A DNA stretch of 64,000 nucleotides. It comes from Candidatus Saccharimonadales bacterium. Lineage in GTDB: Bacteria > Patescibacteriota > Saccharimonadia > Saccharimonadales > UBA10212. The notes beneath the pieces are model-generated. The model saw only the letters and a program-made list of their open reading frames with translations, did not search any database and was not told where the DNA came from. The translations under genes were made by a program, and so were the position numbers. Shown one piece after another: positions 1 to 64,000 of this stretch. Positions within the stretch are counted from its first letter, which is position 1. Every line of letters begins with the position of its first letter. The DNA lies in NCBI GenBank assembly GCA_035758565.1, contig DASTXL010000001.1:203242-267241 (forward strand), written 5' to 3'.

Positions 1-165
1 ACGCCCCCGCCCGGGGCACTTCCGCCATTTTGGATGTTAGTAAGATATTCAGTGCTCTAAAGCGGTGATTTTTTACGACATGCCGGTTAGTTAATCTACA
101 GAGGGCTAGCTCTGGCTCACTTACTATGGTAAGTGCCATTAATTAACGAAAAGAGGAGGGAATAT

Positions 166-375
166 ATGGCAGATTCTAAAAACCCAGGTCAATTTGGCAA
201 TCGTCCTGATACAACAGATGCGGCACGGGCCGGCGGTAAAGCGAGTAGCGGCTCGTTTGGCGACGCTAACAGCGCCGACCCCAGCGAAGCCGGTCGCAAG
301 GGCGCAAAAGCCCAGCCTATTGAGGCTAAGCGTGAAGGTGGCCGAAAGGGTGGTTCCGCTTCAAGAAGCAGCTAG
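166..375 (+). CDS. KGG-repeat general stress protein (YciG/GsiB-like)
   Basis: Start was moved to the ATG at 166, which follows a GAGGAGGG SD. The protein is Gly/Lys/Ala-rich with repeated GGKAS/GRKGA/GGRKGG motifs typical of KGG stress-protein repeats. Confidence 0.5.
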   Translation: MADSKNPGQFGNRPDTTDAARAGGKASSGSFGDANSADPSEAGRKGAKAQPIEAKREGGRKGGSASRSS

Positions 376-434
376 CCCCACGGCTGTAACTTGAAGAAGC
401 CCGGCTGTTTAACAAACTAGCCCTCACCGTTAAA

Positions 435-466
435 AGAGACCTGCTTGCCCCGGGTCTCTTTTATTT
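435..466. terminator. Bidirectional rho-independent terminator between convergent genes
   Basis: AGAGACC...GGTCTCT stem followed by a T-run, with an A-run upstream. Confidence 0.5.
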
Positions 467-1033
467 TGCCTGAATTACCTTATAGCCCGACCGCCAAGAA
501 ATTATTAGCAGTCTTTCCACCTCATTCCAGTCTGGCGGATTTTCTTGCCAATCACCCTCGTGGTTGGGCAGCATCATTGCTGCCGCCCTATATTTGGCGT
601 AGGTTTTTAAGCCAGAGGCGGGCACGTTATATATAGCAGCGGCGCTTTCGGCCAGACTGGCCTCTAAAGTCTTTTTATATTTCTCGGGGTAGCGGTGGAT
701 ATCCCACCACTCTAGTTCCAGTTCGGCGGCCTTTTTGTAGTCAAATGGCTCAGTGCAGTTATCTGATATAGCTTTATAGAATTTTGTTAAGTTTTTTAGT
801 GTTTTTTGATAGTTTTCACGGCCCTTTTTTAAACGGTAGTCAGTGGCCGCAGCAGCAGCGTAATAGGCTAACTTGAGTGTTGCGACCCAGTTTGTTCTGA
901 GCTGAGTCCTCATTAGCTGGATCAATTGTAAAAACATCTTAAAAAAACGGTGATTATAATAGGAACGCCACATTTGAGCGTCCAGGTGAGCAACTTTTTC
1001 CCAATCAAACCTTCTTAAGTTAGCCTTAGCCAT
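461..1033 (-). CDS. Hypothetical helical protein
   Basis: 190-aa ORF with no competing ORF; no motif recognised. Confidence 0.45.
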   Translation of the reverse strand: MAKANLRRFDWEKVAHLDAQMWRSYYNHRFFKMFLQLIQLMRTQLRTNWVATLKLAYYAAAAATDYRLKKGRENYQKTLKNLTKFYKAISDNCTEPFDYKKAAELELEWWDIHRYPEKYKKTLEASLAESAAAIYNVPASGLKTYAKYRAAAMMLPNHEGDWQENPPDWNEVERLLIISWRSGYKVIQAK

Positions 1034-1130
1034 AGCAAAAGTATTATAAAAGTGAGTTGATTCGGCAAGTAGCGCTAAGTGGTCTGGGGTGGCGGCCGTT
1101 GCCAGCTACCACCCCAGACTAAAAATCGTA

Positions 1131-1410
1131 TCACCCTCTCCGTCGTAATGCTTTACGAGGGAGAAGCTCCTCGAGGAACTCCAACACCGATGTCGGTGTG
1201 AAGTGGATGACGAAGAGCCAGATGTAGCGGGCGGGGGCGAACGCGTAGCCGACGAAGGTCATCAGGCCGTGGTTGAAGCGTGCCCGTGCCCTGCTGGGAG
1301 TCCAGACGGGCCAGACCACCTCACAGGCCCCAGATGGAGATCGTGAGGATGGCGGTGAGGGCAATCGCGGCCAGCGCGAGTCCCCCAAGCCACTTGAGCT
1401 CGTTGAGCAT
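1131..1410 (-). pseudogene. High-GC, frame-disrupted membrane-protein fragment (foreign origin suspected)
   Basis: After an AGGAAGGA SD, the ATG at 1410 opens a 29-aa TM-like peptide (MLNELKWLGGLALAAIALTAILTISIWGL) that stops at 1321. A second frame continues through 1388-1131 with a hydrophobic segment (NHGLMTFVGYAFAPARYIWLFVIHF). G+C is clearly above the flanks. Confidence 0.35.
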
Positions 1411-1609
1411 TAACGTTCCTTCCTGCCTCTTCTCTCGAGGCGGTCGCTAGGGTCAGTTGCTACTTGCCGAAAGGTTCCCGTCGATAAGGTTGTAGGCAAT
1501 AAAGCGAACCTTATGACGAAGGGTTTATTATAACATTTTTACTCAACTATGTCTACAACTATGTAATGGAGTCTCGAATAGGCTCTTTGTAATATTCTCA
1601 ACAGACCTG

Positions 1610-1678
1610 CCCAGCACCTAGCTCCAAGAACGTCCGTCTTAGCGGACGTTTATGAAATACTTGGAGCTAGGTGCTGGG
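1610..1678. repeat. Nested perfect palindrome (19-bp arms enclosing a 7-bp hairpin)
   Basis: CCCAGCACCTAGCTCCAAG (1610-1628) is the exact reverse complement of 1660-1678. The inner hairpin is ACGTCCG...CGGACGT, and the same inner stem recurs in the terminator at 11233-11263. Confidence 0.8.
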
Positions 1679-1903
1679 TTGGCAGCTGCAAAATCAACCG
1701 TTATTGTAGAATTAACTTCGCATTGACCGGTGTTAGGGTTTTGTGATAATCTGTTTTGGTAAAAGCAGCTTTAGATCTTGGTTCCTGAGTCAAGTCTGCC
1801 CTAATAACAGAGGTAGAAACTGCCAGGACCAAGAATTTTTAAAGTGCGGACCCATTAATTATGGGCGTTGCTTTTTACGCTAACAATGAAAAGGAACCAC
1901 TAA

Positions 1904-2521
1904 GTGAAGGCCCTTATAACAAGAAAAGTAGGCATGACAAGCGTGATCAACGAAGATGGCGCTGCTGTTGCCGTTACCCTACTTTCGGCTACTCCCAACG
2001 TTATAACTCAAATCAAAACCGACGAAACAGACGGTTATAAGGCCTTAGCTTTTGGTTTCGAAGAAAAAAGTGCTGACAAGGCCGGCAAGACAGCCAAGGG
2101 TCAATTTAAACTCGCTGGTATTATGCCAAAGATTGTCCGCGAGTTCCGCATTAATGAATTACCAGAAGAAACAAAAGTCGGCGATAAAATAAGCGCCGAC
2201 GTTTTTAATGTTGGAGACACAGTAGATGTCACTGGCACCAGCAAGGGCAAGGGCTGGGCCGGCACAATTAAGCGCCACAACTTCCATCGCGGCCGCAAGA
2301 CGCACGGTGGTCGCAGCTATCGTCGCCCAGGTTCTATTGGCTCTATGTATCCACAGCATATCTTTAAAGGCACAAAAATGGCTGGCCGCATGGGCCACGA
2401 CCAAGTTACGGTCAAGCGCCTAAAGGTTGCTCTAGTTGATACTGATTTGAATGTTATTGGCGTCGAGGGTTCTGTGCCAGGCCCCCGTAAAAGCATAGTT
2501 CTTATAAAGGAGGCCAAATAA
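1904..2521 (+). CDS. rplC: 50S ribosomal protein uL3
   Basis: GTG start. RKVGMT and KGKGWAGTIKRH motifs; first gene in the conserved rplC-D-W-B order. Confidence 0.95.
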   Translation: MKALITRKVGMTSVINEDGAAVAVTLLSATPNVITQIKTDETDGYKALAFGFEEKSADKAGKTAKGQFKLAGIMPKIVREFRINELPEETKVGDKISADVFNVGDTVDVTGTSKGKGWAGTIKRHNFHRGRKTHGGRSYRRPGSIGSMYPQHIFKGTKMAGRMGHDQVTVKRLKVALVDTDLNVIGVEGSVPGPRKSIVLIKEAK

Positions 2522-3159
2522 TGTCGGTTGCTACCTACACCAAGGGTGGCGCTAAAGCCACTACTCCAGCCAAGCTGAATAAAGCCGTGTTTGGCGTAGA
2601 AGTAACCAATCACGAATTATTAAAAGATGCTTATCTGGCTTATCTGGCTAACGCTCGTCCTAACTTGGCTGTTGCCAAGAAACGCGGTGAAGTAAGTGGT
2701 GGTGGCCGCAAGCCGTGGCGCCAGAAAGGTACTGGCCGGGCCCGCTTTGGTTCAAGCCGTAACCCGATTTGGACTGGCGGTGGCGTGGCTTTTGGCCCAA
2801 ATGGCAATGAAAACTATAGCCGCAAGTTGAACACGGCTGCTAAGCGCACGGCTATTCGTCAAGCTTTGAGCATGGCTAACAAAGAAAATCGTATTAAAGT
2901 TATTGAAAAATTTGTAAGTGACGGCAAGGTTAAGCCGGCCGTAGCTTTGCTGGCCAAGATCGAAGCTAATGGAAACGTTTTGTTGGTGGTGGCCAACAAA
3001 GATGAAGCAGCCGTTCGTGCTACCCGCAATATCAAGAACGTTAGAACAGTTGCCGCTAACTACTTAAATGTTTACGATCTTATGAACGCTGACGTTATCG
3101 TTATGGAAAACGAAGCCTTAAAGGCAGTACACGGTTGGCTGGGAGGCAATAATGAGTAA
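2521..3159 (+). CDS. rplD: 50S ribosomal protein uL4
   Basis: WRQKGTGRAR motif. ATG overlaps the rplC stop (TAATG). Confidence 0.95.
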   Translation: MSVATYTKGGAKATTPAKLNKAVFGVEVTNHELLKDAYLAYLANARPNLAVAKKRGEVSGGGRKPWRQKGTGRARFGSSRNPIWTGGGVAFGPNGNENYSRKLNTAAKRTAIRQALSMANKENRIKVIEKFVSDGKVKPAVALLAKIEANGNVLLVVANKDEAAVRATRNIKNVRTVAANYLNVYDLMNADVIVMENEALKAVHGWLGGNNE

Positions 3160-3478
3160 GTCAGTATTCTTAAAGCCGCGCTTGAGCGAGAAAGCCTATG
3201 CAACCAGCGAGGTCACCAATACTTATGTTTTTGATGTTCCAGCTGATATGAACAAGCATGCCATTGCTGACGCCGTAGCTGCTCAGTATGAAGTTACGGT
3301 TACCAATGTTCGGATTACCAATATTCCTGGTAAGGCCAAAAAGCTTTATCGTAAGCGCACCCGTGGTATTGAAACCAAGCGTAATGATGTCCGTAAGGCT
3401 TACGTAACTTTAAAGCAAGGCGATAACCTGCCATTCTTTGCCGGCAGCGAAGCTGAAGCAGGCGAGGAGGCTAAGTAA
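3152..3478 (+). CDS. rplW: 50S ribosomal protein uL23
   Basis: Position between rplD and rplB, with size and sequence typical of uL23. Confidence 0.9.
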   Translation: MSKSVFLKPRLSEKAYATSEVTNTYVFDVPADMNKHAIADAVAAQYEVTVTNVRITNIPGKAKKLYRKRTRGIETKRNDVRKAYVTLKQGDNLPFFAGSEAEAGEEAK

Positions 3479-3479
3479 T

Positions 3480-4316
3480 ATGGCTATCAAGGCTTACAAT
3501 CCAACTACTCCAGGTCGCCGTGGTATGAGCACGCAGGATTTTGATGCTATCACTACTAAAAAGCCTGTTAAGAGCTTGCTGCGCATCAAAAAATCCACTG
3601 CTGGTCGCAACAACCAAGGCCGCATCACTACTCGCCACAAGGGCGGCGGGGTTAAGAACTACTATCGTTTAGTTAACTTCAAACTACCTGTCGGTACGGA
3701 GGCTACTGTTGAGCACATTGAATACGACCCAAATCGTAGTGCCCGAATTGCCCGCGTCAAAGACCAAAATGGCGCTCTGCACTATATATTAGCCGTTCGT
3801 GGCATGCGCCCAGGTCAGAAGTTTACTGTTGCCGAAGAAACCAGCATTGAGTCTGGCAATCGTTTGCCGCTCAAGAGCATTCCAACCGGTACTGTTATCC
3901 ACGCTATCGAACTGCAACCGGGCCGTGGTGCTCAGCTGGTCCGCACCGCCGGCGCTGGTGCCCAGCTAGTTGCTAAAGAAGAAGATTACGCTCAGGTTCG
4001 CCTGCCAAGCGGTGAGGTTCGCATGATTAATGTTGAGTGCATGGCTACCATAGGTGTAATTGGTAATGAGCAGCATCAAAATATCCAAGTTGGTAAAGCC
4101 GGCCGCAACCGCTTAAAGGGTAAACGCCCAACTGTTCGCGGTGTAGTAATGAACGCCGCCGACCACCCTCACGGTGGTGGTGACGGTGGTCGTCACCGTA
4201 TGGCCCGCCCGCCCGTAACTCCGTGGGGTCAGAAGACTTTGGGCTATAAGACTCGCCGCCGAAAAGCAAGTAGCAAGTTTATTGTAAGAACACGTCATCA
4301 AGGAAAGAGGAGATAG
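3480..4316 (+). CDS. rplB: 50S ribosomal protein uL2
   Basis: Starts [15 protein letters not shown] at 3480. HPHGGGDG motif present. Confidence 0.95.
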
Positions 4317-4317
4317 T

Positions 4318-4587
4318 ATGAGCCGCTCACTGAAAAAAGGTCCATATGTTGACCCTAAACTAGCTAAGAAGATTGCCGCCCTGAACTCGGATGACCGCAC
4401 GGTCGTTAAAACCTGGGCCCGTGCCAGCACTATCTCTCCTGATTTTGTTGGTCGCACTGTTGCTGTTCATAACGGCCGTGTGCACGTACCGGTCTTCATT
4501 ACCGAAAACATGGTTGGTCACAAGCTTGGCGAATTCGCTCCAACCCGTAAGTTCCGCTCGCACGGTGGAAAGTTAGCCAAAGGTTAA
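4318..4587 (+). CDS. rpsS: 30S ribosomal protein uS19
   Basis: [11 protein letters not shown] start and [11 protein letters not shown] motif. Confidence 0.95.
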
Positions 4588-4597
4588 GGATTAAATT

Positions 4598-4984
4598 ATG
4601 CCAGTTAAAGCAATTTCAAAAGGAGTTCGCATCAGCCCGCGCAAAGTCAGCGTGGTGGCGGCGTTGGTTCGTGGCCGAACTGTTGAGGATGCCATCGTAA
4701 TTCTTGACCACACACCGCGTCGCAGCGCTAAAGCCGTTAAGGAAACCATTAAGAGCGCGGCTGCTAATGCCGAGCACAACCATAATTTTAAGCCAACTAG
4801 CTTGTTTATCTCTGAGATTTCCGTAACTCCGGGTCCACGCCTTAAGCGCTATCGCCCAGCTGCTCGTGGCCGCGCCCTGCCATTTGAGCGAAAGACCAGC
4901 CACATCCGCGTTGTTGTTGACGGAGATCAGCGTGAGATTAAAAAGACGACCACCAAAGTCACTACCGAGAAGGAGGCCAAATAA
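4598..4984 (+). CDS. rplV: 50S ribosomal protein uL22
   Basis: ISPRKVSVVAALVRG motif and operon position. Confidence 0.9.
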   Translation: MPVKAISKGVRISPRKVSVVAALVRGRTVEDAIVILDHTPRRSAKAVKETIKSAAANAEHNHNFKPTSLFISEISVTPGPRLKRYRPAARGRALPFERKTSHIRVVVDGDQREIKKTTTKVTTEKEAK

Positions 4985-5106
4985 TGAGTGAATTTGGAAG
5001 AGGGGTTCCTGTGGGAGAGGCTTTAGAATTCGATCGCACCAATGAAGGCGACAGAGCTGTTGTTAGCATCGAAAATATTGACCCACGCACTTTGGCGGCT
5101 GTTCTG

Positions 5107-5193
5107 AGGGAAAAGAAAAGCACCGGTTCGCCGGATGGCGAATCTGGATTTATTCCAGAAGGTGCGATAGGAAAAACCGTAGGTTTGTCCTAT
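5107..5193 (+). repeat. Structured intergenic repeat, copy 1 (three-way variant), rplV|rpsC junction
   Basis: AGGGAAAAGAAAAGC box. CACC...GGTG closes two sub-hairpins (GGTTCGCC/GGCGAATC and TGGA/TCCA). Followed by GCGAT and hairpin ATAGGAaAAACC-gta-GGTTTgTCCTAT. Confidence 0.8.
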
Positions 5194-5216
5194 GAACGAC
5201 CGGAGGGAGTGTAGTT

Positions 5217-5846
5217 ATGGGCCAAAAAGTAAATCCAATCAGCATGCGTTTACAAGTCAACAAAGATTGGCGCTCTAAGTGGTTTGCCGGCAAGCGCGAA
5301 TACGCCAACTACCTCAAGCAGGATTTGGCTGCCCGCAAGCTCATTGCCGACAAACTTGGTTCTCGCGCCGCTGTATCTAAGGTTGATATCGAACGCTCGC
5401 CAAACCTAGTCACCGTAACTATCCAGACTGCTAAGGCCGGTGTTGTTATTGGCCGTGGCGGTTCCGGCGCCGCTGAACTCAAAGAGGCTATCGAAAAACT
5501 TTATGGTGTTCCGACCCGCGTAAACATCGAAGAGATTAAGCGCCCTGAGCTGCAGGCCAAGCTGGTTGCCGAAAATATTGCCCACCAGCTAGAACGCCGT
5601 ATTGCCTTCCGCCGCGCCATGAAAATGGCCGCTGCCGGCAGTATGCGTGCTGGCGCTAAGGGCATTCGCATAGAAGTTTCCGGTCGCCTAGGCGGTATGG
5701 AAATGAGCCGTCGCGAAAAAATTACTGAAGGCTCTGTGCCTCTGCACACGCTTCGCGCTGACATTGACTACGCTGCTGCCCGCGCTCTTTACCCGGGTGC
5801 CGGCATCATTGGTGTTAAAGTTTGGATCTACCGAGGGGAGACCTAA
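5217..5846 (+). CDS. rpsC: 30S ribosomal protein uS3
   Basis: MGQKVNP start, KH-domain sequence and operon position. Confidence 0.95.
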   Translation: MGQKVNPISMRLQVNKDWRSKWFAGKREYANYLKQDLAARKLIADKLGSRAAVSKVDIERSPNLVTVTIQTAKAGVVIGRGGSGAAELKEAIEKLYGVPTRVNIEEIKRPELQAKLVAENIAHQLERRIAFRRAMKMAAAGSMRAGAKGIRIEVSGRLGGMEMSRREKITEGSVPLHTLRADIDYAAARALYPGAGIIGVKVWIYRGET

Positions 5847-5849
5847 GCC

Positions 5850-6266
5850 ATGTTAATGCCATCCCGAACTAAGTACCGCAAAGTGCGCAAAGGCAAGATC
5901 CACGGCGGCAAAGCTACCGCCCTATCTACTATTGCCTACGGCCGCTACGGACTGGTTAGCCAAGACAAGGAACGCATTAATAGCCGCCAGATCGAGGCTG
6001 CCCGCCAGGCTATGACCCGTTACGTTAAACGTGGCGGTCAGATCTGGATCCGTATTTTCCCGCACACCCCAGTTACCCGTAAGCCACAAGACGTGAAGAT
6101 GGGTAGCGGCAAAGGTAATCCAGAATTTTTTGTTGCCAAGGTTAAGCCAGGGACCATCATGTTTGAGATGGACGGCGTGCCAGAAGAAGTAGCTCGCGAA
6201 GCTATGCGCCTTGCTGGTCACAAACTACCTGTTAAGACCAAGTTTTTAGTTAAGGAGGAGGCGTAA
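5850..6266 (+). CDS. rplP: 50S ribosomal protein uL16
   Basis: [11 protein letters not shown] start and KMGSGKG motif. Confidence 0.95.
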
Positions 6267-6283
6267 TGGTTTCTTTTGCTAAA

Positions 6284-6357
6284 AGGGAAAAGATAGCCCA
6301 GGCAAAAACCACGCTTTTTGCCTGGCGCGATAAGAAAAACCGCAGGTTTGTCTTATC
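6284..6357 (+). repeat. Structured intergenic repeat, copy 2, rplP|rpmC junction
   Basis: AGGGAAAAGATAGC box; hairpin CCAGGCAAAAA/TTTTTGCCTGG; CGCGAT linker; hairpin ATAAGAaAAACC-gca-GGTTTgTCTTAT. Confidence 0.8.
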
Positions 6358-6380
6358 TGAAGTTAAGGAGGAGGCATAAG

Positions 6381-6581
6381 ATGAAAATTGCTGAAATCCG
6401 CAAGCTAAAAACAGAGGAACTGACCAAGCAAAGCAACTCATTGCGTGAAGAAATTGCCGAATTAAAGCGCCGGCTATATAGCGGCGAAGTATCTAACACC
6501 CGTGTTATCCGCTCTAAGCGCAAAGATTTAGCCCGAGTATTAACAGTTTTACAAGAACAACTAACCAAGGAGGCCCAATAA
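6381..6581 (+). CDS. rpmC: 50S ribosomal protein uL29
   Basis: The ATG at 6381 follows an AAGGAGGAGG SD. Sequence MKIAEIRKLKTEEL... is typical of uL29. Confidence 0.9.
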   Translation: MKIAEIRKLKTEELTKQSNSLREEIAELKRRLYSGEVSNTRVIRSKRKDLARVLTVLQEQLTKEAQ

Positions 6582-6599
6582 ATGACCTCTTCCATTTTT

Positions 6600-6671
6600 A
6601 GGGAAAAGACAGCCCGACAAAATGTATTCCATTTTGCCGGCGCGATAGGAAAAACCGTAGGTTTGTCCTAT
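6600..6671 (+). repeat. Structured intergenic repeat, copy 3, rpmC|rpsQ junction
   Basis: Identical over 72 nt to copy 7. Hairpins are CCGaCAAAATG/CATTTTGcCGG and ATAGGAaAAACC-gta-GGTTTgTCCTAT. Confidence 0.85.
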
Positions 6672-6694
6672 GAACGACCGGAGGGAGTGTAGAT

Positions 6695-7000
6695 ATGGCC
6701 CGTTCAATTACCGGCACTGTGACTAGCGATAAAGGCGACAAGACTATCGTCATTACTATGCGCGTCCGCAAAACCCACCCCCTATATAAGAAGCAGTACA
6801 CAGTCGATACCAAATTTATGGCCCATGACGAAAAGAACGAGGCTAAAGTTGGCGATCTAGTCATGATCACCGAATGCCGCCCTTTGAGCGCCCGCAAACG
6901 CTTCCAGTTGACCAAAGTGTTGGAGCGCGGCGGGGTTCGCTTTGAAGAATCTGACGCTACAGCTGATATCCCGCAAGAAGAGAAAGAAGGAGAAGCTTAA
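6695..7000 (+). CDS. rpsQ: 30S ribosomal protein uS17
   Basis: GTVTSDKGDKTIVI motif and operon position. Carries an acidic C-terminal tail. Confidence 0.9.
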   Translation: MARSITGTVTSDKGDKTIVITMRVRKTHPLYKKQYTVDTKFMAHDEKNEAKVGDLVMITECRPLSARKRFQLTKVLERGGVRFEESDATADIPQEEKEGEA

Positions 7001-7372
7001 ATGATTCAGCAAGAATCCCGCCTGCTTGTTGCCGATAACAGTGGCGCCCGCTCACTTCTTTGCATTCGTGTTCTAGGCGGTTCGCGCCGCCGATACGCCC
7101 GCGTTGGCGACATTATTGTTGCTAGCGTCAAAACCGCTAACCCAGCTGGCGGCGTAAAGCGCAAGAGCATCGTTAAGGCGGTAGTAGTGCGTACTCGTAA
7201 TCCGATTCGCCGCGCTGATGGCAGCACTATTCGCTTTGATGACAACGCCGCTGTAGTACTCGCCGAGGATGGCAAGAGTCCACGTGGTACCCGTATCTTT
7301 GGCCCGGTTCCACGCGAACTGCGCGAGCAAGGTTACAGCCGAATTATTTCACTAGCTCCGGAGGTACTGTAA
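7001..7372 (+). CDS. rplN: 50S ribosomal protein uL14
   Basis: [16 protein letters not shown] start. Confidence 0.95.
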
Positions 7373-7701
7373 TGGATAAGATCTTTAAGATCCGGCTAAA
7401 AAAAGGCGATACTGTTATGGTTCGCTCAGGTAAATATAAGGGTAAAACCGGTAAAATCACGGCCGTTCATCCCAGAGAAAACAAAGTAACAGTCGAAGGC
7501 ATCAATGTGGTTAAGCGCCACCGCAAACCCACTCAACTTCGGCCTCAAGGCGGTATTTTTGAGATTACAAAGCCGATTGACGTTAGTAAGGTTGGAGTTT
7601 TGGACTCAGTAGCCAAAAAGCCTTCGCGAATTGGCTTTAAGATCGACAAAGATGGCAAAAAAGTTCGTGTTTTAAAGACCAGCGGAAAGGAGATTAAGTA
7701 A
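7372..7701 (+). CDS. rplX: 50S ribosomal protein uL24
   Basis: KOW motif (KKGDTVMVRSGKYKGKTGKI) and operon position. Confidence 0.9.
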   Translation: MDKIFKIRLKKGDTVMVRSGKYKGKTGKITAVHPRENKVTVEGINVVKRHRKPTQLRPQGGIFEITKPIDVSKVGVLDSVAKKPSRIGFKIDKDGKKVRVLKTSGKEIK

Positions 7702-8366
7702 TGGCTACGTCTCCTGATGTAAGGAAAAAGAGCAGCCCGAGCGGCGATTCACTCGACGCCCGGCGCGATGAGAAAAAACCATCGGTTTTGTCTCATAAGG
7801 CCGAAGGCCGCAGTTACGAATCTCGCTTGAAAGTGGCCTACAACACTAAATTCGCTCGTGAACTCAAAGACGAGCTTAAGCTAGATAACATCAACCAGGT
7901 TCCAAAGTTAGAGAAGATTACAATTAACGTTGGCCTGGGTCGTGCCAAAGACGATAAACGCTTGCTGGAAGTTGCTGCCAATACTATCCGCAAAATTACT
8001 GGTCAGCAACCAATCGAAACTGTGGCCAAACAGTCAATCGCAACCTTTAAGCTGCGCGAAGGTAACAAAATCGGTATGAAGGTTACCTTACGCGGCGACC
8101 GTATGTACGATTTTGCCGATCGCTTGATCAACATTGTTCTCCCACGTCTGCGCGACTTTCACGGCACTAGCAACCGGGCTTTTGACCGCCAAGGCAACTA
8201 CAGTATTGGCCTAACCGACCAGTCGGTCTTCCCCGAACTTAGTTACGAAGATACAGCTACCGCTCACGGGCTTCAGGTAGTGTTTACTATCCGGACCCAA
8301 GAGCCAGATCACGCTAAAGCACTGCTGAAGAAATTCGGCATGCCATTTGAGAAGGAGAATTCCTAA
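7701..8366 (+). CDS. rplE: 50S ribosomal protein uL5 with an N-terminal extension encoded by repeat copy 4
   Basis: The conserved uL5 core starts near RLKVAYNTKF...QVPKLEKITINVGLG. The only ATG is at 7701, overlapping the rplX stop. In-frame TTG 7827 and GTG 7833 lack a well-placed SD. Confidence 0.85.
   Translation: MATSPDVRKKSSPSGDSLDARRDEKKPSVLSHKAEGRSYESRLKVAYNTKFARELKDELKLDNINQVPKLEKITINVGLGRAKDDKRLLEVAANTIRKITGQQPIETVAKQSIATFKLREGNKIGMKVTLRGDRMYDFADRLINIVLPRLRDFHGTSNRAFDRQGNYSIGLTDQSVFPELSYEDTATAHGLQVVFTIRTQEPDHAKALLKKFGMPFEKENS
7722..7796 (+). repeat. Structured intergenic repeat, copy 4, inside the 5' end of the rplE ORF
   Basis: AGGAAAAAGAGCAGC box; imperfect hairpin CCGAGCGGCGA/TCGACGCCCGG; CGCGAT linker; hairpin ATGAGAaAAAACC-atc-GGTTTTgTCTCAT. 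Confidence 0.7.
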
Positions 8367-8382
8367 AATGTTGAATTTAGTA

Positions 8383-8455
8383 ATGGAAAAGAGCAGCCAG
8401 AGTTTGGATTCACTCCAAACCCTGCGCGATGAGAAAAACCGCAGGTCTGTCTCAT
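8383..8455 (+). repeat. Structured intergenic repeat, copy 5, rplE|rpsN junction
   Basis: TGGAAAAGAGCAGC box; hairpin CAGaGTTTGGA/TCCAAACcCTG; CGCGAT linker; hairpin ATGAGAaAAACC-gca-GGTcTgTCTCAT. Confidence 0.8.
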
Positions 8456-8477
8456 GCTCTGATAAGGAGGATAAATA

Positions 8478-8747
8478 ATGGCCAAGAAATCAATCCTCGC
8501 GCGTGATGCGAAACGAGACAAAATGATCGCTAAATACGCCGCTAAGCGCGCCGAACTCAAAGCAGTCGGTGATTACGAAGGCCTAGCCAAATTGCCTCGC
8601 AATTCTAGCCCGACCCGTCACACTAACCGCTGCGCCGAGACAGGCCGCCCACGCGGATTTATGCGTCAGTTTGGTTTATCTCGCATTGCTTTCCGCGAGC
8701 ACGCCAGCCGGGGCGAAGTTCCAGGCGTAACAAAGAGTAGTTGGTAA
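8478..8747 (+). CDS. rpsN: 30S ribosomal protein uS14 (long, non-zinc form)
   Basis: [13 protein letters not shown] start, [18 protein letters not shown] motif and a ...KSSW end. Confidence 0.95.
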
Positions 8748-8774
8748 GAATATATGAGTACATTCCATTTAATA

Positions 8775-8861
8775 AGGGAAAAGAGTAGCACCGGTCCGGC
8801 AATTGCCGGATTTGGATTCATTCCAAAAGGTGCGTTGAGGAAAACCGTAGGTTGTCCTCAA
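8775..8861 (+). repeat. Structured intergenic repeat, copy 6 (three-way variant), rpsN|rpsH junction
   Basis: AGGGAAAAGAGTAGC box. CACC...GGTG closes TCCGGC/GCCGGA and TTGGA/TCCAA. Followed by hairpin TTGAGGAaAACC-gta-GGTTgTCCTCAA. Confidence 0.8.
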
Positions 8862-8878
8862 AAGCCGGAGGCGCAAAT

Positions 8879-9283
8879 ATGAAGCAAATAGTAAATACAG
8901 ATCCAATCGCAGATATGCTCACTCGTATCCGCAACGGCATTGCCGTCGGCAAGAGTGAGGTCAGGATGCCGCATTCTAAGGTCAAAGAGACCGTTGCCAA
9001 GATTTTGGCCGATAACGGTTTTCTTTCGAGTGTCAAAGCTTCAGAAGAAGGCGGTCGCAAAGTTCTGACTGTTGTGATTACCGGCAGCGACGAACCGGCT
9101 AAGATTACCGAAATTTCCCGCATTAGCCGCCCGGGTCGCCGTGTTTATGTTAAGGCCGCCGATATTCCATCGGTTAAGCGCGGCCGGGGTATTGTAGTTG
9201 TTTCAACTTCCCACGGTGTTATGAGCGGTAAAGAAGCCGTCAATCAACACCTTGGCGGAGAATTAATCTGTCAGGTTTATTAA
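8879..9283 (+). CDS. rpsH: 30S ribosomal protein uS8
   Basis: Start at the ATG at 8879. DPIADMLTRIRNG motif. Confidence 0.95.
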   Translation: MKQIVNTDPIADMLTRIRNGIAVGKSEVRMPHSKVKETVAKILADNGFLSSVKASEEGGRKVLTVVITGSDEPAKITEISRISRPGRRVYVKAADIPSVKRGRGIVVVSTSHGVMSGKEAVNQHLGGELICQVY

Positions 9284-9293
9284 GGAGTAAATA

Positions 9294-9830
9294 ATGAGTC
9301 GAATAGGAAAACTACCGATTTCAGTTCCATCCGGTGTGACAATCACTGTCGACGACGACTTTGTGAGCGTTAACGGCCCCAAAGGCAGTTTGAAGCAATT
9401 CACTATGCCGGGCGTTAAGGTTGCTGCAACTGGCGATCAAGTGTTGGTTACCCGCGAAAATGATGAGCGAGCTAACCGTGCCCGTCACGGACTAATGCGC
9501 TCATTGGTTGCTAATATGGTTCAGGGCGTCAGCCAAGGGTTTGAAAAGAAGCTAGAGCTAAACGGCGTAGGCTACCGCGTGCAAACGCAAGGTGCCGATC
9601 TCAAATTTAACCTCGGCTTTTCTCATGACGTTGTCTATAAAGTGCCGGCGGGTGTTAATGTGACTGTCGAGCAGAACGTCATCACCGTTAGCGGTATTGA
9701 TAAGCAACAGGTTGGCCAAGTGGCCGCCGAAATCCGAGCGCTTAAGAAGCCAGAGCCATACAAGGGCAAAGGTATCAAATATGTCGATGAGCGCATTATC
9801 CGTAAATCAGGTAAGAGCGGTAAGGAATAA
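9294..9830 (+). CDS. rplF: 50S ribosomal protein uL6
   Basis: MSRIGKLPI start and operon position. Confidence 0.95.
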
Positions 9831-9831
9831 G

Positions 9832-10185
9832 ATGAATAACTTAAAGCACAAACAAATGATGAGTGAGCGCCGAGCTAACCGTGTCCGCGCTAAGGTTTCT
9901 GGCACTTCTGAGCGCCCGCGCTTGGCTGTCAGCATTAGCAACCTGCACGTTACGGCCCAAATCATCGACGATACAACCAGCAAAACTTTGGCCTACGCGA
10001 CAACCGTCGGACAAAAACTAACTGGCACAATGACCGAAAAGGCTGCCGTTATTGGCGAACAGATTGCTAAAAAAGCCGCCAAAGCCAAGGTGAGTAAAGT
10101 TGTTTTAGATCGCTCAAGCCGTAAATATCACGGCCGCGTCAAGGCTTTAGCTGACGCCGCGCGCAAGTCAGGATTGGAGTTTTAA
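9832..10185 (+). CDS. rplR: 50S ribosomal protein uL18
   Basis: The ATG at 9832 follows a [28 protein letters not shown] motif. Confidence 0.9.
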
Positions 10186-10186
10186 T

Positions 10187-10741
10187 ATGGCCGAAAATCA
10201 GCAAAATCAACCACAACGTCGCAATCCACGAGCCCAAGCTGTCGAAGAAAAGCAGTTCGACGAGCGCGTCGTTTACGTTAACCGCGTTGCGCGTGTCGTT
10301 AAAGGAGGCCGTCGTTTTCGCTTCCAAGCTTTAGTCGTAATTGGCGACCACAAAGGTCAAGTCGGTATCGGTGTTAGTAAGGGTGCCGACGTTCAGGCTG
10401 CCGTTACCAAAGCTACGGATGTGGCCAAAAAACATCTAACGAGAATCCCGATGCACAACGCGACTCTTACCCATGAAGTCCAGGCTAAAGTTGGTGGTTC
10501 CAAGATTTTGATTATGCCGGCTGCACCAGGTACTGGTTTGATCGCCGGTGGTGTTGTGCGTATTGTTCTAGAGGTTGCCGGTATCGAAAACGCTCTCTCT
10601 AAGTCGCTAGGCTCTTCTAACCGCATCAATACGGCTTACGCCACGCTAGCTGCGTTATCTCAGATGGAGCCAGCTGACAAATGGGTTCCGAACCAGACGA
10701 GTAAGCCAGCTTCAAAAGCTAAAGCAAAGGCGGAGGCTTAA
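10187..10741 (+). CDS. rpsE: 30S ribosomal protein uS5
   Basis: VNRVARVVKGGRRFRF motif and operon position. Confidence 0.95.
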   Translation: MAENQQNQPQRRNPRAQAVEEKQFDERVVYVNRVARVVKGGRRFRFQALVVIGDHKGQVGIGVSKGADVQAAVTKATDVAKKHLTRIPMHNATLTHEVQAKVGGSKILIMPAAPGTGLIAGGVVRIVLEVAGIENALSKSLGSSNRINTAYATLAALSQMEPADKWVPNQTSKPASKAKAKAEA

Positions 10742-10744
10742 ACT

Positions 10745-11212
10745 ATGAAATTTAATGAACTTACAGTATCTAAGCAGACTAAGCCAACTCGCGTTGGACG
10801 CGGTATTAGTGCCGGTCGCGGCAAGACTGCCGGTCGCGGCACCAAAGGCCAGGGTTCGCGTAAAAGCTCCGGCCGAGCCGGATTCGAGGGCGGTCAGATG
10901 CCGATTTATATGCGCCTGCCTAAACTTCGCGGCTTTAAGAGCCACCGGGTGGCCGCCGAAAATGTTTACACCGGTCAGCTGAACGACGTTAAGGGCGTCA
11001 CTGTTGATCCAACCTCGCTAGCCGAAGCCGGATTGATTAGCAGCCCCTACGTCAACGTGAAGCTGGTTGTTAAGGGCGAGTTAACCGCTAAAAAGACAGT
11101 TAAGCTGCAATCTGCCAGCAAATCAGCCGTTGAGACGGTCGAAAAAGCCGGTGGCAAATTTGAGCGCATTGACCGCCTGGCGCGAACTAAAAAAGCCAGC
11201 GAATCAAAATAA
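10745..11212 (+). CDS. rplO: 50S ribosomal protein uL15
   Basis: RVGRGISAGRGKTAGRGTKGQ motif. It follows rpsE directly, with no L30 gene between them. Confidence 0.95.
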   Translation: MKFNELTVSKQTKPTRVGRGISAGRGKTAGRGTKGQGSRKSSGRAGFEGGQMPIYMRLPKLRGFKSHRVAAENVYTGQLNDVKGVTVDPTSLAEAGLISSPYVNVKLVVKGELTAKKTVKLQSASKSAVETVEKAGGKFERIDRLARTKKASESK

Positions 11213-11232
11213 AGCAACTCTCTGTTTAAAAA

Positions 11233-11267
11233 ACGTCCGTTAAAGTGTTACGCTAGCGGACGTTTTT
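11233..11267 (+). terminator. Rho-independent terminator/attenuator after rplO
   Basis: ACGTCCG...CGGACGT stem followed by TTTTT, with an A-run upstream. Confidence 0.55.
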
Positions 11268-11284
11268 CTGTATAATTATTACGA

Positions 11285-12817
11285 ATGAACTGGGGCATAA
11301 TTTTAAAGTCTCTTGGCCACAAAGAGATGCGAAACCGCATTTTGGCGGTGCTTGGCATGCTGCTTGTTTTTCGAATCTTAGCTCACGTTCCAGTTCCTCT
11401 AGCCGACCCGCACACTTTAAAGCAGGTCCTCAATAACCTCTTTACGCAGACAAATTCCAACCAACTTCTCGGGTTTCTTAATGTTCTTTCTGGCGGCGCG
11501 CTAGCTAACTTCTCGATCATGCTAGTGGGCTTGGGCCCTTACATTAACGCCAGCATTATTATGCAGCTGCTCACCAAAGCTATTCCAAAATTGGAAGCTA
11601 TGAACAAAGAGGGAGAGTACGGCCGCAAAAAGATTAACCAGTACACCCGCATGCTTACATTTCCGCTGGCCATCGTTCAGTCAATCGGCACCATTTATTT
11701 AATCCGCCAAGAGGCCTCAAGCATTGGTGGTTTGGGCGATATCACGGCCAATACTTCATTTTTGCAGTGGGCTTTAATGATCGCCACACTCACCGGCGGC
11801 TCTATGGTATTGATGTGGCTGGGTGAACTTATTACCGAACGTTCTATCGGCAACGGTATTAGCTTGCTGATTACCGTGGGCATTGTTAGTCGCCTGCCGA
11901 CCCTATTTACCGAGCTTTGGAGTGGAGCCTACTGGGTTAAGGGCACTAACGCGGCCAATGATAAATTTATGCTGTTCCATCGCAATTTTTCTAAGCACGG
12001 CATGATTATTTTTTGGATAATCATGCTGGCCATTATTGCCATCACGTGGGCGGTGGTGAAGCTTAATGAAGCCAGCCGTAAACTTACGGTTAATTATGCT
12101 AAACGCGTGCAAGGCAATCGTACTTATGGTGGCGTAACCACTACTTTGCCGGTCAAACTTATTACGGCCGGTGTTATTCCAATTATCTTTGCCGTGGCCT
12201 TTCTTTCCGTGCCCAATTTCTTGGGCCAGTTGCTAACGCACGGGCAGGGAGTGAATCTGGCTAATCCAGTAGGCACTTGGCAGCATTTGGGCGTTAATTT
12301 GTCTACCTGGTTTCAGAGTCCTAGCCAGCTAACCTTTGCTACCGAGGGTTGGAAGGCCTGGATTTACCCGGTGACCTACTTCTTATTAGTGTTTATCTTT
12401 ACTTACTTCTATACCAGCGTAACGTTTAACTCTAAAGAGATTGCCGAGAACTTGCAAAAACAAGGCGGCTTTATCGCCGATGTCCGTTCTGGCAAGCAAA
12501 CCGAAAGGTATTTGTCTAAGGTAGTTAATCGCCTAACTTTGTTTGGTGCGCTAGCACTTGGTTTTTTGGCGATTTTGCCGATTGTCGCCCAAGTTAAGCT
12601 GAATGAGAACATTGCCATTGGCGGCACTAGCATTTTGATCTTGGTTTCCGTTTCGCTTGAAACCTTACGCCAAGTAGAATCACGCGCTTTGATGATTACT
12701 TACGATCAGTATGAGCAACCCGACTATTTTTACGAAGCTCCAGGAGTAGAGGGCGCTCCATCTAGCCGCACGGCTATTCTCTCGCGCCTGCCGCTGGTTG
12801 GCCGCCGCAAAAAATAG
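11285..12817 (+). CDS. secY: Preprotein translocase subunit SecY (long form, 510 aa)
   Basis: Multi-TM protein with LNVLSGGALANFSI, GISLLI and GGTSILI motifs. It sits after rplO. A TATAAT box lies 8 nt upstream of the ATG. Confidence 0.9.
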   Translation: MNWGIILKSLGHKEMRNRILAVLGMLLVFRILAHVPVPLADPHTLKQVLNNLFTQTNSNQLLGFLNVLSGGALANFSIMLVGLGPYINASIIMQLLTKAIPKLEAMNKEGEYGRKKINQYTRMLTFPLAIVQSIGTIYLIRQEASSIGGLGDITANTSFLQWALMIATLTGGSMVLMWLGELITERSIGNGISLLITVGIVSRLPTLFTELWSGAYWVKGTNAANDKFMLFHRNFSKHGMIIFWIIMLAIIAITWAVVKLNEASRKLTVNYAKRVQGNRTYGGVTTTLPVKLITAGVIPIIFAVAFLSVPNFLGQLLTHGQGVNLANPVGTWQHLGVNLSTWFQSPSQLTFATEGWKAWIYPVTYFLLVFIFTYFYTSVTFNSKEIAENLQKQGGFIADVRSGKQTERYLSKVVNRLTLFGALALGFLAILPIVAQVKLNENIAIGGTSILILVSVSLETLRQVESRALMITYDQYEQPDYFYEAPGVEGAPSSRTAILSRLPLVGRRKK

Positions 12818-12818
12818 C

Positions 12819-14135
12819 CTACTTTATTTTTGAACAATCAACGTCACCGCCAACTGGTAGCGGGCGTCCAGTTACACCAGCGTAATAACGGACTAGTCGT
12901 TCACCTAGATCTGATCCAGGATATGGTTGATCGTATAATCGGGCTAGCAAAAATTCTGTTTTGGCGCGGATAACCGGACGAGCAGGATCTAGTAGGTCTG
13001 GAAAATTACCGTTTGGCAAGGACATCATCCCGCCGAGAGCTTCCTTGTCGTCGGCAACGCTGGCAAATCCATCTGTATCGGCTACCACTTCTTTGCTTTC
13101 TTCAGCGGCGAAACCTTCTTGCACTCGACAATATTCTTTATAGTCTTTCTTTTCGTATGCTTTGAGACCCTTCTGGCCGTTCTTTATATCCGACGGTCGG
13201 CGGTATATATCGATTGAATTTAAAATGGTCAGTCCTTTATGATTGCCGGAGCCATAGATGTTTTTATGCGGGTTCAGAGCGACGTAGCCGGGGTCATTAT
13301 CGGCGGTAGTGTAGCACTCTTCGTTATCTAACCCATCGTAAAGCGCCTTGTCGATTTCGTCTGCGCTTCCATCACCGCTTATATCCCAATAAAGAGTGCC
13401 TGGACCGTAATAATAGTCGAAGGCATAGGCAGAGCTCTTCATAAGGATGATCTTTTTAAGTCCGCTCAGCTGTACGTATTCCGCAGGGATATTCCGAAGA
13501 CCTCGCGTAATTCTAGACAAGCTGGCCAAAGCCTCATCCTGAACGTCTAATTTGGTTGGGCTCTCGAAGTCATCAACCTGCTTTTTAGATCCAATCTGCA
13601 ACGATATGCCGTACTTACCCAGATATTCGCGCACAGCTTGTAAGTCTTCGTTAATCGAAGGTAAGATTTGGTCTGTGACGCCGAAATTTTTCTTATCCCA
13701 TTTTGCCCAAGCGGGCGTAACACCTTCTTGGGAGTTAAATGCAATGTCCTCTATGGCCGGCGACTGCTCAACGAATGTTAAATGATATTTTTTGGCGGCG
13801 ACTTTTTCTTGCCAGCTGGGATCGCTTAGAGTTTTGTCCACGTAGGCTTGGGTCGGGACAGGTAGTTTATTGGCATCGAACATGCCGCCAAATAGCTTAT
13901 CAACTGCTTTTGTCGCTTTGGCGGATGGCGCCGGACAACTCGTGGCAGGCATTAATGAGCTTTTGTTTTCATGTTTAGCAATTAAAAATAGCGACAACGC
14001 GGCGGTACCAATCGCTCCCCACTGAACCAGCCGTGTTTTGCGCCATCTAAAATCTGGATGATTAATAATGTCGCTAATAGTTTGAGAGCCGCGTGAGTCG
14101 GCACCTTCGGATTCATTAGGTGGCTTTTCTGACAT
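12819..14135 (-). CDS. Hypothetical membrane-anchored/secreted protein
   Basis: 438-aa ORF with one N-terminal TM helix (WGAIGTAALSLFLIA). No family recognised. Confidence 0.5.
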   Translation of the reverse strand: MSEKPPNESEGADSRGSQTISDIINHPDFRWRKTRLVQWGAIGTAALSLFLIAKHENKSSLMPATSCPAPSAKATKAVDKLFGGMFDANKLPVPTQAYVDKTLSDPSWQEKVAAKKYHLTFVEQSPAIEDIAFNSQEGVTPAWAKWDKKNFGVTDQILPSINEDLQAVREYLGKYGISLQIGSKKQVDDFESPTKLDVQDEALASLSRITRGLRNIPAEYVQLSGLKKIILMKSSAYAFDYYYGPGTLYWDISGDGSADEIDKALYDGLDNEECYTTADNDPGYVALNPHKNIYGSGNHKGLTILNSIDIYRRPSDIKNGQKGLKAYEKKDYKEYCRVQEGFAAEESKEVVADTDGFASVADDKEALGGMMSLPNGNFPDLLDPARPVIRAKTEFLLARLYDQPYPGSDLGERLVRYYAGVTGRPLPVGGDVDCSKIK

Positions 14136-14282
14136 TTTATAACTATACCATCTTTTTGAATTTTTTAAATAATTAATCGACTGTAGCTTTCTAAGCGTAA
14201 GCGTTTGCCATAATACCCTCAGTAAAAGGATAATCAGGCCACGAGCTTTAACGAGGCTTTAGAGAAGAAACGTCTAAAGGAA

Positions 14283-14822
14283 ATGCCGCGCGAGGATCTT
14301 TTGGCGGCAGTTGATGACACTATTGAACTCCATGGCGAATACCTTCGGCTTTACGACTATTACGAGAATACCGACGGCACGCTAAATTATTGGGCCGGTC
14401 ATGTTGCCGCTAGGGATGTGGCGCACTATGTTTTGACCGGCGAAAACGAACACATTGCTTGGATTGATTATTTAATCGCCGAAGGATTGGCCGAAAGTAG
14501 GCAAAACTGGCAAGATTGGGCGCGACCGCACCCGCATTCAGTTTATGAAAGGGCTATTCACGATTTTTCTAGATCAGAACATTCTTTGAATAGCACGTAT
14601 TTTCTGATGAGTTCTATGGCCGCAGCCTTAAGGCGCTTAAGGAATCAAACTGGCTGGATTGAGCGAGATGGTGATTACGGCTGGCGCTTAACACCCTCTG
14701 GCATAGCCGTGGCCGATGCTCTTGCCGAGGACATGGTTGAAGAAATCGGCCAAAAGTCACAGATTACTTTCAAGAACACGCAGTATAATCTCCTTGAACT
14801 AAATAAAGGAGGCACGCTATGA
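14283..14822 (+). CDS. Hypothetical protein
   Basis: 179-aa ORF with an AAAGGAA SD. Its end overlaps the next gene by 4 nt. Confidence 0.45.
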   Translation: MPREDLLAAVDDTIELHGEYLRLYDYYENTDGTLNYWAGHVAARDVAHYVLTGENEHIAWIDYLIAEGLAESRQNWQDWARPHPHSVYERAIHDFSRSEHSLNSTYFLMSSMAAALRRLRNQTGWIERDGDYGWRLTPSGIAVADALAEDMVEEIGQKSQITFKNTQYNLLELNKGGTL

Positions 14823-15238
14823 ATCCAGTTGTTCATTTCGAAATGGGATATTTCGATCGAGATCGGATGAAAGAGTTTTACCAGACGGCTTTTGGCTGGA
14901 AGTTGCAGCAATACGGTGAAGATATGGGTAATTATGTAGTAGCCCAAACGGCTGAAACCGACGAAGACGGCATGGTCAAAACTCCTGGCGCTATTAACGG
15001 CGGTTTTTATGCCAAAAGCGACAGTCCAGATTCGCATGCGCCATCAGTAGTTATATCTGTTAAAGATATTAATAAAGCTATCGAGGATGTTAAGTCTGCC
15101 GGCGGCAAAATCAAAGGTGGCATGACTCCAGAAGGCGAACACACCATGGAGCCGACGATGATTCCGGGTGTTGGTCTTTGGATTTCTTTCGAAGACACCG
15201 AGGGCAACCGCGTAAGCCTTATGCAGCCAAAACGGTAA
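14819..15238 (+). CDS. VOC/glyoxalase-bleomycin-resistance family protein
   Basis: MNPVVHFEM start followed by AFGW, and a C-terminal FEDTEGNRVSLMQP, both typical of VOC-fold proteins. Confidence 0.55.
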   Translation: MNPVVHFEMGYFDRDRMKEFYQTAFGWKLQQYGEDMGNYVVAQTAETDEDGMVKTPGAINGGFYAKSDSPDSHAPSVVISVKDINKAIEDVKSAGGKIKGGMTPEGEHTMEPTMIPGVGLWISFEDTEGNRVSLMQPKR

Positions 15239-15300
15239 AGTTCAATTATCATTTGCTCTCCGGTCATTGAATTTTTAGTAAATAGTGGTACGGTTGGGCT

Positions 15301-15678
15301 ATGGCACACAATGAATATCCGTCAGAAATACCGCAGTATTATTTTTCTGAAGATATAGAAGTGCCAGTAGCGACCGTCTATTTACCTCAAGAGTCCGATT
15401 TATATAGCGAACCTGCTGTTAGACCAGTCGTTCTGGGCCACATCGCGAATGACGAGATAGAAAGATTAGTGCTGGACTTTGAGCATGTTGAGTATATAGA
15501 CTCCACGTTTTTGGGCATGTTCGTTGGGGCCGCTAAGCGAGTTAGGGCAGCTCAACGCCGAACAATCAAAGAGTTAATTTTACAGGGCCCGGCTGCCAAT
15601 AAGTCCATTCCAAAAATATTTGAGGTCACCGGACTTGACCGAGTCTTTAAGATGGAGGGCTTCAAGGGTCGTGTATAG
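15301..15678 (+). CDS. STAS-domain protein (anti-sigma-factor antagonist-like)
   Basis: VEYIDSTFLGMFVGA and FEVTGLDRVF resemble the SpoIIAA/STAS signature. Confidence 0.5.
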   Translation: MAHNEYPSEIPQYYFSEDIEVPVATVYLPQESDLYSEPAVRPVVLGHIANDEIERLVLDFEHVEYIDSTFLGMFVGAAKRVRAAQRRTIKELILQGPAANKSIPKIFEVTGLDRVFKMEGFKGRV

Positions 15679-15748
15679 AATTCTTGGCCAAGCCCGCATA
15701 TAAAGCTTGTGCTTGCGTTTAAAGGATTCTGGTGGAAGAATTACTCAG

Positions 15749-16045
15749 ATGAGCGAGCACATGTCAGAAAATGAGAAATTTATCTTAAGCATTCCCGAAT
15801 CGGTTACTTACACTGCCGATGGCAGGCGGATAGTCGAAGGCGTGGGTTATGCTAGCCCAGGTTTGAGCGAGGGTGAAACTCGAGAGATGCTGGCCAATGG
15901 CTATGGGTTTGATCCAGATTCGATAGAAATAACTGGGTTACAGGAAGCCACAGCATCCAGGGGACGCCGCTTGAGTGTCGGTTTTAGACGGTGGAATTCC
16001 AGCTGGGACCCTGATGCGACCCGCCAAAACGCCAGCCTGAATTAA
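15749..16045 (+). CDS. Hypothetical protein
   Basis: ORF trimmed to the ATG at 15749, downstream of GGTGGAAG. No motif recognised. Confidence 0.35.
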   Translation: MSEHMSENEKFILSIPESVTYTADGRRIVEGVGYASPGLSEGETREMLANGYGFDPDSIEITGLQEATASRGRRLSVGFRRWNSSWDPDATRQNASLN

Positions 16046-16102
16046 TTTATCAAAACCCTTTACAACTCCTTACCGCTCTGGTATATTGAACAGGTTGTAT
16101 TT

Positions 16103-16324
16103 ATGGCCAAAGACAAGGAAGTAATCGAACTCGCCGGAACGGTAGTCGAAGCATTACCAGGAACGCAGTTTCGTGTCGAGCTTGAAAACGGCCATCAAAT
16201 CATAGCTCACGTTGCAGGGAGGATGCGGAAACATTATATCCGTTTAGTCCCAGGCGACCGCGTTAAGGTAGAATTGACACCTTACGATCTGACGAAGGGT
16301 CGGATAACTTACCGCGAGAATTAA
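16103..16324 (+). CDS. infA: Translation initiation factor IF-1
   Basis: [31 protein letters not shown]...KGRITYR is typical of IF-1. Confidence 0.95.
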
Positions 16325-16377
16325 TAAATTAGTTCTATAAGAGCAGTGTGTCACCCAGGATAAGGAGGATGATCCGC

Positions 16378-16494
16378 ATGAAAGTGCGTGCCAGCGTAAA
16401 GAAAATCAGTCCAGATGATAAAATCGTCCGCCGTAAAGGACGAGTTTACATTATTAATAAATTAAAGCCTAAGCACAAGCAGAGGCAAGGTTAA
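16378..16494 (+). CDS. rpmJ: 50S ribosomal protein bL36
   Basis: 38-aa ORF absent from the ORF track: [38 protein letters not shown]. It follows a TAAGGAGG SD and lies between infA and rpsM. Confidence 0.9.
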
Positions 16495-16497
16495 TAT

Positions 16498-16884
16498 ATG
16501 GCAAGAATTTCTGGTGTAACTATTCCAGATAATAAGCAGGTGTTAGTAAGTCTGACCTATGTTTATGGTGTCGGTCCTAAATTCGCCAGCGAAATTTTAG
16601 ATAAGGCTAAGATTGAGCCAACTGTCCGCGTAAAAGACCTGACGGATGCGGAAATTGGCCGCATTCAGGATGTTATTAACGCTGATTACATTATTGAAGG
16701 TGAGCTGCAGCGGATTATTACTGGTAATATCAAGCGTTTGCGAGACATCAAAGCCTACCGAGGCGAGCGTCACGCTCGTAACCTGCCAAGTCGAGGGCAG
16801 CGCACCAGAACTAACGCCCGCACTCGCCGCGGCAAGAAAATGACCGTTGGCGGCACAGCTAAGAAAGCCCCGAGCAAGACCTAA
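16498..16884 (+). CDS. rpsM: 30S ribosomal protein uS13
   Basis: MARISGVTIP start and operon position. Confidence 0.95.
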   Translation: MARISGVTIPDNKQVLVSLTYVYGVGPKFASEILDKAKIEPTVRVKDLTDAEIGRIQDVINADYIIEGELQRIITGNIKRLRDIKAYRGERHARNLPSRGQRTRTNARTRRGKKMTVGGTAKKAPSKT

Positions 16885-16892
16885 GGATTAGT

Positions 16893-17372
16893 ATGGCAGA
16901 CGAAATTACACAAGAAAAGGCCAAGCAAACAACTCCAGAGCAGCCAGAAGTTACCACTCAGGCCGCCGAACAGCCAGAGGCAACTGCAGCCGCTCCCAGT
17001 CGCCGTCGTAAGGCTAAACGTACAGTTAGCGCGGCGCACATCCACGTTTTGGCAACTTTTAATAACACCATCGTTACCGTGACTGATGACAAGGGTAATA
17101 CCCTGACTACCGCTAGCGCTGGCGCTTCTGGTTTTCGCGGATCCAAGAAGGGTACAGCCTATGCCGCTCAAGTAGCCGCCGAGAAGGCCATTGGTGATGC
17201 CAAGAGCGCTTACGGAGTAACTAAGGCCGACGTATTTGTAAAAGGTGTTGGCTTGGGCCGCGACGCAGCCGTTCGTTCGTTGATCAACCAAAAGATTACC
17301 GTCGAGAGCGTTCGTGACGTAACCGGCGTACCACACGGTGGCGTACGTCCAAGAAAGCCGAAGAGGAACTAA
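16893..17372 (+). CDS. rpsK: 30S ribosomal protein uS11 with an N-terminal low-complexity extension
   Basis: HIHVLATFNNTIVTVTD and GFRGSKKGT motifs. About 40 aa of Q/E/A/T-rich sequence lie at the N-terminus. Confidence 0.9.
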   Translation: MADEITQEKAKQTTPEQPEVTTQAAEQPEATAAAPSRRRKAKRTVSAAHIHVLATFNNTIVTVTDDKGNTLTTASAGASGFRGSKKGTAYAAQVAAEKAIGDAKSAYGVTKADVFVKGVGLGRDAAVRSLINQKITVESVRDVTGVPHGGVRPRKPKRN

Positions 17373-17395
17373 AAATGATGTATTTGCAGCTAAAT

Positions 17396-17467
17396 AGGGA
17401 AAAGACAGCCCGACAAAATGTATTCCATTTTGCCGGCGCGATAGGAAAAACCGTAGGTTTGTCCTAT
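17396..17467 (+). repeat. Structured intergenic repeat, copy 7, rpsK|rpsD junction
   Basis: Its 72 nt are identical to copy 3 (6600-6671). Confidence 0.85.
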
Positions 17468-17486
17468 AAGGACGGAGTCCGCTAAG

Positions 17487-18107
17487 ATGGCACGAGATAC
17501 TCAAAGTATAGTTAAAATGTCTCGCCGTGAAGGCTACGCTCTTCACCCTAAGGCTCACAAAGCCCTGGTTAAGCGCAGCGCCCTACCTGGCCAGCAGAAC
17601 ACCGGCGGCTACAACCGCACTAAGTCTAGTCAGTATTCATTGCAGTTGCGCGAAAAGCAGAAAGTGAAGAGACTTTACGGCCTATTAGAGCGTCAATTCG
17701 CTAAATTAATGACCGAGGCCAGCAAAGCCCGCGGTCAATCCGGCGCAACTTTATTGCAGTACCTAGAGCGGCGCTTAGACAATGTTATTTACCGGGCTGG
17801 TTTAGCGCCAAGCCGCCGCGCCGCGCGCCAAATGGTCACTCATGGCCACTACATGCTCAATGGCCGCCGAGTTGATGTTCCCTCTATCCGTGTTAAGGAA
17901 GGTGATGTAATCGTCGTGCGGGATCACAGCAAAGGCAGTGATTATTTCAAACGCCTGGAAGATACCAGCCCAGCACCGGCCGCTTATCCTGCCTGGTTGA
18001 AGGTTAATCGCAAAAAGCTGGAGGTTACTATTACAGGTATTCCTACCCGTGACGATGCCGAACCAGACATCAAAGAACAGTTAATCGTAGAATATTATTC
18101 ACGCTAA
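17487..18107 (+). CDS. rpsD: 30S ribosomal protein uS4
   Basis: SRREGYAL motif, an S4 domain (RLDNVIYRAGLAPSRRAARQMVTHGH) and operon position. Confidence 0.95.
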   Translation: MARDTQSIVKMSRREGYALHPKAHKALVKRSALPGQQNTGGYNRTKSSQYSLQLREKQKVKRLYGLLERQFAKLMTEASKARGQSGATLLQYLERRLDNVIYRAGLAPSRRAARQMVTHGHYMLNGRRVDVPSIRVKEGDVIVVRDHSKGSDYFKRLEDTSPAPAAYPAWLKVNRKKLEVTITGIPTRDDAEPDIKEQLIVEYYSR

Positions 18108-18128
18108 AAGGAGGCGAGGAGTAAAAGT

Positions 18129-19079
18129 ATGAGCAAATTAATTCACACCCCAGCGCTGGCATCGGTCAACGATCATGGCGCTACCAGTGCGACGTTCGTT
18201 ATCGAACCGTTGCATCCTGGTTACGGTATGACGCTCGGTAATTCTCTGCGCCGCGTTCTGCTATCCAGCATTGCTGGGGCCGCAGTCACGGGCTTTAGAG
18301 TCGAGGGCGTTAGCCACGAATTCACTACTGTAAAAGGCGTTAAAGAAGACGTCGTGGCCATTATGCTAAATCTAAAGGGTTTGCGCTTTAAGGTTTATAG
18401 CGACGAGCCACAAACCATTCGTTTGAGCAAAAAAGGCAAAGGTGCCGTGACCGGCAAAGACCTAGAACTCAATTCTGATATTGAAGTCGTCAACCCAGAG
18501 CAGGTTATTTGTCACATAGACGACGACAAAGCCAGCGTTTCTATGGAGCTTACCGTTGAGACTGGTCGCGGTTATCGTCCAATCGACGAAACCGGCAGCG
18601 GCCGCAAAGTTAGCGATATGATTATGCTAGACGCCTTGTTCACTCCAGTTTTACGTGTTCGTTACAAGGTAGAAAATACTCGTGTTGGCCAGGCCACCGA
18701 CCTTGACCGCTTGCTTTTAACTGTTGACACCGACGGCTCAATCAGCCCACGCGAGGCTTTTGAAGAAGCCGCCGCGCTTTTGGTTAATCAATACACTGCT
18801 TTGGCCGGTCAAACTCGTGTAGAGGCCAGCCCAGCACCTGTTAGCGGTTCTAGCGACAGCGCCACCGCTTTAGAAGACGGTGACGAACCAGCTGAACTCA
18901 TGACCTCTATCGAGGACCTAAACCTTAGCGCTCGTACTACTAACGCTTTGATCAACAATGATATTCACACCATTCGCGACTTGTTGAGCCTGTCAGAAGC
19001 GGAATTACGCGACCTCAAAGGTTTTGGCAACAAAGCCTTAGATGAAGTTAAAGATAAAATAGCCGAATTGGAACTCTAG
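18129..19079 (+). CDS. rpoA: DNA-directed RNA polymerase subunit alpha
   Basis: GYGMTLGNSLRRVLLSSI motif and a C-terminal domain (LNLSARTTNAL), positioned after rpsD. Confidence 0.95.
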   Translation: MSKLIHTPALASVNDHGATSATFVIEPLHPGYGMTLGNSLRRVLLSSIAGAAVTGFRVEGVSHEFTTVKGVKEDVVAIMLNLKGLRFKVYSDEPQTIRLSKKGKGAVTGKDLELNSDIEVVNPEQVICHIDDDKASVSMELTVETGRGYRPIDETGSGRKVSDMIMLDALFTPVLRVRYKVENTRVGQATDLDRLLLTVDTDGSISPREAFEEAAALLVNQYTALAGQTRVEASPAPVSGSSDSATALEDGDEPAELMTSIEDLNLSARTTNALINNDIHTIRDLLSLSEAELRDLKGFGNKALDEVKDKIAELEL

Positions 19080-19091
19080 GAGACTCACTAA

Positions 19092-19589
19092 ATGCACCGC
19101 CACGGATACCAAGGAAGAAAATTCGGCCGCGAACGCGACCAGCGCCGCGCTTTGCTCAAGGGCTTAGCGGAGTCTTTGGTTATTCGTGAGTCGATCGAGA
19201 CTACCTTACCCAAGGCTAAAGAAGTTGTAACTTACACCGAAAAGTTGATTACCAAAGCTAAAAAGGGAGATTTACACTCCCGTCGCCAGGTTATTGCCAG
19301 CCTTTCTACCGTGGAAGCCGCTAACAAGCTGGTTAACGAGTTAGCGCCAAAGCTAGCCGGTCGCAACAGTGGTCACCTGCGCGTAAAACGCACCGGCTTG
19401 CGACGCGGCGACAACGCTCAGATGGCCCGTGTTAGTTTTGTAGATGATTTGTCAAAGAAAGCCGCAAAAGCTGCCGAAGCCAAAAAGGCAGAAGCAAAGC
19501 CTGCAGATGCAAAAGCACCAGCTAAAGCTGCCAAGAAGCCTGCTGCGCCCAAAAAGCCAGCCAGTCGCACCAAGAAAGAGGATAAATAA
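19092..19589 (+). CDS. rplQ: 50S ribosomal protein bL17 with a Lys/Ala-rich C-terminal tail
   Basis: GRKFGRERDQRRALLKGLA motif. The tail reads AKAAEAKKAEAKPADAKAPAKAAKKPAAPKKPA. Confidence 0.9.
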   Translation: MHRHGYQGRKFGRERDQRRALLKGLAESLVIRESIETTLPKAKEVVTYTEKLITKAKKGDLHSRRQVIASLSTVEAANKLVNELAPKLAGRNSGHLRVKRTGLRRGDNAQMARVSFVDDLSKKAAKAAEAKKAEAKPADAKAPAKAAKKPAAPKKPASRTKKEDK

Positions 19590-20020
19590 TGAAGACTTAT
19601 AGTCAAAAACCGGCTGAGGTTACCCGCAAGTGGTACGTTTTGGACGCTTCGCAGGCCAGCATGGGCCGTGTGTCTACTGTGGCTGCATCATTATTGATCG
19701 GCAAAGGGAAACCAACCGTAACTGCCCACGTAGATGGTGGCGACTACGTCATTGTTATCAACGCCGATAAGCTAGTTGTAAGCGGTGGCAAAGAAGAGAA
19801 AAAAGTTTATTACAACCACAGTGGTTTTCCTGGCGGTTTACGTGAGCGCCCGCTCAAAGAAGTTTCCGGCACCGAGGCTTTGTACGCTGCTATTCGCGGC
19901 ATGCTGCCAGTTAATAAACTACGCGATGGCCGCTTGGCTCGTCTTAAGATTTACGCTACCGAAGCACACAATCACAACGCCCAGCAGCCCGACGTTTACG
20001 AATTGAAAGGTAATAAGTAA
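19589..20020 (+). CDS. rplM: 50S ribosomal protein uL13
   Basis: RKWYVLDA and GDYVIVINA motifs. Confidence 0.95.
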   Translation: MKTYSQKPAEVTRKWYVLDASQASMGRVSTVAASLLIGKGKPTVTAHVDGGDYVIVINADKLVVSGGKEEKKVYYNHSGFPGGLRERPLKEVSGTEALYAAIRGMLPVNKLRDGRLARLKIYATEAHNHNAQQPDVYELKGNK

Positions 20021-20418
20021 TGGCAAATAACTACTTTTACGCCCTAGGTCGCCGCAAAAGCGCCACTGCCCGAGTACGCTTGCAGTCTGGCAAAGGCGAA
20101 TTCAGAATCAACGACAAGACCTCCGATGAGTACTTCGCCGGCAGCAAAACCTTTACTACTGAGCTTTTCCGCCCGTTCAACGTACTGGAACTAGATCCTG
20201 AGAAGTACGCTGTCAGCGCCAAGGTTTCCGGCGGCGGCCACGCCAGCCAGGCTGACGCTATCCGCCTCGCTATTTCTAAGGCTTTGGTTGAACTTAACGA
20301 AGATTACCGTGGTACTTTGCGCCGAGCTGAGCTACTGGGCCGCGACCCGCGCGAGAAAGAACGCAAGAAGTTTGGCCTTAAAGGCGCGCGCAAGCAACGC
20401 CAGTTTACTAAGCGCTAA
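20020..20418 (+). CDS. rpsI: 30S ribosomal protein uS9
   Basis: GRRKSATARV motif, GGG..QA, and the C-terminal RKQRQFTKR. Confidence 0.95.
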   Translation: MANNYFYALGRRKSATARVRLQSGKGEFRINDKTSDEYFAGSKTFTTELFRPFNVLELDPEKYAVSAKVSGGGHASQADAIRLAISKALVELNEDYRGTLRRAELLGRDPREKERKKFGLKGARKQRQFTKR

Positions 20419-20440
20419 ACAGCCAAAATTATAAGAAAAG

Positions 20441-20465
20441 GAGCCTTAAAAACAAGGCTCTTTTT
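20441..20465. terminator. Bidirectional terminator between rpsI and the convergent gene
   Basis: GAGCC...GGCTC stem followed by TTTTT. Confidence 0.45.
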
Positions 20466-21425
20466 CTATTTTCGACTCTGAGAACGCGTTCTAGTAACTT
20501 GCGTGGTTGCCAGTAGAAGTTCGTCCAGAGCAGTAATGTAATCATCGACGCTTTTTGTTCCGACAGCCATGCTTTTACGAACGTAAGTTAGGTATTCTTT
20601 ACGTTTGTCTTCTGGAATTTCTGGGTTTTTAAGCTCAGTTAGTGCATAGCTCATCCAGGCTTGAGAATTGCTGTCGATAGTCGTGAACCTGAGCACTCTG
20701 TCGACGCTATTCTCGTCTTGGCCTTCTTGTTCAGTCACGCGCTTGCCATAAATCTCCCGGCCGGTAAGATCTTTGCCGATAGGTTGCATGTCGCTGCCTT
20801 CTGGTTTTTGATCTACGCCAGCAACATAAAAAACATCGTAGCTATCAAAATGAAACACATCAAAAAAATCTCGACCGCTAGACCTCTCTCCAAAGTGCAG
20901 AGTTGGAGTGTAGACAGATTCTCTGCCGGCGTCTCCGCCCCTAAAAATTCCCCATAGCCGCAGCGCACCAAAAGTTTCAATGCCTGTTTCGCCGACACCT
21001 AGCGGAATGAGTAGAGAGTCAGCGTAAACCCGCTCTACCTCTGCTTCGCCTTTGCCGGGGCGGTTTTCACCGTCTTGAATACGGCTGGCCTTATCTACGT
21101 TTCTTGGATCGCCAAACAATTTATCACTGGCTTCAACCGCGAATTGATTCCTATCTAAAACACTTTGCCACCTCTCGTGCAGGGCTTCAATGCTTCTGGC
21201 TCTTTGAGCATTACGCCTTTGTTCGCGACGCAGCTCCGCGGCTTGTTCGCGGACTCGAGCTACATGCTCTTCTTCTAGCTGCATGCCAGCTTTAACCGAT
21301 TCTCTGGTTTCTTCTAGTCGCTGATTAACTCTTTCTGTGCTCATAAATCCCTTTGGTTTCGATTGTATGCCAGAGGAGTAAGAATGCAAGCATAGGCGGC
21401 TTAATAGCTCGGCTATCGTTGACAT
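20466..21425 (-). CDS. Hypothetical protein
   Basis: 319-aa ORF; an alternative start is M28 at 21344. It has a coiled-coil-like N-terminal half. No family recognised. Confidence 0.45.
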   Translation of the reverse strand: MSTIAELLSRLCLHSYSSGIQSKPKGFMSTERVNQRLEETRESVKAGMQLEEEHVARVREQAAELRREQRRNAQRARSIEALHERWQSVLDRNQFAVEASDKLFGDPRNVDKASRIQDGENRPGKGEAEVERVYADSLLIPLGVGETGIETFGALRLWGIFRGGDAGRESVYTPTLHFGERSSGRDFFDVFHFDSYDVFYVAGVDQKPEGSDMQPIGKDLTGREIYGKRVTEQEGQDENSVDRVLRFTTIDSNSQAWMSYALTELKNPEIPEDKRKEYLTYVRKSMAVGTKSVDDYITALDELLLATTQVTRTRSQSRK

Positions 21426-21606
21426 AAGGTTTTTGTTGAGATAAGGTCATTGTTATGAACTTTGTTAAGACCGTCTTGAAGTATTGGTTCACACCCAGAA
21501 AGCTGGCGGTTTCTCCTGTGCGTATTAAAAAGTAAATAACTTAGTAACCACGAGTGAGGCCGCCAAGCTGGCGGCTTTTTAAATTAATTAGAATTGGAGA
21601 AAAACA

Positions 21607-21897
21607 ATGAACCGTCAACACGGGCCAGAGCAAGCTTCTGGCGAACAAATATCGTCCGAAAGATTAAGATTACACGAGCTTGGCCAACTTGCCCTAAGTG
21701 GTCGCGAACAGCGAATTTTAGAAGCAAGACAAACCAGAGCGGCTCGAAACTTTGTGGAACGTTTCCACTTTATGGAGGTCTTCGGCTTTGATCCACACTT
21801 TGGTATTGCAGATAGCGGCGAGGAGGCGCCAGAAAACGACTATAAGCCTCGGCTTAAGACAACCCCGGCCGTAAGGCCGCTTTTAGTCGCACTATAG
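21607..21897 (+). CDS. Hypothetical protein
   Basis: 96-aa ORF following a GGAGAAAAA sequence. Weak call. Confidence 0.3.
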   Translation: MNRQHGPEQASGEQISSERLRLHELGQLALSGREQRILEARQTRAARNFVERFHFMEVFGFDPHFGIADSGEEAPENDYKPRLKTTPAVRPLLVAL

Positions 21898-21929
21898 AAA
21901 ACTAAAAGAATACCGATATAATGAAAGTA

Positions 21930-23006
21930 ATGAAAGAAACAATTTTAACTGGCATTAGGGCCAATAATGATCTTCATATTGGCAATTATTTTGGCGCGCT
22001 ATTGCCTATGATTGATATGGCCAAAAAACACTCTGACGAGTACGAAATCAATTTGTTCGTGCCAGATCTACACAGCTTTACGACGCCGATTGACCATAGC
22101 AAACTGCAAGCCCAAATCTTACATAATCTTAGGCTATTTGTAGCTGCTGGATTACCGCTGGATAATGATTCGATTCATATTTACCGCCAAAGCTATATTC
22201 CAGCGCATTCCGAGCTGACTTGGATACTAGACTGCTTCACCGGCTTCGGTGAAATGCGAAGAATGACCCAGTTTAAAGATAAAGCGCAAAAAGCAACTCT
22301 CGACGTAGCGGAGGCGGATAATCCAGAGCATATTCGCTCCATCGCTCAAGATTTATTTGCATCTGTCTCTGTAGGGCTGTTCAACTATCCCGTCCTGATG
22401 GCGGCGGACATTCTGCTTTATGGCGCTAAATATGTGCCGGTTGGCGACGACCAAACACAACACCTGGAGTTTACGCGCGATATTGCGACCCGAATGAATA
22501 ATCAGTTTGGAGAGCTTTTTGTGGTGCCAGAACCAGTGGCGAAGCAACATGAATTCTTCGGTAAAGACCAGGGCTTGCGTATCAAAGACTTAGTTGATCC
22601 AACTAAAAAGATGAGCAAGTCCGACGAATCCGGCCGCGGAATTATATTCCTTGGCGATAATCCTGACGACGCCGCAAAAAAGATCATGAGCGCCACAACT
22701 GACAGCGAAAGCAGCGTTGGCAATCCGGATATGCAGACTCGCCCGGGTGTTGCCAACCTGGTTCAAATTCTTAAGCTGTTGGATCCAAACATTGGTGATG
22801 TCAGCAACCTAGGATATAAAGATTTTAAAGAGAAAGTCGCGAACTCAGTCAAAGATTTCCTTAATGATTTTCAAGCCAAGCTAGCAAGCGTGGACGAACA
22901 AGCGATAATGCAGAAACTCGAAGCCGACGAGTCAGCTATGACTAAGATTGCTGGCGAAACCTTGCTGAGCGTACAAAGAGCTGTAGGATTAAGACCAAAA
23001 GAATAG
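21930..23006 (+). CDS. trpS: Tryptophan--tRNA ligase
   Basis: GIRANNDLHIGNYFGA (HIGH-type) and KMSKS motifs. The start was placed at the ATG at 21930 because the TATAAT box at 21917-21922 overlaps the upstream ATG at 21921. Confidence 0.85.
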   Translation: MKETILTGIRANNDLHIGNYFGALLPMIDMAKKHSDEYEINLFVPDLHSFTTPIDHSKLQAQILHNLRLFVAAGLPLDNDSIHIYRQSYIPAHSELTWILDCFTGFGEMRRMTQFKDKAQKATLDVAEADNPEHIRSIAQDLFASVSVGLFNYPVLMAADILLYGAKYVPVGDDQTQHLEFTRDIATRMNNQFGELFVVPEPVAKQHEFFGKDQGLRIKDLVDPTKKMSKSDESGRGIIFLGDNPDDAAKKIMSATTDSESSVGNPDMQTRPGVANLVQILKLLDPNIGDVSNLGYKDFKEKVANSVKDFLNDFQAKLASVDEQAIMQKLEADESAMTKIAGETLLSVQRAVGLRPKE

Positions 23007-23870
23007 ATGCAAGAGTTTACAGTTGATCAAGGCAGCGTAGGGGTACGGGCTGATAAGTTCGTGGCGGCCCAGTATCCGCAGTTCACCCGTTCGGCGTTAG
23101 AAGCATTATTCGACCAAAGTCTAGTGAAAGTCAACGATAAGACAGCCAAACCAGCTCATAAGGTTAAAAGCGGCGATAGGGTCATCGTGGATGAAACCTT
23201 GATAAAATTAGATCCACCCAAAATTGATCTGCCGATAATCTATGAAGACGAAAACGTAGTTGTTATCGATAAACCGCCCGGCGTTCTAACGCATTCTAAA
23301 GGCGCCCTAAACTTAGAGGGTACAGTGGCGAGCTTTGTTAGGCCAAAAGTCAAAGAACTTGAAGGAAATAGGGCAGGGATTGTACACCGTCTAGATAGAG
23401 CCACCAGCGGTGTGATTATCACCGCCAAGAACCCGCAGACGCTATCCAAGCTACAAAAACAGTTTTCTAATCGCAAAGCTAAAAAGGTTTATTTGGCACT
23501 CGTAGAAGGCAGTTTAGACCCGCCAGAAGCTATTATTGACGTGCCGATTGCCCGCAATCCAGCTCGTCCGCAGACATTTAAAGTATCAAGCAGTGGCAAG
23601 CCAGCCATTACCCAATATAAAGTTCTAAAGACTTTTGCGGATAAAGATAAAACGTATTCATTAGTGGAGCTCAAGCCCCAAACCGGCCGCACTCATCAGC
23701 TAAGGCTGCATATGGCTTATATCGGCCATCCGATAGCGGGCGACCCAATATACGGCCACAGCAACGATGATCGCCTGATGCTGCACGCTAGTAGTCTGGA
23801 AATAACTTTGCCTACTAGCGAAAGAAAGGTGTTTGAGGCTAAGCTGCCAAAGGAGTTTAGAGATGTTTAA
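23007..23870 (+). CDS. rluD: RluA-family 23S rRNA pseudouridine synthase (RluD-like)
   Basis: N-terminal S4-like domain, plus HRLDRATSGVII and RTHQLR motifs. Confidence 0.8.
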   Translation: MQEFTVDQGSVGVRADKFVAAQYPQFTRSALEALFDQSLVKVNDKTAKPAHKVKSGDRVIVDETLIKLDPPKIDLPIIYEDENVVVIDKPPGVLTHSKGALNLEGTVASFVRPKVKELEGNRAGIVHRLDRATSGVIITAKNPQTLSKLQKQFSNRKAKKVYLALVEGSLDPPEAIIDVPIARNPARPQTFKVSSSGKPAITQYKVLKTFADKDKTYSLVELKPQTGRTHQLRLHMAYIGHPIAGDPIYGHSNDDRLMLHASSLEITLPTSERKVFEAKLPKEFRDV

Positions 23871-24738
23871 CGATCTTTTGCTGCACGAAGCTACTCGTCA
23901 ACAATTGGATGGTTTTATGAAAAGACCGTCACATGCTCTATTGCTTAGCGGTCTGCCCGGTAGCGGCAAATTAACTGTTGCTCGAGCACTAGCCGCGCAG
24001 CTGCTTTCACTTGAACCAGAAGTATTAGAAAATTATCCTCATTTCTTAATAATCAGTCGCTCTGGCGGTAAGCAAGATATAAGTATCGATTCGATTCGGC
24101 AAATTCCTCGTGCTTTATACCTACAAATTCCTGGAAACGCAGCCGTAAAGAGAGTGATTTTGATAGAAGATGCCCAACTCATGAACCCAGAGGCTCAAAA
24201 CGCACTTTTAAAATCGTTAGAAGAACCCGGCGGCGGCACGATCTTTATACTAACTGCCACGGACAAAGCAGAGCTTTTGCCAACCGTCGCCTCTAGAGCA
24301 ACCAGCATTTCTATCAATCCGGTAGGGCAGGAATTAGCCGTTAAATTCTTTAATCAGTTCCCTCAGAACAAAGTTCTATCGGCTTGGGCGCTTAGCCAGG
24401 GCGCCCCTGGACTGCTAGCAACATTACTGGGCGAAGAAGACAGTGAACTTAGATCAGCAGTTGATCAGGCCAAAACTTTCCTTACCATGGACCGCTACGA
24501 GCGGTTAGTAGAACTAGATCGGTTAAGCAAGAACAAAGCAGACCTCTCTAATCTGTTAGAAGGTCTAAAGCGCGTACTCAACGCTTTATATAGAAATGCG
24601 GCCAAAACCAATAACAAAGACAGGCTAAAGAGGTTTTTAGAGGCTACGAAGCTAGTGAGTCAATCTCAGCAAGATTTAAATAACAGCGTTATGCCGCGTT
24701 TAATTATCCTAAAATTAGCCCTGAGCTTACCGGTATAG
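23863..24738 (+). CDS. holB: DNA polymerase III subunit delta-prime
   Basis: The ATG at 23863 overlaps the rluD end. HALLLSGLPGSGKLTVA P-loop-like motif and a clamp-loader fold pattern (LLKSLEEP, SR). Confidence 0.7.
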   Translation: MFNDLLLHEATRQQLDGFMKRPSHALLLSGLPGSGKLTVARALAAQLLSLEPEVLENYPHFLIISRSGGKQDISIDSIRQIPRALYLQIPGNAAVKRVILIEDAQLMNPEAQNALLKSLEEPGGGTIFILTATDKAELLPTVASRATSISINPVGQELAVKFFNQFPQNKVLSAWALSQGAPGLLATLLGEEDSELRSAVDQAKTFLTMDRYERLVELDRLSKNKADLSNLLEGLKRVLNALYRNAAKTNNKDRLKRFLEATKLVSQSQQDLNNSVMPRLIILKLALSLPV

Positions 24739-24759
24739 ATTTGTTATAATTAAGCCGAA

Positions 24760-25413
24760 ATGTATTCACTACTCTTATTAGTTGTACTTTGGTTGGTTGT
24801 TTATCGGCACGGTCACCGCTCCGAACAAGAAATGGTGGTGATTCCGCAGCGAATTGGTAACCGTTTAACCAAACTTTGGGAAATAGCGCATATGGGTATG
24901 CGTGAGAATCGTTTATTACGCGCCGAAAAGGCCCTTTTGACCATTCTTAAAATCGACGAAAAGAACGCCGCCGCTTATAACCGCTTAGGCATTTTGTACG
25001 CTAAACAGCGTGAATACCGAGACGCTATCGACTGTTTTGAAATTGCTAGCTCCATCGAGCCAAGCGCTTCCAGCCTGCACAACCTGGGACTGATCTATTA
25101 CGAAACAGAGAATTATCAAAAGGCCGCTACCGCTTTCGAGCAAGCCCTTAAACTGGAAGATGAGCTGGCTGCCCGCCATATTGCCTATGCCAAAGTTCAG
25201 GAAAAATTAGGCAATGAGAAACTGATGATTCAGGAGCTGGAAAAATCCGCCGAACTTGAGCCAAACCGCGAAACGTATGCCTTGCTCACCAAAGCCTATG
25301 AAGCTCAAGGCATGGAAGACGAAGCCAAAGCCGCCCAAAAGAAACTTGATAAAATGTTGCTGCCGGCAGCAAAGCATAAACGAATCTTACGCCCCAAACG
25401 GGTGGTTATCTAA
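24760..25413 (+). CDS. TPR-repeat protein with an N-terminal TM helix
   Basis: N-terminus MYSLLLLVVLWLVVY. TPR-like AYNRLGILYAKQREYRDAIDCFEIA repeats. TGTTATAAT promoter upstream. Confidence 0.6.
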   Translation: MYSLLLLVVLWLVVYRHGHRSEQEMVVIPQRIGNRLTKLWEIAHMGMRENRLLRAEKALLTILKIDEKNAAAYNRLGILYAKQREYRDAIDCFEIASSIEPSASSLHNLGLIYYETENYQKAATAFEQALKLEDELAARHIAYAKVQEKLGNEKLMIQELEKSAELEPNRETYALLTKAYEAQGMEDEAKAAQKKLDKMLLPAAKHKRILRPKRVVI

Positions 25414-25865
25414 AAACACAACCTTACTACAGACAAATAAACCCAAATTATAACAAAACCAAAAACAAACAGGCTAAATAGAGTTAACGCAAAAGTTGCT
25501 TCAATCCTCACGCGCCTAATTTCAATTTTTGAAGCTAATTTATGAATCGAAAGCAAAAGCGTCGACGCTAATAAGACAATGGTTGCTAAACTAGAGATAA
25601 TCAGATAGGGATAGTACTTGGACGCTCCACAGGTGTCAGAAGATGGGTCGAGGTAGTTGGATAATAAAGTGAGTGCTGTAGCTACCAGCAGGCTGATAAA
25701 GGACGATCGTAGCCTGTGTCTGGCTACTGTCGACCAGGCCGTTTCTACTATCATTGCATAAGTATAGTACGGTTTAGATTTTTTACCGCAATATCTGGCA
25801 TTTTTACCTCTGTTTTGATAAACTAACTTCGAGCTTAACAAATAAGCTCTTTTTCTTGCCGACAT
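25410..25865 (-). CDS. Hypothetical multi-TM membrane protein (start uncertain)
   Basis: Hydrophobic ORF. The annotated ATG lies 8 nt inside tRNA-Thr, so the internal M at 25754 is an alternative start. Confidence 0.35.
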   Translation of the reverse strand: MSARKRAYLLSSKLVYQNRGKNARYCGKKSKPYYTYAMIVETAWSTVARHRLRSSFISLLVATALTLLSNYLDPSSDTCGASKYYPYLIISSLATIVLLASTLLLSIHKLASKIEIRRVRIEATFALTLFSLFVFGFVIIWVYLSVVRLCF

Positions 25866-25933
25866 AGCTCAGTGGCTAGAGCGGCTGTTTTGTAAACAGC
25901 GGGTCGTGGGTTCGAATCCCTCTGTCGGCTCCA
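25858..25933 (+). tRNA. tRNA-Thr (anticodon UGU)
   Basis: Manual cloverleaf: acceptor GCCGACA/TGTCGGC, D arm GCTC...GAGC, anticodon stem GCTGT/ACAGC with loop TTTGTAA, T-loop TTCGAAT, encoded CCA. Confidence 0.85.
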
Positions 25934-26085
25934 TGATTTTGAGCCCGCCTTTTGGCGGTAGCAAAATTATCTAGTCGATACGGATGAGAACCCGGGTGAG
26001 TGAGCGAAAGCGAACAAGGGTTCGTACAGGAATGAGCGTGCAGGAATTTATTCCGAACAAGCGAATTCCGTGCAAGCGTAAGCGC

Positions 26086-26103
26086 ATCCCTCTGTCGGCT
26101 CCA
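26086..26103 (+). repeat. Direct repeat of the tRNA-Thr(UGU) 3' end (18/18 nt)
   Basis: ATCCCTCTGTCGGCTCCA is identical to 25916-25933, and lies 152 nt after the tRNA end. Confidence 0.9.
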
Positions 26104-26197
26104 TTTTTTGAACGTGTTTGCGAGGGCGTTCAAGGTGAGGAAAGTTCAGGTGGGTGTTACATTGCTAACCGCACTATACTCTGCTATAGTGCGGTCT

Positions 26198-26602
26198 ATG
26201 CAGACTAAACAAAAGGGAGATCTAGCCCTAGCATCCGCAATTCAATATTTTGTCAGCCAGGATTACGAGGTCTGTCTGCCGATAGGAGACAAGCGTGACT
26301 ATGACTTAATAATTGAGAAGGGTGGCCAGCTGTCTAGGGTTCAGGTAAAGTACGCTGGCTTATACCTGCGCGGCAATCAATGTAAGGTGGGACTACGCAT
26401 AACTGGCGGAAATCAATCATTTCATTATGCAAAGAAATACATGGACGATGCCTTTGACGAGCTTTTTGTTTATACTGCTAAGGGTGAAATGTTCCTTTTG
26501 CCATGGAGTAAAGTAACCGCAAGAAATGAAATCAGTATCGAACATAAAAAATATGAAGTTTTTCGACTGCGCGGAGGTAGTGAAGCGGTCAAACACGTCT
26601 GA
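26198..26602 (+). CDS. PD-(D/E)XK endonuclease, I-Ssp6803I-like (PDDEXK_5-type) homing-endonuclease candidate
   Basis: Start at MQTKQKGDLALASAIQYF. The DYDLIIEKGGQLSRVQVKY core gives a D...(Q)VK motif. The last 32 nt, including the stop, overlap tRNA-Tyr. Confidence 0.55.
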   Translation: MQTKQKGDLALASAIQYFVSQDYEVCLPIGDKRDYDLIIEKGGQLSRVQVKYAGLYLRGNQCKVGLRITGGNQSFHYAKKYMDDAFDELFVYTAKGEMFLLPWSKVTARNEISIEHKKYEVFRLRGGSEAVKHV

Positions 26603-26656
26603 CTGTAAATCAGATGGCATTCGCCTTCGGGGGTTCGAATCCCTCCCTCCGCACCA
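26571..26656 (+). tRNA. tRNA-Tyr (anticodon GUA), class II with long variable arm
   Basis: Acceptor GCGGAGG/CCTCCGC, anticodon stem TCTGA/TCAGA with loop CTGTAAA, 14-nt variable arm, T-loop TTCGAAT, encoded CCA. Confidence 0.85.
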
Positions 26657-26832
26657 TGAAATATGGCTAGTCATTTGACCGGCCATATTTCATCTTGTAG
26701 AGTGGGCTGAACCACCGGCGACAGCTTTAGCTGGCGCAAAAGGGGTTCGGCGTAGCAAAGGCACGCGCAAAAGCTCAGCTTTGAGCATGTCTGAGGCGGA
26801 GAAGCGACGAGCCGCAAGGCGAGGGAAGCGCT

Positions 26833-26850
26833 ATCCCTCCCCCTGCACCA
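26833..26850 (+). repeat. Imperfect direct repeat of the tRNA-Tyr 3' end (16/18 nt)
   Basis: ATCCCTCCCCCTGCACCA here compared with ATCCCTCCCTCCGCACCA at 26639-26656, 176 nt after the tRNA end. Confidence 0.75.
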
Positions 26851-26861
26851 AGTACAGCAAA

Positions 26862-27293
26862 ATGAATGATTTGAAACCTAAAGTTGGCGTCGGTATATTC
26901 CTCATCAAAGAAGGTCAATTATTGATGGGTAAAAGAAAGGGGTCTCACGGAGAGGGCGAGTATGCCTTGCCTGGCGGCCACCTGGAACAAGGCGAGTCTT
27001 TTGAAGAATGTGTTTTGAGGGAGCTAAAAGAGGAGGCTGGTCCAGATCTCAAGGTTGATCGGATCAAATTTCTGTGCGTGACTAATCTCCGCAAATATGC
27101 CCCTAAGCACTACGTAGATATAGGTATGTTAGCCGAGTATGTGTCAGGAGAACCGATAGTTGCAGAACCGGACGAAAAAGACTCCTGGGAATGGTACGAC
27201 ATGGATAAGTTGCCCGAACCTTTGTTTGGATGCACGGAAAACTATATTGAATCCTATCGGACTGGCAAGAGTTACTTTGAAGGCAACTTATAA
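26862..27293 (+). CDS. NUDIX hydrolase
   Basis: Nudix box GGHLEQGESFEECVLRELKEEAG. The start was trimmed to the ATG at 26862 so that the pseudo-tRNA end is not translated. Confidence 0.8.
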   Translation: MNDLKPKVGVGIFLIKEGQLLMGKRKGSHGEGEYALPGGHLEQGESFEECVLRELKEEAGPDLKVDRIKFLCVTNLRKYAPKHYVDIGMLAEYVSGEPIVAEPDEKDSWEWYDMDKLPEPLFGCTENYIESYRTGKSYFEGNL

Positions 27294-28310
27294 ATGGACA
27301 AGTTTAAAGAGATTCTCGAAAAAGCAGCAAGTGTTTTGATTATTACCCATGTCGGGCCGGATCCTGACGCTTTTTGCTCTTTGCTTTTGACCGGAACTAC
27401 TTTAGAGGCAAACTATCCAGATAAAAAAATAGTTATGAGCTCAGAAGAACAAACCGGCGGGCTTAACTTCTTAACCGGTTATGGCAAGATTAAGCTTCAA
27501 AAACTCGCTGATGCTATCCAGAATGACCAACCGGACCTAATAATTATGGTCGATGCCATGAATTTTAAGCGCTGCACGCGTGGCGACGATCAAGAGATCG
27601 CCAAACTTGTCAAAGAAAAGCGCATCAAGCTAGCCATTATCGATCATCACGAAAGAGTCAACATTGAAGAAAATAACGTTTATATCAACCAAGACAGCCC
27701 AGCGGCCGTGCAAGATGTCTATGAGGTGATGTTTAGCGGCATAAAACTCAATAAACCAGTGGGTTATGCCCAAACCACTATGCTTGGTTTATACTCTGAC
27801 ACCGGCGGATTTGCCTACGAGAATAAACGCTACCGTGACACCTTGAAACTTGTAGGTGATTTGATAGAAGCCGGCGCCAGCGTGGAAAAGACCAGAAACC
27901 TACTCGATCGCTACAGCACCGACAGTATGCTCGCTCTAAGCGAACTGGCCCGCAACCTTAGCCATAAAGATGATTATTCGTTCAGCTTCGTGGGCGATGA
28001 TTTCACTAAAAACTGGCAAAATCAGGGAAAGAATTTTGACGAGCTCAAGATTGCTTGCGGCCATTTTGCTAATGACTACATTCGAAATATAGATGGCCGA
28101 GTCTGGGGCTTTGTGGTCTATAAGGATTTAGCCGGCGGAGACGATATTTACGGGGTTTCATTGCGCGCTATGGGCGGAACCAAGAACGTAGCTTTAATCG
28201 CCAACGCGCTTGGCGGTGGCGGCCACATTGCTGCTGCCGGAACGAAAATCAAAGCCAGTAGCGTGCAAGAAGTGATTAAAGCCGTACAATCTACCATTTC
28301 ACAGATGTAG
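27294..28310 (+). CDS. DHH-family phosphoesterase (NrnA-like)
   Basis: HVGPDPDA, IDHH and GGGGH motifs. Confidence 0.65.
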   Translation: MDKFKEILEKAASVLIITHVGPDPDAFCSLLLTGTTLEANYPDKKIVMSSEEQTGGLNFLTGYGKIKLQKLADAIQNDQPDLIIMVDAMNFKRCTRGDDQEIAKLVKEKRIKLAIIDHHERVNIEENNVYINQDSPAAVQDVYEVMFSGIKLNKPVGYAQTTMLGLYSDTGGFAYENKRYRDTLKLVGDLIEAGASVEKTRNLLDRYSTDSMLALSELARNLSHKDDYSFSFVGDDFTKNWQNQGKNFDELKIACGHFANDYIRNIDGRVWGFVVYKDLAGGDDIYGVSLRAMGGTKNVALIANALGGGGHIAAAGTKIKASSVQEVIKAVQSTISQM

Positions 28311-28329
28311 TTTGTGGTAAACTACTTCC

Positions 28330-28932
28330 ATGTCAAAAGATAGGACTACCATAAACAAAGTCACCCTAGAGACCTTGTATGTAAAAAAGGGGATGTCCAT
28401 GAGCACCATAGCCAAAGAGTTAGGGTGCTCGGTTAACAGGGTGGTCTATTGGATGGATCAACATGGTATTAAAAGGCGCAGCATTAGTGACGCCATTTAC
28501 TTGCACAAAAATCCCAATGGAGACCCGTTCAAAATAATAACGCCCACCACACTAGAAGAAGCCAAGCTTTTAGGCTTAGGAATCGGCCTCTACTGGGGTG
28601 AGGGCACGAAGGCAAATAAGCACTCTGTGCGTTTAGGAAACTCAAATCCACATTTAATCATCGCTTTTATAAAATTTCTTACTATAATATGCGGTGTCAA
28701 TAAAGACCATCTGAAATTTGGGTTGCAACTTTTTTCAGACGTCAGTAAGAATGAAGCCTTGAATTTCTGGACAGAAGCTCTTAGCGTAAAACCCTCGCAA
28801 TTTTATAAGATAACAGTTACTATATCTGGTGCGATTGGAACATACCGGATAAAAAATAAATACGGAGTGTTAACAATCTATTACCACAACAAGAAGCTAC
28901 GAGACGCTTTAGTCTCGATGTTGCCGACATAG
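28330..28932 (+). CDS. HTH + single-motif LAGLIDADG-like homing-endonuclease candidate
   Basis: N-terminal HTH (MSTIAKELGCSVNRVVYWM). LLGLGIGLYWGEGTK resembles a LAGLIDADG motif. The last 10 nt, including the stop, overlap tRNA-Thr(GGU). Confidence 0.45.
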   Translation: MSKDRTTINKVTLETLYVKKGMSMSTIAKELGCSVNRVVYWMDQHGIKRRSISDAIYLHKNPNGDPFKIITPTTLEEAKLLGLGIGLYWGEGTKANKHSVRLGNSNPHLIIAFIKFLTIICGVNKDHLKFGLQLFSDVSKNEALNFWTEALSVKPSQFYKITVTISGAIGTYRIKNKYGVLTIYYHNKKLRDALVSMLPT

Positions 28933-28997
28933 CTCAGGGGTAGAGCACGATCATGGTAAGATCGGGGTCATGGGTTCAAATCCCATTGTCGGCTCCA
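28923..28997 (+). tRNA. tRNA-Thr (anticodon GGU)
   Basis: Acceptor GCCGACA/TGTCGGC, anticodon stem CGATC/GATCG with loop ATGGTAA, T arm ATGGG-TTCAAAT-CCCAT, encoded CCA. Confidence 0.85.
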
Positions 28998-29196
28998 GAA
29001 AATTATCACAAAAACTGTGTGATAAAAATTACAGTGCGTATCTCGCCTATGAGCTTAAATGTACTTGTGTTTGTTGGGAGGTAAGCCTGAATGATTTATA
29101 GGCGCAAACACCAGTGAGTCCCGTCCGTTAGCTCGGAGCGGGGCTCTTTATTTTAGAGTTGTTTAATAGTCCCGTATCTGTTAATATATTTTCGAT

Positions 29197-29403
29197 ATGG
29201 CAAAAAAAGGTGATAAACGCAAAGTTGTTGGGCTGGTGTGCGAGGCTTGCGGCCAGCGCCACTACTACACCACCAAGAACACTATGAATACCCCAGAAAA
29301 GCTGGAGCTTAAAAAGCTATGCCCGGTTAAAAGGGTTATAGCTGTTCAGTCAGAAACCAAAAAAAGCCTAGGTCGCAACGAAGTCAAACCCCGCAAACAC
29401 TAA
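29197..29403 (+). CDS. rpmG: 50S ribosomal protein bL33 (with C-terminal extension)
   Basis: [28 protein letters not shown]...LELKKLCP. Conserved neighbour of tRNA-Trp, secE and nusG. Confidence 0.85.
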
Positions 29404-29476
29404 AACTAGCGGTTAATTTAAAACTGTTCTAAAATACTGGGGTCCCCGCAAATTTTAATTTGTGGGGTAATTCAAA

Positions 29477-29551
29477 GGGGAGTAGCTCAGTTGGTAGAGC
29501 ACCGGTCTCCAAAACCGGGTGTCGCAGGTTCAAGTCCTGTCTCCCCTGCCA
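29477..29551 (+). tRNA. tRNA-Trp (anticodon CCA)
   Basis: Acceptor GGGGAGT/CTCCCCT, anticodon stem CCGGT/ACCGG with loop CTCCAAA, T-loop TTCAAGT, encoded CCA. Confidence 0.85.
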
Positions 29552-29702
29552 AAATAAAGTAGTCTGTCGTAAAGACAGGCTGTTTTATTTTGATATGAGT
29601 TAGGACTTGAACCGATAGGCATGAATGGCCAGTAGGCTATTCATGTTTTCTTTGCTTGGCCGGCTCGGCCAATGCTTGCATTTTGGCCAGCCGCAGAATA
29701 AC

Positions 29703-29724
29703 TCAAGTCCTGTCTCCCCTGCCA
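29703..29724 (+). repeat. Direct repeat of the tRNA-Trp 3' end (22/22 nt)
   Basis: TCAAGTCCTGTCTCCCCTGCCA is identical to 29530-29551. An inverted copy of the T-arm (AGGACTTGAACC) lies at 29602-29613. Confidence 0.9.
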
Positions 29725-29758
29725 AGACGACCGCCTAATTATAGACGGTCGTCTTTTT
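29725..29758 (+). terminator. Rho-independent terminator after the duplicated tRNA-Trp end
   Basis: AGACGACCG...CGGTCGTCT stem followed by TTTT. Confidence 0.6.
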
Positions 29759-29796
29759 ACTTTATTAGCTAATCTGACAGTGGTAAAATCAAGAGG

Positions 29797-30459
29797 ATGA
29801 GTAAAACGGTTCTAGATAAACCGGTTCTATTATGTCTTTATGGCTTCCCGGGAGCGGGCAAGAGTTATGTGGCCCGCAACATGGCTAGTGAGGTCCAGAT
29901 GGCTCACGTCAGCGCCGATCGCATTCGCAGCGAGCTATTCCAGCAGCCACGCTATGACGCCCAAGAAAACGCAATAGTTTTACACCTTATGAATTACATG
30001 ACCGCCGAGTTTTTAGAAGCTGGTGTCAGTGTTGTTTACGATATTTGTGCTGCTCGCCTAGGGCAGCGCAGGGCACTGCGCGAACTAGCCAAAAAACACA
30101 GAGCCGAGTATTTGCTGGTTTGGCTGCAAATTGATCAAGATAGCGCCTTTAACCGGACTCAAGCTCGCGACCGCAGAACCAGCGATGATCGTTTCGCCCA
30201 GCCGCAAACCCAAGAATCCTTTGGCAAAGTGGTTGGCGACATGCAGAATCCTAACCCCAACGAACCTTACATGGTTATCAGCGGCAAACACTCCTTCGTA
30301 ACTCAGAAAAACGCCGTGGTTAACAAGTTCTACCAACTAGGTCTAATCAACAGCGAGATGGTCCAGCAACATGTGGCTAAACCGGAATTGATCAATCTTG
30401 TCCCTAATCCATACAGCGGCCGCGTGGATATGAGCCGCCGAAACATAACCATAAGATAG
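29797..30459 (+). CDS. P-loop kinase-like ATP-binding protein (AAA_33/zeta-like fold)
   Basis: Walker A GFPGAGKS near the N-terminus; the size fits small P-loop kinases. Confidence 0.45.
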   Translation: MSKTVLDKPVLLCLYGFPGAGKSYVARNMASEVQMAHVSADRIRSELFQQPRYDAQENAIVLHLMNYMTAEFLEAGVSVVYDICAARLGQRRALRELAKKHRAEYLLVWLQIDQDSAFNRTQARDRRTSDDRFAQPQTQESFGKVVGDMQNPNPNEPYMVISGKHSFVTQKNAVVNKFYQLGLINSEMVQQHVAKPELINLVPNPYSGRVDMSRRNITIR

Positions 30460-30460
30460 A

Positions 30461-31186
30461 ATGTCGCAAAAACGAGTTGAAATACCTGGCATAGGCGAGG
30501 TCGTTTTGTCTAAACGACGCGGCACCACACACTTGCGGCTTAGCGTTAATGCTAAGGGCATAGTCCGAGTCGGTATGCCTTATTGGACTCCTTATGCCGC
30601 CGGCATAGCTTTTGCCCGCGAGCGCACTGACTGGATCAACAAACACCTGTCAAGTCACACCAAGGCCACTTTTAGAAGCGGCGATAGGATTGGTAAGGCT
30701 CATGTTTTGAGCATTAATCAGGATGTAGCGTTGGATAGACCAAAATCCAGACTAACAAAGACCGAGGTAATAATTAGCAGTCCTTTGCCGATTGATCACA
30801 AATTCACTCAAGAGAAAATAGTTGAGGCGTCGATCCGTGCGCTAAAACAAGAGGCTGAGACACTGTTGCCGCAACGGCTGCAATATCTAGCCCGCCAACA
30901 CGGTTTTAACTATAAAGAGGTAAGGATTCGCAGTCTAACATCCAGGTGGGGTAGTTGCTCGACCCACAAGGTCATTACTTTGAGTTTTTATCTTATGCAA
31001 TTGCCCTGGGAATTAATAGATTACGTTCTTTTGCACGAGCTGGTTCATACCGAGCAAATGAATCACGGCCCGGATTTTTGGCGACGCTTTGAAAGCGTAC
31101 TGCCAGGCGCCAAAAAATTAAGAAAGCAGGTTAATGCTCACAAACCCAGAGTTATCGCCACTAACCTCGGTGAAATGCTTGCTTAA
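30461..31186 (+). CDS. YgjP-like metallopeptidase (DUF45/M48 family)
   Basis: RWGSCS motif and the zinc motif LLHELVHTEQMNHGPDFW. Confidence 0.65.
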   Translation: MSQKRVEIPGIGEVVLSKRRGTTHLRLSVNAKGIVRVGMPYWTPYAAGIAFARERTDWINKHLSSHTKATFRSGDRIGKAHVLSINQDVALDRPKSRLTKTEVIISSPLPIDHKFTQEKIVEASIRALKQEAETLLPQRLQYLARQHGFNYKEVRIRSLTSRWGSCSTHKVITLSFYLMQLPWELIDYVLLHELVHTEQMNHGPDFWRRFESVLPGAKKLRKQVNAHKPRVIATNLGEMLA

Positions 31187-31245
31187 TTTGAAAATTTAAG
31201 ATAGTATTGACTCTAGACACCTACTTATCATAAGTAGGTTTTTTA

Positions 31246-31677
31246 GTGTCAAAGGGGACAAAAGTGGCAGAGCAACCAAGTAGAGCCAGAAAACCGCGTA
31301 TTCGAAAGACTGCGCCGACCGTTAGAGAAAGGGCAGCTGCTGCCCAAGAAAAAGCTCAAAAAGAAAAGCCCAAACGGCTGAAGAAAGTTTTTGTCAAAGT
31401 CCCAGTACCTAAAGTAAAGCGTCCGCACCTTCCGCAAAACCAGTTCTTCAACACTCTGCGAAAGATCTTTCAGCCAATTGGCAGAGTTCTTTCCAAGCTA
31501 GCCCCTCGCTATTTTGCGAACGCTTGGCGCGAACTAAGACAAGTTACTTGGCCGAACAGGGGTGAAACCTGGCGCTTAACGCTGGCTGTTTTTGTCTTTT
31601 CAGTAGTGTTTGGAGCGTTGGTAGCTGGAGTAGACAAAGGTCTAGACGAAATATTTAAGCACGTAGTTCTAAAGTAA
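31246..31677 (+). CDS. secE: Preprotein translocase subunit SecE with a long Lys-rich N-terminal extension
   Basis: The C-terminal LRQVTWPNRGETWRLTLAVFVFSVVFGALVAGVD matches the SecE TM segment. GTG start. It lies directly upstream of nusG. Confidence 0.8.
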   Translation: MSKGTKVAEQPSRARKPRIRKTAPTVRERAAAAQEKAQKEKPKRLKKVFVKVPVPKVKRPHLPQNQFFNTLRKIFQPIGRVLSKLAPRYFANAWRELRQVTWPNRGETWRLTLAVFVFSVVFGALVAGVDKGLDEIFKHVVLK

Positions 31678-31689
31678 AGGGAAGAAATA

Positions 31690-32232
31690 GTGAGCAAACG
31701 TTACGACTCAACCAAACAGTGGTATGCCATTCATACTTATAGTGGCTACGAAGAGAAAGTTGCCGAATCAATCCGTCAGCGCGCGGAAAGTCTTGATATG
31801 GGCGACAAGATCTTCCAGGTTCTAGTACCCAAAGAAAAGATGATAGAAATCAAGAACGGCAAGCGCAAGATTGTCGAAAAGCGTATTTTTCAGGGCTACG
31901 TATTAGTAGAAATGAAACTATCAGAAGATGCTTGGTACATCGTGCGTAATACGCCGAATGTAACTGGTTTTGTAGGCACAGGTACCGAACCAACCCCTGT
32001 TAGCGACGATGAAATTTCCAAGATTATGAAGCGCATGGGCCGTGAAGAGCCAAAGCATAAGTTCGATTACGCCGTGGGCGAGGTTGTAAACATTGTTGAC
32101 GGACCGTTCAAAGGCTTTGATGGTGCAATTAACGAAATCGACGCCCAAAAAGGCAAACTTAAAGTGTTGGTCAACATGTTCGGCCGCGAAACTCCGGTTG
32201 AGCTCGACGGCCTTCAGGTAAAGCGAGTTTAG
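31690..32232 (+). CDS. nusG: Transcription termination/antitermination factor NusG
   Basis: WYAIHTYSGYEEKV (NGN domain) and a KOW motif (GEVVNIVDGPFKGFDG). Confidence 0.9.
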   Translation: MSKRYDSTKQWYAIHTYSGYEEKVAESIRQRAESLDMGDKIFQVLVPKEKMIEIKNGKRKIVEKRIFQGYVLVEMKLSEDAWYIVRNTPNVTGFVGTGTEPTPVSDDEISKIMKRMGREEPKHKFDYAVGEVVNIVDGPFKGFDGAINEIDAQKGKLKVLVNMFGRETPVELDGLQVKRV

Positions 32233-32241
32233 GAGAGATTT

Positions 32242-32673
32242 ATGGCAACAAAACCAATTAGAGCAAGTTTAAAGATGAAAATCCGCGGCGGCCAGGCCAG
32301 CGCGGCGCCTCCCGTAGGTAGCACTCTTGGTCAGTACGGCGTAAACATGATGGATTTTATCAATCCGTTCAACGATCAAACCAAGGACAAGATGGGTCAA
32401 AATCTGACAGTTCATATCACTATTTATGAAGATCGGACTATGGACTGGCGCATTGTAGGCACACCAACTGACGAACTTATCTTAAAGGCACTCGGCGTTG
32501 ATAAGGGTTCTGGCAAGCCTAACAGTGAAAAGCTTTCTAAGAAGCTTAGCCAAGCCCAACTGACCGAAATCGCTGGGGCCAAGATGGCCGACATGAACGC
32601 CGACGACATCGAATCAGTCAAAAAGATGGTTGCCGGCACTGCCCGCAGCATGGGCATTGAGGTGGAGGCTTAG
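32242..32673 (+). CDS. rplK: 50S ribosomal protein uL11
   Basis: GGQASAAPPVGSTLGQYGVN motif, positioned after nusG. Confidence 0.95.
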   Translation: MATKPIRASLKMKIRGGQASAAPPVGSTLGQYGVNMMDFINPFNDQTKDKMGQNLTVHITIYEDRTMDWRIVGTPTDELILKALGVDKGSGKPNSEKLSKKLSQAQLTEIAGAKMADMNADDIESVKKMVAGTARSMGIEVEA

Positions 32674-32674
32674 T

Positions 32675-33046
32675 ATGTCAGCATCCGCAGCAGAGGTGGG
32701 CGTTGACTGGTTTGACGATGGTGAGCGCCTAGGTCGCAATCGCAGCAAGGGCATCGCGCCAGAGGTCTCTACCGGCGAATCTACCGAGGGGTTTGAACCA
32801 ACTCCAGGCATCCACGAACGCGAGACATTTAGAGTCCGCACAGCACCCGAGATTGACTTATACTTTGGCGCCGTCAAAGAGCTGGGAAAGGCAAGAATAG
32901 CTGCGAACCTGGCACTGTTAGACGGCTCCAGCGCGACAAATCGCCTAGGCACCCATCCACCGAGCGCCCAAGAAATTAAAGAGCTAGAAGATCAGGCTAG
33001 AAGTTTAGCTTACAGAGCCTCGGATATTCAGCAAGGAATTCAATAA
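32675..33046 (+). CDS. Hypothetical protein inserted between rplK and rplA
   Basis: 123-aa ORF starting at the ATG at 32675, 2 nt after the rplK stop, using the GGTGGAGG sequence inside the rplK end as SD. No family recognised. Confidence 0.4.
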   Translation: MSASAAEVGVDWFDDGERLGRNRSKGIAPEVSTGESTEGFEPTPGIHERETFRVRTAPEIDLYFGAVKELGKARIAANLALLDGSSATNRLGTHPPSAQEIKELEDQARSLAYRASDIQQGIQ

Positions 33047-33103
33047 TTAACTAACGTGGGAGGCGCTAAGAAACGCCGCATGCACCACGAAAGGAGAGTA
33101 ACC

Positions 33104-34015
33104 ATGGCAGAAGCCAAGAAAAAGCAAGTCAAAAAGGCAGACGTAGTTGCCGAGACCGTAGTTGAGGGCAATGTGCCCGAAGTCAAGGTAGAAAAAGAAG
33201 TCGTTCAGACCCCAGCCGAGCCAAAAACTACTGCTAAAGCCGGCAAGCGCAGCGCCAAAGCTGCTCGCGAAACCGAAGAGAAGGAAGCCAAAGAAGCCCG
33301 CAAGGCAGAAACACCGGCAGAAGCCACTAAGCCAGCGGCCAAACCGCAGCAATCTCGCACCAAAGCTGAGCGTGCCGGTAAAAAATACCGCGAAGCCGCC
33401 AAGCTCGTAGACAGAGAAAAGTTTTATACTCAAGAGGACGCCCTAGAGCTTGCTACCAAGACCAGCCCGTCCAAGTTCGACGCCACTGTCGAACTTCATA
33501 TTAACCTAGGTGTTGATCCGCGCCAGGCTGATCAGAACGTCCGCGATACTGTTAGTTTGCCAGCCGGTACCGGTAAGGACGTCCGCGTTGCCACTCTAGC
33601 CAGTGACGACGACGCCGAAAAGCTGTTTGCTAAGTTAGACAAAGAAGAAATCGACTTTGATATCCTGGTCGCTACACCTGGCATGATGCCTCGTTTGGGT
33701 AAATATGCCCGCTTGCTCGGCCCGCGCGGCTTAATGCCTAACCCCAAGAGCGGCACCATTACTAACGACGTAGAGGCGGCTGTAAGCGAAGCCAAAGCCG
33801 GCCGTGTTGAATATCGCGTAGATCAAAGCGGCATCATCCACATTGGCATCGGCAAGGTAAGCTTTGGCAAAGACAAGTTGAATCAAAATGCCGAGGCTGT
33901 AATGTCATCTATCCGCGCCGCCCGTCCTGCCAGCCTTAAAGGTAACTACATCAAGGCCATTACTGTCAGCACCACCATGGGCCCTGGCATAAAAGTAGAG
34001 GTTAGCGGCCGCTAA
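33104..34015 (+). CDS. rplA: 50S ribosomal protein uL1 with a ~100-aa Lys/Glu/Ala-rich N-terminal extension
   Basis: The ATG at 33104 follows an AAAGGAGAG SD. The uL1 core includes [23 protein letters not shown]. Confidence 0.9.
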
Positions 34016-34497
34016 GCTCGCTCGTAAACTTCCATCTTAAAATCGTAAGGATTTTTTTGATCTTTAGCCCGTGTTTCGCTCGAAATTAGCCTCCAATCTC
34101 GGGGATCAAACTCAAAAAACCGGTCGCCTTTGGGCAAAAATTTGACAGTGTTTAAGTAAAGCCTTGTCGCTTGCGGCAGGGCTTGCTTAAATATCGACTC
34201 GCCACCGATTATAAACACCTGGTCTTCGTCGTCGACCAGGCTAAGTGCTTCTTCTAGCGAATGGGCCACTTCAGCACCCGGGCTGGGCGTGTAGCTTTGG
34301 TTGCGCGTAATAACAATATTGCGACGTTCTTTGAGTGCCCGGCCGATATTCTGGTGTGTTTTGCGGCCCATTATTATGGGGTGGCCAGTGGTAATTCTCT
34401 TAAAGTAGACCAGGTCAGCCGGCAAATACCAAGGCGTGCCTTTGGAGCTTCCAATGACATTATTTTGCGCTCGTGTAACTATTATCGAGATGTTCAT
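34012..34497 (-). CDS. folA: Dihydrofolate reductase
   Basis: [15 protein letters not shown]...[26 protein letters not shown] is typical of DHFR. Confidence 0.85.
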
Positions 34498-34563
34498 TTT
34501 ACAACCTTAAAAAATATTATCCTGCATATGTTAACTGGTATTATGGAGGCAAAGGAGGCATTC

Positions 34564-36198
34564 GTGCAAAAAGATAAAAATCCTCTTGTGGAATACAAGA
34601 TGCAGATTTCACCTGCCGGATATGTCTTCTTGGGCGATCGCGTTACTGACGTCGAGGGCAATATTTACGCTTTTAACGGTAAGACTTCTCCGCTACTGAT
34701 TGCCGCCGCTATGGCCCGTCTTAGCCGTCGAGGCAGCGATTTACGAGAAATTTTTGTTGATGAATTCGGCATGGCCGGTGAAAAAGATGCTTCGGGCCTA
34801 ATTCACCGCGTGGTTACCGCATATGGCGACGACAGCGTGCAGCAGCTCACCGGTTTGCATTTTGTGGTAGAGGACGCCTCTAATCTATTAACCAAAATGC
34901 TGGAATGGGGACGGTTTGCTGCCTACCTAGAACAATCTACCCGCTACATTTACTATGACGAAAAAGATAAAAATGGACAGTACAAATATTACGTTCCAGC
35001 CGATTTAGACCCAGAGACAGAAGCTCAATATTGCCGAATTCACGACCAGATTTTTGATCTTTATTCTGGCATGGTCCACAAGTTGACTCGCCATGTGCGC
35101 AAAGCTAATCCCGCACCTGAAGACGTCCGCGAAAAAATTGCCTGGAGAGGCGCCACCAAAGCCCAAGCCTGCGACACCATCAGACCAGTCTTGCCCGTGT
35201 CTACAAGATCGACTGTGGGCATTTATGCTTCGGCTCAGGCCGTTGAAAGTCTTATTTTGCACCTTCTCAGCGAAGATTTGCTAGAAGCCCGCTTAGCCGG
35301 TCAAAAGATCTTAGAAGAAGCTCGCAAAGTTATTCCGGCCTTTTTAGAGCGAGCCGACAAGCCAGATCGTGGCGGCGCTACCACGGCTTACCGAGCCAAT
35401 ACCCGCGCGGCCATGTCTAAACTCGCTAAAAAATATCTGCCAAAAGAATCTAAAGATTTTGATAGCGAAGTAAAGCTTATAGATTACTGGCCAAAAAATG
35501 AGTCAGAAATTATCAATCACCTGCTGTTCGCCGAAAGCAATCTATCAACCGCAGAGCTAGAAAAGGCGGTTAGAAAACTCAAGAAAGCCGATAAGCGAAG
35601 GATCTTTGATACTTATATGGGCAAAAGACTTAATCGCCGCCATCGTCCTGGCAGGGCCCTGGAGTTTCCGCACTACTTATGGGAAGTCACGGCCGATTAC
35701 GGCACTTTTCGTGATCTGCAGCGCCATAGGGTTATCGACGGTTTTGAGTGGCAAGATTTGAGCACCGCTTACGGTTACGAGGTGCCGGAGCTTGTTCGAG
35801 AAGCAGGCTTGGAGCAAGATTTTCATAAGTGTTTTGAATTATCAGAAGAACTCCATCAACTGATGCTTCAAAAAAAATACGTAGAAGAAGCCCAGTATGC
35901 AACTTTGTTCGGGCACAGGATGCGCTACCGATTTATGCTAAACGCCCGAGCAACTTTTCATTTCTTAGAACTAAGATCGAGTCCGCAAGGTCATCCAGGC
36001 TATCGCCGCATTTGCATGCAGATGCATGAGCAACTCAAAAAAGTCCACCCCATGCTAGCTAGCGCCATGCGTTTTGTAAATCAAGACGAAGACCCCAAAC
36101 TAACTAGAATGGCGGCCGAACTGGCCACTCAATATAAGCTAGAAAAGCTCGACAACCTAGAAAAACAGGCCGAGGCCGAGATGGAGAAGAACCAGTGA
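34564..36198 (+). CDS. thyX: Tandem-domain (pseudo-dimeric) ThyX-type FAD-dependent thymidylate synthase
   Basis: GTG at 34564 lies 5 nt after an AAGGAGG SD (alternative in-frame ATGs at 34528 and 34543). The first half has LEQSTRY (the S-x-RY part of the ThyX motif) but WGR in place of RHR. The second half has LQRHR but lacks the RY. Confidence 0.65.
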   Translation: MQKDKNPLVEYKMQISPAGYVFLGDRVTDVEGNIYAFNGKTSPLLIAAAMARLSRRGSDLREIFVDEFGMAGEKDASGLIHRVVTAYGDDSVQQLTGLHFVVEDASNLLTKMLEWGRFAAYLEQSTRYIYYDEKDKNGQYKYYVPADLDPETEAQYCRIHDQIFDLYSGMVHKLTRHVRKANPAPEDVREKIAWRGATKAQACDTIRPVLPVSTRSTVGIYASAQAVESLILHLLSEDLLEARLAGQKILEEARKVIPAFLERADKPDRGGATTAYRANTRAAMSKLAKKYLPKESKDFDSEVKLIDYWPKNESEIINHLLFAESNLSTAELEKAVRKLKKADKRRIFDTYMGKRLNRRHRPGRALEFPHYLWEVTADYGTFRDLQRHRVIDGFEWQDLSTAYGYEVPELVREAGLEQDFHKCFELSEELHQLMLQKKYVEEAQYATLFGHRMRYRFMLNARATFHFLELRSSPQGHPGYRRICMQMHEQLKKVHPMLASAMRFVNQDEDPKLTRMAAELATQYKLEKLDNLEKQAEAEMEKNQ

Positions 36199-36896
36199 GC
36201 GTATATAGCAACAAGCAGATCTTTGAAGCCATCAAAACCGGGCATATTGTTTGCTACCCATTGGTGAAAGACAACGTGGCCGGTAGCAGCGTAGATGTTA
36301 CGCTTGGCGAGTGGTTTTACCGCACCGAACGCACCGGCAGCAGCGGTTTTTATAACCCCTTTGACATCAAAGACGTGGATCGCTACTTTGCCGGACCCTA
36401 TAAAGCCGAGATTCATAGCAAATGGGCTAAAGCTAACGGGCGCCAACTGTTCGAGGGCATTCCGGCCAATCACCCAATTATTGTCTTGCGACCTGGCGAG
36501 CGCATTTTGGGCCACACGCACGAGTTTGTAGGCATTAAGGCCCCTGGCACCAGCACCATGCAGGCCCGCAGCACCTGGGGCCGAAACGGCGTGGCTGTTT
36601 GCCTAGACGCCGGCTGGGGCGACCCCGGTTACATTAACCGCTGGACCATGGAGATATATAATATGAACCAGCACGAGAGTGTTGTTTTGCCCGTAGGCGA
36701 GCGTGTCGCCCAACTTGTTTTTTACGAAACCGGACCCGTAGACGGCGAATATAAGAAACTTAGCGGCAAATACCAATCGGATAAGAGCTCGGATCTAGCC
36801 ACTATAGTTAAGAACTGGCGACCCGAACAAATGCTGCCTAGGGCTTATAAAGACGAGCGGCGCAAGCCAAAAAATGTTAAAGGGTTAGAGGTTTAG
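36195..36896 (+). CDS. dcd: dCTP deaminase-family protein (long form)
   Basis: The N-terminal SNKQIFEAIKTGHIV...AGSSVDVTLG and later GWGDPGY...TMEIYN resemble the Dcd/dUTPase fold. Confidence 0.6.
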   Translation: MSVYSNKQIFEAIKTGHIVCYPLVKDNVAGSSVDVTLGEWFYRTERTGSSGFYNPFDIKDVDRYFAGPYKAEIHSKWAKANGRQLFEGIPANHPIIVLRPGERILGHTHEFVGIKAPGTSTMQARSTWGRNGVAVCLDAGWGDPGYINRWTMEIYNMNQHESVVLPVGERVAQLVFYETGPVDGEYKKLSGKYQSDKSSDLATIVKNWRPEQMLPRAYKDERRKPKNVKGLEV

Positions 36897-36921
36897 AGGT
36901 GGGCATGCGGAAAGGATCAAA

Positions 36922-38838
36922 ATGCAGAACCCATCTGGCACATTTATAGTCATCGAGGGTGCCGACGGCTCCGGCAAATCCACTCAGTTCAATATCCTAA
37001 AAGCCCGTCTAGAGGCGATAGGGCACGAGGTAGATGTTTTTAAATTCCCGCAGCACCACGAACCATCGGGCTATTTCGTGCATAAGTACCTGAACGGCGG
37101 ATACGGCCCGATTGATAAAATAAGCCCCTACACAGCCTCTTTGTTTTATGCGCTAGACAGATTCGAAGGAGCGCCGGCCATACGTCAATCAATGCAAAGC
37201 GGACATATAGCGTTAAGCGACCGCTATGTGGGCGCCAACATGGCTCACCAGGGGTCCAAATTTACAAATCCGGCAGAACAAAGAGGTTTCTTTGTGTGGG
37301 AAGACGGCTTGGAGTTCGAACTCTTAAACATACCTCGACCAACTCTGACTATTTTTTTGCACGTTCCAGCCGAAATATCTCAAAGACTGTTGGCTGAACG
37401 CGCCAAAAAAACTGGCGTAGCCTTAGACGAGCACGAAAAAAATGTCGAGCACCTTAGAACAACCGTCTCAACATATGAAAAACTTTGCCAGTTGTTTCCG
37501 AACGATTTTAAGTTGGTAGATTGCACCGAAAATGGCAAGCTGCTGAGCGTACCGCAAATCAACAATAAGATTTGGGATGTTGTTAAGCCTATTCTGCCCG
37601 ATAAGCCAAGCAAACCAGCTCACAGCGTAACGGTAAAACTCAACGAGACTGCTCAGTCTAAATCAGCGCCCAAGACCGATACGTCTGAGGTTCCAAAGAA
37701 GGCGGTCAAAGAAGCGGTAAGCACAAAATTAAGCCTGGCGGCCATATTAGAGGCTCGCCTGGCCGGATTAGACATTCAGCCTGAGCTAGATTGGTCAAAA
37801 GCCGGCTACGAGTACTTTAAACCACAGGATTTGCCTAAGAAAACAGCAGCTAAGTACGAGCAGTTTATGGAAGGTTTTGTGGTGTTTCACCGGGCCATGA
37901 AAGGCAAACTCAAAAAAACCGGTGCTAGCGAGGCTTTGCTCTATGACGCCTTGCCGCTAGCGGCGCAATTCGAAGTTAAGGTCCCTTTGCCAGAGAATGA
38001 ACAAGGCCTGTTAGAACAGTTTTCTGGTAGTCAAAATGTGGAGCTGCGCCAACTTGCAGGCCAGCTAAACGGCAATTCTAAGAGTAAAGCCAGCGTCCGC
38101 GACTCTAATCCGCCAGAATCTATCGATAAAATCCTTGCCCGAATCGCCGGTGAACATTTGCCGCAAGCTTTGGCACAACAACCTGAGACAGTAGAGCTGG
38201 TAGAAGCCCAGCCACGCAATGAATTTAAGGTTTTGGCCGATGTTTTATACCCGTATAGTAACTTGCCCAAACTAGACCTAGAGGCCGAGATAGACCAGTG
38301 GGGCTACCAGCAAAAAACAAAGGCCTTAGAAACCGCGCTAAAAAACTCGCCGTCAGAGGTAATGCCCAAACTTCAGTATCGGTTTGACCTAACGCTTGAC
38401 TACCGGCTCTTAAGTCACGTGGTTGGCCTGGTTAAAGATATTAAGCTACAGCCGGCCACGCCACGCTATGGCTACGACGTTCCTCACGCGGTTGACGAAG
38501 CCGGCATAACAGAAGAGTATTTAGAGTGTTTTGACAAAAGCCTGGAGCTATTTAGCACCTTGCAAGCCGCTAGCCGTGACGACTTGGCTGTTTATGCCAC
38601 CTTAACCGGGCACGAGAACCGCTGCCACGTTACTTGCAGCTTGGCGGACCTAAAGACCATTAAAGATAAAAGTCTGTCTAGCGAACTTAACCAACTGATT
38701 GATCAATTGCTAGAAAAGATAAGCGAACACCACCCAATAGCTGCCGCCAGCCTGGGTGAACAATTGTCGGAGGAAGCGCCAAAGTCAGCACGCAAAAAAC
38801 GCCCTCGCCGCCGGGGCGGCAAATCCAAGAAGTCCTAA
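36922..38838 (+). CDS. tmk: Thymidylate kinase fused to a degenerate ThyX-like C-terminal domain
   Basis: The N-terminus has FIVIEGADGSGKSTQ and DRY (Tmk). The C-terminal ~200 aa (PRYGYDVPHAVDEAGITEEYLECF...YATLTGHENRC) parallel thyX residues AYGYEVPELVREAGLEQDFHKCF...YATLFGHRMRY but lack RHR. The tail is basic. Confidence 0.65.
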   Translation: MQNPSGTFIVIEGADGSGKSTQFNILKARLEAIGHEVDVFKFPQHHEPSGYFVHKYLNGGYGPIDKISPYTASLFYALDRFEGAPAIRQSMQSGHIALSDRYVGANMAHQGSKFTNPAEQRGFFVWEDGLEFELLNIPRPTLTIFLHVPAEISQRLLAERAKKTGVALDEHEKNVEHLRTTVSTYEKLCQLFPNDFKLVDCTENGKLLSVPQINNKIWDVVKPILPDKPSKPAHSVTVKLNETAQSKSAPKTDTSEVPKKAVKEAVSTKLSLAAILEARLAGLDIQPELDWSKAGYEYFKPQDLPKKTAAKYEQFMEGFVVFHRAMKGKLKKTGASEALLYDALPLAAQFEVKVPLPENEQGLLEQFSGSQNVELRQLAGQLNGNSKSKASVRDSNPPESIDKILARIAGEHLPQALAQQPETVELVEAQPRNEFKVLADVLYPYSNLPKLDLEAEIDQWGYQQKTKALETALKNSPSEVMPKLQYRFDLTLDYRLLSHVVGLVKDIKLQPATPRYGYDVPHAVDEAGITEEYLECFDKSLELFSTLQAASRDDLAVYATLTGHENRCHVTCSLADLKTIKDKSLSSELNQLIDQLLEKISEHHPIAAASLGEQLSEEAPKSARKKRPRRRGGKSKKS

Positions 38839-38865
38839 AGTGGCCCTTAGTGTTACGATAGAGCT

Positions 38866-39084
38866 ATGCAAAAAGTAGCTACTCGAGTATTTATTGGCGC
38901 GTCGATCGTTTTTGGTATTCTGGGCGTCATCCAGGTTATAACAATGCCAGACAATGACAACGATGCGTCAGATTTTAACAAGATAATCGTGCGGCTTCTA
39001 ATGGCAACCGTCTTTATCGTCTTGCCTTCATTCGCATTAAGCATTGCCGGCAAGTATTTAAACGATAGTTCCAGAGGTCGATAG
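38866..39084 (+). CDS. Small two-TM membrane protein
   Basis: 72-aa ORF with two hydrophobic helices. Confidence 0.4.
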   Translation: MQKVATRVFIGASIVFGILGVIQVITMPDNDNDASDFNKIIVRLLMATVFIVLPSFALSIAGKYLNDSSRGR

Positions 39085-39092
39085 GCAAGAAT

Positions 39093-39674
39093 ATGGGAAA
39101 GCTAATATATTTATTCACCACATCGCTGGACGGCTACGTCGCCGATAAAAATGGCGATTTTAGTTGGTCGAAACCAACCGAGGAGGTCCACTTTTTTGTC
39201 AACGACCAATTGCGTAACGTCGGCACGATTCTAATGGGTCGCAATTTGTACGAGACCTTAAAAGCTTGGGACGACATTCCTACTAAAGGGGTAGGCGGCA
39301 TCATGGACGGCCCAAGTCCAGCCATGAATGATTATTCTAAGATATGGCACGCCGCTAATAAGGTAGTTTATTCTTCTTCGCTTTCTGAGCTCGCGATAGA
39401 CAACGCGAAGATTGAGCGGTCATTTGATCCTGAAGCAGTCAAAAAGCAAGTGGCCGAATCGGCTCATGATTTTGATATCGGCGGTCCGCATCTGGCCGCC
39501 CAGGCCATCAAGGCTGATATTATCGACGAATACCACCAAATTATCGCTCCGCTAATCCTTGGCGAAGGTAATTTCTGGCTGCCCGGCGGGAACCGCAACA
39601 AGCTGGAGCTGGTAGATATGCGCAAGTTTGAAAACGGCTTCGTGCACCTGCATTATAGAAAGGCTGAAGAATGA
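39093..39674 (+). CDS. RibD C-terminal domain / dihydrofolate reductase-family protein
   Basis: TSLDGYVADKNGDFSW and ILMGRNLYE motifs are typical of RibD_C proteins. Confidence 0.6.
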   Translation: MGKLIYLFTTSLDGYVADKNGDFSWSKPTEEVHFFVNDQLRNVGTILMGRNLYETLKAWDDIPTKGVGGIMDGPSPAMNDYSKIWHAANKVVYSSSLSELAIDNAKIERSFDPEAVKKQVAESAHDFDIGGPHLAAQAIKADIIDEYHQIIAPLILGEGNFWLPGGNRNKLELVDMRKFENGFVHLHYRKAEE

Positions 39675-40231
39675 AGAAATTAATCATGTGGAATTTGGTC
39701 ACGCTCGATGGGTTTTTTGAGGGCGAGAAGCCGTGGGATTTATCTTTCCACGGCCTGGTTTTCGATAAAGAGCTAGAGGATTTTACGATCAAGCAGCTAG
39801 ATTCAGCCGACGCAGTTATTTATGGCGAGAATACATACAAAGGCATGGCCGAATACTGGACCGACCCCGACCAAGTAGACGATATTAAGACCGAACCTAT
39901 AAATAAAATTAAAAAATATGTTTGTTCGCCTACACTTAAGACTGCCGATTGGCAAAATACCACGGTTATTAAAGACGCCGTGAGCGAGATACCCAAATTG
40001 AAGCAGGAAGGCGACGGCAATCTGTTCGTTTTTGGCAGCGCCATCTTGAGCGAATCGCTTACGCGCGCGAACCTGTTCGATGAATACCGCTTGTGCGTAG
40101 TGCCGGTGTTCTTGGGCAAGGGCAGGCGGCTGTTCAACGACGGCCTGCCGTATCAAAAATTAAAACTACTAAAATCTCAACCCCTACAATCCGGCGCCAT
40201 CATCCTTACATACGCTCCAAGCTCAAGTTAG
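39671..40231 (+). CDS. RibD C-terminal domain / dihydrofolate reductase-family protein (paralog)
   Basis: VTLDGFFEG, VIYGENTY and LFVFGSAILS motifs. Overlaps the upstream paralog by 4 nt. Confidence 0.55.
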   Translation: MKKLIMWNLVTLDGFFEGEKPWDLSFHGLVFDKELEDFTIKQLDSADAVIYGENTYKGMAEYWTDPDQVDDIKTEPINKIKKYVCSPTLKTADWQNTTVIKDAVSEIPKLKQEGDGNLFVFGSAILSESLTRANLFDEYRLCVVPVFLGKGRRLFNDGLPYQKLKLLKSQPLQSGAIILTYAPSSS

Positions 40232-40262
40232 CGGGAGACCCAAAAACCCAGTTTGATATAGT
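40231..40262 (+). promoter_or_regulatory. Island cassette repeat R1 (GC box - A tract - extended -10)
   Basis: GCGGGAGACCCAAAAACCCAGTTTGATATAGT. Six nt separate the -10 box from the ATG at 40269. Confidence 0.6.
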
Positions 40263-40268
40263 GAGCCT

Positions 40269-40838
40269 ATGCGAACTCGAATAATTCTTCATGGCGGCAA
40301 CTCCGATAGAAGCACCGAAAAGAACGCCAAGTTCTTTAAAGAAATTGTCGATGGCGTGGGAACTAATACGGTAAAAGTCTTATGTGTCTATTTTGCCCGT
40401 CCGGAACACCGCTGGGATGATTCGTACGAAGAAGATAAATATATTTTCCAAAGAATAGATACCGACAAAGATGTAGAAACCGAATTAGCTACTTATGATT
40501 CATTCGTAGACCAAATAGCCGCTGCGGATATTGTGTTTATAAATGGCGGCCATAGAGGGCACTTAAAAGAAACTCTGCTTTCGATCGGTGTGGAGCGCTT
40601 TAGACAGATGGTTGAAGGCAAAACTCTAGTGGGCATAAGCGCCGGAGCGAACATTCTTTCAAAATATTATTATTCGTCGGTAGCTCAAGACATCCGAGAG
40701 GGAACTAACTTCTTGAACATAAAGCTGTTTACTCACTTCTCAGAAGATGAACCTGAACAGCTCAATGATTTAAAGTCGTATGCCGAAGATCTGCCTGTAG
40801 TCACGATTCCCGAAGAAGAGTATTTAGTTATCGAGTAG
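40269..40838 (+). CDS. Peptidase S51 (dipeptidase E-like) family protein
   Basis: ILHGGN, FINGGH and GISAGAN motifs. Confidence 0.5.
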   Translation: MRTRIILHGGNSDRSTEKNAKFFKEIVDGVGTNTVKVLCVYFARPEHRWDDSYEEDKYIFQRIDTDKDVETELATYDSFVDQIAAADIVFINGGHRGHLKETLLSIGVERFRQMVEGKTLVGISAGANILSKYYYSSVAQDIREGTNFLNIKLFTHFSEDEPEQLNDLKSYAEDLPVVTIPEEEYLVIE

Positions 40839-40855
40839 GCACCCGCAGAAAATCA

Positions 40856-40893
40856 GGCGGAGCGGACCCAAAAAATCCCCAGTTTGTTATAAT
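40856..40893 (+). promoter_or_regulatory. Island cassette repeat R2
   Basis: GGCGGAGCGGACCCAAAAAATCCCCAGTTTGTTATAAT. Six nt separate the -10 box from the ATG at 40900. Confidence 0.65.
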
Positions 40894-40899
40894 TCATTC

Positions 40900-41145
40900 A
40901 TGGCAGAGGATGAATTTACTAAACTTTTCAAATACATCACCGAACGTTTCGACAAGGTAGATGCAGAGCTTGAGAAAAAAGCCGATGCAGCTCTGGTAGA
41001 AAAAGTTCTGGCTTTGATTGATAAGATTGCCAAACAACAGGAAATCAACGACGAAGAACGCCTGGTCATGGGCCACCAGTTGGACAGAATGGACCGCTGG
41101 GTCCATGAGCTGGCCGACAAGATTGGTTATAAACTTTCAGTTTAA
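40900..41145 (+). CDS. Small coiled-coil hypothetical protein
   Basis: 81-aa ORF with a leaderless-type start. Confidence 0.45.
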   Translation: MAEDEFTKLFKYITERFDKVDAELEKKADAALVEKVLALIDKIAKQQEINDEERLVMGHQLDRMDRWVHELADKIGYKLSV

Positions 41146-41158
41146 GACTGTAGTGATT

Positions 41159-41287
41159 ATGAAGCTCAAAGGAAAAGTAGCAAAAATTGGCAAAGCGACG
41201 GTTGTTGTATTCGATAAAGCCATGTTCGAAAAGTCAGGTTTGAAGGTTGGTGATTTGGTAAGCCTAGCTGGTATCAAAAAGCTTTAA
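41159..41287 (+). CDS. Very small AbrB/MazE-like (SpoVT-AbrB fold) candidate
   Basis: 42 aa: MKLKGKVAKIGKATVVVFDKAMFEKSGLKVGDLVSLAGIKKL. The call is a weak pattern match only. Confidence 0.25.
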   Translation: MKLKGKVAKIGKATVVVFDKAMFEKSGLKVGDLVSLAGIKKL

Positions 41288-41296
41288 CGGCTAACT

Positions 41297-41557
41297 GCTC
41301 CATTTGTTCTGGCAAAACGGAATCTAAAAATCTCGAACCAAAGCTACGTTCTTTACCAAAGAACCAAATGTTTTTCATCCATTTCTTGGTCGCGAAGAAA
41401 CGGAAGCCAAAGAACGACAGGCAACTCACTCCCGCAGGACTGTTTCGTACGTTCATGAAAAGGGAAGACTGCGGAACTCGTGCTTTGGGCACTCAAACAG
41501 TCCTCGCTTCAGACTTTTCATAAACTTCTTTAGCAGCTCTGGTTCGCTCGAGCCTGG
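41297..41557 (+). repeat. Repeat family copy A (modules 1+2)
   Basis: Aligns with 43389-43604 (same strand) and with the reverse complement of 47505-47732. Ends in GGTTCGCTCGAGCCTGG. Confidence 0.8.
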
Positions 41558-41570
41558 GGTTTTTGAGCCG

Positions 41571-41609
41571 GGCGGGGCGGACCCAAAAAATCCCAAGATT
41601 GCTTATGCT
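41571..41609 (+). promoter_or_regulatory. Island cassette repeat R3 (divergent -10 part)
   Basis: GGCGGGGCGGACCCAAAAAATCCCAAGATTGCTTATGCT. The downstream gene has its own GGAGGAAGC SD. Confidence 0.5.
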
Positions 41610-41656
41610 TGCAATGTTGAATCGTTAAGAATATATTTCTGTTAATCGGAGGAAGC

Positions 41657-42016
41657 ATGGCAGAGAGAACACATCCAAATGAAAAGTACGTAGAAAATCT
41701 ATTTAACGACGCTATTAATTGGCTAGGTGTAGTTGGAGAATATGACCATAATATTCCAAAGGAAGATAATCCCTACAACCGGTCGGTAGATAAGGCCCTA
41801 AACTTCTTAGCTAGCCAAATCGCCGAAAGTTCAATAGATATAGCCATGCTACTATCTACCTTAGAACGACAAGCACAGACAGTAGTTGCCGAATCTGATG
41901 ACCTCTATGGGGACTTGGACAGAGTTATTAGGACCAATCAAATGTATGTGCTAGCCAGGACGATGAACGCATATTCTTCGCCAGAACGTATTGTTCACAT
42001 CCCGCTGGAAGTGTAA
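41657..42016 (+). CDS. Hypothetical protein
   Basis: 119-aa ORF with a CGGAGGAAGC SD. Confidence 0.45.
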   Translation: MAERTHPNEKYVENLFNDAINWLGVVGEYDHNIPKEDNPYNRSVDKALNFLASQIAESSIDIAMLLSTLERQAQTVVAESDDLYGDLDRVIRTNQMYVLARTMNAYSSPERIVHIPLEV

Positions 42017-42027
42017 ACCCTCAGCCG

Positions 42028-42065
42028 CTGAGGCAAACCCAAAAAATCCCAAGTTTTGATATAAT
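42028..42065 (+). promoter_or_regulatory. Island cassette repeat R4
   Basis: GCTGAGGCAAACCCAAAAAATCCCAAGTTTTGATATAAT. Six nt separate the -10 box from the ATG at 42072. Confidence 0.6.
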
Positions 42066-42071
42066 ATTCTT

Positions 42072-42167
42072 ATGAATAAAGTAGCAACAAAGCCGAACGT
42101 TCAGGTCTGGACAAAGAACTTCATCAAGAAGTACTCTCCGGCTTTAAAAGAGCTGTCCAAAAAATAA
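42072..42167 (+). CDS. 31-aa candidate antitoxin partner of Doc
   Basis: MNKVATKPNVQVWTKNFIKKYSPALKELSKK. It ends 6 nt before the doc start, in the usual upstream position of an antitoxin. Confidence 0.3.
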   Translation: MNKVATKPNVQVWTKNFIKKYSPALKELSKK

Positions 42168-42173
42168 AAATCT

Positions 42174-42560
42174 ATGAACCAAATATCGGTCGACGATGTT
42201 GTTTACATCCACGACCATATTATTGCCGCTTCTGGCGGTCTTACGGGACTAAGGGATAAAGGACAGCTCAAAGCTTGCCTAGCCAGGCCTTTTCAAAGCG
42301 CTTTTGGTGAAGAAACATATCCCGATCTGTTCGAGAAAGCAGCCGCCTTACTGGACTGCATTGCCAATGATCATCCGTTTGCAGATGGCAATAAACGAAC
42401 AGCCATGGCGTCGGCAGTTATCTTTCTGGTGTCGTACGGTATATCTACCGACTTCACGAACCAAGAATACGAAGATTTCATGCTCCACGTCGTTAATGAT
42501 AAGCCGAGCATCCAAGAGATTGCCAACTGGCTTCGCCAACACGGCGACATAATTATTTAA
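42174..42560 (+). CDS. doc: Fic/Doc-family toxin (death-on-curing type)
   Basis: HPFADGNKRTA matches the Doc variant of the Fic motif, and the 128-aa size fits. Confidence 0.8.
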   Translation: MNQISVDDVVYIHDHIIAASGGLTGLRDKGQLKACLARPFQSAFGEETYPDLFEKAAALLDCIANDHPFADGNKRTAMASAVIFLVSYGISTDFTNQEYEDFMLHVVNDKPSIQEIANWLRQHGDIII

Positions 42561-42566
42561 AACACA

Positions 42567-42603
42567 GGCGGGGCGGACCCAAAAAATCCCAGTTTGATAT
42601 AGT
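42567..42603 (+). promoter_or_regulatory. Island cassette repeat R5
   Basis: GGCGGGGCGGACCCAAAAAATCCCAGTTTGATATAGT. Seven nt separate it from the ATG at 42610. Confidence 0.65.
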
Positions 42604-42609
42604 TTTTAT

Positions 42610-43374
42610 ATGTACAAGTCATTTACAGCAGATGATTATCGCAAACACTTAAAGCTGCCGGCCGATTATGTTGTTGATGGTTTTTTAATTTACGGCACGT
42701 TTAGAAAGTTCCCATACGAACAGTTGGAGGATTCACTCAAAAAACAAAGGATAGAATATCAAACCGCAAAAATTGGCGACGAATATTTTGACCCAGTGCT
42801 TACGTTTAGGGTAGGCAATAATAATTATTGGTTCACTATTGCTTACGGCGGAACAATGCTAAGCGAATATCTACATTTAGCCTGCACGTTTGGCAGCAAG
42901 AAGAACCTTTTGATAGGTAGTTGCGGCGGGCTCAAAAAAGGCGCGTCGAGTTTGGACATCATAGTTCCGGACTGGAGCTATGGCGACGAAAGTTCCGCGA
43001 GGTCCTATCAGAACGAAAAAGATGGTAAGCAGTATTCGGACACTTCGATTTCTGATAGGTTGGCAGATAAACTAGCCGATAAATACAAGGTGCACCGTGG
43101 TCCAACCGTCACTCATCAAGCAATGCTTGGTGAAACCTGGGAAGACATTGAGCGCTGGGCACAACAGGGCTATATTGGCGTAGAGATGGAAGCATCTACT
43201 GTTTTTGCGGTATCGAATCATTTTAAAGTACCCTCGGCTGCCATTCTTCACATTGGCGATAACCTTATAGAAGAAGAAACGGTTATGGACATAAATTACG
43301 AAACCAACCGCGATTTACACAGGCAAGTTTCTCAAGACATCTTCGATGCAGCCGTTGAAGAATTACTTAAATAG
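42610..43374 (+). CDS. Nucleoside phosphorylase-superfamily (PNP_UDP_1-like) protein
   Basis: GSCGGL and GVEMEAS motifs. Confidence 0.5.
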   Translation: MYKSFTADDYRKHLKLPADYVVDGFLIYGTFRKFPYEQLEDSLKKQRIEYQTAKIGDEYFDPVLTFRVGNNNYWFTIAYGGTMLSEYLHLACTFGSKKNLLIGSCGGLKKGASSLDIIVPDWSYGDESSARSYQNEKDGKQYSDTSISDRLADKLADKYKVHRGPTVTHQAMLGETWEDIERWAQQGYIGVEMEASTVFAVSNHFKVPSAAILHIGDNLIEEETVMDINYETNRDLHRQVSQDIFDAAVEELLK

Positions 43375-43388
43375 CTTTTAGACGCAAA

Positions 43389-43604
43389 CTCAAAAATCCA
43401 TGTTCTTTAGCAAAGAACCAAATGTTTTCAACCATTTGATTCGGCAAACGGTTGACCAAAGCCGACAGGCATTCGCTCCGGCAGGGCTGGTTCGTACGTT
43501 TTTAAAAAGGGAAGACTGCGAAACTCGCGGATTGGCGCTTCAAACAGTCCTCGCTTCAGGCTTTTCATAAACTTCTCACCAATCTCTGGTTCGCTCGAGC
43601 CTGG
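43389..43604 (+). repeat. Repeat family copy B
   Basis: Shares GTTCTTTagcAAAGAACCAAATG...AAAAGGGAAGACTGCGaAACTCG...CAAACAGTCCTCGCTTCAG...GGTTCGCTCGAGCCTGG with copy A. Confidence 0.8.
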
Positions 43605-43641
43605 ATTTGATTAACGTAAAATTAAAGTCCCTATATTTGCT

Positions 43642-44550
43642 ATGATGAATCTCATGAAAACGGACTATTCTCTTGAATGGTTTCAGGAGAGAGCATTTAA
43701 ATCACTTAAGAAAATCAAAGAAGGCCAGTGGGACTATTCAGATCCATCATTGATCTACGTGCCTGACGAGGAAGAAAAATACGAAACAGTTCAGCAGAGC
43801 GGAAGTCGATACCACGAACTTATCACGGAACCAGAAAAGAAGTATCTGGAACAAATTGCACCAATAGTAGCAAATGCGCTGCCAAATGATTTTGAATATA
43901 TCGATCTCGGTCCTGGCAATGCACATAAAGAACAATATATTTTTGACGCGCTCAAAGCCCTGGGAAAAAAATTTAAGTACATCCCTGTAGACATAGATAA
44001 AAAATATCTTGATCTTGCTGCTCGGCATGCAGAGCGACAAGGTATCGAGGTTTCAGATGCTCAGCTACTCTTCGAAGAATTACCGTACAGATTGCCAGCA
44101 AGTCATACCCCGCGCTTTGTTTCCATCGGAATGACGTTTACGAACTATGCGCCTGACACGATCTTGCCGCTGTTGAAGAAGATTGCCGGTCAATCCGGAT
44201 ACGTCTTGACTAATTCACAGATCAGGGAACGGCTAGATATGGCCGCGGTCACGGATGTTTATCAGGATGAGGTTTATGCGTTACTGGAGACAAAGATAAG
44301 GTTGCTAGGACTTCGTCCCTCAGATCTTGAAAAGCAATGGTGCGACGACGGCATCAGAGCCTGGTTTAAGATAAAGAATGTCAGCCAAGATCTCAGCAAG
44401 CTCGGCGTCAGAGCTGGTGATGAGTTCTTAGCCTATTATTTCTTTAGGCCGACTATAAAATCGCTTTCAGAAAGCTTCAGCCGACACTTCGACAGCTTCA
44501 AACTGCTCGATATTAACGCCGCCTTTGTGGCCGGCCTACTCTTTACCTAA
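43642..44550 (+). CDS. SAM-dependent methyltransferase (EgtD/Methyltransf_33-like)
   Basis: YIDLGPGNAHKEQYIFDAL resembles the SAM-binding motif I of EgtD-type enzymes. This is the only supporting motif. Confidence 0.35.
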   Translation: MMNLMKTDYSLEWFQERAFKSLKKIKEGQWDYSDPSLIYVPDEEEKYETVQQSGSRYHELITEPEKKYLEQIAPIVANALPNDFEYIDLGPGNAHKEQYIFDALKALGKKFKYIPVDIDKKYLDLAARHAERQGIEVSDAQLLFEELPYRLPASHTPRFVSIGMTFTNYAPDTILPLLKKIAGQSGYVLTNSQIRERLDMAAVTDVYQDEVYALLETKIRLLGLRPSDLEKQWCDDGIRAWFKIKNVSQDLSKLGVRAGDEFLAYYFFRPTIKSLSESFSRHFDSFKLLDINAAFVAGLLFT

Positions 44551-44554
44551 AACC

Positions 44555-44596
44555 GGGCGGGGCAAACCCAAAAAATCCTCTTATTGTTAATATAGT
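44555..44596 (+). promoter_or_regulatory. Island cassette repeat R6
   Basis: GGGCGGGGCAAACCCAAAAAATCCTCTTATTGTTAATATAGT, followed by a second TGTTATAAT. Confidence 0.5.
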
Positions 44597-44671
44597 CATA
44601 TTATGTTATAATTTACTTATCTTTGGAAGCAATTCCTCAGATTGTAATGTCATCCTATTCTAGGAGGCATC

Positions 44672-45133
44672 ATGGACGATCAGACGGTGAGCCCCGAGGC
44701 TCGCACCGCTGCCAAGTGGTGGGCAGACCAGCTGCGTGGGCCGGCGAGGATGGACAACGGATCGCTTGAGTACTCCATGGAGACCGGCGACCCGAACCAC
44801 TTCGACCAGGCCATCACGACGATGGGTCTCGCAGGGATACTCAACGAGCGCGAACGCTCCGGCCTCAGCGACGAGCAGATCTCCGTGTTCGAAGAAGCGC
44901 TCGCAAGGCGCGTCCAGGAGCGGCTGCAGCAGTCCGGTGAGTTCGGCGTCACGATCGACGTCGACTACCACCCGGACTACCTGCTCGTCGACAGCGCGGA
45001 CGAGGCCGGCATTCGTGTCGGCATGACGCTCTTCCCCTGGAAGACGACCATGTGGATCGAGACCGGAAGCGTCAGGGTGAGCTGCGGCTACCGCGGCCCG
45101 ACCGAGGACCTGTCGATCGCCACCGCGTCATAG
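44672..45133 (+). CDS. High-GC hypothetical protein (horizontally acquired, actinobacterial-type codon usage)
   Basis: 153-aa ORF with a TAGGAGG SD. Codon third positions are almost all G/C (GAC, GAG, CTC, ACG, ATC), unlike neighbouring genes. A GC-rich terminator hairpin follows (GGGCGGGAGC...GCTCCCGCCC). Confidence 0.65.
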   Translation: MDDQTVSPEARTAAKWWADQLRGPARMDNGSLEYSMETGDPNHFDQAITTMGLAGILNERERSGLSDEQISVFEEALARRVQERLQQSGEFGVTIDVDYHPDYLLVDSADEAGIRVGMTLFPWKTTMWIETGSVRVSCGYRGPTEDLSIATAS

Positions 45134-45254
45134 GAGAAACAGCCCTCATTGCCGTTTCCACGGGCGGGAGCCGTAGAGCTCCCGCCCCAGCGCCATGAAC
45201 GCTTCTGCATTTGCAGTCAAGCGCCTTGGCGCTTTTTTCGATTCTAAAATCATC

Positions 45255-45286
45255 GGGGCGGACCCAAAAAATCCTGGTCTGTATTC
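45255..45286 (+). promoter_or_regulatory. Island cassette repeat R7 (divergent 3' part)
   Basis: GGGGCGGACCCAAAAAATCCTGGTCTGTATTC. A GATATAAT box lies at 45301-45308. Confidence 0.5.
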
Positions 45287-45331
45287 TTCGCTAAAACGAA
45301 GATATAATTGCGGTAAGGATGGTCTAAGAGT

Positions 45332-46507
45332 ATGAGCCGAGAAAATAGAGTTTTTAAATTAACCTTTCTTGTCGTCGCCAAGGACTGGGACGAAGTAATT
45401 ACTGTCTTCAAAAAAGAATTAGGAATCACAAAAGTTAAAGAGGACATTGGTGACTACAAGATGGCGGGTCACTATATTGTTGGATTAGATTTATCTGATA
45501 GAGACCTAAGCGACGGTTTCTATGGAAAGATTCATGCAAGTTCAACAATAACTCTGTTAAGCGACAAGGCATCTGATGAGCGAGCACAAAAGATCCTGGA
45601 CCTCGCAAGACCAATTGAGCTAAAGCTTAGAGAGTTAATTATCTATGCTCACGAGCTAGTTGACGCGTACTTCGACATTATTCAACCTAAAAGTCCTGTG
45701 GCGAAGAGGTTTATGGGCTCTAAGCAATTAGTGGGCAAGGAAGTTTTAGATTCGGCCGTTTCATTTCTCGACCTAGGGGAAATTATAAAAGTTCTGGGAA
45801 GTGATGGGAATGAGGTCGACACAACCAGACCCACAGACGACATAGTTAAACTGCTAGAGGCAACTTCGAACTTTGAACAATTTAAGGAAAAATTGATTAA
45901 GAAGTTTAAGCGCCTAACGGTCTGGGATGTTATTGCGAAGACGGTTTTGCAACAACCGATTTCTTGGTTAAGTATCAAAGATGACTTAAACGAGCTAAAA
46001 AACATCCGTAATGTAGCCGCTCATTTTAGAATCGCAACGCCGGATAATCTTAAGAGAGCGACCGAATTGTCAGGAAGTTTACTACCCCAGCTATCGAGAA
46101 AGCCGGACCCGGACCGAAAAGCAATTGAGGAGATGGCTCAAACTTTTTCTGTGTGGGCTAAAGAATACGAGTTGTTCAAGGAAGTAAATAAAGCCGCACT
46201 TGATGCTATAAAGGTTAATAATAGTTTTCTTACGCAGGCCACTAAAGACATTTCAAACTCTTTCAGATCTGCAATCCCAGACATAAATTCTTCGATATCA
46301 AACTTTAATACAGTTTCAGGTTCGATATATCCAGATTCTTTATTGCGAAGTATGGCGTTTCCTGATATTTCGTCGATAAATCCAGGAGCGGGTTTGCATA
46401 AGGCTAGTCCTGATATCGGGAAATTCTTGGGCAGTGAATACGATAGCGACCAGGGTGACAGCGAAGATGAAGATAGCACTTCTATGGCGCCTGTTAAGAA
46501 AAAATAA
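45332..46507 (+). CDS. HEPN-domain protein (Rx4H; Swt1/Abi-like)
   Basis: LNELKNIRNVAAHFR contains the R-x4-H HEPN signature in the usual helical context. The C-terminus is low-complexity and acidic. Confidence 0.5.
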   Translation: MSRENRVFKLTFLVVAKDWDEVITVFKKELGITKVKEDIGDYKMAGHYIVGLDLSDRDLSDGFYGKIHASSTITLLSDKASDERAQKILDLARPIELKLRELIIYAHELVDAYFDIIQPKSPVAKRFMGSKQLVGKEVLDSAVSFLDLGEIIKVLGSDGNEVDTTRPTDDIVKLLEATSNFEQFKEKLIKKFKRLTVWDVIAKTVLQQPISWLSIKDDLNELKNIRNVAAHFRIATPDNLKRATELSGSLLPQLSRKPDPDRKAIEEMAQTFSVWAKEYELFKEVNKAALDAIKVNNSFLTQATKDISNSFRSAIPDINSSISNFNTVSGSIYPDSLLRSMAFPDISSINPGAGLHKASPDIGKFLGSEYDSDQGDSEDEDSTSMAPVKKK

Positions 46508-46514
46508 AGACATA

Positions 46515-47477
46515 ATGAAACTGCCAAACCGCGACAAAATCATCAACGAGCTTACTCGCCGCTATGAAGAAGTGCTTAGGAGATCTGAGAGCAGATTGAA
46601 GAATGACGAGGACGCACGTCAATTTATATCGCTGATCGCCCACTATATTAACTACATTAAGCAAGACGAACTCACAGAGGAAGCCATAACAAAATTATTT
46701 AAAAATAAAGAGGCACTCGCGAGTGATCAAGTTCTTATTGATGAGGCAGATAAAATCATAGTTCAGTTAAGAAAAGATCGTAATAAGGTTGTTAAATTTG
46801 CAGCCAAACAAGGTATTGATACTGGACCGTATCAATTTAATACTTCCAGCACGGCTCAACAGATTACGCTAGACAAGGAGGTCTCTTTTAACCTTAGCTT
46901 CTTGGACAATTTCCTCAAACTTCCCAGCGACCATCAAAGAGTCAGTGATTTACCAAATCAAATAGGTCATTTCCGCTCAATTATTTTTGCCACCACGCAA
47001 TTAGCGGGCGAGACAAGAGCACTCACAAAGTTAAAGTCTGACTATAGCGATATATCTAACGAGTTTGCAAAGAAGCTAAAGATGCAGGGCGTGTATTTAA
47101 ATTATCTACGGATTGAAGATTATCAAGCCCTAGAGGTTGTTTGGCGAGAGGTTTATCAAGAGAGCGATCATGATGAGCAATTTATATTTCACTTTATGTA
47201 CGGAGATTTGTTTGAAAAAAACCGAACTTTTTCTCCCGGTCAACAAAATGATGCAAATGAATTTGTATCAAAATATATGAGCCACCTACAACGCGTGCAT
47301 AACTACCTAATCGATGGACTTGAGAATGCGCCCTCTTCTGAAAAATTTGTTAAGTGGCTTGTAGAACATTTTGGCCCAACTTTAGCTTCAGTAATAATCA
47401 TCCTAGTAATATATGTAATTCTCCGTCATCTAGGTCTGAAGATAGACATAAACTCACTAAAGAATTGGGTCGGGTAA
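46515..47477 (+). CDS. Hypothetical protein with a C-terminal TM anchor
   Basis: The ATG at 46515 is 8 nt after the HEPN gene stop. The C-terminal helix is LASVIIILVIYVILRHLGL. Confidence 0.45.
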   Translation: MKLPNRDKIINELTRRYEEVLRRSESRLKNDEDARQFISLIAHYINYIKQDELTEEAITKLFKNKEALASDQVLIDEADKIIVQLRKDRNKVVKFAAKQGIDTGPYQFNTSSTAQQITLDKEVSFNLSFLDNFLKLPSDHQRVSDLPNQIGHFRSIIFATTQLAGETRALTKLKSDYSDISNEFAKKLKMQGVYLNYLRIEDYQALEVVWREVYQESDHDEQFIFHFMYGDLFEKNRTFSPGQQNDANEFVSKYMSHLQRVHNYLIDGLENAPSSEKFVKWLVEHFGPTLASVIIILVIYVILRHLGLKIDINSLKNWVG

Positions 47478-47504
47478 GTCGAACGTCGACTTGTTCCTGA
47501 TATT

Positions 47505-47732
47505 CCAGGCTCGAGAAAACAGAGAGAGTGAGGAGCGAGTTCAAAAGTCTGAACCGAGGACTGTTTGAGCGCCAAACGGCGAGTTCCGCAGGTTCACTTT
47601 TGGCGATTGTGCGAGCGACCATCTAGTTTTCGAATGCCTGCCGTTTCTTGGCTTCCGTTCTTTCGCGGCCAAAGAATGGAAGAAAACATTTGGTACTTTT
47701 CAAAAGTACATTCTTGCCAGAACAAAATGGAA
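47505..47732 (-). repeat. Repeat family copy C (inverted orientation)
   Basis: Its reverse complement aligns with copy A. On the plus strand the core 47506-47640 is closed by CAGGCTCGAGAAAAC...GTTTTCGAATGCCTG. Confidence 0.8.
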
Positions 47733-47761
47733 CAAAAAATAGTTAAGCGTACAATAAAGTT

Positions 47762-48025
47762 ATGGCCTACGAACCGGACGAGGAAGACCTTAAATGGATG
47801 AAAACTCGCAAAAGCGGGCATACGTACGCAGAGCGCGCTAAATGGCGTGAAGAATACGCCAAAACCCACCCCGCTAAAGAAATTGAGAGCCATGGCTGGC
47901 GAGACTTCTTTATAGGTTTAGCTATTATGATAATCATTATTTTGATAGCTTTTGCTCTGGGCGGTAACGACCCTACTACTGACGGAAATTGTAATCAAGC
48001 TAACTTTTCGGGTTTGGGCTGTTAA
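47762..48025 (+). CDS. Small membrane protein
   Basis: 87-aa ORF with one TM helix (FFIGLAIMIIIILIAFALGG). Confidence 0.4.
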   Translation: MAYEPDEEDLKWMKTRKSGHTYAERAKWREEYAKTHPAKEIESHGWRDFFIGLAIMIIIILIAFALGGNDPTTDGNCNQANFSGLGC

Positions 48026-48265
48026 TCTGTTACCGTGTCTTAATGGGAGATATGCCCGCTTAGACTGTTGCCTAACAGAGTTAATTTTGCTAATATATCC
48101 AGGAACTTGAGCCAAAGACAGCGACGGGGAAACCTTAATAAAGTCGCCTAGGAACAAGAAAGTCTTATAGATTTTTACGTTAGTCTTTTGGCCATAATAG
48201 GCCATTTTTTATAGCTCAAGACACCTTAACAAATTGGTCGATATTGTTAAACAAGGAGAAAACTC
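48026..48265 (+). promoter_or_regulatory. Long untranslated leader upstream of rplJ (candidate L10 autoregulatory leader)
   Basis: 240 nt without a credible ORF, ending in an AAGGAGAAAA SD. L10-leader regulation is known in many bacteria, but no structure was verified here. Confidence 0.25.
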
Positions 48266-48790
48266 ATGGCTTTATCCAGAGAGAAAAAAGAAGAAGCCGT
48301 TAGTGAAGTTACGCAACTCCTGAAAGATTCCAAATTGACGGTCGTAGCCAAATACCAGGGCACGAGCGTTAAGTCTATGCAGGAGCTTCGCCGCGCTTCG
48401 CGCGATAACGGCACCCGAGTCCTCGTCGTCAAGAACCGCTTATTCAAAAAAGCGGCCGCTGGTGACGAACGATTTAAAGACACTGATCTAAGCGAACTGA
48501 ACGGACAGCTGATGTACGCCTTCAACAATGAAGACGAAGTCGCACCCGCCCAGAGCCTGGCCAATTTTGCCAAAAATGAGCCGCAGATCGAATTTGTCGC
48601 CGCCTTGACCCCAGAAGGTAAACTTCTACCTGCCGAGGAGGTCAAAGTCTTGGCCAGCTTGCCAAGCAAGAACGAGCTTATCGCTCAGACTGTCGCAATG
48701 CTTCTATCGCCCGTTAACGACGTTACAAACGCGCTTTCCGGCAACCTGTACGCTCTATTAGACGGCGTGGAAGCAAAGGCTACAGCGTAA
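48266..48790 (+). CDS. rplJ: 50S ribosomal protein uL10
   Basis: MALSREKKEEAV start and LRRASRDNGTRVLVVKN motif, upstream of rplL. Confidence 0.9.
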   Translation: MALSREKKEEAVSEVTQLLKDSKLTVVAKYQGTSVKSMQELRRASRDNGTRVLVVKNRLFKKAAAGDERFKDTDLSELNGQLMYAFNNEDEVAPAQSLANFAKNEPQIEFVAALTPEGKLLPAEEVKVLASLPSKNELIAQTVAMLLSPVNDVTNALSGNLYALLDGVEAKATA

Positions 48791-48816
48791 ATATTAATTA
48801 GGAAGGAATTGAAATC

Positions 48817-49200
48817 ATGGCAGATTTAAAGAATTTAGCTAAAGAACTCACAGGCTTAACTGTCCTGGAAGTCAACGAACTTAAGACCATCCTTAAGGAT
48901 GAATACGGCATCGAGCCGGCCGCCGCAGCTGTAGCTGTTGCCGGCCCAGCCGCTGGTGGCGCTGAAGGCGGAGCCGCCACGGAAGAGAAGAGCGAATACG
49001 ACGTCATGCTAAAAGACGCCGGTGCTCAGAAGGTTGCAGTCATCAAGGCTGTTAAAGATATCACCGGCCTAGGCCTGGGCGAGGCTAAGGCTATCGTAGA
49101 CGGCGCTCCTAAGGCTGTTGTCGAGAAAGTTAGCAAAGAAGACGCTGAAAACGCCAAGAAGGCTTTAGAAGAAGCTGGCGCTACAGTCGAACTCGCCTAA
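48817..49200 (+). CDS. rplL: 50S ribosomal protein bL12
   Basis: Ala-rich hinge, and the C-terminal domain [27 protein letters not shown]...[10 protein letters not shown]. Confidence 0.95.
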
Positions 49201-49416
49201 CAATAACGCAACGCCTAGCCCTGCCAACTGGCTTTAGCCAGCCGCACCGGCTAGGCTTCTGGCGTATTACGGCGTCAGAAGCTTACGGTACTCCTTAGCA
49301 GTATTTCGATACAGCTAGAGTCCGTTCCTCAGCTTCTTTCTTGTACTACGCTCAGATGCGTGAATTGTTTGATTCAAAGAGAAAAGGAAAAGTTTTAGAG
49401 AGACTTTTGCAAAGAA

Positions 49417-49441
49417 CTGCCCCGAAAAAGGGCAGTTTTTT
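49417..49441 (+). terminator. Rho-independent terminator downstream of rplL
   Basis: CTGCCC-cgaaaaa-GGGCAG followed by TTTTTT. Confidence 0.6.
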
Positions 49442-49462
49442 GTTGGGTTAAGTTAATAGTAA

Positions 49463-49552
49463 AGGGAAAGGTAGTAGCTCCGGTTCGGCTTTGGCCGAAT
49501 CCGGATTTACTCCGGAAGGAGCGTTGAAGGAAAACCGCAGGTTGTCCTTCAA
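49463..49552 (+). repeat. Structured repeat, copy 8 (three-way variant; orphan, outside any operon junction)
   Basis: AGGGAAAGGTAGTAGC box. CTCC...GGAG closes GGTTCGGC/GCCGAATC and CGGA/TCCG. Followed by hairpin TTGAAGGAaAACC-gca-GGTTgTCCTTCAA. It has no start codon, and stop codons occur in the frames used by the other copies. Confidence 0.75.
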
Positions 49553-49667
49553 ATTGGTTTATCCACAGAAAAACGCTATATTTTTGACACCATATATAAT
49601 AGTGTGTTAGGTTTGGGGTGAATATAGGGGATTAAATAAAAAACCTATAGGGAGATTTGGAAAACAA

Positions 49668-50180
49668 ATGACAGACATACCTGAAAAGCAGATAAAACGG
49701 CTTCGCAGCTTAATTGCAGAGGCTGAGACGGCTTTGGCCGCCACTAAAGAATTGTTAGTGAGCTTGGTTGGCGACGACCCAGTTTTAACCGAGAAACTTG
49801 TAGATAAGCAGCTGGGCAAAGTTATAGAAGGCGTCTTCGACGGCCAGAACATGGTCGGCAGCGACGGCAAAACTTACCCAGTACCGGCTAACTACGCCTC
49901 TAAATCTAAGTTGGTGCAGGGCGATATTCTTAAGCTGACAATCGCCGATGACGGCTCATTCCTTTATAAGCAAATCGGGCCAATTCCACGCAAGCAGGTA
50001 GTTGGCGTATTGCAGCAAAAAGACGGCCACTACTTTGTAGAAGTTGATGGCAAACAATACCGCGTACTGTTGGCCAGCGTAACCTACTTTAAGGCTAAGC
50101 CTGGCGACCAAGTCAGCGTGAATGTTCCAGAAGATTCTACCGTCGACGCCGAGTGGGCCGCCCTAGAAGCCGCCCTGTAA
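49668..50180 (+). CDS. Hypothetical protein
   Basis: 170-aa ORF following a GGGAGA sequence. No family recognised. Confidence 0.5.
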   Translation: MTDIPEKQIKRLRSLIAEAETALAATKELLVSLVGDDPVLTEKLVDKQLGKVIEGVFDGQNMVGSDGKTYPVPANYASKSKLVQGDILKLTIADDGSFLYKQIGPIPRKQVVGVLQQKDGHYFVEVDGKQYRVLLASVTYFKAKPGDQVSVNVPEDSTVDAEWAALEAAL

Positions 50181-50262
50181 GAAGAGTTTCTATTGTAAAA
50201 AGCACGCCGTACAGATGGCGTGCTTTTTGTTATTCTTTTAGAAGAAGAGAGGGCTAATAAAA

Positions 50263-50907
50263 ATGGCTAAAAACCTATATTTTCGCTACGGTGCGATGAA
50301 CTGCGGAAAGTCTACTCGCGTATTGCAAGAAGCGCACAACTACGAACAATACGATCACAAGGTGGTAGTTACCAAACCAGGAATTGACACCAAAGGCAAG
50401 GACCACATCGTTTCTCGCTTGGGCGTTCAACGAGAAGCTGATTTTGTAATTACTCCCGAAGACAGAGTATTGGAAAAGCTCGCGCCAGTTGTGGCTAGAC
50501 ATGAGATTAAGTGTGTTTTTATTGACGAAGCTCAATTCTTAACAGTGCCACAAGTGGAAGAGCTGGCTTGGGGCGTGGTGCCGCAAGACGGACTCAATAT
50601 AGCAGTTATAGCTTATGGGTTAAGATTGGATTTTCAGGCTAATGGTTTTCCGGCTAGCGAAAAATTAATGCTCGAGGCTGACAAGGTCGAGGAAATGCCC
50701 GCCATATGTCCATGCGGCGACCATAAAGCTAGATTCAACGCTAGGATGGTCGATGGGGAGTATACTTTTGAAGGAGATCAAGTGGCAATTGACGGCGAAG
50801 GCGTGAGCTACGTGTCGCTTTGCAGAGATTGTTTCCGTAGGGAAGCCTCGAAATCAGAAGCTGGGCGGACGGCGCTCATGAATGCGGGCAATTTGGTGCT
50901 TGTCTAA
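50263..50907 (+). CDS. tdk: Thymidine kinase
   Basis: GAMNCGKST P-loop, FIDEAQF motif, and zinc-ribbon cysteines (CPCG...C..C). Confidence 0.85.
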   Translation: MAKNLYFRYGAMNCGKSTRVLQEAHNYEQYDHKVVVTKPGIDTKGKDHIVSRLGVQREADFVITPEDRVLEKLAPVVARHEIKCVFIDEAQFLTVPQVEELAWGVVPQDGLNIAVIAYGLRLDFQANGFPASEKLMLEADKVEEMPAICPCGDHKARFNARMVDGEYTFEGDQVAIDGEGVSYVSLCRDCFRREASKSEAGRTALMNAGNLVLV

Positions 50908-50915
50908 AGGATTGT

Positions 50916-52394
50916 ATGGCGCAGGTTTTATATAGAAAATATCGCTCTAAAAGTTTTGCCGACGTAGTTGGGCAGGAGCATATTACCGACACCCTGCAAA
51001 AAGCCATTAAAAGCGGCCGCATTAGCCACGCCTATTTATTTACTGGCCCAAGAGGCGTAGGCAAGACATCCGTCGCCCGTATTTTGGCCCATGAGGTCAA
51101 TGGCTTGCCTTACGAAGACGAATCGATTCACCTAGATATTATCGAAATCGACGCGGCCAGCAACCGCCGGATTGAAGAAATAAGGGATTTGCGCGATAAG
51201 GTCCATATTGCGCCAACCAGCGCCAAATATAAGGTTTATATTATCGACGAAGTCCATATGCTAACCCGCGAGGCGTTTAACGCTTTATTAAAAACCCTGG
51301 AAGAGCCGCCAGAACACTGCATATTTATCTTGGCTACCACAGAGGCCCACAAACTGCCAGAAACGATCATTAGCCGCACTCAGCGTTTTGAGTTTAAATC
51401 TATTGCCAATGCTTCGGCAGTTGGGCATTTGGCTTACCTTGCCAAGAAAGAAAAGATAGATATAGATAAAGGCGCCCTGGAGCTGCTAGCCGAGCACGGC
51501 GCCGGCAGTTTCCGCGACAGCATTGGCTTGCTGGATCAACTATCGGCCAGCGGCCAGAAAATCACCGAGCAAACCGTACGAGAATTCCTAGGCTTGCCGC
51601 CGGCTAAGCTAGTTCAAGCCCTGTCGGCCGCTATAGAAAGCGGCGATAGCAAGGCCGCGCTAGCTTGCCTGGATGAATTAAGAGATCAGGGCATAAGTGC
51701 CGCCGCTACGGCCAAGCTGCTGGCTAAAAATCTTAGACAAGCCTATATTGCCTCGCCGCAAAGCTGGATGGGCAGAGCGCTGAAAGACCTGATTGAAGTT
51801 CCGGCCAGTACGCGCCCCTTAGAGAATCTGGAAATAGTTGTTTTAGAAGCTTGTGCCGCTAACCTGGAACTGGCCGTGCCACGCTCGTCTGCCGCCAGTG
51901 TTAAATCACCAGAAATCCAAGTTAAGGTAGCTGCTCCAAAAATCGAAATTGAATCACCAGCCAAAATCGAAGAAGTTAAAAAAGAGTTAATGACCGAAGT
52001 GGCTAAACCCAAAAAACCGCGTATAGTCAGTGAGTTAAACGATCAAGCCTGGGAAGAAATTGTCGCTAAGGTTAAAGAGCAGGCTGCATCGCTTTATACG
52101 GCACTTAGGCTAGCTACCCCAGAAGTAGCCGATGGCAAGTTAACCTTGGCTTTTCAGTTTCCGCTGCATCAGAAAAAAGTTAGCCAAGCCCAGCACCGCG
52201 AACTAATTGGTCAAATTGTCGCTCAGGTGACGGGCCAAGATCTAATCATAGAGTCAGTCGTGGATAAATCTAAGAAGCCACAGCCCAAACAAGAAAAGAA
52301 GCCAGAACCAAAACCAGTAAAAACCAAGCCGGATAACGGCTCTTTAGAAAGCATAAGCAATATCTTCGGCGAAGCCGAGGTGATAGAATCCTAA
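50916..52394 (+). CDS. dnaX: DNA polymerase III subunit gamma/tau
   Basis: YRKYRSKSFADVVGQEH, GPRGVGKTS, IDEVHML and SRTQRF motifs. Confidence 0.9.
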   Translation: MAQVLYRKYRSKSFADVVGQEHITDTLQKAIKSGRISHAYLFTGPRGVGKTSVARILAHEVNGLPYEDESIHLDIIEIDAASNRRIEEIRDLRDKVHIAPTSAKYKVYIIDEVHMLTREAFNALLKTLEEPPEHCIFILATTEAHKLPETIISRTQRFEFKSIANASAVGHLAYLAKKEKIDIDKGALELLAEHGAGSFRDSIGLLDQLSASGQKITEQTVREFLGLPPAKLVQALSAAIESGDSKAALACLDELRDQGISAAATAKLLAKNLRQAYIASPQSWMGRALKDLIEVPASTRPLENLEIVVLEACAANLELAVPRSSAASVKSPEIQVKVAAPKIEIESPAKIEEVKKELMTEVAKPKKPRIVSELNDQAWEEIVAKVKEQAASLYTALRLATPEVADGKLTLAFQFPLHQKKVSQAQHRELIGQIVAQVTGQDLIIESVVDKSKKPQPKQEKKPEPKPVKTKPDNGSLESISNIFGEAEVIES

Positions 52395-52414
52395 AGAAGA
52401 ACAGGGTTAGTTAG

Positions 52415-53779
52415 ATGCCAAAGCCTCCCGTCGAAACCGCTCCGCAAAGCCTCGATATTGAGGCCAGTTTACTGGGCAGCATTTTAATTGACAGCGAGAG
52501 CTTTATTAAGATCGCCGATATGGTTCAAGCCGACGATTTTTATGATGAGCGGCACAAGGCGATATTTGCCGCCATGCGCACGCTGCACGATCGCCGCAGC
52601 CCGATAGATATCTTAACTTTGAGCGAACAACTCAAATCACTTGGCCAGCTGGACGGCGTGGGCGGCGCCAGCTATTTAACCGAGCTAACTAACACCGTGC
52701 CCACGGCCACACACCTTGAGCAGTATGCTGAAATCGTAGCCGATAAGGCTATTCGCCGCCGCTTGATTAGCGCTTCGCGAGATATTGCCAACATTGGCTC
52801 AGACGAAAGCAAAACCTTGCAGGAGCTGATCGAAGAGGCCGAGACCAGGCTGTTTGAAGTCAGCCAGCGGCACGTGCGCCAAGACATTACCAGCCTGGAA
52901 TCAATCCTAGAGGCTAGTTTTGATAGAATTGACGATTTGCACAATAACAAGGGCGCCATCCGCGGTATTCCAACCGGCCTGCGCGATTTAGATAAACTAC
53001 TTGCCGGTTTGCAGCGCTCGGATCTTATAGTTATTGCCGCCCGCCCGAGCATGGGCAAGACGGCGCTGATGCTAAATATCGCCCTTAACGTGGCCACCAA
53101 GGCCAAGCAAGGCTCGGTGTTAATATTCAGCCTAGAAATGGGTAAAGAGCAGCTTGTAGACCGCTTATTGGCCGCTGAAGCCGGCGTTGACGCCTGGAAG
53201 CTCCGGACTGGCGAAGGCTTAGACACCAAGGATTTTGAACGGCTTAGCGCCGGCATGGGCGAGCTGGCCGAAGCGCCGATTTTTATTGACGACACTTCTG
53301 GTATTACGGTCAGCGATATGCGCACCAAAGCTCGCCGCTTGCACCACCAGCATCCACTGGCATTAATCGTGGTTGACTATTTGCAGCTGATGAGCGGCGG
53401 TTCACGCTTTGCGGCCACCGCTAATCGTGTGCAGGAAATATCTGAAATTAGCCGTAGTTTAAAGATTTTGGCCCGCGAATTAAATGTGCCGGTCGTAGCC
53501 CTAAGCCAGTTGAGCCGCTCCGTAGAAAACCGCACGCCGCAAATTCCGCAATTGGCCGACCTGCGCGAATCAGGATCAATCGAGCAAGATGCCGATATCG
53601 TGGCTTTTCTTTACCGCGAAGATTACTATAACCCCGATAGCGACAAGCAAAACATCACCGAAATACTGGTTAAAAAACATCGTAACGGCCCGACTAAAAA
53701 CATTGACCTCTACTTCGACAGAGTCAAGCAGCGGTTCCGCGACTTAGACGTCGCGCACGACCAACCGTTCGAGTCCTAG
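52415..53779 (+). CDS. dnaB: Replicative DNA helicase DnaB
   Basis: PQSLDIEASLLGSIL, ARPSMGKTA (Walker A), VVDYLQLM and LSQLSR motifs. Confidence 0.9.
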   Translation: MPKPPVETAPQSLDIEASLLGSILIDSESFIKIADMVQADDFYDERHKAIFAAMRTLHDRRSPIDILTLSEQLKSLGQLDGVGGASYLTELTNTVPTATHLEQYAEIVADKAIRRRLISASRDIANIGSDESKTLQELIEEAETRLFEVSQRHVRQDITSLESILEASFDRIDDLHNNKGAIRGIPTGLRDLDKLLAGLQRSDLIVIAARPSMGKTALMLNIALNVATKAKQGSVLIFSLEMGKEQLVDRLLAAEAGVDAWKLRTGEGLDTKDFERLSAGMGELAEAPIFIDDTSGITVSDMRTKARRLHHQHPLALIVVDYLQLMSGGSRFAATANRVQEISEISRSLKILARELNVPVVALSQLSRSVENRTPQIPQLADLRESGSIEQDADIVAFLYREDYYNPDSDKQNITEILVKKHRNGPTKNIDLYFDRVKQRFRDLDVAHDQPFES

Positions 53780-54072
53780 CAACTGCGTCGCGCAGGGCCT
53801 GTTTTCCGGCATAGCCGGAAATTCCGCCCGCGCTCTCGGCGAATCGCTGCGTTAGCTACGCTCTGTCGCTCGTTCAGAGTAGCAATTCTACACTTCACTC
53901 GCTCCTCACTGCTGCCTTGCGATTCATCCAAGCGCAGCGCTAGGATTATCGCTATGTTTCAGACGCAAAAATGATTGCTCATGATTATTTATCAGTCTTT
54001 GCACTACGCCCAAATGTAAAGCTAGGGAACTGTTATTAAGGTACAGAAAGAGGTTTTGCTATAATTGTGCTT

Positions 54073-55233
54073 ATGTATACAAGATGGCGGGAGTGGGTTA
54101 GCGACCGCTGGGAATTATCAACTTTGCTCGGCTTTGGCAGCGGCCTGTTGATTGTTATTGCCTACCTTTGGCGCTTGGGCGCTAAGCCGTTTGGAGCTAG
54201 CGAGACTAATTTAGTAAACAGCTTAAGTCTACAAAATATTAAAGACAACCCCTTAAACGCACCTCATAATTTGCTGCTGTTAGCTTTAAAACATTGGCAT
54301 CACGCCGGCCCAACAGGCGCTAGGCTAATATCTGTTATTTTTGCCTTGATCATAATTGTTTGCTTTTACCTGATGGTTAAGTTTTGGCTTGGACGATTTG
54401 GTGGCTGGCTAGGAGCTTTAATGCTGAGCTTTACACCGCTATTTATGCTTGCTGGTCGAAATGCAGGCAATAGTTTAATGGTTCTATTACCCATTGTGAG
54501 CATAGTTGCCTATATGTGGATGCTCAGAGGCGGCAAGGTTAGTTTGTGGAGACTGCTGGCCCTGACTTTAGCAGCCGTATTAAGCGCATATTCGCCAGGT
54601 GGTCTGATAGTACTGATTGTGGGCGCTATTTATGAACGTCACAACTTGGCCAAGCTATTTAAGGCAGCATCAACATTTAGTTTGGCGGTAAATATCGTGG
54701 TTCTTTTGGCCTTGCTAACTCCAATCGGCTGGGCTTCTGCCCGCCATGCGGCCACCCTAGAACAATTTTTCTTAGTTCCGGCGACTTGGCTTGGCGCGAC
54801 AGTTATAGTAAAAAGCATTGGTTGGTCGGTTCTGGCGTTGTTCTGGCACAGTAGCACGCACCACGTTTTGCAGGTTGGACAGTTGGCCATTCTTGACGCA
54901 ACCGAAATAGTACTAGCCCTGTTTGGCTTTTATGCCCTGTGGAGCAAGGCTCCAAAGAAACTTTATCCTTTAATTTTTATTGCTGCCTGCGGTGTTTTAG
55001 CGAGCGCCATAAACCAAAACTATGACCTACTGCTTGTTTGCATCATACCAATTCTAGTGGTCGCCGCTACGGGTCTTCGTTACCTGTATCTAGAGTGGAC
55101 CAGAGTGTTCCCGCGCAATCCTTTGCCGCGCGGCTTAGCCCTGATAATTTTAGTAACCGTAATAGTGGTGCATATAGCCTGGGGCGCGCATTATAGCCTG
55201 ACAGCCTGGCCGCACAGCCTACCGGTTAGATAA
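54073..55233 (+). CDS. Polytopic membrane protein, ArnT/PMT-like glycosyltransferase family suspected
   Basis: About 10 predicted TM helices. The ATG at 54073 is 7 nt after TGCTATAAT. The family assignment is tentative. Confidence 0.4.
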   Translation: MYTRWREWVSDRWELSTLLGFGSGLLIVIAYLWRLGAKPFGASETNLVNSLSLQNIKDNPLNAPHNLLLLALKHWHHAGPTGARLISVIFALIIIVCFYLMVKFWLGRFGGWLGALMLSFTPLFMLAGRNAGNSLMVLLPIVSIVAYMWMLRGGKVSLWRLLALTLAAVLSAYSPGGLIVLIVGAIYERHNLAKLFKAASTFSLAVNIVVLLALLTPIGWASARHAATLEQFFLVPATWLGATVIVKSIGWSVLALFWHSSTHHVLQVGQLAILDATEIVLALFGFYALWSKAPKKLYPLIFIAACGVLASAINQNYDLLLVCIIPILVVAATGLRYLYLEWTRVFPRNPLPRGLALIILVTVIVVHIAWGAHYSLTAWPHSLPVR

Positions 55234-55275
55234 GTGTTTTGCTAGAATATAGGTAACGAAAAGGAGTTTTTAAAA

Positions 55276-55569
55276 GTGAGTAAAGTAGACCAAGCTAAGC
55301 TAATTATGCGAGCACGCAAGCTGCAAAAAGAGCTGCAAAAAGAAATTATTACAGTTGAAGCCGGCGAAGGTGCCGTTAGGGTAGAAATCACCGGTGAGCA
55401 GAAGATCAAAAAGATCCATATCGACCCTGAATATATCGACCTGGATGACATCGGCCAGCTAGAAATGTGGGTCGAAGAAGCCGTAAAAGAAGCTATCAAT
55501 CAAAGCCAAAAGTTGGCCGCCGAAAAAATGCAGCCGATGATGGGAGCTCTTTCTGGTCTAGGCTTTTAG
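55276..55569 (+). CDS. ybaB: Nucleoid-associated protein YbaB/EbfC
   Basis: GTG start following an AAAGGAG SD. KLQKELQKE...VEAGEGAVRVEITGEQKIKKIHIDPE matches the family pattern. Lies upstream of recR. Confidence 0.8.
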   Translation: MSKVDQAKLIMRARKLQKELQKEIITVEAGEGAVRVEITGEQKIKKIHIDPEYIDLDDIGQLEMWVEEAVKEAINQSQKLAAEKMQPMMGALSGLGF

Positions 55570-55572
55570 TTA

Positions 55573-56184
55573 ATGAGCGCCGTTATCCCAGAACCGTTAC
55601 TGGACCTCATCGAGGCTCTTCGCCAGCTACCTGGCGTTGGACCGCGTTCGGCCGAGCGCTATGCCTACAGCCTATTTAAGGCCGATAGCGCCAAAGCTCT
55701 GAACCTGGCGCAACAACTGAACCGGCTGCATAAAAGCATTGGCTACTGTCCAAAGACTTTTGCGCTGATTGAGGAAGGGCAGGAGGTGAGTTCGCTCTAT
55801 GCCGACCCCAAGCGTGATAAAACCGTCGTAGCGGTAGTGGCCGAGCCTTTTGATATTGTGGCTTTAGAAAAAACCAATAGTTTTAACGGCACTTATCACG
55901 TACTGGGCGGCTTGGTGTCGCCAATTGATGGCGTGGGCCCCGAGAACCTGCATATAAGCGAACTCATCAACCGAATAGATGAAGACAATGTGCAAGAGCT
56001 AATATTGGCCACTAACGCCAGCGTAGAAGGCGAGAGCACAGCTTTACTAATCACCCAAGCCGTTGGCGATAAGCCGGTTAAAATTACTCGCCTGGCTCGC
56101 GGCTTGCCGGTTGGCGTGGATTTAGAGTACGCCGACCAAATTACCCTCACCCGAGCCCTAGAAGGCCGCCAAGCCTTACTTTAG
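55573..56184 (+). CDS. recR: Recombination protein RecR
   Basis: LIEALRQLPGVGPRSAERYAY (HhH) and a Toprim-like region (VVAVVAEPFDIVALE). Confidence 0.85.
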   Translation: MSAVIPEPLLDLIEALRQLPGVGPRSAERYAYSLFKADSAKALNLAQQLNRLHKSIGYCPKTFALIEEGQEVSSLYADPKRDKTVVAVVAEPFDIVALEKTNSFNGTYHVLGGLVSPIDGVGPENLHISELINRIDEDNVQELILATNASVEGESTALLITQAVGDKPVKITRLARGLPVGVDLEYADQITLTRALEGRQALL

Positions 56185-56194
56185 TATATAGTCA

Positions 56195-56327
56195 GCACTC
56201 GAGAAAACAGAGGGAGCGAGTAGCGAGGCAAAAGCAGTATCGAGGACTTGTCTGACGAACAAAGTGAGGAGTCCCGCAGATTCACTTTTGACGAGCAACC
56301 GAGCGACCATCTAGTTTTCGAATGTGC
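56195..56327 (-). repeat. Repeat family copy D (module 2 only)
   Basis: GCACTCGAGAAAACAGAGGGAGCGAG...CTAGTTTTCGAATGTGC parallels 47506-47640, with compensatory closing pairs (GCAC/GTGC compared with AGGC/GCCT). Confidence 0.7.
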
Positions 56328-56381
56328 TGAGAGCTTGGCGCCACCTTGTCGGCACAAGGTGGCAAAGGTACAATTATACTA

Positions 56382-57395
56382 ATGAAACTTGCTGAAATTA
56401 CCGACATTGATGAATTTGTTAAAACTCACCAGAAAATTCTAGTTGTCCAGGCCGACAACCCCGACGGCGATAGCCTGGCTAGCGCCCTTGCCTTAGAAGA
56501 AATTTTGTCCGAGCTGGGCAAGGATGTCTATTTATATTGCGGAGTTGATTTGCCATCGTATTTGCACTATTTTCCTGGTTCTGACCGCGTAACCTCTGAG
56601 GTTCCCAACGATTTTGAGGCCAGCATTATTGTAGACACCAGCAGCGATTCGTTGCTAGAGCAGCTGCGGTTAAAAAGCCAGCGCTCATGGTTGGCCGCCA
56701 AGCCGAGCTTAATCGTCGATCACCACGCCACAGCGCCAACAATAGACTTCGCCGAGCTTGCTTACGTCAAGCCGGCCGTCGCCACCTGTGAACTCATATA
56801 TGAAATTGCCAAAGGTTTAAACTGGCCCTTAACTCAGCAAGCTAAAGAATTCATTGCCATGGGAATTTTGAGCGACAGCCTAGGACTTACCTCTGAAGCC
56901 ACAACCGCCCGTTCAATCCATATTATTGCCGAGTTGGTTGAAGGCGGTGTGAGCCTGGCAGAGCTAGAAAACGCCCGCCGCGAAACCATGCGCCGCGAGA
57001 CCGAGCTAATTCATTACAAAGGCCGTTTATTAGAGAGAGTTGAATTCTATAGCGATAACCGCATTGCTACCGTAACTATTCCGTGGGAAGAAATCGAGCG
57101 CTATAGCCCGTTATACAATCCGCCAATGTTGGTTATTGACGACATGCGACTGGCCAAGGACACCGACGTAGCTATCTGCTTTAAGGTTTACCGCGACGGC
57201 AAAATTACCGGTAAAATTCGCTGCAATTACGGCAAGGGAATCGGCGATAAATTAGCCGAGCATTTTGGCGGCGGCGGCCACCCATACGCTGCCGGTTTTA
57301 AGCTAACCGACGGCCGAAATTTTGAAGACGTAAAAAGCGAATGCATCCAAGTAGCTACCAAACTTCTAGACGAGCTAGGTGGTGATAAGTCATGA
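56382..57395 (+). CDS. DHH-family phosphoesterase (NrnA/RecJ-like), second paralog
   Basis: ADNPDGDSLAS, VDHH and GGGGHPYAAG motifs. Confidence 0.65.
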   Translation: MKLAEITDIDEFVKTHQKILVVQADNPDGDSLASALALEEILSELGKDVYLYCGVDLPSYLHYFPGSDRVTSEVPNDFEASIIVDTSSDSLLEQLRLKSQRSWLAAKPSLIVDHHATAPTIDFAELAYVKPAVATCELIYEIAKGLNWPLTQQAKEFIAMGILSDSLGLTSEATTARSIHIIAELVEGGVSLAELENARRETMRRETELIHYKGRLLERVEFYSDNRIATVTIPWEEIERYSPLYNPPMLVIDDMRLAKDTDVAICFKVYRDGKITGKIRCNYGKGIGDKLAEHFGGGGHPYAAGFKLTDGRNFEDVKSECIQVATKLLDELGGDKS

Positions 57396-58804
57396 AATTG
57401 TTTAACACGCTCGGCCGCAAGCTAGAAGATTTCTCACCAATAAATGATAACGAGGCGCGTATCTACACCTGCGGGCCAACTGTTTACGACTATCAGCATA
57501 TTGGCAATTACAGCGGCTATATTTACTGGGACGTTCTGGTTAGATTACTTAAATTCAAAGGCTATGATGTAAACCGCGTCATGAATATAACAGACGTAGG
57601 GCACTTAGTAAGCGACGCCGATGAAGGCGAGGACAAGCTGGAAAAGGGCGCTCACCGCGAAGGCAAAACCGCCCGAGAAGTTGCCGACTTTTACACCGAA
57701 GACTTTAAGAAAAATTTCAAATCCTTGAACCTGCTTGAACCAAGTCAATTTGCTAAGGCTACCGATTATATTCCGCAGCAAGTAGAAATGGTTCAAACAC
57801 TAATCGATAAAGGTTTCGCCTATAAAACTAGGCAGGCAATCTACTTCGATGTTCAAAAGCTCGACGACTACGGCAAGCTGACCGGACAAAAGTTATCGGA
57901 TAAAGAAGTCGGCGCTCGAAGCGAAGTTGTAACGGACAGTGCGAAACACCACCCACAAGATTTTGCGTTATGGTTCTTTACGATAGGTAGATTCGCTAAC
58001 CATGAAATGCATTGGTCAAGCCCATGGGGCGACGGATTTCCTGGTTGGCATATCGAATGTTCGGCTATAATCCACGCCATCCTTGGCGATCCCATAGATA
58101 TTCACACTGGTGGAGTCGACCATATCGGCACTCACCACACTAACGAAATCGCCCAAACCGAAGCCGCCTTTAACAAACCGCTTTCTAGGTTCTGGCTGCA
58201 CAACAATCATATGATGGTCAACGGCCATAAAATCAGCAAGTCTTTGGGTAACGGCTTTACTTTGCAAGACTTAGAAAAACGCGGCTATTCGCCAATGGAC
58301 TTCAAAATGCTAGTTTTACAAAGCCATTACCGCAGCCAGTCTAACTTCAGCTGGGAAGCGCTCGAGGCTGCTAAAAATCGTTTAAAAAGGTTTCGAAATT
58401 TTGCTGTTAGGCGTTTCCAAGAAGCTCAACCAGCTGCTGGTTCCTTTTCGCCAGCTATGATAGTTGTGAGTAAGTTCAGCACCATTCCTGCATTAGAAAA
58501 TGACTTAAACACTCCTGAAGCACTAGAAAAGATCGAGCAATTCATAGAGGGCGTAGAGAATAAATCACTAGCTGATGAGAAATTTTTAATCGGACCATTT
58601 GTAAAGCAAATAGATGATCTTTTCGGACTTGACCTGATGAGCGCATCAGATATCAGCAGCGATGAAAAAGATCTAATAAATCAGCGCGAAATTGCGCGCA
58701 AGGATCAGGATTGGCAAAAGTCCGATGAGCTGCGTGATAAGTTAGCTGAGCAGGGAATTGGCATAAACGACACGCCGCAAGGCCCAGTTTGGTACCGACT
58801 CTAA
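57392..58804 (+). CDS. cysS: Cysteine--tRNA ligase
   Basis: YTCGPTVYDYQHIGN, WHIECS and KISKSLGN motifs. Confidence 0.9.
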   Translation: MKLFNTLGRKLEDFSPINDNEARIYTCGPTVYDYQHIGNYSGYIYWDVLVRLLKFKGYDVNRVMNITDVGHLVSDADEGEDKLEKGAHREGKTAREVADFYTEDFKKNFKSLNLLEPSQFAKATDYIPQQVEMVQTLIDKGFAYKTRQAIYFDVQKLDDYGKLTGQKLSDKEVGARSEVVTDSAKHHPQDFALWFFTIGRFANHEMHWSSPWGDGFPGWHIECSAIIHAILGDPIDIHTGGVDHIGTHHTNEIAQTEAAFNKPLSRFWLHNNHMMVNGHKISKSLGNGFTLQDLEKRGYSPMDFKMLVLQSHYRSQSNFSWEALEAAKNRLKRFRNFAVRRFQEAQPAAGSFSPAMIVVSKFSTIPALENDLNTPEALEKIEQFIEGVENKSLADEKFLIGPFVKQIDDLFGLDLMSASDISSDEKDLINQREIARKDQDWQKSDELRDKLAEQGIGINDTPQGPVWYRL

Positions 58805-59904
58805 ACAGCCTGGATGGTTTCGTTTTTGGTGGGCGGTTTTACGCCCGGATTTTTATGTTTGAAATAATCTTCTAGAAGGACTTTGACGGCGCTAGCAGCG
58901 GGTATGGCTACGATAGCACCCAGAAATCCTGCGAGGCCGACACCAAGCAGCGCCGCGACAAAAACCGACAGAGCAGTCAGTTTATTAAGCCGCGACTGGA
59001 TGAACGGCTGGAAGGTGTGGTTCTCTACGAAGAAATAAACGATGAAGTAAATCAGCATGACTATGGCCAGGCTCAGGGAGTTCAACAGGCAGACTAAAAT
59101 AACGACCGTCGAGGCGATCGGGTTACCGAACAGGGGTATCAGCCCGAAGACGGAGACTATGCCGGCCAGTGCGGCGGCATTGATGCTGACATCCATGACG
59201 TGACTGGCGATCTCGAGCGCCAAAAAGGCGAAAAATCCGGCGATCAGAGCAATTATAACTTGTCCGTTGACGAAGCCGCTGACACCTTTATACATCTGCC
59301 TGGCAAGATCTTTGCGGTGGGCGCGCTTGCTTGCGGGCACGATGCCCCAATAAAGATCGAGCCAGTACGGACCCTCGACCAACATCATGAACGTCATGAC
59401 CAAAACAGCTAAAATCGAGGTAACGATCTCGGCTATCCGTTTGCCGGTGTCCCAGACAGTCGTACCGAAATTGCCATAATTATTGGCAAAGTCGCGGGCC
59501 GAGCTGGAAAGCTTCTGATCGAGTTTATACTTACGCGCCTCCCGGGCGAGCGTGCTATCCTGGTGCTGAAAATTATCAACCAGATGCGGGACCTCATTGA
59601 TGAAGGTGCGAGTTTGTTTGACCAGCGGCGGAGTCACCAGAATAAAGAAGGCGGCCAAGACCGCAATCACCAGTACATAAGCTAGCGATGTGGCTTGCAC
59701 GCGGCCTTTTATGCCCGAGCGGCGCGATAACCAGCTAACTACCGGGTTGAGCGCCAGGGCTAAAAAGAACGACGCGAAGATAAGTATAAGGATATGACTG
59801 ACGCGGCCGATGACCTTGAAGGCAACGACTGTCGCGACCACCCAGAGAATAGAGCGGAAGATTGTCCGGTTTGTTACACTGACGACAATTTTGTCAGATT
59901 TCAT
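58801..59904 (-). CDS. AI-2E family transporter (PerM/UPF0118)
   Basis: 367-aa polytopic protein whose topology and sequence pattern are typical of the family. Confidence 0.55.
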   Translation of the reverse strand: MKSDKIVVSVTNRTIFRSILWVVATVVAFKVIGRVSHILILIFASFFLALALNPVVSWLSRRSGIKGRVQATSLAYVLVIAVLAAFFILVTPPLVKQTRTFINEVPHLVDNFQHQDSTLAREARKYKLDQKLSSSARDFANNYGNFGTTVWDTGKRIAEIVTSILAVLVMTFMMLVEGPYWLDLYWGIVPASKRAHRKDLARQMYKGVSGFVNGQVIIALIAGFFAFLALEIASHVMDVSINAAALAGIVSVFGLIPLFGNPIASTVVILVCLLNSLSLAIVMLIYFIVYFFVENHTFQPFIQSRLNKLTALSVFVAALLGVGLAGFLGAIVAIPAASAVKVLLEDYFKHKNPGVKPPTKNETIQAV

Positions 59905-59909
59905 TGATA

Positions 59910-61061
59910 TTAATTATGCTCGTTTTTATTTTTATTGGCAATCAGCGAGTGGTAGATAGATTCGATTTGTCTGCCGACCACGTTGACGTCGTATTGTTTG
60001 ACAGCTTGCTCCTGCCAGGTATGCAGATCCGCGGCCAGTTTGCTATTAGTCAATAGAGACATGAGTCTTTGACTGAAAATCTCTGAATCCCTGGGATCCA
60101 CGAGCAGCTCTTCTCGTTCGCCAAGCACGCTGCGATAGCCGGGATTGTCGCCGCCCAAAACCACACCTGAACCAGCCGCCATCGCTTCGATCAAGACAAT
60201 ACCAAAAGCTTCTCCGTAAAGCGCCGGAAAACAGGCAAGTCGCGCTCCGGCAAGCAGCTTGGCCTTTTCTTCTTCGCTAACAAAACCAAAAAATTCGACA
60301 TTAGAACCTAGCTTGTTCTCTTTGACATAGTTTTTGAGCATTGATTCCAGCCCGCCGGCGCCAGCAACTCTAACCTTTATCTTCGACATGCCAGGCTCTT
60401 TAACCAAAATATTGACGGCTTTGAGCAGTTCTAGGCAGCCTTTGCGCCCGACTAGTCTGCCAAGAAATACAATATCGCTTTTGCTGACAGCGCCATGAGA
60501 ACGGAATTTAGATATGTCTACGGCATTGGGCAAAATTTCGGTTTTGAACCCGTAAGCCACGCGAGCAAATTCGGCAGAGGCTCGGCTGACACTAACCATC
60601 GCGTCAAAACGATGTTTGCTGTTAGCCAGAGCAATTCTAAGCAGGCGCGACCCAAATTGCGAAAGCCACCCAGCTGGAAAGATATGAAATGTTCCAAGAA
60701 TAACCGTATTTTTAGGAGCGAGCCTAATTACGCGCGAAGCAAGCAGCGGCGAATAGGGAACTTGCACGTGCAGTACGTCGAATTTTTCTTCATGCAAAAT
60801 TTTCTTAATTTGGCGGCGGCTAGCCGGACCGGGAATTGTGAGCCTGTTGCCGTTGAAGCGGACCTTATAATTCTTAGAAAGGCTATAGATTTTGCCGCCC
60901 TGCCAGGATTCAAGTTTGGTTTCGCCGACCAAATACCTAACTTCGTGACCTTGGCCTGAAAGCCACGCACCTATAGTTTTGACATACTGGGCGACGCCAT
61001 CCGAGCTATCAAGGGTGTCGTCAAAGACAAACCCAATCTTAAGCTTTGGCGTGTTCTTCAT
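59910..61061 (-). CDS. Glycosyltransferase family 4 (GT-B)
   Basis: The start was trimmed to MKNTPKLKIGFVFDD. EAFGIVLIEAMAAG (E-x7-E region). Confidence 0.7.
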   Translation of the reverse strand: MKNTPKLKIGFVFDDTLDSSDGVAQYVKTIGAWLSGQGHEVRYLVGETKLESWQGGKIYSLSKNYKVRFNGNRLTIPGPASRRQIKKILHEEKFDVLHVQVPYSPLLASRVIRLAPKNTVILGTFHIFPAGWLSQFGSRLLRIALANSKHRFDAMVSVSRASAEFARVAYGFKTEILPNAVDISKFRSHGAVSKSDIVFLGRLVGRKGCLELLKAVNILVKEPGMSKIKVRVAGAGGLESMLKNYVKENKLGSNVEFFGFVSEEEKAKLLAGARLACFPALYGEAFGIVLIEAMAAGSGVVLGGDNPGYRSVLGEREELLVDPRDSEIFSQRLMSLLTNSKLAADLHTWQEQAVKQYDVNVVGRQIESIYHSLIANKNKNEHN

Positions 61062-62184
61062 GGCGCTTGATTGCCTGTTCGTAAATAGCCAGATACTGTT
61101 CGGCAACAATCGGATAGTCAAATTGCTTTACATAATTCAGAGCCCACTCGCGCCAAATCTGCCTGATCTTTTCGTCAAACATCATTATTTCTAGGCGGCG
61201 AGCAAAATCAACTGTGTCCTTAGGATTAACGAGTGAAATAGCGCCGGTATCGATTAATGTGCTCTGGTAGCCAGCATTGTCGCCCGCTACCAGCGGCAAA
61301 CCGGCCGCCATTGCTTCTAGAAGCACGATGCCGAAGCTTTCGCCGTAGACCGCCGGCGAGCAAAATAGATCGCTCTCATGAAGATAACGAACTTTGTCCT
61401 CTTCGCTAATAAAGCCCAGGAACTCCACCCTAGGGATAGATTGATCGGCTACAAATTCTTTTAGTTTTTTATCATCCACGCCACTACCGGCAATTACCAG
61501 ACGAACGTCCTTGCGCTTTTTAGTTAAATCATGAAAAGCCTGCAGGAGGTATTTAACACCTTTGCGGTTTTCTAGACGGCCCACATAAAAAATGGTTTTT
61601 GTATTGCTTTTTTTGCCTTTTGGCTTAGGAGTGTAAACTTGAAATTTAGCAAGATCTATACCGTTGGGCACAATGATGATCGGTCGGTGTGTAACGGCCC
61701 TGAACCAGTCAGTGGCCGGCTCCGAAACGGCAGTAAAAACATCAAAGTGTTTAACCATTGACTTAACGTATGGAGTTACCACCGTGGTGACAGTTTTGGC
61801 TGTCAGCGTTTCCCAAAATCGTCCATGCTGAGTGCCAACCGTCGCCATATTGGCCCTGCCTAGCAGTTGGCGGCTCCAAAACGGAATCCAGGGCTCGTGG
61901 AAGTGCAGTACGTCGAACTGCTCGCGCTGAAAGACCTCGTCGATCGCGTCATTATCAACGCTAAAAGACCATTGCCAAGCGCTACCGGCAAAGGCCGTGG
62001 TACTCATTGAGGTGCCTAAGGTAATGATATGCTCGGGCACTTCGCCCTCGTAATCCCTGGGCATCGGCGTAATGATTTTAGCGTCATGGCCGCGAGCAGC
62101 GTACTCTTGCCGCAAAGCCGTAACGCATTCCTGAACACCGCCGCCGCGAAACATATGATAAGGACAAATTAGTGCTATTTTCAT
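61039..62184 (-). CDS. Glycosyltransferase family 4 (GT-B)
   Basis: MKIALICPY...GGVQE start and ESFGIVLLEAMAAG motif. Confidence 0.75.
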   Translation of the reverse strand: MKIALICPYHMFRGGGVQECVTALRQEYAARGHDAKIITPMPRDYEGEVPEHIITLGTSMSTTAFAGSAWQWSFSVDNDAIDEVFQREQFDVLHFHEPWIPFWSRQLLGRANMATVGTQHGRFWETLTAKTVTTVVTPYVKSMVKHFDVFTAVSEPATDWFRAVTHRPIIIVPNGIDLAKFQVYTPKPKGKKSNTKTIFYVGRLENRKGVKYLLQAFHDLTKKRKDVRLVIAGSGVDDKKLKEFVADQSIPRVEFLGFISEEDKVRYLHESDLFCSPAVYGESFGIVLLEAMAAGLPLVAGDNAGYQSTLIDTGAISLVNPKDTVDFARRLEIMMFDEKIRQIWREWALNYVKQFDYPIVAEQYLAIYEQAIKRHEEHAKA

Positions 62185-63170
62185 TTTTTTACCGTCCGCT
62201 TAGATGATCTCTTGGAAGATTGCTGGCTCTTTTTTGCCGTAGGGTTTTTGGCAAACGCCTTTCGCAGCCCGTCGGGCACGAATGGCGCGGCAGTTTTTTC
62301 GTCGGCAATGATTGTCGGAGCGTGGTTAGGATCTTTAGTGAAGAATACGTTCACGTCTGTAAATATCTGGCGGAAATGCTCCTCGACCTTTACGTGGTTA
62401 AAGTATCGGTCGTGCTGAGAAGCCACGTGATAAACCGGAAGATTTATGTGCTTGCCGCAATTGTTCAGATTAAACATTTCTACATTAGTTTTCATTTGAG
62501 TGCGAATATCATTGATCCGCCAGAGCACAATTTCCATATCCATGGTCTTGTTAAATTCGTCGCCAGACATTTTAGCTAATTTTTCTTTGGCAAAACGGGA
62601 GTGCTTGTAGGCACGGCGAAGGTAAAATGGCTGCAAAAACACGCCCTGAAAAAACGCCGCTGGAAGGCGTCTCGAAAATAGGCCGCAGACGAGTTTGTAC
62701 ATGCGCATGCGGCTCTTGGGAAATATAAAGTCATCATGGTGCGAAAATCCAACCACGCTCACCAGCATTTCGACACGGTCAGTTAGTTCGGGATATTTCT
62801 GAAGCATTCGGGTGGCGGTGGCAAAGCCCAAGCTCATGGCGACTATCGTAACTTTGCGCCGTTTGTACTTAAGTTTCATGAAGGCGGCCAGATAATCAGC
62901 CAGCTCATCAATAGTAGCCGTATGCCCGATTTTATATAGGCTGGCCATGCCGCCAAAACCAGGCATATCCGGCATTGTTACGTTGCCGTAATGGCTAAAC
63001 ACTTTAATCAAACCCCACCAGCGTTCCAAGCTAGAATGCTGACCGTAGACAAAAAGAATATCTCGATCGTATTTTTTATTTTGAGTAGGCAGGTACAGCA
63101 TACGGCCTTCGAGACCGTTGATATTAAGCGGCTGGATATAATCTGCCGCATCTAAGTTACGTTTTGGCAT
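62181..63170 (-). CDS. Alpha/beta-hydrolase fold protein
   Basis: AMSLG nucleophile-elbow-like motif, with typical size. Has a Lys/Ser-rich C-terminal tail. Confidence 0.45.
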   Translation of the reverse strand: MPKRNLDAADYIQPLNINGLEGRMLYLPTQNKKYDRDILFVYGQHSSLERWWGLIKVFSHYGNVTMPDMPGFGGMASLYKIGHTATIDELADYLAAFMKLKYKRRKVTIVAMSLGFATATRMLQKYPELTDRVEMLVSVVGFSHHDDFIFPKSRMRMYKLVCGLFSRRLPAAFFQGVFLQPFYLRRAYKHSRFAKEKLAKMSGDEFNKTMDMEIVLWRINDIRTQMKTNVEMFNLNNCGKHINLPVYHVASQHDRYFNHVKVEEHFRQIFTDVNVFFTKDPNHAPTIIADEKTAAPFVPDGLRKAFAKNPTAKKSQQSSKRSSKRTVKK

Positions 63171-63372
63171 GTCCGTTTAATTATAAATTGTTAGAGCCTA
63201 TCTGTAAAAGCCTAGACTAAAGCTTGCGCAGCGTATAAAATAACCTCTGTTCTTCGTCTTGTTCTGCAAAACAAAATCATGAGAGGATTCATGATTTTGA
63301 GAGGAGGAATCTAGCGACAAGCCGAAGCTTTTGCCGATAGGCAAAACGAGGCCAAAGCGCAAGTTCCGACGA

Positions 63373-63447
63373 TGGGACGTCGCCAAGTGGTAAGGCACCG
63401 GGTTTTGGTCCCGGTATTCGGGGGTTCGAATCCCTCCGTCCCAGCCA
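63373..63447 (+). tRNA. tRNA-Gln (anticodon UUG)
   Basis: Acceptor TGGGACG/CGTCCCA, 3-bp D stem, anticodon stem CCGGG/CCCGG with loop TTTTGGT, T-loop TTCGAAT, encoded CCA. Confidence 0.85.
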
Positions 63448-63600
63448 AGGCCGATAAATGGATCTTTAGGATTCGTTTGTCGGCCTTGATTTTTTAGATG
63501 GGATTCGAACGGGTTTGCCGGGGGCAAACCCCGAACCTAGCCCGGCGACCATGGGAGCCGGGTCGCCTTGGCAAAAGTAATTTTTCTTTTGCCGGCGAGG

Positions 63601-63621
63601 CGAATCCCTCCGTCCCAGCCA
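63601..63621 (+). repeat. Direct repeat of the tRNA-Gln 3' end (21/21 nt)
   Basis: CGAATCCCTCCGTCCCAGCCA is identical to 63427-63447. An inverted T-arm-like GGGATTCGAAC lies at 63500-63510. Confidence 0.9.
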
Positions 63622-63630
63622 TACAAAAAA

Positions 63631-63655
63631 CCGGACCATACTGGTCCGGTTTTTT
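63631..63655. terminator. Bidirectional terminator after the duplicated tRNA-Gln end
   Basis: CCGGACCA...TGGTCCGG stem flanked by an A-run and a T-run. Confidence 0.6.
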
Positions 63656-63679
63656 GTATGTTGATGTATAATTCACTCA

Positions 63680-64000
63680 ATGAAATCGGTGGTAATGTGC
63701 GGCGCAAGGCGCTTTAAGTCCGAGATTAGAGAGTTTGCCAAAGAGCTAAAAGCACAAGGTGTGTTCGTTTATGAGCCTTTTTTAACCAATTTCGACTGGG
63801 CCGAACTAGAAAAGCAGGATCCTTTAATCTCAGTCCTGGTAGCCACCGGCTTGACCCTTCACCATATTGAATTTATTAGAAAAGCCGATGTTACCTTCGT
63901 CTATAACAAGGGCGGGTATGCTGGAAATAGCGTGACTCTTGAGGTAGGAGCGGCAGCCGCGCTGCACAAATCAATTTATGCATTAGAGCATGATGAGGAA
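63680..64000 (+). CDS. Hypothetical protein, truncated by the window end
   Basis: The ATG at 63680 opens a frame that stays open to the window end (MKSVVMCGARRFKSEIREFAKELKAQGVFVYEPF...). It possibly resembles nucleoside 2-deoxyribosyltransferase, but this is not established. Confidence 0.35.
   Translation, partial: MKSVVMCGARRFKSEIREFAKELKAQGVFVYEPFLTNFDWAELEKQDPLISVLVATGLTLHHIEFIRKADVTFVYNKGGYAGNSVTLEVGAAAALHKSIYALEHDEE

Follow-up and report, generated by a model that had tools for sequence, protein, structure and literature searches.

Eight accessory-gene cassettes, each opening with a tmk tail and a predicted leaderless promoter, appear to mark a conserved insertion hotspot in a Candidatus Saccharimonadales bacterium

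The DNA belongs to an uncultured Candidatus Saccharimonadales bacterium (CPR), and the motif scan of this genome covers the 64-kb window, the whole stretch of DNA analysed. A variable interval was located between a tmk-fusion gene on the left (36922–38838, + strand), encoding a thymidylate kinase N-terminal domain (Pfam PF02223) and about 430 further amino acids, and rplJ on the right. The right border of this hotspot (48094–48790, + strand) consists of an L10 leader (48094–48218; Rfam RF00557, 44.1 bits with a gathering score of 44) and rplJ (48266–48790), assigned by L10 homologs. The tmk-proximal block (38866–40231, + strand), with the tmk end on its left and repeat unit c0 on its right, includes a 72-aa membrane ORF (38866–39084) and two RibD_C (DHFR-like) genes (39093–39674 and 39671–40231; Pfam). 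The final hotspot ORF, a transmembrane protein of 87 aa (47762–48025, + strand), has a leaderless promoter of its own, TACAAT followed by 6 nt. Contrary to the original prediction that an island splits rplA and rplJ, the separation of these genes is ancestral to the clade, genes for dTMP synthesis lie between them, and the variable part starts only past tmk and the RibD_C genes. Since the Logan assembly SRR25158471 (L007) is 100% identical across positions 36554–49870 of the window, the array is not a mis-join.

A repeat is present in a 5-kb part of this interval in six strong copies, one degenerate copy and one eighth copy, all on the + strand. The sequence GGCGGGGCGGACCCAAAAAATCCC, with up to three mismatches allowed, was matched at 40856, 41571, 42567, 44556 and 45252, all on the + strand, and 100 shuffled controls gave 0 matches; no repeat copy would be expected by chance. 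The core RACCCAAAAAATCC was matched exactly at six sites, 42036 among them. Although degenerate (CGGGAGACCCAAAAA-CCCAGTTTGATATAGT), the copy at 40231 is taken to be real from its ortholog at the equivalent place in locus L110. The seven copies originally listed were thus all recovered, and an eighth, at 43381–43399, had been missed; the description as a cassette array, in which each repeat joins a left part peculiar to the island to a right part that is a generic extended -10, was correct.

The units and their cassettes, all on the + strand, are arranged as follows. Unit c0 (40232–40262; CGGGAGACCCAAAAACCCAGTTTGATATAGT), degenerate in the left half and intact in the extended -10, separates the conserved block from the variable cassettes, and ends 6 nt before the ATG of cassette 1 (40269–40838), a peptidase S51/PepE-like gene (PF03575, E=4e-12; NF003642 below cut-off). 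Unit c1 (40856–40893; GGCGGAGCGGACCCAAAAAATCCC plus CAGTTTGTTATAAT), also 6 nt from an ATG, is followed by cassette 2 (40900–41287) with an 81-aa coiled-coil-like ORF (40900–41145) and a 42-aa ORF (41159–41287), for which family searches gave no match. Unit c2 (41571–41594; GGCGGGGCGGACCCAAAAAATCCC) retains only the left half, the right half having diverged, and is located upstream of the hypothetical 119-aa gene of cassette 3 (41657–42016), which has a Shine-Dalgarno-like leader. Unit c3 (42027–42065; GCTGAGGCAAACCCAAAAAATCCC plus AAGTTTTGATATAAT), of a GCAAACCC type found in relatives too, ends 6 nt before the ATG at 42072 of cassette 4 (42072–42560), composed of a 31-aa ORF (42072–42167; putative antitoxin) and a Doc toxin gene (42174–42560; PF02661, E=4e-19; TIGR01550, 77 bits against a cut-off of 38.65). 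Unit c4 (42567–42603; GGCGGGGCGGACCCAAAAAATCCC plus AGTTTGATATAGT), again 6 nt from the ATG, precedes cassette 5 (42610–43374), a PNP/UDP-family phosphorylase-like gene (PF01048). Because the closest homolog of this gene (77% identity, L108) lies in another genomic context without a unit, the unit belongs to the locus rather than to the cargo.

The eighth unit (43381–43616) is split by an insertion, its left half (43381–43399; GACGCAAACTCAAAAATCC) being parted by a 205-nt repeat, B2 (43400–43604, + strand), from a right-half remnant (43605–43616; ATTTGATTAACG); the ACTCAAAAATCC variant of this unit is unbroken in L110 at 7654. Downstream lies cassette 6 (43642–44550), an EgtD-like SAM methyltransferase gene (PF10017; TIGR03438 below cut-off), the leaderless start of which is likely the ATG at 43654 behind TGCTATGAT. 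Unit c5 (44556–44612) consists of a left half, GGCGGGGCAAACCCAAAAAATCCT (which reads RGKPKKS in frame with tmk), followed by TGTTAATAT and a second extended -10, TGTTATAAT, and stands ahead of cassette 7 (44672–45240), a foreign 153-aa gene of 65% G+C with its own Shine-Dalgarno sequence and a terminator (45219–45240), distantly homologous to genes on Clostridium plasmids and in phages of Faecalibacterium. The left half of unit c6 (45252–45275; ATCGGGGCGGACCCAAAAAATCCT), with a diverged right half and TATAAT at 45303–45308, precedes cassette 8 (45332–47477), which encodes a 391-aa protein with an Rx4H motif and one of 320 aa that has a transmembrane segment at its C-terminus. The 391-aa protein matched HEPN_RiboL-PSP weakly (E=0.021, below cut-off; RNVAAH motif), and no other family match was found for this cassette. 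Among the functions originally assigned, those of peptidase S51, Doc, PNP-like and EgtD-like proteins stood, HEPN held weakly, and the AbrB-like gene had no library match. The cassettes are foreign in composition, with a G+C content of 39–44% or 65% versus 47–53% for core genes.

Two further B copies were identified: B1 (41288–41557, core 41348–41557, + strand), a rod-forming non-coding repeat 13 nt upstream of unit c2, and B3 (47505–47711, - strand), in inverted orientation at the array's distal end. In locus L113 a B copy lies after the real tmk end, at an insertion point matching 43400 in the window. The insertion of B at one unit point in two genomes suggests a recombinogenic point after ...AATCC, where similarity between units often ends (c2, c5 and c6). 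That a B repeat sits within a unit had escaped the original prediction, as had the derivation of the motif from the 3' end of tmk.

The right half of the unit has the features of a promoter. As originally described, an extended -10 followed by 6 nt and ATG is present at 40254, 40885, 42057 and 42595, and the same order, with 6–9 nt before the start codon, is found at core genes within the window. The right piece is thus predicted to be an extended -10 promoter (TGnTATART) starting transcription at or next to the ATG and giving a leaderless mRNA. Other leaderless promoters in the window share only TGnTAnnnT, and the whole motif is absent from housekeeping promoters there, in agreement with the earlier description.

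The left half leads back to tmk. The last 33 nt or so of the tmk-fusion gene (38806–38838; ...CGCCGCCGGGGCGGCAAATCCAAGAAGTCCTAA), encoding RRRGGKSKKS*, are colinear with the GC-box/A6 part of the repeat. Outside the array, a position weight matrix (PWM) derived from the six strong copies matched the window at 10 bits or more only at the tmk stop codon (15.2 bits). Matches at the tmk stop codons of relatives reached 29.3 (L043), 22.4 (L112) and 20.0 bits (L113), and weaker ones 13.4 (L050), 11.1 (L110) and 10.8 bits (L111). When 441 ORF ends from 12 loci were ranked by their match to the repeat, the top seven, and eight of the top ten, were tmk ends. In an alignment of eight tmk 3' ends from eight genomes, conservation was confined to the last 33 nt or so. 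The closest tmk homologs terminate in ...RG(G/N)KPKKS*, and the left piece read in the tmk frame gives CGG GGC AAA/GGA CCC AAA AAA TCC, that is, R-G-K/G-P-K-K-S; even the in-frame stop is kept in some orphans of relatives (TAA in L110 at 7019, TGA in L111 at 4489). By this sequence homology, the left piece (about 24–29 nt) is best read as an orphaned copy of the last eight or so codons of the tmk-fusion gene.

The content of the tmk–rplJ interval differs in every relative examined, which leaves the original reading standing, and is often defence-like, including a HATPase_c_3 protein, an AAA_21 ATPase, a restriction-modification methylase, a DNA methylase with SNF2 helicase and Vsr, an Ltp lipoprotein, glyoxalase-family (VOC) proteins, an OmdA-domain protein and a 2-hydroxyacid dehydrogenase. 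The RibD_C pair is common to the window and L110, and the first RibD_C gene was also detected in L112 by tblastn; the regions upstream of this gene were aligned, and the second RibD_C gene of L112 differs from that of the window. A unit follows the second RibD_C gene both in L110 (6544, orthologous to c0) and in L112 (7447), and the genes downstream differ. Extra tmk-end-like copies, all on the + strand, are located at cassette or synteny break points in five relatives: L110 (6544, 7019 with 26 bits, and 7654), L111 (4489 with 26.7 bits, 3737 and 5501), L112 (7447), L062 (1349) and L056 (7332), the last being the exact point where colinearity between L056 and L050 ends. Inside the hotspots (45 kb), all 25 matches of the core, with up to two errors allowed, fell on the + strand, against 0 on the - strand; outside, 18 matches were found in 370 kb of strand sequence. 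The hotspots of L111, L112, L061 and L062 contain minus-strand cargo, none of it with the motif. Three copies have no + strand gene after them, lying between minus-strand genes (L062 1349 and L111 3737) or ahead of one (L112 7447), and cannot be promoters because the genes around or after them are on the minus strand. The reading of the repeat as a recombination site gains support from these copies, as well as from the tmk 3'-end homology, the recurrence at break points and the strand bias.

We propose that serial insertion at a single hotspot left, at every junction, a unit made of an orphaned tmk 3' end and a promoter, and consider this interpretation about as probable as all others together. 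The tmk-to-rplJ interval would be a conserved insertion hotspot in this Saccharimonadales clade, into which small cassettes may have been inserted serially and in one orientation at a tmk-end-like site, each event adding one orphan copy, to give the array of the window. The last 33 nt or so of the tmk-fusion gene would be the attB-like template of the repeat. The unit would have two roles, as the joining sequence for new DNA, with exchange near the end of the left piece (...AATCC|), and as the supplier of a promoter for the captured gene. The units thus resemble att sites in function, and tandem accretion at the 3' end of a target gene likewise leaves one more orphan copy per event. A dedicated recombinase, if any, would act in trans from outside the window. 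The hotspot ORFs tested (window and relatives, nine hotspots) and the larger unassigned ORFs of the window gave no match to an integrase or another recombinase domain. Besides this lack of a recombinase and a duplication in L110 (below), three points count against serial insertion: the multi-gene hotspots of L043, L050, L046 and L061 have no internal unit; the GGCGGGGCGGACCC variant common in the window is absent as a real tmk end among 120 homologs; and the RibD_C block near tmk is shared while the distal cassettes are variable, the reverse of what insertion simply at the tmk stop would give, unless insertion can also use c0 or any other unit.

Several of these points bear on a possible, if rather doubtful, alternative, in which natural transformation brings in the cassettes and homology-facilitated illegitimate recombination joins them, with no dedicated recombinase. 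One end would be anchored by homology in a conserved flank (rplJ/L10 leader, or tmk) and the other joined illegitimately at microhomology, a step promoted by GCCGCCGCGGCGGC, the GC-rich palindrome of the tmk end; donor fragments would then carry their own tmk 3' end and downstream promoter, the orphan being kept because its promoter half is needed and the remainder trimmed by deletion bias. Natural competence of Saccharibacteria is reported (PMC10633639; PMC10187176), and the lack of a recombinase in nine hotspots, the exchange in relatives of the whole interval between the conserved flanks with no unit inside it, the orphan left edge near the palindrome centre, and the shared tmk-proximal and variable distal genes, as expected with anchoring on the rplJ side, all agree with this scheme. 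A duplication that flanks the RibD_C pair of L110 runs beyond the unit and takes in the first 10 nt of the ORF that follows; illegitimate or unequal recombination fits this better than exchange at a fixed core. Illegitimate joins, however, predict remnants of variable length and some truncated genes, whereas the left edges of units agree to about 3–6 nt and five junctions lie 5–17 nt past a stop codon. Moreover, the left half, functionless under this scheme, is the best-conserved part (24–25 nt identical between c2 and c4, c1 departing at one base), the -10 of units from three or more genomes keeps a constant distance of about 8 nt to the A-run, versus 18–40 nt to the next promoter at real tmk ends, and the B repeat is found at one unit point in two genomes.

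It is improbable that the GC-box/A6 sequence is a regulator-binding site or an unusual -35/spacer element for co-regulation of the island genes, its likeness to the tmk end then coming from a first regulated promoter that overlapped this end, with the module spread by promoter reuse. The left half does extend from about -43 to -21 with respect to the predicted start, where operators typically lie, the spacing to the extended -10 is constant in c0, c1, c3, c4, L111 4489 and L056 7332, all strong copies of the window are upstream of + strand genes, and the left half is conserved beyond the expectation for a neutral relic. The shared-operator reading is nevertheless weakened because the minus-strand cargo of hotspots never carries the motif, and copies occur with no + strand gene after them; it may hold for the + strand copies. 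The variable distance to the next -10 at real tmk ends means that the motif match there is not explained by promoter geometry, and the orphans are colinear in codons with the tmk tail, some with its stop. The motif has neither palindromic symmetry nor a clear direct repeat, and an operator offers no route for a 37-nt module to land precisely before unrelated genes.

A true integron or CALIN, an attC cluster recombined by an IntI integrase, was rejected as highly improbable because, in spite of the co-oriented array, the compact, mostly single-gene cassettes and the conserved repeat at every junction, both defining features tested were contradicted, there being no match to IntI or Phage_integrase and no attC-type hairpin or R''/L''-L'/R' symmetry in the units (in 7 of 8 tests, folding energies were no different from those of shuffles), while each cassette has its own 5' promoter instead of one shared Pc and the repeat derives from the 3' end of a host gene. 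The original term "integron-like" therefore stands as an analogy only, and its remark that integrase and attC-type palindromes are absent was borne out by the domain searches and folding tests.

Serial insertion at the tmk end thus remains the preferred interpretation. With no integrase found, eight accessory-gene cassettes, each opening with a tmk tail and a predicted leaderless promoter, would mark a conserved insertion hotspot, at which genes appear to have been added cassette by cassette.

A total of eight cassettes, each with one unit (a junction repeat composed of a GC-box/A6 left half and an extended -10 right half), were identified in the window. The gene order starts with secE, nusG, rplK and rplA, continues with the ThyX-fusion gene, the dCTP deaminase gene and tmk (the thymidylate-kinase fusion gene of 638 aa; 36922-38838, + strand), and after tmk includes a 72-aa ORF, two RibD_C genes, the cassette region, an 87-aa ORF, the L10 leader and rplJ-rplL. 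The repeat described in the original prediction is real: the 24-mer GGCGGGGCGGACCCAAAAAATCCC is present in five copies with at most three mismatches and the 14-nt core RACCCAAAAAATCC in six exact copies, all on the + strand between 40856 and 45275, with zero expected in shuffled sequences. The remaining copies are the degenerate c0 (40232-40262, +) and an eighth unit (GACGCAAACTCAAAAATCC; 43381-43399, +), which precedes the methyltransferase cassette. A ninth candidate ahead of the 87-aa ORF (GGAACAAAAAATAG) is too weak for a decision, and a degenerate unit (GGAATCTAAAAATCTC) directly 5' of B1 (the first copy of the B repeat, a non-coding element of about 205 nt) was dropped because an internal B segment gave the better alignment. 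Since the Logan assembly of run SRR25158471 is 100% identical across 36554-49870, the array is not an artefact of MAG assembly.

For identification of the origin of the left half, a weight matrix was built from the six strong copies and the 64-kb window was scanned at a reporting level of 10 bits or more. The only further match ends on the stop codon of tmk (GGGGCGGCAAATCCAAGAAGTCCTAA, 15.2 bits). In the contigs of related genomes, fetched via L10 and tmk homologs, the tmk stop codon was again the best or sole match, at 29.3 bits in L043 (GCCGCAGCAAACCCAAAAAATCCTAG, peptide RSKPKKS*), 22.4 bits in L112, 20.0 bits in L113, 13.4 bits in L050, 11.1 bits in L110 and 10.8 bits in L111. When the ends of 441 ORFs of at least 100 aa from 12 loci were scored, the top seven were all tmk ends, as were eight of the top ten. 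Because the next -10 lies 18-40 nt away from the real tmk ends, this match is not due to promoter geometry.

The similarity extends to the reading frame. In the frame of tmk, c3 and c5 read R-G-K-P-K-K-S and c1, c2, c4 and c6 read R-G-G-P-K-K-S, and the in-frame stop is kept in internal copies of relatives (TCC TAA at L110 7019 and TCC TGA at L111 4489). The closest tmk homologs have the C-terminus (R)RG(G/N)KPKKS*, and 35 of the 120 best homologs end with [KRNT][PS]KK plus at most one residue (S, P, Q, T or N). Upon alignment of eight tmk 3' regions, conservation was limited to the last 33 nt or so (CGCCGCCGCGGCGGCAAACCCAAGAAATCCTAA), and neither the basic linker upstream nor the DNA downstream was conserved. 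The codons for RRRGG form a GC-rich palindrome (GCCGCCGCGGCGGC; GCCGCC-GG-GGCGGC in the window, 38806-38838) within the otherwise fast-evolving basic tail of tmk, in L043, L050 and L110-L113 as well, and the left edge of the orphans (tmk 3'-end copies detached from tmk) is located near the centre of this palindrome. The tail RGGKSKKS is identical between the tmk products of the window and L112, two proteins with just 43% overall identity.

With respect to the right half, the left half of c0, c1, c3 and c4 runs on into (C)AGTTTGWTATART, an extended -10 ending 6 nt ahead of ATG, and these four copies match the layout of a predicted sigma-70 extended -10 promoter for leaderless transcription. The sequence TGnTATART is placed 6 nt before ATG in four cassettes, and the remaining cassettes have -10 candidates of their own. 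TGnTAnnnT followed by 6-9 nt and a start codon is also found at core genes (24742, 28315, 29781, 54057 and, on the minus strand, 14150), where the GC-box/A6 part is missing, in agreement with the original proposal that this part is specific to the island. Further sites with an extended -10, 6-9 nt and a start codon are listed at 26182, 38851 and 43638. At least eight core-gene examples with a start codon 6-9 nt downstream are present in the window, and their recurrence suggests that leaderless mRNAs may be common in this organism.

The predicted cargo includes a peptidase S51/PepE-like protein, a PNP-family phosphorylase-like protein, an EgtD-like methyltransferase and a Doc toxin with a 31-aa ORF upstream, all of these earlier assignments being supported by the searches. 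The HEPN assignment of the 391-aa protein is weakly supported: the RNVAAH (Rx4H) motif is present, and the match to HEPN_RiboL-PSP is below threshold (E=0.021). The label "AbrB-like" for the 42-aa ORF found no support in any library. The Doc gene was the only match to the PADLOC defence-candidate models, and a HamA match of the 391-aa protein (PADLOC, E=0.009) was rejected as not credible. The G+C content is 39-44% in the cassettes and 47-53% in core genes, with the exception of one cassette of 65% that carries its own Shine-Dalgarno sequence and terminator. The gene of this cassette (44672-45133) is bordered on both sides by native AT-rich DNA in a genome of 48% G+C; its homologs in annotated collections are only hypothetical proteins of Clostridium plasmids and Faecalibacterium phages, at about 31-33% identity.

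In all relatives, the genes for dTMP synthesis, with tmk as the last, are located between rplA and rplJ. The interval from tmk on the left to the L10 leader and rplJ on the right (herein the hotspot) is found in the window, L043, L050, L056, L061, L062 and L112 with different cargo in each, as is characteristic of a core-genome insertion hotspot or a locus of the minimal mobile element (MME) type. The cargo comprises a G5-domain protein and two unknowns in L043; a 676-aa HATPase_c_3 protein in L046; a 106-aa gene and an AAA_21/AAA_15 ATPase in L050; the same 106-aa gene followed by proteins of 252 aa and 420 aa in L056, the latter with a weak match to HEPN_Cthe2314 (8344-9606); minus-strand genes for DUF1828/DUF1829 and DUF6978 proteins in L061; and a DNA methylase with SNF2 helicase, NOV_C and Vsr in L062 (2610-9255). 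Two RibD_C genes are found in L112, together with a 365-aa minus-strand gene and an N6_Mtase/Methylase_S fusion (8840-11209), and also in L110, together with a glyoxalase-family (VOC) protein and an OmdA-domain protein. On the minus strand, L111 encodes a VOC protein, a protein of 178 aa and a surface lipoprotein of the Ltp type with three repeats (3774-4433), and a 2-hydroxyacid dehydrogenase gene follows; the Ltp family is associated with prophage superinfection exclusion. The island content thus differs among relatives, as the cassette hypothesis had anticipated: the 11 related loci lack every cassette of the window except RibD_C. Between the window and L110, RibD_C-1 and RibD_C-2 are both 77% identical, as compared with 68% for L1, 57% for DCD and 50% for tmk, which hints that sharing of the RibD_C pair may be more recent than that of the core genes.

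Upstream of tmk, as far as rplA, the dTMP cluster itself shows non-orthologous replacement. The window encodes a 645-aa ThyX (34261-36198) with the Thy1 domain at residues 405-597 and a long N-terminal region; a ThyA-type thymidylate synthase takes its place in L043 (3810-4727), L050 (4102-5004; likewise L056), L110 (1914-2831) and L112, and no thymidylate synthase is found between DCD and tmk in L061 and L113. DHFR_1 or RibD_C genes are variably gained or lost in this cluster. A thymidine kinase gene of the window (50263-50907), with a Shine-Dalgarno-type start, a terminator-like hairpin upstream and no unit, lies between a conserved 170-aa ORF and dnaX, which adjoin each other in L043, L050 and L056; this site is a second, ordinary insertion point.

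Units are also located at cassette junctions in relatives. In L110, the ortholog of c0 lies immediately 3' of RibD_C-2 (6544) with a different gene next, a 26-bit unit precedes the OmdA gene (7019), and a ACTCAAAAATCC variant precedes the following gene (7654). L111 contains a 26.7-bit unit ahead of the dehydrogenase gene (4489) and weaker copies between two minus-strand genes (3737) and 3' of the dehydrogenase gene (5501). Other copies are found 3' of the second RibD_C gene in L112 (7447), ahead of a minus-strand gene, between two minus-strand genes in L062 (1349), and in L056 (7332) exactly where colinearity with L050 ends. With up to two errors, the core ACCCAAAAAATCC gave 25 matches on the + strand and none on the minus strand inside the hotspots (45 kb), and 18 matches in 370 kb of strand sequence outside. 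No internal unit was found in the hotspots of L043, L050, L046 and L061. Exact-pattern scans of GTDB species representatives, JGI metagenomes and IMG/VR gave only lone matches at chance level with no flanking similarity, and therefore the motif is lineage-specific and not carried on known viral contigs. The possibility that the motif travels with its cargo was rejected because the closest PNP homolog, located in another genomic context, has no unit and because the window cassettes other than RibD_C are not present in the 11 loci.

The RibD_C pair of L110 is flanked on both sides by a direct duplication (5331-5386 and 6544-6584). The duplicated segment consists of the unit and the first 10 nt of the next ORF (the VOC gene), with a perfect 21-mer (ATAGTTAAAATATGCAGCCTC) inside about 55 nt of imperfect similarity, and is the footprint of a single insertion event; it looks like the product of unequal or homology-facilitated illegitimate recombination. 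The left copy now codes for the C-terminus of a 128-aa ORF.

The B repeat, about 205 nt in length with a long form of 270 nt, is present in four copies in the window (41288-41557, +; 43400-43604, +; 47505-47711, -; 56198-56324, -) and in a diverged copy in L113 (10922-11133, +). A coding function was rejected on the basis of 1-nt indels between copies. The overall fold is rod-like, with a 5' hairpin (GTTCTTTACCAAAGAAC) that shows a compensatory change in B3 and a closing helix that changes from CAGGC...GCCTG to CAGCAC...GTGCTG in the fourth copy. The neighbours of this fourth copy are recR and a DHH-family gene; in L043, 37 nt separate these two genes. At window 43400 and in L113, there directly 3' of the real tmk end, a unit is interrupted by the B repeat just where its left half ends, and the right half restarts past the insertion (ATTTGATTAACG and GTATTTGATATCTGTATAAT). 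The B repeat was not found in IMG/VR viral contigs, the lone pattern match (L114) being a chance match within a high-GC phage gene. Probable identities of the B repeat are a MITE-like element and an unknown RNA. Neither the units nor the B repeat matched Rfam at the gathering or E<=1 thresholds; only tRNAs and the L10 leader were detected at a meaningful score (scope for the remaining families, 40000-48300), and a CPEB3 ribozyme fragment in 40000-48300 is at chance level (E=0.89; 17.6 bits vs the gathering score of 35).

Of the two functions originally proposed for the repeat, recombination site and shared operator, the former leads, and we give an even chance to the units being att-like junctions that arose as inserts accumulated one after another at the tmk 3' end. 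Insertion of this kind is indicated because direct, co-oriented orphan ends separate successive inserts. The joining point would be a defined one close to the end of the left half, because the left edges of the units agree within a few nt, the similarity ends past ...AATCC in c2, c5 and c6, five junctions lie 5-17 nt past a stop codon, and the 205-nt B repeat interrupts the unit at this very point at window 43400 and in L113.

An alternative, possible and distinctly less probable, is that transformation and illegitimate recombination, instead of a dedicated enzyme, have assembled the array. The natural competence of Saccharibacteria (PMC10633639) makes this alternative a serious one. Against a dedicated enzyme, the scanned hotspots gave no recombinase: neither Phage_integrase nor any other recombinase domain was detected among the island ORFs and the scanned larger ORFs of the 64-kb window or in the scanned hotspot ORFs of L043, L046, L056, L062, L111 and L112. 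In addition, several hotspots are wholly devoid of internal units, the tmk-proximal RibD_C block is common while the distal cassettes are variable, and the duplication flanking the L110 RibD_C pair runs into the next ORF. Att-like insertion and transformation alike imply that each unit is a tmk-derived scar of a junction and that it provides the predicted promoter.

That the repeat is a shared operator alone has become improbable, as it leaves unexplained the codon-level colinearity with tmk, the copies at sites unable to be promoters and the complete absence of the motif ahead of minus-strand cargo. Other site types were set aside: a terminator, because there is no hairpin with a T-run; a DNA-uptake sequence or Chi-like site, because in the window the unit is confined to the island and the tmk stop codon; and an Xer/dif-type site (pdif, IMEX), which is 28 bp long and made of 11-bp arms in inverted orientation on either side of a 6-bp spacer, because the units contain neither dyad symmetry nor inverted repeats. 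A true integron fails, as the units have no attC-like fold and the scanned window ORFs include no integrase.

The "integron-like" label nevertheless stands for the logic of an array with junction repeats. As in integrons and CALINs, the array is compact and co-oriented, its mostly single-gene cassettes are of heterogeneous origin with accessory or defence-like cargo, and one site is repeated per junction. Integron cassettes are mostly promoterless and read from Pc, and attC sites are imperfect palindromes folding as single-stranded hairpins (R''-L''...L'-R'); IntI is absent in CALIN by definition. In contrast, the window site is located 5' of each gene with a predicted promoter inside, the cassettes have -10 candidates of their own rather than a common Pc, no IntI was found and the source of the site is a host-gene 3' end. 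When folded as single-stranded DNA, six units (+ strand) and two units (- strand) had no hairpin in common, with z-scores of -0.06 to +1.6 except for c3, in which the hairpin lies upstream of the unit. The tmk-rplJ array thus lies outside the integron family.

Tandem accretion of integrative elements and their integrase-less derivatives, as in the ICESt1/ICESt3-related elements and CIMEs at fda of Streptococcus thermophilus, leaves direct, co-oriented orphan gene ends (PMC5704250). The window array is similar in that co-oriented direct repeats, colinear with the last 8 or so codons of tmk, copy the 3' end of an intact target gene between successive inserts without their own integrase. It differs in that the cassettes are of 0.5-2.2 kb and often single-gene, unlike CIMEs, which are decayed islands of many kb, in that each orphan is fused to a predicted leaderless promoter for the next cassette, and in that no integrase is visible nearby; searches of the window and of the L043, L046, L056, L062, L111 and L112 hotspots gave no site-specific integrase to match. 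Accretion is not known to have been described for a tmk-fusion target or for the host phylum, in the candidate phyla radiation (CPR).

Whole-interval replacement at tmk-rplJ resembles the MMEs of Neisseria, in which alternative cassettes between a conserved gene pair are swapped by natural transformation and homologous recombination: the flanks are conserved, the cargo depends on the genome, mobility genes are absent and the host group is competent. To our knowledge, Neisseria MMEs contain neither internal junction repeats nor stacked cassettes with orphan gene ends. The interval also acts as a defence hotspot across the clade, with a toxin-antitoxin pair, HEPN-like, restriction-modification and AAA_21/OLD-like ATPase genes, Ltp and an SNF2/methylase set. 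Unlike defence islands, it also carries metabolic cargo (S51 peptidase, PNP-like, methyltransferase, RibD_C and glyoxalase-family genes), and unlike described defence or integration hotspots it has a regular junction element. No description of Saccharibacteria hotspots or cassettes, or of CPR arrays of such kind, was found in the literature.

Taken together, these features may tentatively be read as an undescribed gene-capture platform of the Saccharimonadales clade at the tmk end, with integron-like logic and unrelated parts, a reading we consider rather doubtful as a whole. The last 30 nt or so of the tmk-fusion gene would be the chromosomal attachment site, and small cassettes would pile up there through a trans-acting enzyme or by a competence-linked recombination route whose joining point is defined; the junction element would equip each captured gene with a leaderless promoter, and the rod-forming B repeat, as a non-autonomous element, would share this exchange point. 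If true, a system of integron-like logic would exist in bacteria regarded as poor in mobile elements.

The genomes of CPR bacteria are tiny and streamlined, and few mobile elements can be recognised in them. For the gain of accessory and defence genes in this group, the tmk-to-rplJ interval with its junction element is a concrete, sequence-defined locus testable in metagenomes and in transformable Saccharibacteria. If the units are true recombination sites, they would belong to a cassette-capture system made of non-integron parts with a built-in promoter for leaderless expression; if transformation-driven illegitimate recombination left them as scars, they would document, as few natural sequences do, this process and the joining site it prefers. 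In either case, the unit is a marker for accessory gene arrays in Saccharimonadales bins, and genetic work on this phylum might use it as a portable promoter or neutral landing site.

Follow-up and report, generated by a model that had tools for sequence, protein, structure and literature searches.

What are the structured repeats that lie in and beside a gene island of a Candidatus Saccharimonadales genome: mobile elements, recombination sites or RNA genes? In the window, the 64-kb stretch of DNA that was analyzed, an initial annotation had described four of them, A (41297-41557, +), B (43389-43604, +), C (47505-47732, -) and D (56195-56327, -), and had likened them to MITEs, composite-element boundaries or recombination hot spots, with a multi-copy small RNA as the alternative. 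The reading that we tentatively prefer, while stopping short of calling it probable, is that the repeats are widespread non-autonomous, hairpin-forming intergenic elements of the REPIN/ERIC/MITE kind, located at gene 3' ends.

Structure and distribution of the repeat family

All four copies were recovered at these places and strands. The sequence blocks said to be shared by them are real: the window contains AAAAGKGAA(N1-2)CTGCGRRACTC exactly four times (expected, 0) and AGTCCTCGNTNCNG also four times (expected, 0.76), and the rods of A-D score 104-144 bits with a covariance model. The element measures roughly 140-260 bases and folds as a long hairpin, in which a 5' hairpin module is followed by a short CAAAG-type linker and an imperfect palindrome of ~140 nt, here called the rod (Table 1). 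It is regarded as non-coding because a 1-nt indel falls inside the most conserved block, AAAAGKGAA(N1-2)CTGCGG; a protein-coding gene or pseudogene was rejected on account of this indel and of a stop codon that interrupts, in copy C, the frame left open in A and B. Copy D, previously described as core only, also carries a 5' hairpin and linker homologous to those of the other copies. Copies of one genome are 55-85% identical pairwise, and thus there has been no recent burst of copies.

Table 1. Positions of the repeat copies and associated features in the window
Feature	Position	Strand	Remarks
Copy A, P1*	41298-41323	+	Degenerate upstream duplicate of P1; CTCCATTTGTTCTGGCAAAACGGAAT similar to P1 CATCCATTTCTTGGTCGCGAAGAAACGGAAG
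Copy A, hairpin P0	41348-41364	+	GTTCTTTACCAAAGAAC; U-rich flanks on both strands
Copy A, hairpin P1	41376-41406	+	Stem changes compensated among copies
Copy A, rod	41418-41556	+	Bubble and conserved apex; model match 41416-41558, 107-113 bits
Copy B, P0 and P1	43402-43454	+	P0 43402-43418; P1 43429-43454
Copy B, rod	43466-43603	+	Model match 43464-43605, 104-113 bits
Copy C, rod	47506-47640	-	Model match 47504-47642, 138-144 bits
Copy C, P1, P0 and P1*	47652-47733	-	P1 47652-47682; P0 47693-47709; P1* 47709-47733
Copy D, rod	56193-56329	-	Between recR and DHH-family gene; model match 56192-56330, 123-124 bits
Copy D, linker and 5' hairpin P1'	56330-56362	-	Linker CGCCAAGCTCT; P1' CCACCTTGTGCCGACAAGGTGG, 56341-56362
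Doubtful decayed relative after dnaB	53815-53960	+	Lineage-specific 288-nt spacer; rod-like fold on minus strand
Variable island, 9.2 kb	38850-48050	.	Thymidylate-kinase-like gene to L10 leader/rplJ; contains A, B and C
Motif M, six copies	40849-45281	+	GGCGGGGCGGACCCAAAAAATCC; 40849-40889, 41564-41604, 42029-42056, 42560-42600, 44549-44589, 45254-45281

The rod is composed of a closing helix, a pyrimidine-rich bubble and an apex of the form CCTGCGGAACTC-(variable hairpin)-TCARACAGTCCTCG. In an alignment of 13 family members, rod pairs are kept in 91.0% of cells compared with 74.2% in shuffles, compensatory double changes occur in 22 of the 32 pairs, and slid-alignment controls gave 34-54% pairing. 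Conservation peaks at the apex, where the motif AACTC-hairpin-TCARACAG is asymmetric and fixed and the stems around it change by compensation; the termini covary instead, their pairs varying between copies (CAGGC, CAGCAC, CGGAC, TTGGC and CCGGGC). The outer pairs for which covariation had been proposed (CAGGC/GCCTG in C, GCAC/GTGC in D) could be confirmed as helix 1. Two internal hairpins had likewise been proposed to change by compensation; the change of GTTCTTT/AAAGAAC to GTACTTTT/AAAAGTAC is genuine and corresponds to hairpin P0, and the pairing GTTTG/CAAAC versus CTTGT/ACAAG is not a conserved structure; TCARAC forms an invariant bulge and stays unpaired. Next to this bulge lies a hairpin that covaries on its own, from 2 to 13 bp, and apical hairpins consist purely of Watson-Crick pairs (up to 13 bp).

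Within the 5' module, P0 of copy A covaries with P0 of B, C and five copies at other loci (L017, L018, L027, L046 and L050b), and the stems of P1 are compensated across A, B, C, L017, L018 and L046 (TTTCTT/AAGAAA, TTCTTT/AAAGAA, TTTTTG/CAAAAA and CAACC/GGTTG). On the plus strand, the hairpin loop of copy D gives TTGTCG, 17 nt upstream of a TACAAT that precedes the DHH-family gene, and by its sequence this loop can supply a candidate -35 promoter box to that gene.

Matches to the 5' hairpin and to the apex core of 20 nt, AACTCGCTTCGCTCARACAG, come from Ralstonia, from Variovorax and from host DNA that is carried on "viral" contigs. A second apex type is found in other Saccharimonadales, and in Ilyobacter the hairpin and linker common to the family accompany a different rod. 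Besides Variovorax and Ilyobacter, the element is present in 134 Ralstonia megaplasmids. The identical 20-mer apex occurs in loci of 45-63% GC, and the "viral"-contig loci L053-L056 keep AT-rich modules at 56-62% GC. Judging by these matches, the family is one that spans several phyla, including CPR Saccharimonadales, Betaproteobacteria and Fusobacteriota, among others. It corresponds to no catalogued transposon family. No annotated RNA gene in Rfam 15, including 6S, SRP, Y RNA, HEARO and ribozymes, was matched at E<=10 with the copies, at the gathering score with the whole window or at E<=1 with L053-L056. The element also seems to give rise to spurious "hypothetical protein" calls in GC-rich genomes, such as an 89-aa ORF across the L056 element.

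Siting, gain and loss of the element

Every copy lies 3' of a stop codon at a distance of 0-50 nt, often beside or inside terminator hairpins, and none of the first 11 tabulated copies is located between divergent genes. Both orientations occur. Copy number is low: loci selected without regard to the element have ~1 copy per 80 kb, and a 2-Mb Ralstonia replicon has 3-17.

Additional copies and polymorphism in relatives, for which the initial annotation had proposed to look, were both found, as copies occur in other genomes and orthologous sites differ in presence or absence. Copy D is absent in four syntenic relatives (L021, L022, L023 and L025), in which the spacer from recR to the next gene is just 28-50 nt, and by this comparison D is an insertion between recR and the DHH-family gene. 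An element follows rarA in L017, L018 and L046; none follows it in L026 (the genome of the window), L027 and L032. Filled, partly deleted and empty alleles of the Ralstonia glgX-glgB site exist among strains. The spacer after dnaB measures 288 nt here versus 19-24 nt in relatives, and of the degenerate match reported in it (53868-53910) one 14-nt exact match to copy C stands, against a negative covariance model.

The rplJ gene directly follows the thymidylate-kinase-like gene in L022, L023 and L025, which lack the island, and the GC content of the island is 0.444 versus 0.482 elsewhere. The proposal that A, B and C form composite-element boundaries is thus borne out insofar as they lie within a real island; A is not at its edge, which is at ~38.85 kb. 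Copies B and C are inverted so that the hairpin modules face out and the rod tails face each other, a layout that also encloses foreign genes at two unrelated loci, L050 (95-aa ORF) and L053 (low-GC 303-aa ORF). Such tail-to-tail pairs are frequent, with or without cargo (B/C, L050, L053, L010, L177 and L179). The island also contains motif M, which stands closely after a stop codon in five of six copies (~120 nt past one in the 45254 copy) and ahead of a -10 box in all of them.

If the element is mobile, its folded strand, as single-stranded DNA or transcript, would be acted on by an enzyme that works in trans and is encoded at another place in the genome. This enzyme would copy or move the unit, and the invariant apex and conserved bulges may form its recognition site. 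Once inserted, the rod would serve as a strong hairpin, effective in both directions, at the gene 3' end, the outer hairpin may provide promoter elements, as suggested ahead of the DHH-family gene, and pairs of units may mark spots of foreign-gene build-up such as the A-C island. Conserved pairing, strand symmetry, gain and loss, cross-phylum spread, 3'-end siting, inverted pairs and the loop-borne promoter count in favor of mobility; the low copy number, the lack of a burst and the conservation of the apex rather than the termini count against it.

Accordingly, the earlier mobile-element or boundary reading holds as far as a structured non-coding repeat with presence/absence at orthologous sites is concerned and is not supported by any transposase, clear duplication or near-identical copies. 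The autonomous element that it had anticipated was not seen, as no transposase or recombinase adjoins the element in ~20 contexts. Nor was a clear target-site duplication, likewise anticipated, found in the flanks of 11 copies or in the Ralstonia filled and empty alleles, which have in common only CGA, or an imperfect 8-mer GGGGNCGA. Furthermore, L017 and L018 share 82.5% identity in their rarA-linked copies, far above the saturated third codon positions (47%) and far flank (48%), so that selection on a resident function fits at least as well as mobility.

A mobile element would represent an unusually conserved hairpin common to bacteria that are very far apart, CPR Saccharimonadales with their reduced genomes among them, and the enzyme that partners it might reveal a new route of DNA movement or a new nuclease or recombinase guided by structure. 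Should the element be an RNA instead, a widespread structured RNA is absent from Rfam. The element marks hot spots of variable genes, and a model of it would improve annotation. A bolder version, which we regard as doubtful, is that of a previously uncatalogued cross-phylum class of structured nucleic acids. A trans-acting enzyme would recognize the invariant 20-nt apex and the 5' hairpin, the element would target post-stop terminators, and its tail-to-tail pairs would seed the capture of defense and toxin genes, as a hairpin-based system of gene capture or mobility distinct from integrons, REPINs and MITEs.

RNA, recombination-site and terminator readings

A structured non-coding RNA on the strand read in the initial annotation, as a set of sRNA paralogues or a 3'-UTR element set free from the mRNA upstream, is a serious rival, possible without being probable; its apical loop and pyrimidine-rich bubble would bind protein or purine-rich, Shine-Dalgarno-like targets. 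This would agree with the strong covariation, the invariant bulges and loops, the variable length of the apical hairpin and the conservation of the orthologous rarA-linked copies well beyond neutral sites. In most of ~19 copies the hairpin module begins 0-30 nt after the stop of a co-directional gene, and the convergent gene pairs of L010 and L177 have a separate unit for each gene, which also favors an RNA, as do the U run after the copy A rod and the cUUCGg tetraloops, an RNA feature, on this one strand in L056 and L053b. In addition, the P1 loop GUCG of copy A is able to pair with CGAC immediately 5' of the rod, a possible loop-to-linker pseudoknot with one compensated change (GUCG/CGAC versus GCCG/CGGC). 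However, pairing is strand-symmetric, G·U (~2% of pairs) being no commoner than A·C (9 cells each, of 413), the opposite strand gives copy D the better fold (z -3.3 versus -1.8), and C, D and L050c are turned opposite to their neighbors. The variable presence among close relatives, the missing Rfam match and the lack of a conserved promoter (-35/-10) on either side, with a flank identity of 48%, likewise speak against an RNA.

Recombination sites at which gene cassettes are put together, comparable to integron attC sites or the tRNA 3' ends used by integrases, are an improbable explanation, in which the rod tail would be the entry point of foreign genes and motif M would be the scar or half-site of each event. 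The order gene-(M or rod)-gene-(M or rod) runs through eight consecutive units on a single strand of the island, M is similar to the motif CCCGRACCCAA(A/T)n immediately 3' of many rods elsewhere, and three of the four viral-contig matches are at junctions of prophage and host DNA. The foreign genes inside the tail-to-tail pairs of L050 and L053 point the same way, and the bubble, extrahelical bases and variable terminal hairpin of the rod look attC-like. Yet no integrase or recombinase was matched among the scanned ORFs of the island or in the loci, orientations are mixed, the GTTRRRY/RYYYAAC core is absent and many units without cargo follow housekeeping genes (recR, rarA, ychF and murB). Moreover, the bracketed phosphorylase has its closest homologue (77% identity, L044) at another site with no rod, each island gene has its own promoter, and M can be read simply as an A-tract with an extended -10 promoter module.

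Plain two-way transcription terminators or insulators with an only apparent family likeness are highly improbable. The constant siting at gene 3' ends and the nested A-tract/stem/U-tract layers of the rod (AAAAC...GTTTT, CAAAAG...CTTTTG), alike on both strands, would fit them, but the 20-nt asymmetric apex and the 45-nt hairpin-plus-linker module kept across phyla are not what convergent terminators produce, and most genes in the window have no element.

Comparison with known systems

Like 6S RNA, the element is a rod that has a closing stem, a bubble in the center and a terminal stem; unlike 6S RNA, it has several copies of variable presence and no Rfam match, and its apex is conserved rather than the surroundings of the bubble. 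The hairpins of attC sites have a bubble, extrahelical bases and a variable terminal structure. The present element shares these features, the position directly after an ORF and the conservation of structure over sequence, and it differs in its mixed orientation, its units after housekeeping genes and the lack of intI and of an R'/R'' core, as its ends read ATTCGAAAAC...GTTTTCTCGAG and not RYYYAAC...GTTRRRY. No integrase was matched among the island ORFs scanned.

Correia (NEMIS) elements and other MITEs are similarly intergenic, present in both orientations and polymorphic among strains, and they are able to form RNA hairpins and to bring in outward-directed promoter elements. The Correia kind is marked by 26-bp terminal inverted repeats that are fixed, by a TA duplication and by >100 near-identical copies, none of which was seen in the family. 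A DDE-type MITE is not supported by the termini, which covary and match no insertion sequence with such ends in the window or loci, nor by the identity (55-85%) and low number of copies.

Closer in form are the ERIC/IRU elements, ~130-nt imperfect palindromes in either orientation in transcribed intergenic regions, whose sites differ by species though their sequence is highly conserved and which have larger forms arising by insertions at fixed internal points, as in the present family. ERIC/IRU elements have an unlike sequence, occur in other taxa and lack a separate 5' hairpin module, and a BLAST search with the betaproteobacterial member L056 gave no match in 5,426 E. coli genomes.

REPINs are doublets of REP sequences that form hairpins and are mobilized by the RAYT/TnpA-REP Y1 transposases. 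The present family has no 20-40-nt REP or GTAG head and no RAYT-like gene was noticed in 64 kb + 15 kb of this genome; its units are ~140-nt rods with an extra 5' hairpin and linker module, conserved at the apex and not at the base, far lower in copy number and recognizable as one family across phyla. It shares with REPINs the long imperfect palindromes in intergenic DNA at gene 3' ends, arms that co-evolve to keep the hairpin, diverged copies that persist, common inverted doublets and a non-autonomous nature, with a presumed enzyme encoded elsewhere.

Architecture and conserved pairing of the element

All four copies of the repeat that the initial annotation had marked in the window (A to D), which belongs to a Candidatus Saccharimonadales MAG, were confirmed at the same positions, with three corrections to its description. 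Repeat finding gave A and B as direct repeats, C as inverted relative to both, and C and D as direct repeats of each other. The string AAAAGKGAA(N1-2)CTGCGRRACTC occurs four times in the window with none expected, and AGTCCTCGNTNCNG four times where 0.76 are expected. The copies belong to a new family of structured, non-coding elements that is widely spread.

Read on the strand of the initial annotation (the reader's strand), the long form (A, B and C) consists of an AU-rich hairpin P0, CAAATGTTTTC, hairpin P1, linker GCCAAAGAACGA and a rod, which is an imperfect palindrome of about 135-160 nt. Copy D, previously described as core only, is a short form in which hairpin P1' (CCACCTTGTGCCGACAAGGTGG) is followed by CGCCAAGCTCT and the rod. 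The rod base is a closing helix of 5 bp, then AAAAC/GTTTT plus more pairs; next is a bubble with about 12 nt on each strand, both pyrimidine-rich (GGTCGCTCG, ACTCGCTCCTCAC), and above it follow CAAAAG/CTTTTG, GAACC/GGTTC and the apex, CCTGCGGAACTC-hairpin-TCARACAGTCCTCG. The apex contains two bulges, one a fixed U and the other 6 nt long, plus a C·U mismatch. The GTTTG/CAAAC pairing proposed at first is not the conserved one, as TCARAC is unpaired whichever hairpin adjoins it (13 sequences). Within the most conserved block, the A/B and C/D types differ by an indel of 1 nt, and the reading frame open in A and B is interrupted by a stop codon in C; thus, the element is non-coding, and the frame-breaking indel rules out a coding or pseudogene origin. 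An inverted match of the A/C flank TTCTGGCAA to the rarA 3' end is better seen as a duplicated and degenerate hairpin P1.

With a narrow pattern, the only true relative from a genome scan was L010, which is a Saccharibacteria MAG, and a metagenome scan gave four more distinct ones, all from one sample. Further DNA was retrieved via homologues of RecR, RarA and the phosphorylase of the island around A-C, followed by covariance-model searches. Paired cells reached 91.0% in 13 distinct members, compared with 74.2% after shuffling and 34-54% with slid partners, and both sides had changed in 22 of 32 pairs versus about 10.5 in shuffles; fitting the alignment to the model favours structure, but the margin is large. 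An 11-sequence version of the test agrees, and the apical hairpin ranges from 2 to 13 bp across members, always with Watson-Crick pairs.

A structured RNA is a serious but less probable reading of the element. Beside the pairing stand two cUUCGg tetraloops in relatives, which count for the reader's strand on which they lie. Copy D, in contrast, folds more stably on the plus strand, opposite to the reader's strand for this copy (z -3.3 vs -1.8). G·U and A·C cells are equally frequent (9 each among 413), and no conserved promoter was found on either side of the element. The initial annotation had named an annotated RNA gene as a competing identity; four Rfam searches, covering the window, the copies and the viral-contig loci L053-L056, matched no known RNA family. 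Literature searches on Saccharibacteria structured RNA, 6S RNA, MITEs and the motif strings returned nothing relevant. A TnpB/IscB guide-RNA remnant, a retron ncRNA and a bridge RNA were rejected, with no such protein adjoining any copy; rarA separates the element from the only reverse transcriptase seen. Likenesses to a kink-turn, hammerhead, SRP RNA and parS failed a by-eye check, as key bases misfit. The reverse transcriptase, a 315-aa RVT_1 protein of a Saccharimonadales lineage (L038-L043, 11634-12581, minus strand), is encoded some 440 nt past rarA and could belong to a retron or a diversity-generating retroelement (DGR).

The variable island and other repeats of the window

Copies A-C lie in the segment at 38.85-48.05 kb, which is an island because three relatives (L022, L023 and L025) have rplJ directly after the thymidylate-kinase-like gene. 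Its GC content is 0.444 versus 0.482 elsewhere, and its recognisable genes encode two RibD_C proteins, an S51 peptidase, a Doc toxin, the phosphorylase, a methyltransferase and a weak HEPN-like protein. In the latter (391 aa, 45332-46507), an RNVAAH (Rx4H) motif occurs along with a HEPN_RiboL-PSP match below threshold (E 0.02), which together with the Doc toxin (42174-42560) suggests a hot spot for defence or toxin genes. At the conserved right island edge, an L10 leader match (48094-48218) scores 44.1 against the Rfam gathering score of 44.

The claim that the copies bracket island segments holds for B and C, an inverted pair with tails inward and hairpin modules outward, a geometry also found in L050 around a 95-aa ORF and in L053 around a 303-aa ORF of low GC. 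It does not extend to a composite transposon carrying the phosphorylase, as the closest homologue (77% identity) is located elsewhere without rods, A lies within the island, away from its edge, and neither transposase nor integrase was found in the island. A cassette or recombination site is an improbable identity for the element.

The island also holds six copies of motif M, five right behind an island gene's stop codon and the sixth about 120 nt past one, each closely followed by a -10 box of the TGnTATAAT type. M resembles the CCCGRACCCAA(A/T)n tail 3' of many rods in other genomes; it may serve as a promoter module, or be the remnant of a rod tail or the scar of a recombination event. A second repeat family, apparently a structured motif of intergenic or leader type, has at least eight copies in the window, of which two match exactly over 73 nt; a further copy, in L014 (about 7300-7360), directly adjoins the element. 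At 26071-26103, 170 nt downstream of the tRNA-Thr gene (25858-25933), a partial duplicate of that gene's 3' end (ATCCCTCTGTCGGCTCCA) looks like an att-type repeat from an integrated element. The degenerate match noted after dnaB stands as 14 nt identical to copy C in a lineage-specific long spacer (53780-54072; 288 nt vs 19-24 nt in relatives), which is highly structured on either strand (z about -2.5 to -2.8) and has its own TGcTATAAT promoter at its end.

Positions of element copies and repeats (window coordinates unless a locus from another genome is named)
Feature	Positions	Remarks
Copy A	41297-41557	plus strand
Copy B	43389-43604	plus strand
Copy C	47505-47732	minus strand
Copy D	56195-56327	minus strand
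Type 2 rods	L010 4905-5062; L050 9262-9422, 11230-11400	basal helix, linker and 5' hairpin kept
Motif M (GGCGGGGCGGACCCAAAAAATCC)	40849-40889, 41564-41604, 42029-42056, 42560-42600, 44549-44589, 45254-45281	one strand
Second repeat family, AGGGAAAAGA-(hairpin)-GCGCGATAGGAAAAACCGTAGGTTTGTCCTAT	5107-5193, 6284-6379, 6599-6694, 7719-7777, 8380-8478, 8775-8853, 17395-17490, 49464-49542	

Gain, loss and spread to other taxa

Further copies, for which the initial annotation had proposed a search, occur in other genomes and are variably present at orthologous loci. Four relatives with RecR 76-85% identical (L021, L022, L023 and L025) have 28-50 nt and no element between recR and the DHH-family gene; the window's gap, which contains D, is 161 nt by listed ORFs or, measured as far as the conserved ATG, about 195 nt. 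The element lies 3' of rarA in L017 and L018 and is absent there in the window's own genome (L026), L027 and L032. A RarA ending in DFFQKS predicted two further rarA-linked units, L046 with a type 1 apex and L050b with a type 2 apex. The copies of L017 and L018 share 82.5% identity, compared with 47% at rarA third codon positions and 48% in the far flank, which indicates a resident function under purifying selection, or else insertions of more recent date than the genomes.

Type 2 rods (L050, L010) keep the base and 5' module and have a different apex, AAAAAGTGGGCNAAGCCGA...GTTTGGCCG; the window contains no rod of this type. On viral contigs the type 2 apex pattern is too short, and its matches are mostly chance. 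The apex pattern scan of IMG/VR placed the element in DNA of 56-62% GC, mostly host sequence at prophage edges, with one copy adjoining a Mu-like prophage end and murB. A BLAST search with one GC-rich copy found the 5' hairpin and linker (GTTACTTTCTTTG..CAAAGAAAGTAAC CAAAGAAA) on 134 Ralstonia megaplasmids, at 3-8 places each, and in Variovorax and Ilyobacter (Fusobacteriota), the Ilyobacter copy having only hairpin and linker in common and a different rod apex. The 20-mer apex core AACTCGCTTCGCTCARACAG is common to Saccharimonadales L046, Ralstonia, Variovorax and viral-contig loci (45-63% GC). A phage database and E. coli genomes gave no match to the element. In the GC-rich host of L056, an 89-aa ORF (MAKESNQRNATP...RQSSP..., 1199-1468) spans the element, and ORFs of this type are probably annotated as hypothetical proteins in many genomes.

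Placement and likeness to known elements

In most copies the hairpin module starts 0-30 nt past the stop codon of a co-directional gene, with C, D and L050c as exceptions, and convergent gene pairs have one unit per gene (L010, Variovorax); both observations count for the reader's strand. P0 has U-rich flanks in both directions. The element is very unlikely to be a plain terminator.

Most Ralstonia strains have a tail-to-tail unit pair between glgX and glgB, embedded in a larger palindrome in which the GC-rich hairpin of the locus recurs in inverted form. An internal deletion of 285 nt is present in one strain, and several have the plain hairpin only. All that the filled and empty junctions have in common is CGA or an imperfect 8-mer, which fits insertion as well as palindrome collapse.

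The reading that we prefer, tentatively and at somewhat short of even chances, is a mobile hairpin element at gene 3' ends, similar to REPIN and ERIC sequences. Between tail-to-tail units, runs of GCTTCGCTCGGCC and the palindrome CCCTCTCCCTCTGGGAGAGGG were seen (L177 3190-3490, Variovorax; L179 1680-1760, Ralstonia), which suggests a mosaic organisation like that of BIMEs.

Follow-up and report, generated by a model that had tools for sequence, protein, structure and literature searches.

A recently acquired high-GC gene of phage type, with a predicted BTG/Tob-like fold, in a variable island of a Saccharimonadales genome

A single gene of foreign appearance in a bacterial genome raises two questions, namely where it came from and what its product might do. 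Such a gene, an open reading frame (ORF) of 153 aa, was found in a Saccharimonadales bacterium within a stretch of 64 kb, referred to here as the window, with an overall GC content of 0.477. The original prediction read this ORF as a recent acquisition from a high-GC donor and regarded a transfer from the actinobacterial host to its epibiont as plausible. While the recent acquisition was borne out, the relatives of the protein lent no support to the actinobacterial part of this reading. Taken as a whole, the account that we consider probable is that of a recent transfer of a phage-type gene block, encoding a BTG/Tob-like binding module, that would be transcribed from a native promoter.

Composition of the gene and its place in the island

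The ORF is intact and combines an overall GC content of 0.65 with 0.62, 0.47, and 0.88 at the first, second, and third codon positions (GC1, GC2, and GC3), respectively. For the remaining 77 ORFs of the window with a length of 120 aa or more, GC3 lay between 0.34 and 0.64 throughout, and the bin at 44801-45200 (GC 0.652) was the only 400-nt bin in 64 kb with a GC content above 0.57. Codons ending in G or C prevailed, in agreement with the contrast to neighboring genes that had been predicted: GAC outnumbered GAT by 12 to 1 and GAG outnumbered GAA by 10 to 3, CTC, ATC, and GGC occurred 6, 5, and 7 times, ACG and ACC 6 times each, and TTT, AAA, CAA, and TAT were missing entirely. Set against the genome, the gene is an extreme outlier, as 20 core genes had a GC3 of 0.50 and 9 genes of the surrounding island one of 0.45, and its codon usage was strongly unlike that of both sets. 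The high-GC block has sharp edges and stretches from approximately 44660 to 45240.

A native gene could have reached such a GC3 by selection on mRNA structure, on an antisense gene, or on translational tuning. The 3' UTR is strongly structured (45131-45250, -52.8 kcal/mol, z = -5.3), and long antisense ORFs overlap the gene at 44660-44971 (-) and 44680-44952 (-), as had been noticed before, along with an out-of-frame ORF at 44736-45026 (+). Antisense ORFs, however, are the expected by-product of a high GC3. Moreover, GC1, GC2, and the amino acid composition were shifted as well, with a FYMINK fraction of 0.17 that was the lowest among the relatives compared, and the gene is missing from relatives at this locus. 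Homologs elsewhere do not share the bias, and for 15 of them the GC content tracked that of their own contig over a range of 0.26 to 0.68. Since homologs adopt the GC content of the contigs that carry them, the bias indicates a foreign origin and not a family trait, and a native gene under selection was considered highly improbable.

The features surrounding the gene are compiled in Table 1. Its own Shine-Dalgarno sequence and GC-rich terminator were both recovered, as was its position behind an island repeat and a native-looking promoter, which lies in AT-rich sequence (local GC of 0.23-0.27). Each cassette of the island is headed by a common, promoter-containing repeat of some 40 nt. Six copies of this repeat occur, all within 40849-45285, and its core motif had six matches vs 0.24 expected by chance. 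The repeat reads as a promoter of the form TGnTATAAT, and in four cassettes the ATG follows 6 nt past the -10 element. The repeat and promoter upstream of the high-GC gene recur in the other cassettes and appear to be native to the island. An exact 20-mer of the repeat (GGGGCGGACCCAAAAAATCC) had no match in metagenome or viral collections, and the 230-nt repeat family showed neither an Rfam match nor convincing covariation. The only word of at least 6 nt common to both junction windows was ATTCTA; the pair may represent microhomology at the junctions or a match by chance.

Table 1. Coordinates of the high-GC gene, its flanking elements, and the island within the window
Feature	Position	Strand	Remarks
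tmk	36922-38838		Left flank of island
Lineage-specific variable island	38839-48093	+	9.3 kb, between tmk and L10 leader/rplJ
Island repeat copy r5 (GGGCGGGGCAAACCCAAAAAATCCT...)	44549-44589	+	Upstream of high-GC cassette
Sigma-70-type promoter TTGTTA-17-TATAAT with extended -10 (TGtTATAAT)	44584-44612	+	Consensus scan 10/12, TG present
ATTCTA, left copy of 6-nt direct repeat	44657-44662	+	Brackets high-GC block
Shine-Dalgarno sequence TAGGAGG	44661-44667	+	4 nt 5' of ATG; direct sequence reading
153-aa CDS	44672-45133	+	GC3 0.88; phrog_8937 member; predicted BTG/Tob-like fold
GC-rich 10-bp hairpin GGGCGGGAGC-cgtaga-GCTCCCGCCC	45162-45187	+	3' UTR, within foreign high-GC block
Intrinsic terminator AAGCGCC-ttg-GCGCTTTTTT (hairpin and T-run)	45219-45240	+	Terminator scan, RNA fold
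ATTCTA, right copy of 6-nt direct repeat	45241-45246	+	End of high-GC block
Island repeat copy r6	45245-45285	+	Heads next cassette (391-aa ORF at 45332)
L10 leader and rplJ	48094-48790		Right flank of island; leader match RF00557

According to Pfam, the island carries two RibD_C genes, a Peptidase_S51, a Fic/Doc, a PNP_UDP_1, and a Methyltransf_33-like gene as well as small ORFs, in addition to the high-GC gene, the 391-aa ORF, and an ORF of 347 aa. In related Saccharimonadales, tmk and rplJ are neighbors, with the tmk homolog ending about 300 nt before rplJ in at least six contigs, and none of the 13 island proteins had a tblastn match in 80 related loci. In the closest relative (L021), HATPase_c_3 and PD-Lambda-3_A genes occupy this site. 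The tmk-rplJ junction in relatives is a site with differing defense or accessory cargo. As with transferred genes in genomic and defense islands, the high-GC gene is a GC3 outlier that is missing from the syntenic site and lies in a variable region beside a conserved operon, and the setting also shares with defense-island hotspots a neighbor of the toxin-antitoxin type (Fic/Doc) and a relative with a defense gene at the same site. Typical genomic islands differ in that no recombinase, integrase, or transposase was found among the island ORFs and no tRNA attachment site in the island, which instead has the promoter-bearing repeat of about 40 nt.

An array of single genes in one orientation, split by a recurring short repeat, also resembles the cassettes of integrons. 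The attC site of integrons, however, is an imperfect palindrome 3' of the gene, whereas the island repeat lies 5' of each gene and is promoter-like. An integron was rejected, as no attC-like structure was present and no island ORF contained an integrase or tyrosine recombinase domain.

As the sequence stems from a metagenome-assembled genome, and the high-GC block has abrupt compositional edges with short repeats on its flanks, foreign reads might also have been stitched in during assembly or binning, a concern already raised with the original prediction. A chimeric join, however, produces one junction, while the block of 585 bp has two, with the same island on both sides, and lies between a native promoter and the repeat of the next cassette. 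The words shared by the flanks (the repeat with 14 nt and ATTCTA with 6 nt) are far below the k-mer length of an assembler. In addition, the Logan assembly of run SRR25158471 was 100% identical over 12,229 bp and agreed base for base across both junctions. Because the two junctions lie inside one native context and an independent assembly matches, a chimeric assembly is unlikely, and an artefact of either kind, from assembly or binning, was considered highly improbable.

Recent transfer and the possible donor

The gene was almost certainly acquired horizontally and recently from a high-GC source, because it is a GC3 outlier, its bias is no inherent trait of the family, and it is absent from the tmk-rplJ junction of relatives, where the whole island is missing too. 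This is in line with the predicted recent transfer from a high-GC donor. A homology search, proposed along with that prediction, placed the protein in the family phrog_8937 and returned relatives with identities of at most 47%. The best relative among 5.8 billion proteins searched reached this value and was encoded on a contig with a GC content of 0.48, and when the 5.8 billion proteins were searched again with a profile that gave high-GC members more weight, no identity exceeded 47%. The closest relatives were located on contigs with GC contents of 0.47-0.58 that were phage-like or unclassified. Against phages and plasmids, tblastn yielded just matches of about 31-33% identity to Faecalibacterium phages and Clostridium megaplasmids, and no match resulted when the 596-bp block was compared with 50,697 phage records by blastn. 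As the family is phage-borne, a phage or mobile element is the likelier source, and we lean towards such an element of a high-GC bacterium as the immediate donor.

An alternative is direct transfer from the chromosome, a prophage, or a phage of the actinobacterial host of the Saccharimonadales cell. To our knowledge, the hosts of all cultured Saccharibacteria are Actinobacteria. The preference of CTC over CTG and of GTC over GTG is compatible with many Actinobacteria, as is the high GC3 of the gene together with its frequent CTC, GTC, ACG, and GAG codons, with the reservation that the ratios in question (CTC to CTG 6:4, GTC to GTG 6:3) rest on counts too small to discriminate a donor. Members of the family also occur in the actinobacterium Streptosporangium carneum and, with a GC3 of 0.865, on a viral contig of 68% GC (L016). 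The Streptosporangium protein, however, was the sole actinobacterial homolog, had an identity of 29%, and ranked among the most distant matches; no closer relative from Actinobacteria or actinophages was found, and a pattern scan of GTDB genomes likewise matched Streptosporangium carneum only. Many other phyla reach GC contents of 65-70%, and the remaining relatives with a named organism belong to Planctomycetota and Cyanobacteria metagenome-assembled genomes. With the nearest relatives on contigs of intermediate GC content and the lone actinobacterial homolog at 29% identity, the host-to-epibiont transfer of the original prediction received no support, and a direct transfer from the actinobacterial host appears unlikely.

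In the account that we favor, the incoming block measured about 585 bp (approximately 44660-45240) and would have brought the coding sequence, probably the ribosome binding site, the GC-rich 3' hairpin, and the terminator from a donor genome of roughly 65-70% GC. The donor phage or element may itself have had an actinobacterial host. The block would have been inserted downstream of an island-type promoter in the strain-specific tmk-rplJ island. In the Saccharimonadales cell, transcription would then start from the native promoter, and translation would use the gene's own ribosome binding site.

The phrog_8937 family and its predicted fold

The protein matched the HMM of phrog_8937 (PHROGs v4) with an E-value of 2.9e-21 and 77 bits, with residues 5-150 aligned to profile positions 6-135 of 137, so that 130 of the 137 positions were covered. 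Four relatives of the protein matched the same profile. An exhaustive HMM search recovered 3,095 homologous clusters at E <= 1e-3, the clusters of the family (about 3,100) being defined at 50% identity. Eight residues (W16, W17, L77, Y99, K124, M127, G139, and Y140) were invariant in 100 sequences and are all kept here, and the motifs AAxWWA, DNG, VDYxPD, FPWKTxMW, and VSxGYG are present. The family match and the retention of family-invariant residues indicate an intact, real gene. The protein shares its size, its motifs, and a full-length match with phrog_8937 and differs in an identity of at most 47% to any other member, an insertion of 14 residues (at about residues 31-44), its extreme GC3, and its location in an island of a CPR chromosome instead of a phage.

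For the most part, the family is carried by phages, within their early or DNA-metabolism regions, and by integrative elements. In tailed phages such as the cultured Faecalibacterium phages Toutatis and Lelie, the family member lies in early or replication regions, and seven contigs of IMG/VR contain one. At two loci (L001 and L002), a divergent HTH repressor, AAA_24, HNH, and RNase H occurred amid many small ORFs, and at another (L007) the family member adjoins an integrase and an Mrr nuclease. Clostridium megaplasmids also bear members. When ORFs up to 5 kb from the gene were compared all against all by BLAST, no neighbor was common to three or more of the 15 loci, so that gene context offers no hint of a partner. 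N- and C-terminal fusion partners were uninformative as well, with only a match to DUF7736 and one to RRF that fell below threshold. Searches with the 153-aa protein against NCBIfam, PADLOC, and PDB sequence profiles returned nothing relevant, with no match to the PADLOC defense-system HMMs at E <= 0.01.

Structure prediction, also proposed at the outset, proved more informative. The AF2 model of the protein (pLDDT 94.4, pTM 0.88) matched only eukaryotic BTG/Tob domains, which made up all of the top 10 Foldseek hits in the PDB (Tob1, BTG2, TIS21, and FOG-3). These matches had E-values from 6.6e-6 to 1.8e-3 at a probability of 1.00, with the following match at 0.5, and TM scores normalized to the targets of 0.52-0.74. 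In the predicted fold, a family-specific helical extension precedes an alpha/beta domain that resembles BTG/Tob (APRO), and the elements of the model follow the order of BTG/Tob, with two long helices first, then a strand, a further helix, and finally three strands. The sequence profiles pointed in the same direction at lower levels. The Pfam BTG profile (PF07742) scored 13.7 bits (E 0.049) against the protein, below the gathering cut-off of 23. Among 100 relatives, 19 matched it at E <= 1, with a best value of 1.4e-5, and P0005 did so at 2.5e-4 across profile positions 15-115 of 117, and some database members of the family already carry a precomputed PF07742 tag (Pfam, UniRef). With hhalign, probabilities of 82.6% against a template of three sequences and of 87.7% (E 3.4e-6) against one of 17 vertebrate sequences (BTG2, BTG1, and Tob1) were obtained, both supportive but below the usual 95% level. 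The BTG profile behind them is narrow, since the top 120 sequences of the BTG2 homolog search were limited to vertebrate BTG1 and BTG2.

Differences to BTG/Tob concern the extension and the known interface. BTG/Tob proteins are eukaryotic, while the phrog_8937 protein is prokaryotic or viral and adds about 40 N-terminal residues with invariant WW and DNG motifs, the WW motif lying in the helical extension. In BTG2, box A spans Y50-N71 (HWFPEKPxKGSGYRC) and box B L96-E115 (PMC2588512). The loop of box A (HWFPEKPSKGSG) aligned to a gap in the 153-aa protein in hhalign, where the aligned part of box A was limited to its C-terminal strand. A box B-like segment (FPWKTTMWIETGSVRVSCGY) aligned to the 20-residue segment of BTG/Tob and placed P122, W128, and E130 opposite BTG2 P97, W103, and D105. 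The BTG2 residues that contact CAF1, i.e., Y65, W103, and D105, correspond to F91, W128, and E130. Within the family, position 128 is a tryptophan in 47% of sequences and position 130 is variable. As the contact columns vary across the family, a CAF1-type interface is probably not its conserved functional surface.

Putative function and implications

BTG2 represses CAF1's deadenylase activity in vitro (PMC2588512). By analogy to the docking of BTG/Tob on the DEDD-type CAF1, the phage-type protein may bind and modulate a nucleic-acid-processing enzyme during phage-host conflict. We know of no CCR4-NOT/CAF1 complex in bacteria, and no description of bacterial or phage homologs of BTG/Tob was found in the literature searched. 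From the same analogy, the odds are about even that the 153-aa protein acts as a small binding module, probably devoid of enzymatic activity and derived from the early region of a phage, and a nuclease as its partner seems doubtful. The wider proposal is put forward tentatively, namely that phrog_8937 comprises the prokaryotic or viral counterpart, possibly the ancestor, of BTG/Tob, phage early proteins that dock on host nucleic-acid enzymes, of which one would have moved from the phage of a high-GC bacterium into an ultra-small epibiont and stayed intact there behind a native promoter in a defense or accessory hotspot.

A different reading of the same scaffold would make the protein a small enzyme or ligand-binding protein instead of a protein-binding adaptor. 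W16, W17, D98, Y99, K124, T125, and Y140 are absolutely conserved and have no counterpart in BTG/Tob, while the positions with which BTG contacts CAF1 vary in the family. The polar residues among them that are invariant in the family (D98, Y99, K124, T125, and Y140) could equally belong to a ligand-binding or a catalytic site. Searches of Pfam, NCBIfam, PDB sequences, and folds, however, showed no similarity to an enzyme family, and proteins of about 125-150 aa without a recognizable nucleotide-binding motif argue against it. An enzymatic or ligand-binding role was therefore rated as unlikely.

For the biology of the CPR, the locus is a clean illustration of how a Saccharimonadales bacterium recently captured a gene, the foreign composition of which is unaltered. 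This single gene sits downstream of a native promoter, at a hotspot beside the rplJL operon, which shows that reduced genomes of this kind continue to take in DNA from outside, very likely that of phages. Once the host of the bacterium is known, the captured gene offers a test of host or phage origin. The family phrog_8937 is large and phage-borne, has no described function, and appears, from the model, to have the fold of BTG/Tob, a domain so far known from eukaryotes, where it regulates the CAF1 deadenylase. Should the homology be true, BTG/Tob would gain a prokaryotic or viral relative, and phage biology would gain a new candidate class of small proteins that target the host.

Composition and integrity of the high-GC block

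The 153-aa high-GC gene has a GC content of 0.65 and a GC3 of 0.88, while GC3 lies at 0.34-0.64 in each of the 77 remaining ORFs of the 64-kb window that reach 120 aa, at 0.50 in 20 core genes, and at 0.45 in nine island genes. The whole window has a GC content of 0.477, and the only 400-nt bin above 0.57 is found at 44801-45200 (0.652). Resolved to 60 nt, GC climbs from 0.23-0.27 at 44560-44660 to 0.65-0.70 from ~44660, keeps this level to ~45220, and is at or below 0.40 past 45260. Nearly all codons end in G or C (GAC 12:1, GAG 10:3, CTC 6, CTG 4, ATC 5, ACC 6, and ACG 6), with zero uses of TTT, AAA, CAA, TAT, and AAT. GC1, GC2, and amino-acid composition are likewise shifted, and the FYMINK fraction of 0.17 is the lowest among the relatives compared. 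The original prediction of an outlier gene with G/C-ending codons was thus borne out, and its Shine-Dalgarno sequence, promoter, GC-rich hairpin and terminator, flanking repeats, and overlapping antisense ORFs were all present where it had placed them.

A chimeric assembly artefact is very unlikely, as the same native context continues beyond both junctions of the 585-bp block and a second assembler gives the same block and junctions. In the Logan assembly of SRR25158471, a 13.3-kb contig covers both junctions and is 100% identical to window positions 37642-49870.

Features of the high-GC gene, the island, and the related locus L021
Feature	Position	Remark
Thymidylate-kinase (tmk) fusion gene	36922-38838	638 aa
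AbrB/SpoVT-like ORF	41093-41287	
Fic/Doc ORF	42174-42560	
~230-nt element, three copies	41320-41570 (+), 43374-43625 (+), 47490-47740 (inverted)	~80% identical
Island repeat copies	44549-44589 and 45245-45285	flanking the high-GC gene
Promoter TTGTTA-17-TATAAT with TG	44584-44612	upstream of the high-GC gene
Shine-Dalgarno TAGGAGG	44661-44667	upstream of the high-GC gene
High-GC gene	44672-45133 (+)	
10-bp GC hairpin	45162-45187	3' of the high-GC gene
Terminator, hairpin + T-run	45219-45240	3' of the high-GC gene
L10 leader	48094-48218	followed by rplJ and rplL
Cargo of closest relative L021	404-3092 (L021 positions)	676-aa HATPase_c_3 protein and 226-aa PD-Lambda-3_A defence protein

The island between tmk and rplJ

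The tmk-rplJ junction was compared with 80 related Saccharimonadales loci, gathered via L10 proteins at 57-89% identity. In at least six relatives with a tmk homologue near rplJ (L027, L032, L085, L098, L099, and L023), this homologue ends ~300 nt before rplJ, and tblastn of the 13 island proteins, including the high-GC protein, gave no match in the 80 loci. The 9.3 kb at 38839-48093 therefore represent an insertion specific to this lineage. Since other cargo occupies this position upstream of rplJ in L021, the closest relative (L10 89% identical), the site is a variable hotspot, apparently one for defence or accessory genes within this Saccharimonadales lineage.

The island contains two RibD_C, Peptidase_S51, Fic/Doc, PNP_UDP_1, and Methyltransf_33-like genes as well as several unassigned ORFs, and no recombinase was found among its ORFs. 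The toxin-type cassettes previously placed near the gene were recovered as a Fic/Doc ORF (HPFADGNKRTA motif; Pfam Fic E 4e-19), preceded by a short ORF that could be an antitoxin, and an ORF that is AbrB/SpoVT-like by eye with no Pfam match.

Seven intergenic sites at 40233-45285 have the motif GGGCGGGGCGGACCCAAAAAATCC in common, comprising six repeat copies (40849-45285) and a related site at 40233. The core motif has six matches against 0.24 expected by chance, all within the island, and the 20-mer repeat core was not found in metagenome and viral collections. Each site is followed by a TGnTATAAT-type -10 element. By site alignment, the ATG of four cassettes (starts 40269, 40900, ~42074, and 42610) lies exactly 6 nt past the -10, a spacing that suggests leaderless transcripts. 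The ATG at the corresponding position ahead of the high-GC gene almost directly meets a stop (ATG-TTA-TAA). A second -10 element, TGTTATAAT, and an AT-rich leader of ~50 nt then run into TAGGAGG and the foreign coding sequence, which places the foreign block behind an island-type promoter. The 6-nt direct repeat ATTCTA at both block edges (44657 and 45241) may be junction microhomology, a chance match being possible as well.

Each copy of the ~230-nt element lies just past a cassette end and holds a degenerate ORF of 51-56 aa. Rfam gave no match at E <= 1, and the consensus fold of the three copies showed no convincing covariation; candidate identities are a MITE, a decayed gene, and a non-coding RNA. 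The first RibD_C gene also shares two short similarities with the high-GC gene: a 17/18 match, TAGG[C/A]GGCATCATGGACG (39292-39309 and 44661-44678), and a 37-nt stretch of 70% identity (39474-39510 and 44780-44816). Their offsets differ by 63 nt, and they are probably due to chance, with ~0.06 18-mer matches expected over all pairs in 12 kb by our own estimate.

Family membership and donor of the high-GC gene

A Candidatus Saccharimonadales MAG has an identical deposited protein on a 483-kb contig, annotated as hypothetical (VFT49_01470). No Pfam family scored above threshold and NCBIfam and PADLOC gave no match, while phrog_8937 (function unknown) matched over nearly its whole profile with an E of 2.9e-21. 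Searched exhaustively with an HMM, 1.84 billion cluster representatives yielded 3,095 matching clusters at E <= 1e-3, of which 166 reached E <= 1e-30. The gene is intact, since it keeps all eight residues (W16, W17, L77, Y99, K124, M127, G139, and Y140) that never vary among 100 aligned sequences, and the ORF is a real gene of a large phage-borne family. Homologues were found on phage-like contigs, together with a divergent HTH repressor, AAA_24, HNH, RNase H, and many small ORFs, on seven IMG/VR viral contigs, in two cultured Faecalibacterium phages (Toutatis and Lelie; early or replication regions), on Clostridium megaplasmids, and in one integrative element adjoining an integrase and an Mrr nuclease. 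No neighbouring gene was conserved across 15 homologue loci, so the family acts like an accessory gene that moves freely. The domain also occurs as a C-terminal fusion in proteins of ~455 aa (P0018, P0097, and P0122) and ~250-270 aa (P0011, P0089, P0091, and P0110) with unannotated N-terminal regions, and ahead of a DUF7736 domain in P0111 (262 aa). The fusion partners gave no functional clue.

Homologue GC tracks that of the own contig, from 0.26 to 0.68 across 15 loci with one partial exception. This member (L007 3631-4035, L008 3287-3691) has a GC of 0.39 in contigs of 0.264 and 0.254, lies at the end of an element that also encodes a phage integrase, an Mrr-type nuclease, and a Big_2 protein, and is an apparent second transfer of the family across GC classes. 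The family is without intrinsic GC bias, and the bias of the high-GC gene indicates foreign origin. It points to a gene that long resided in a high-GC genome and arrived here recently, with no visible adjustment to the composition of the new genome.

Among 5.8 billion proteins, the closest relative, P0002, is 47% identical and lies on a phage-like contig of 0.48 GC, followed by relatives of 40-45% identity on contigs of 0.47-0.58 GC. A profile weighted to high-GC members yielded no relative closer than 47%, and deposited phages gave no nucleotide match to the block. Relatives with organism names came from a Planctomycetota MAG, a Cyanobacteria MAG, and Streptosporangium carneum, the latter being the only actinobacterial match and, at 29% identity, among the most distant. 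Horizontal acquisition from a high-GC source, as originally predicted, is well supported, with the donor's high GC read from the composition of the gene and a phage or mobile vector from the distribution of the family. While an actinobacterial donor host is plausible on general grounds, the proposed transfer from such a host goes beyond the evidence, as would the suggested immunity role. The S. carneum homologue (L009 8001-8369, NZ_BSEV01000028.1) is without the DNG and FPWKT motifs, and in its box B-like segment, LPPETIMWINPGQVRV, it seems to resemble eukaryotic BTG box B more than the phage consensus does. Its neighbours are ordinary chromosomal genes (potassium transporter, RNA methyltransferase, and WD40 protein), with no obvious prophage.

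Predicted fold and proposed role

Structure prediction, suggested at the outset as a check, gave a confident AlphaFold2 model (mean pLDDT 94.4, pTM 0.88; 100-sequence alignment). The ten best Foldseek matches in the PDB were all eukaryotic BTG/Tob (APRO) domains, including human Tob1, human BTG2, mouse TIS21, and C. elegans FOG-3 (E 6.6e-6 to 1.8e-3, probability 1.00, target-normalised TM 0.52-0.74), with the next match at E 0.5. Among viral models, a Pithovirus protein was the sole structural match. Sequence evidence agrees in direction. Pfam BTG (PF07742) matched the high-GC protein below threshold (E 0.049) and 19 of 100 relatives at E <= 1 (best 1.4e-5), with P0005 covered over profile positions 15-115 of 117 (E 2.5e-4). 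Alignment of the family with BTG2, BTG1, and Tob1 by hhalign reached a probability of 87.7% (E 3.4e-6; BTG2 sequence 100% identical to PDB 3DJU). Some database members bear a precomputed PF07742 tag, and the UniRef name of the Streptosporangium protein is "Anti-proliferative protein domain-containing". A full-text literature search found no description of bacterial or phage BTG/Tob homologues.

Three differences set the protein apart. The box A loop HWFPEKPSKGSG of BTG/Tob falls in an alignment gap, and ~40 extra N-terminal residues, which are helical, bear an invariant WW and a DNG motif. While BTG2 Y65, W103, and D105 are required for CAF1 binding by mutagenesis (PMC2588512), the aligned F91, W128, and E130 stand in columns not conserved family-wide, and the family has invariant positions of its own (D98, Y99, K124, T125, and Y140 besides WW). 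The protein is therefore filed as BTG/Tob-like in its predicted fold and probably homologous to BTG/Tob, and not as a BTG/Tob family member in the functional sense.

The most likely role is that of a binding module, at about even confidence, because the protein is small and without a recognisable catalytic motif, comes from a family of phage early regions, and is predicted to share the fold of a domain known for nuclease docking. The chief rival is a role as a small enzyme or ligand-binding protein, which would use the invariant polar residues. The known role of BTG/Tob domains is docking on a nuclease, which they suppress in vitro; a nuclease as partner of the high-GC protein would be an unlikely guess. 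As a binding module, transcribed from the 44584-44612 promoter to an end at ~45240, the protein would modulate a host or rival nucleic-acid enzyme in phage-host conflict. The analysis adds a family identity for the gene (phrog_8937, BTG/Tob-like fold) and evidence for the island as a lineage-specific insertion at a tmk-rplJ hotspot.
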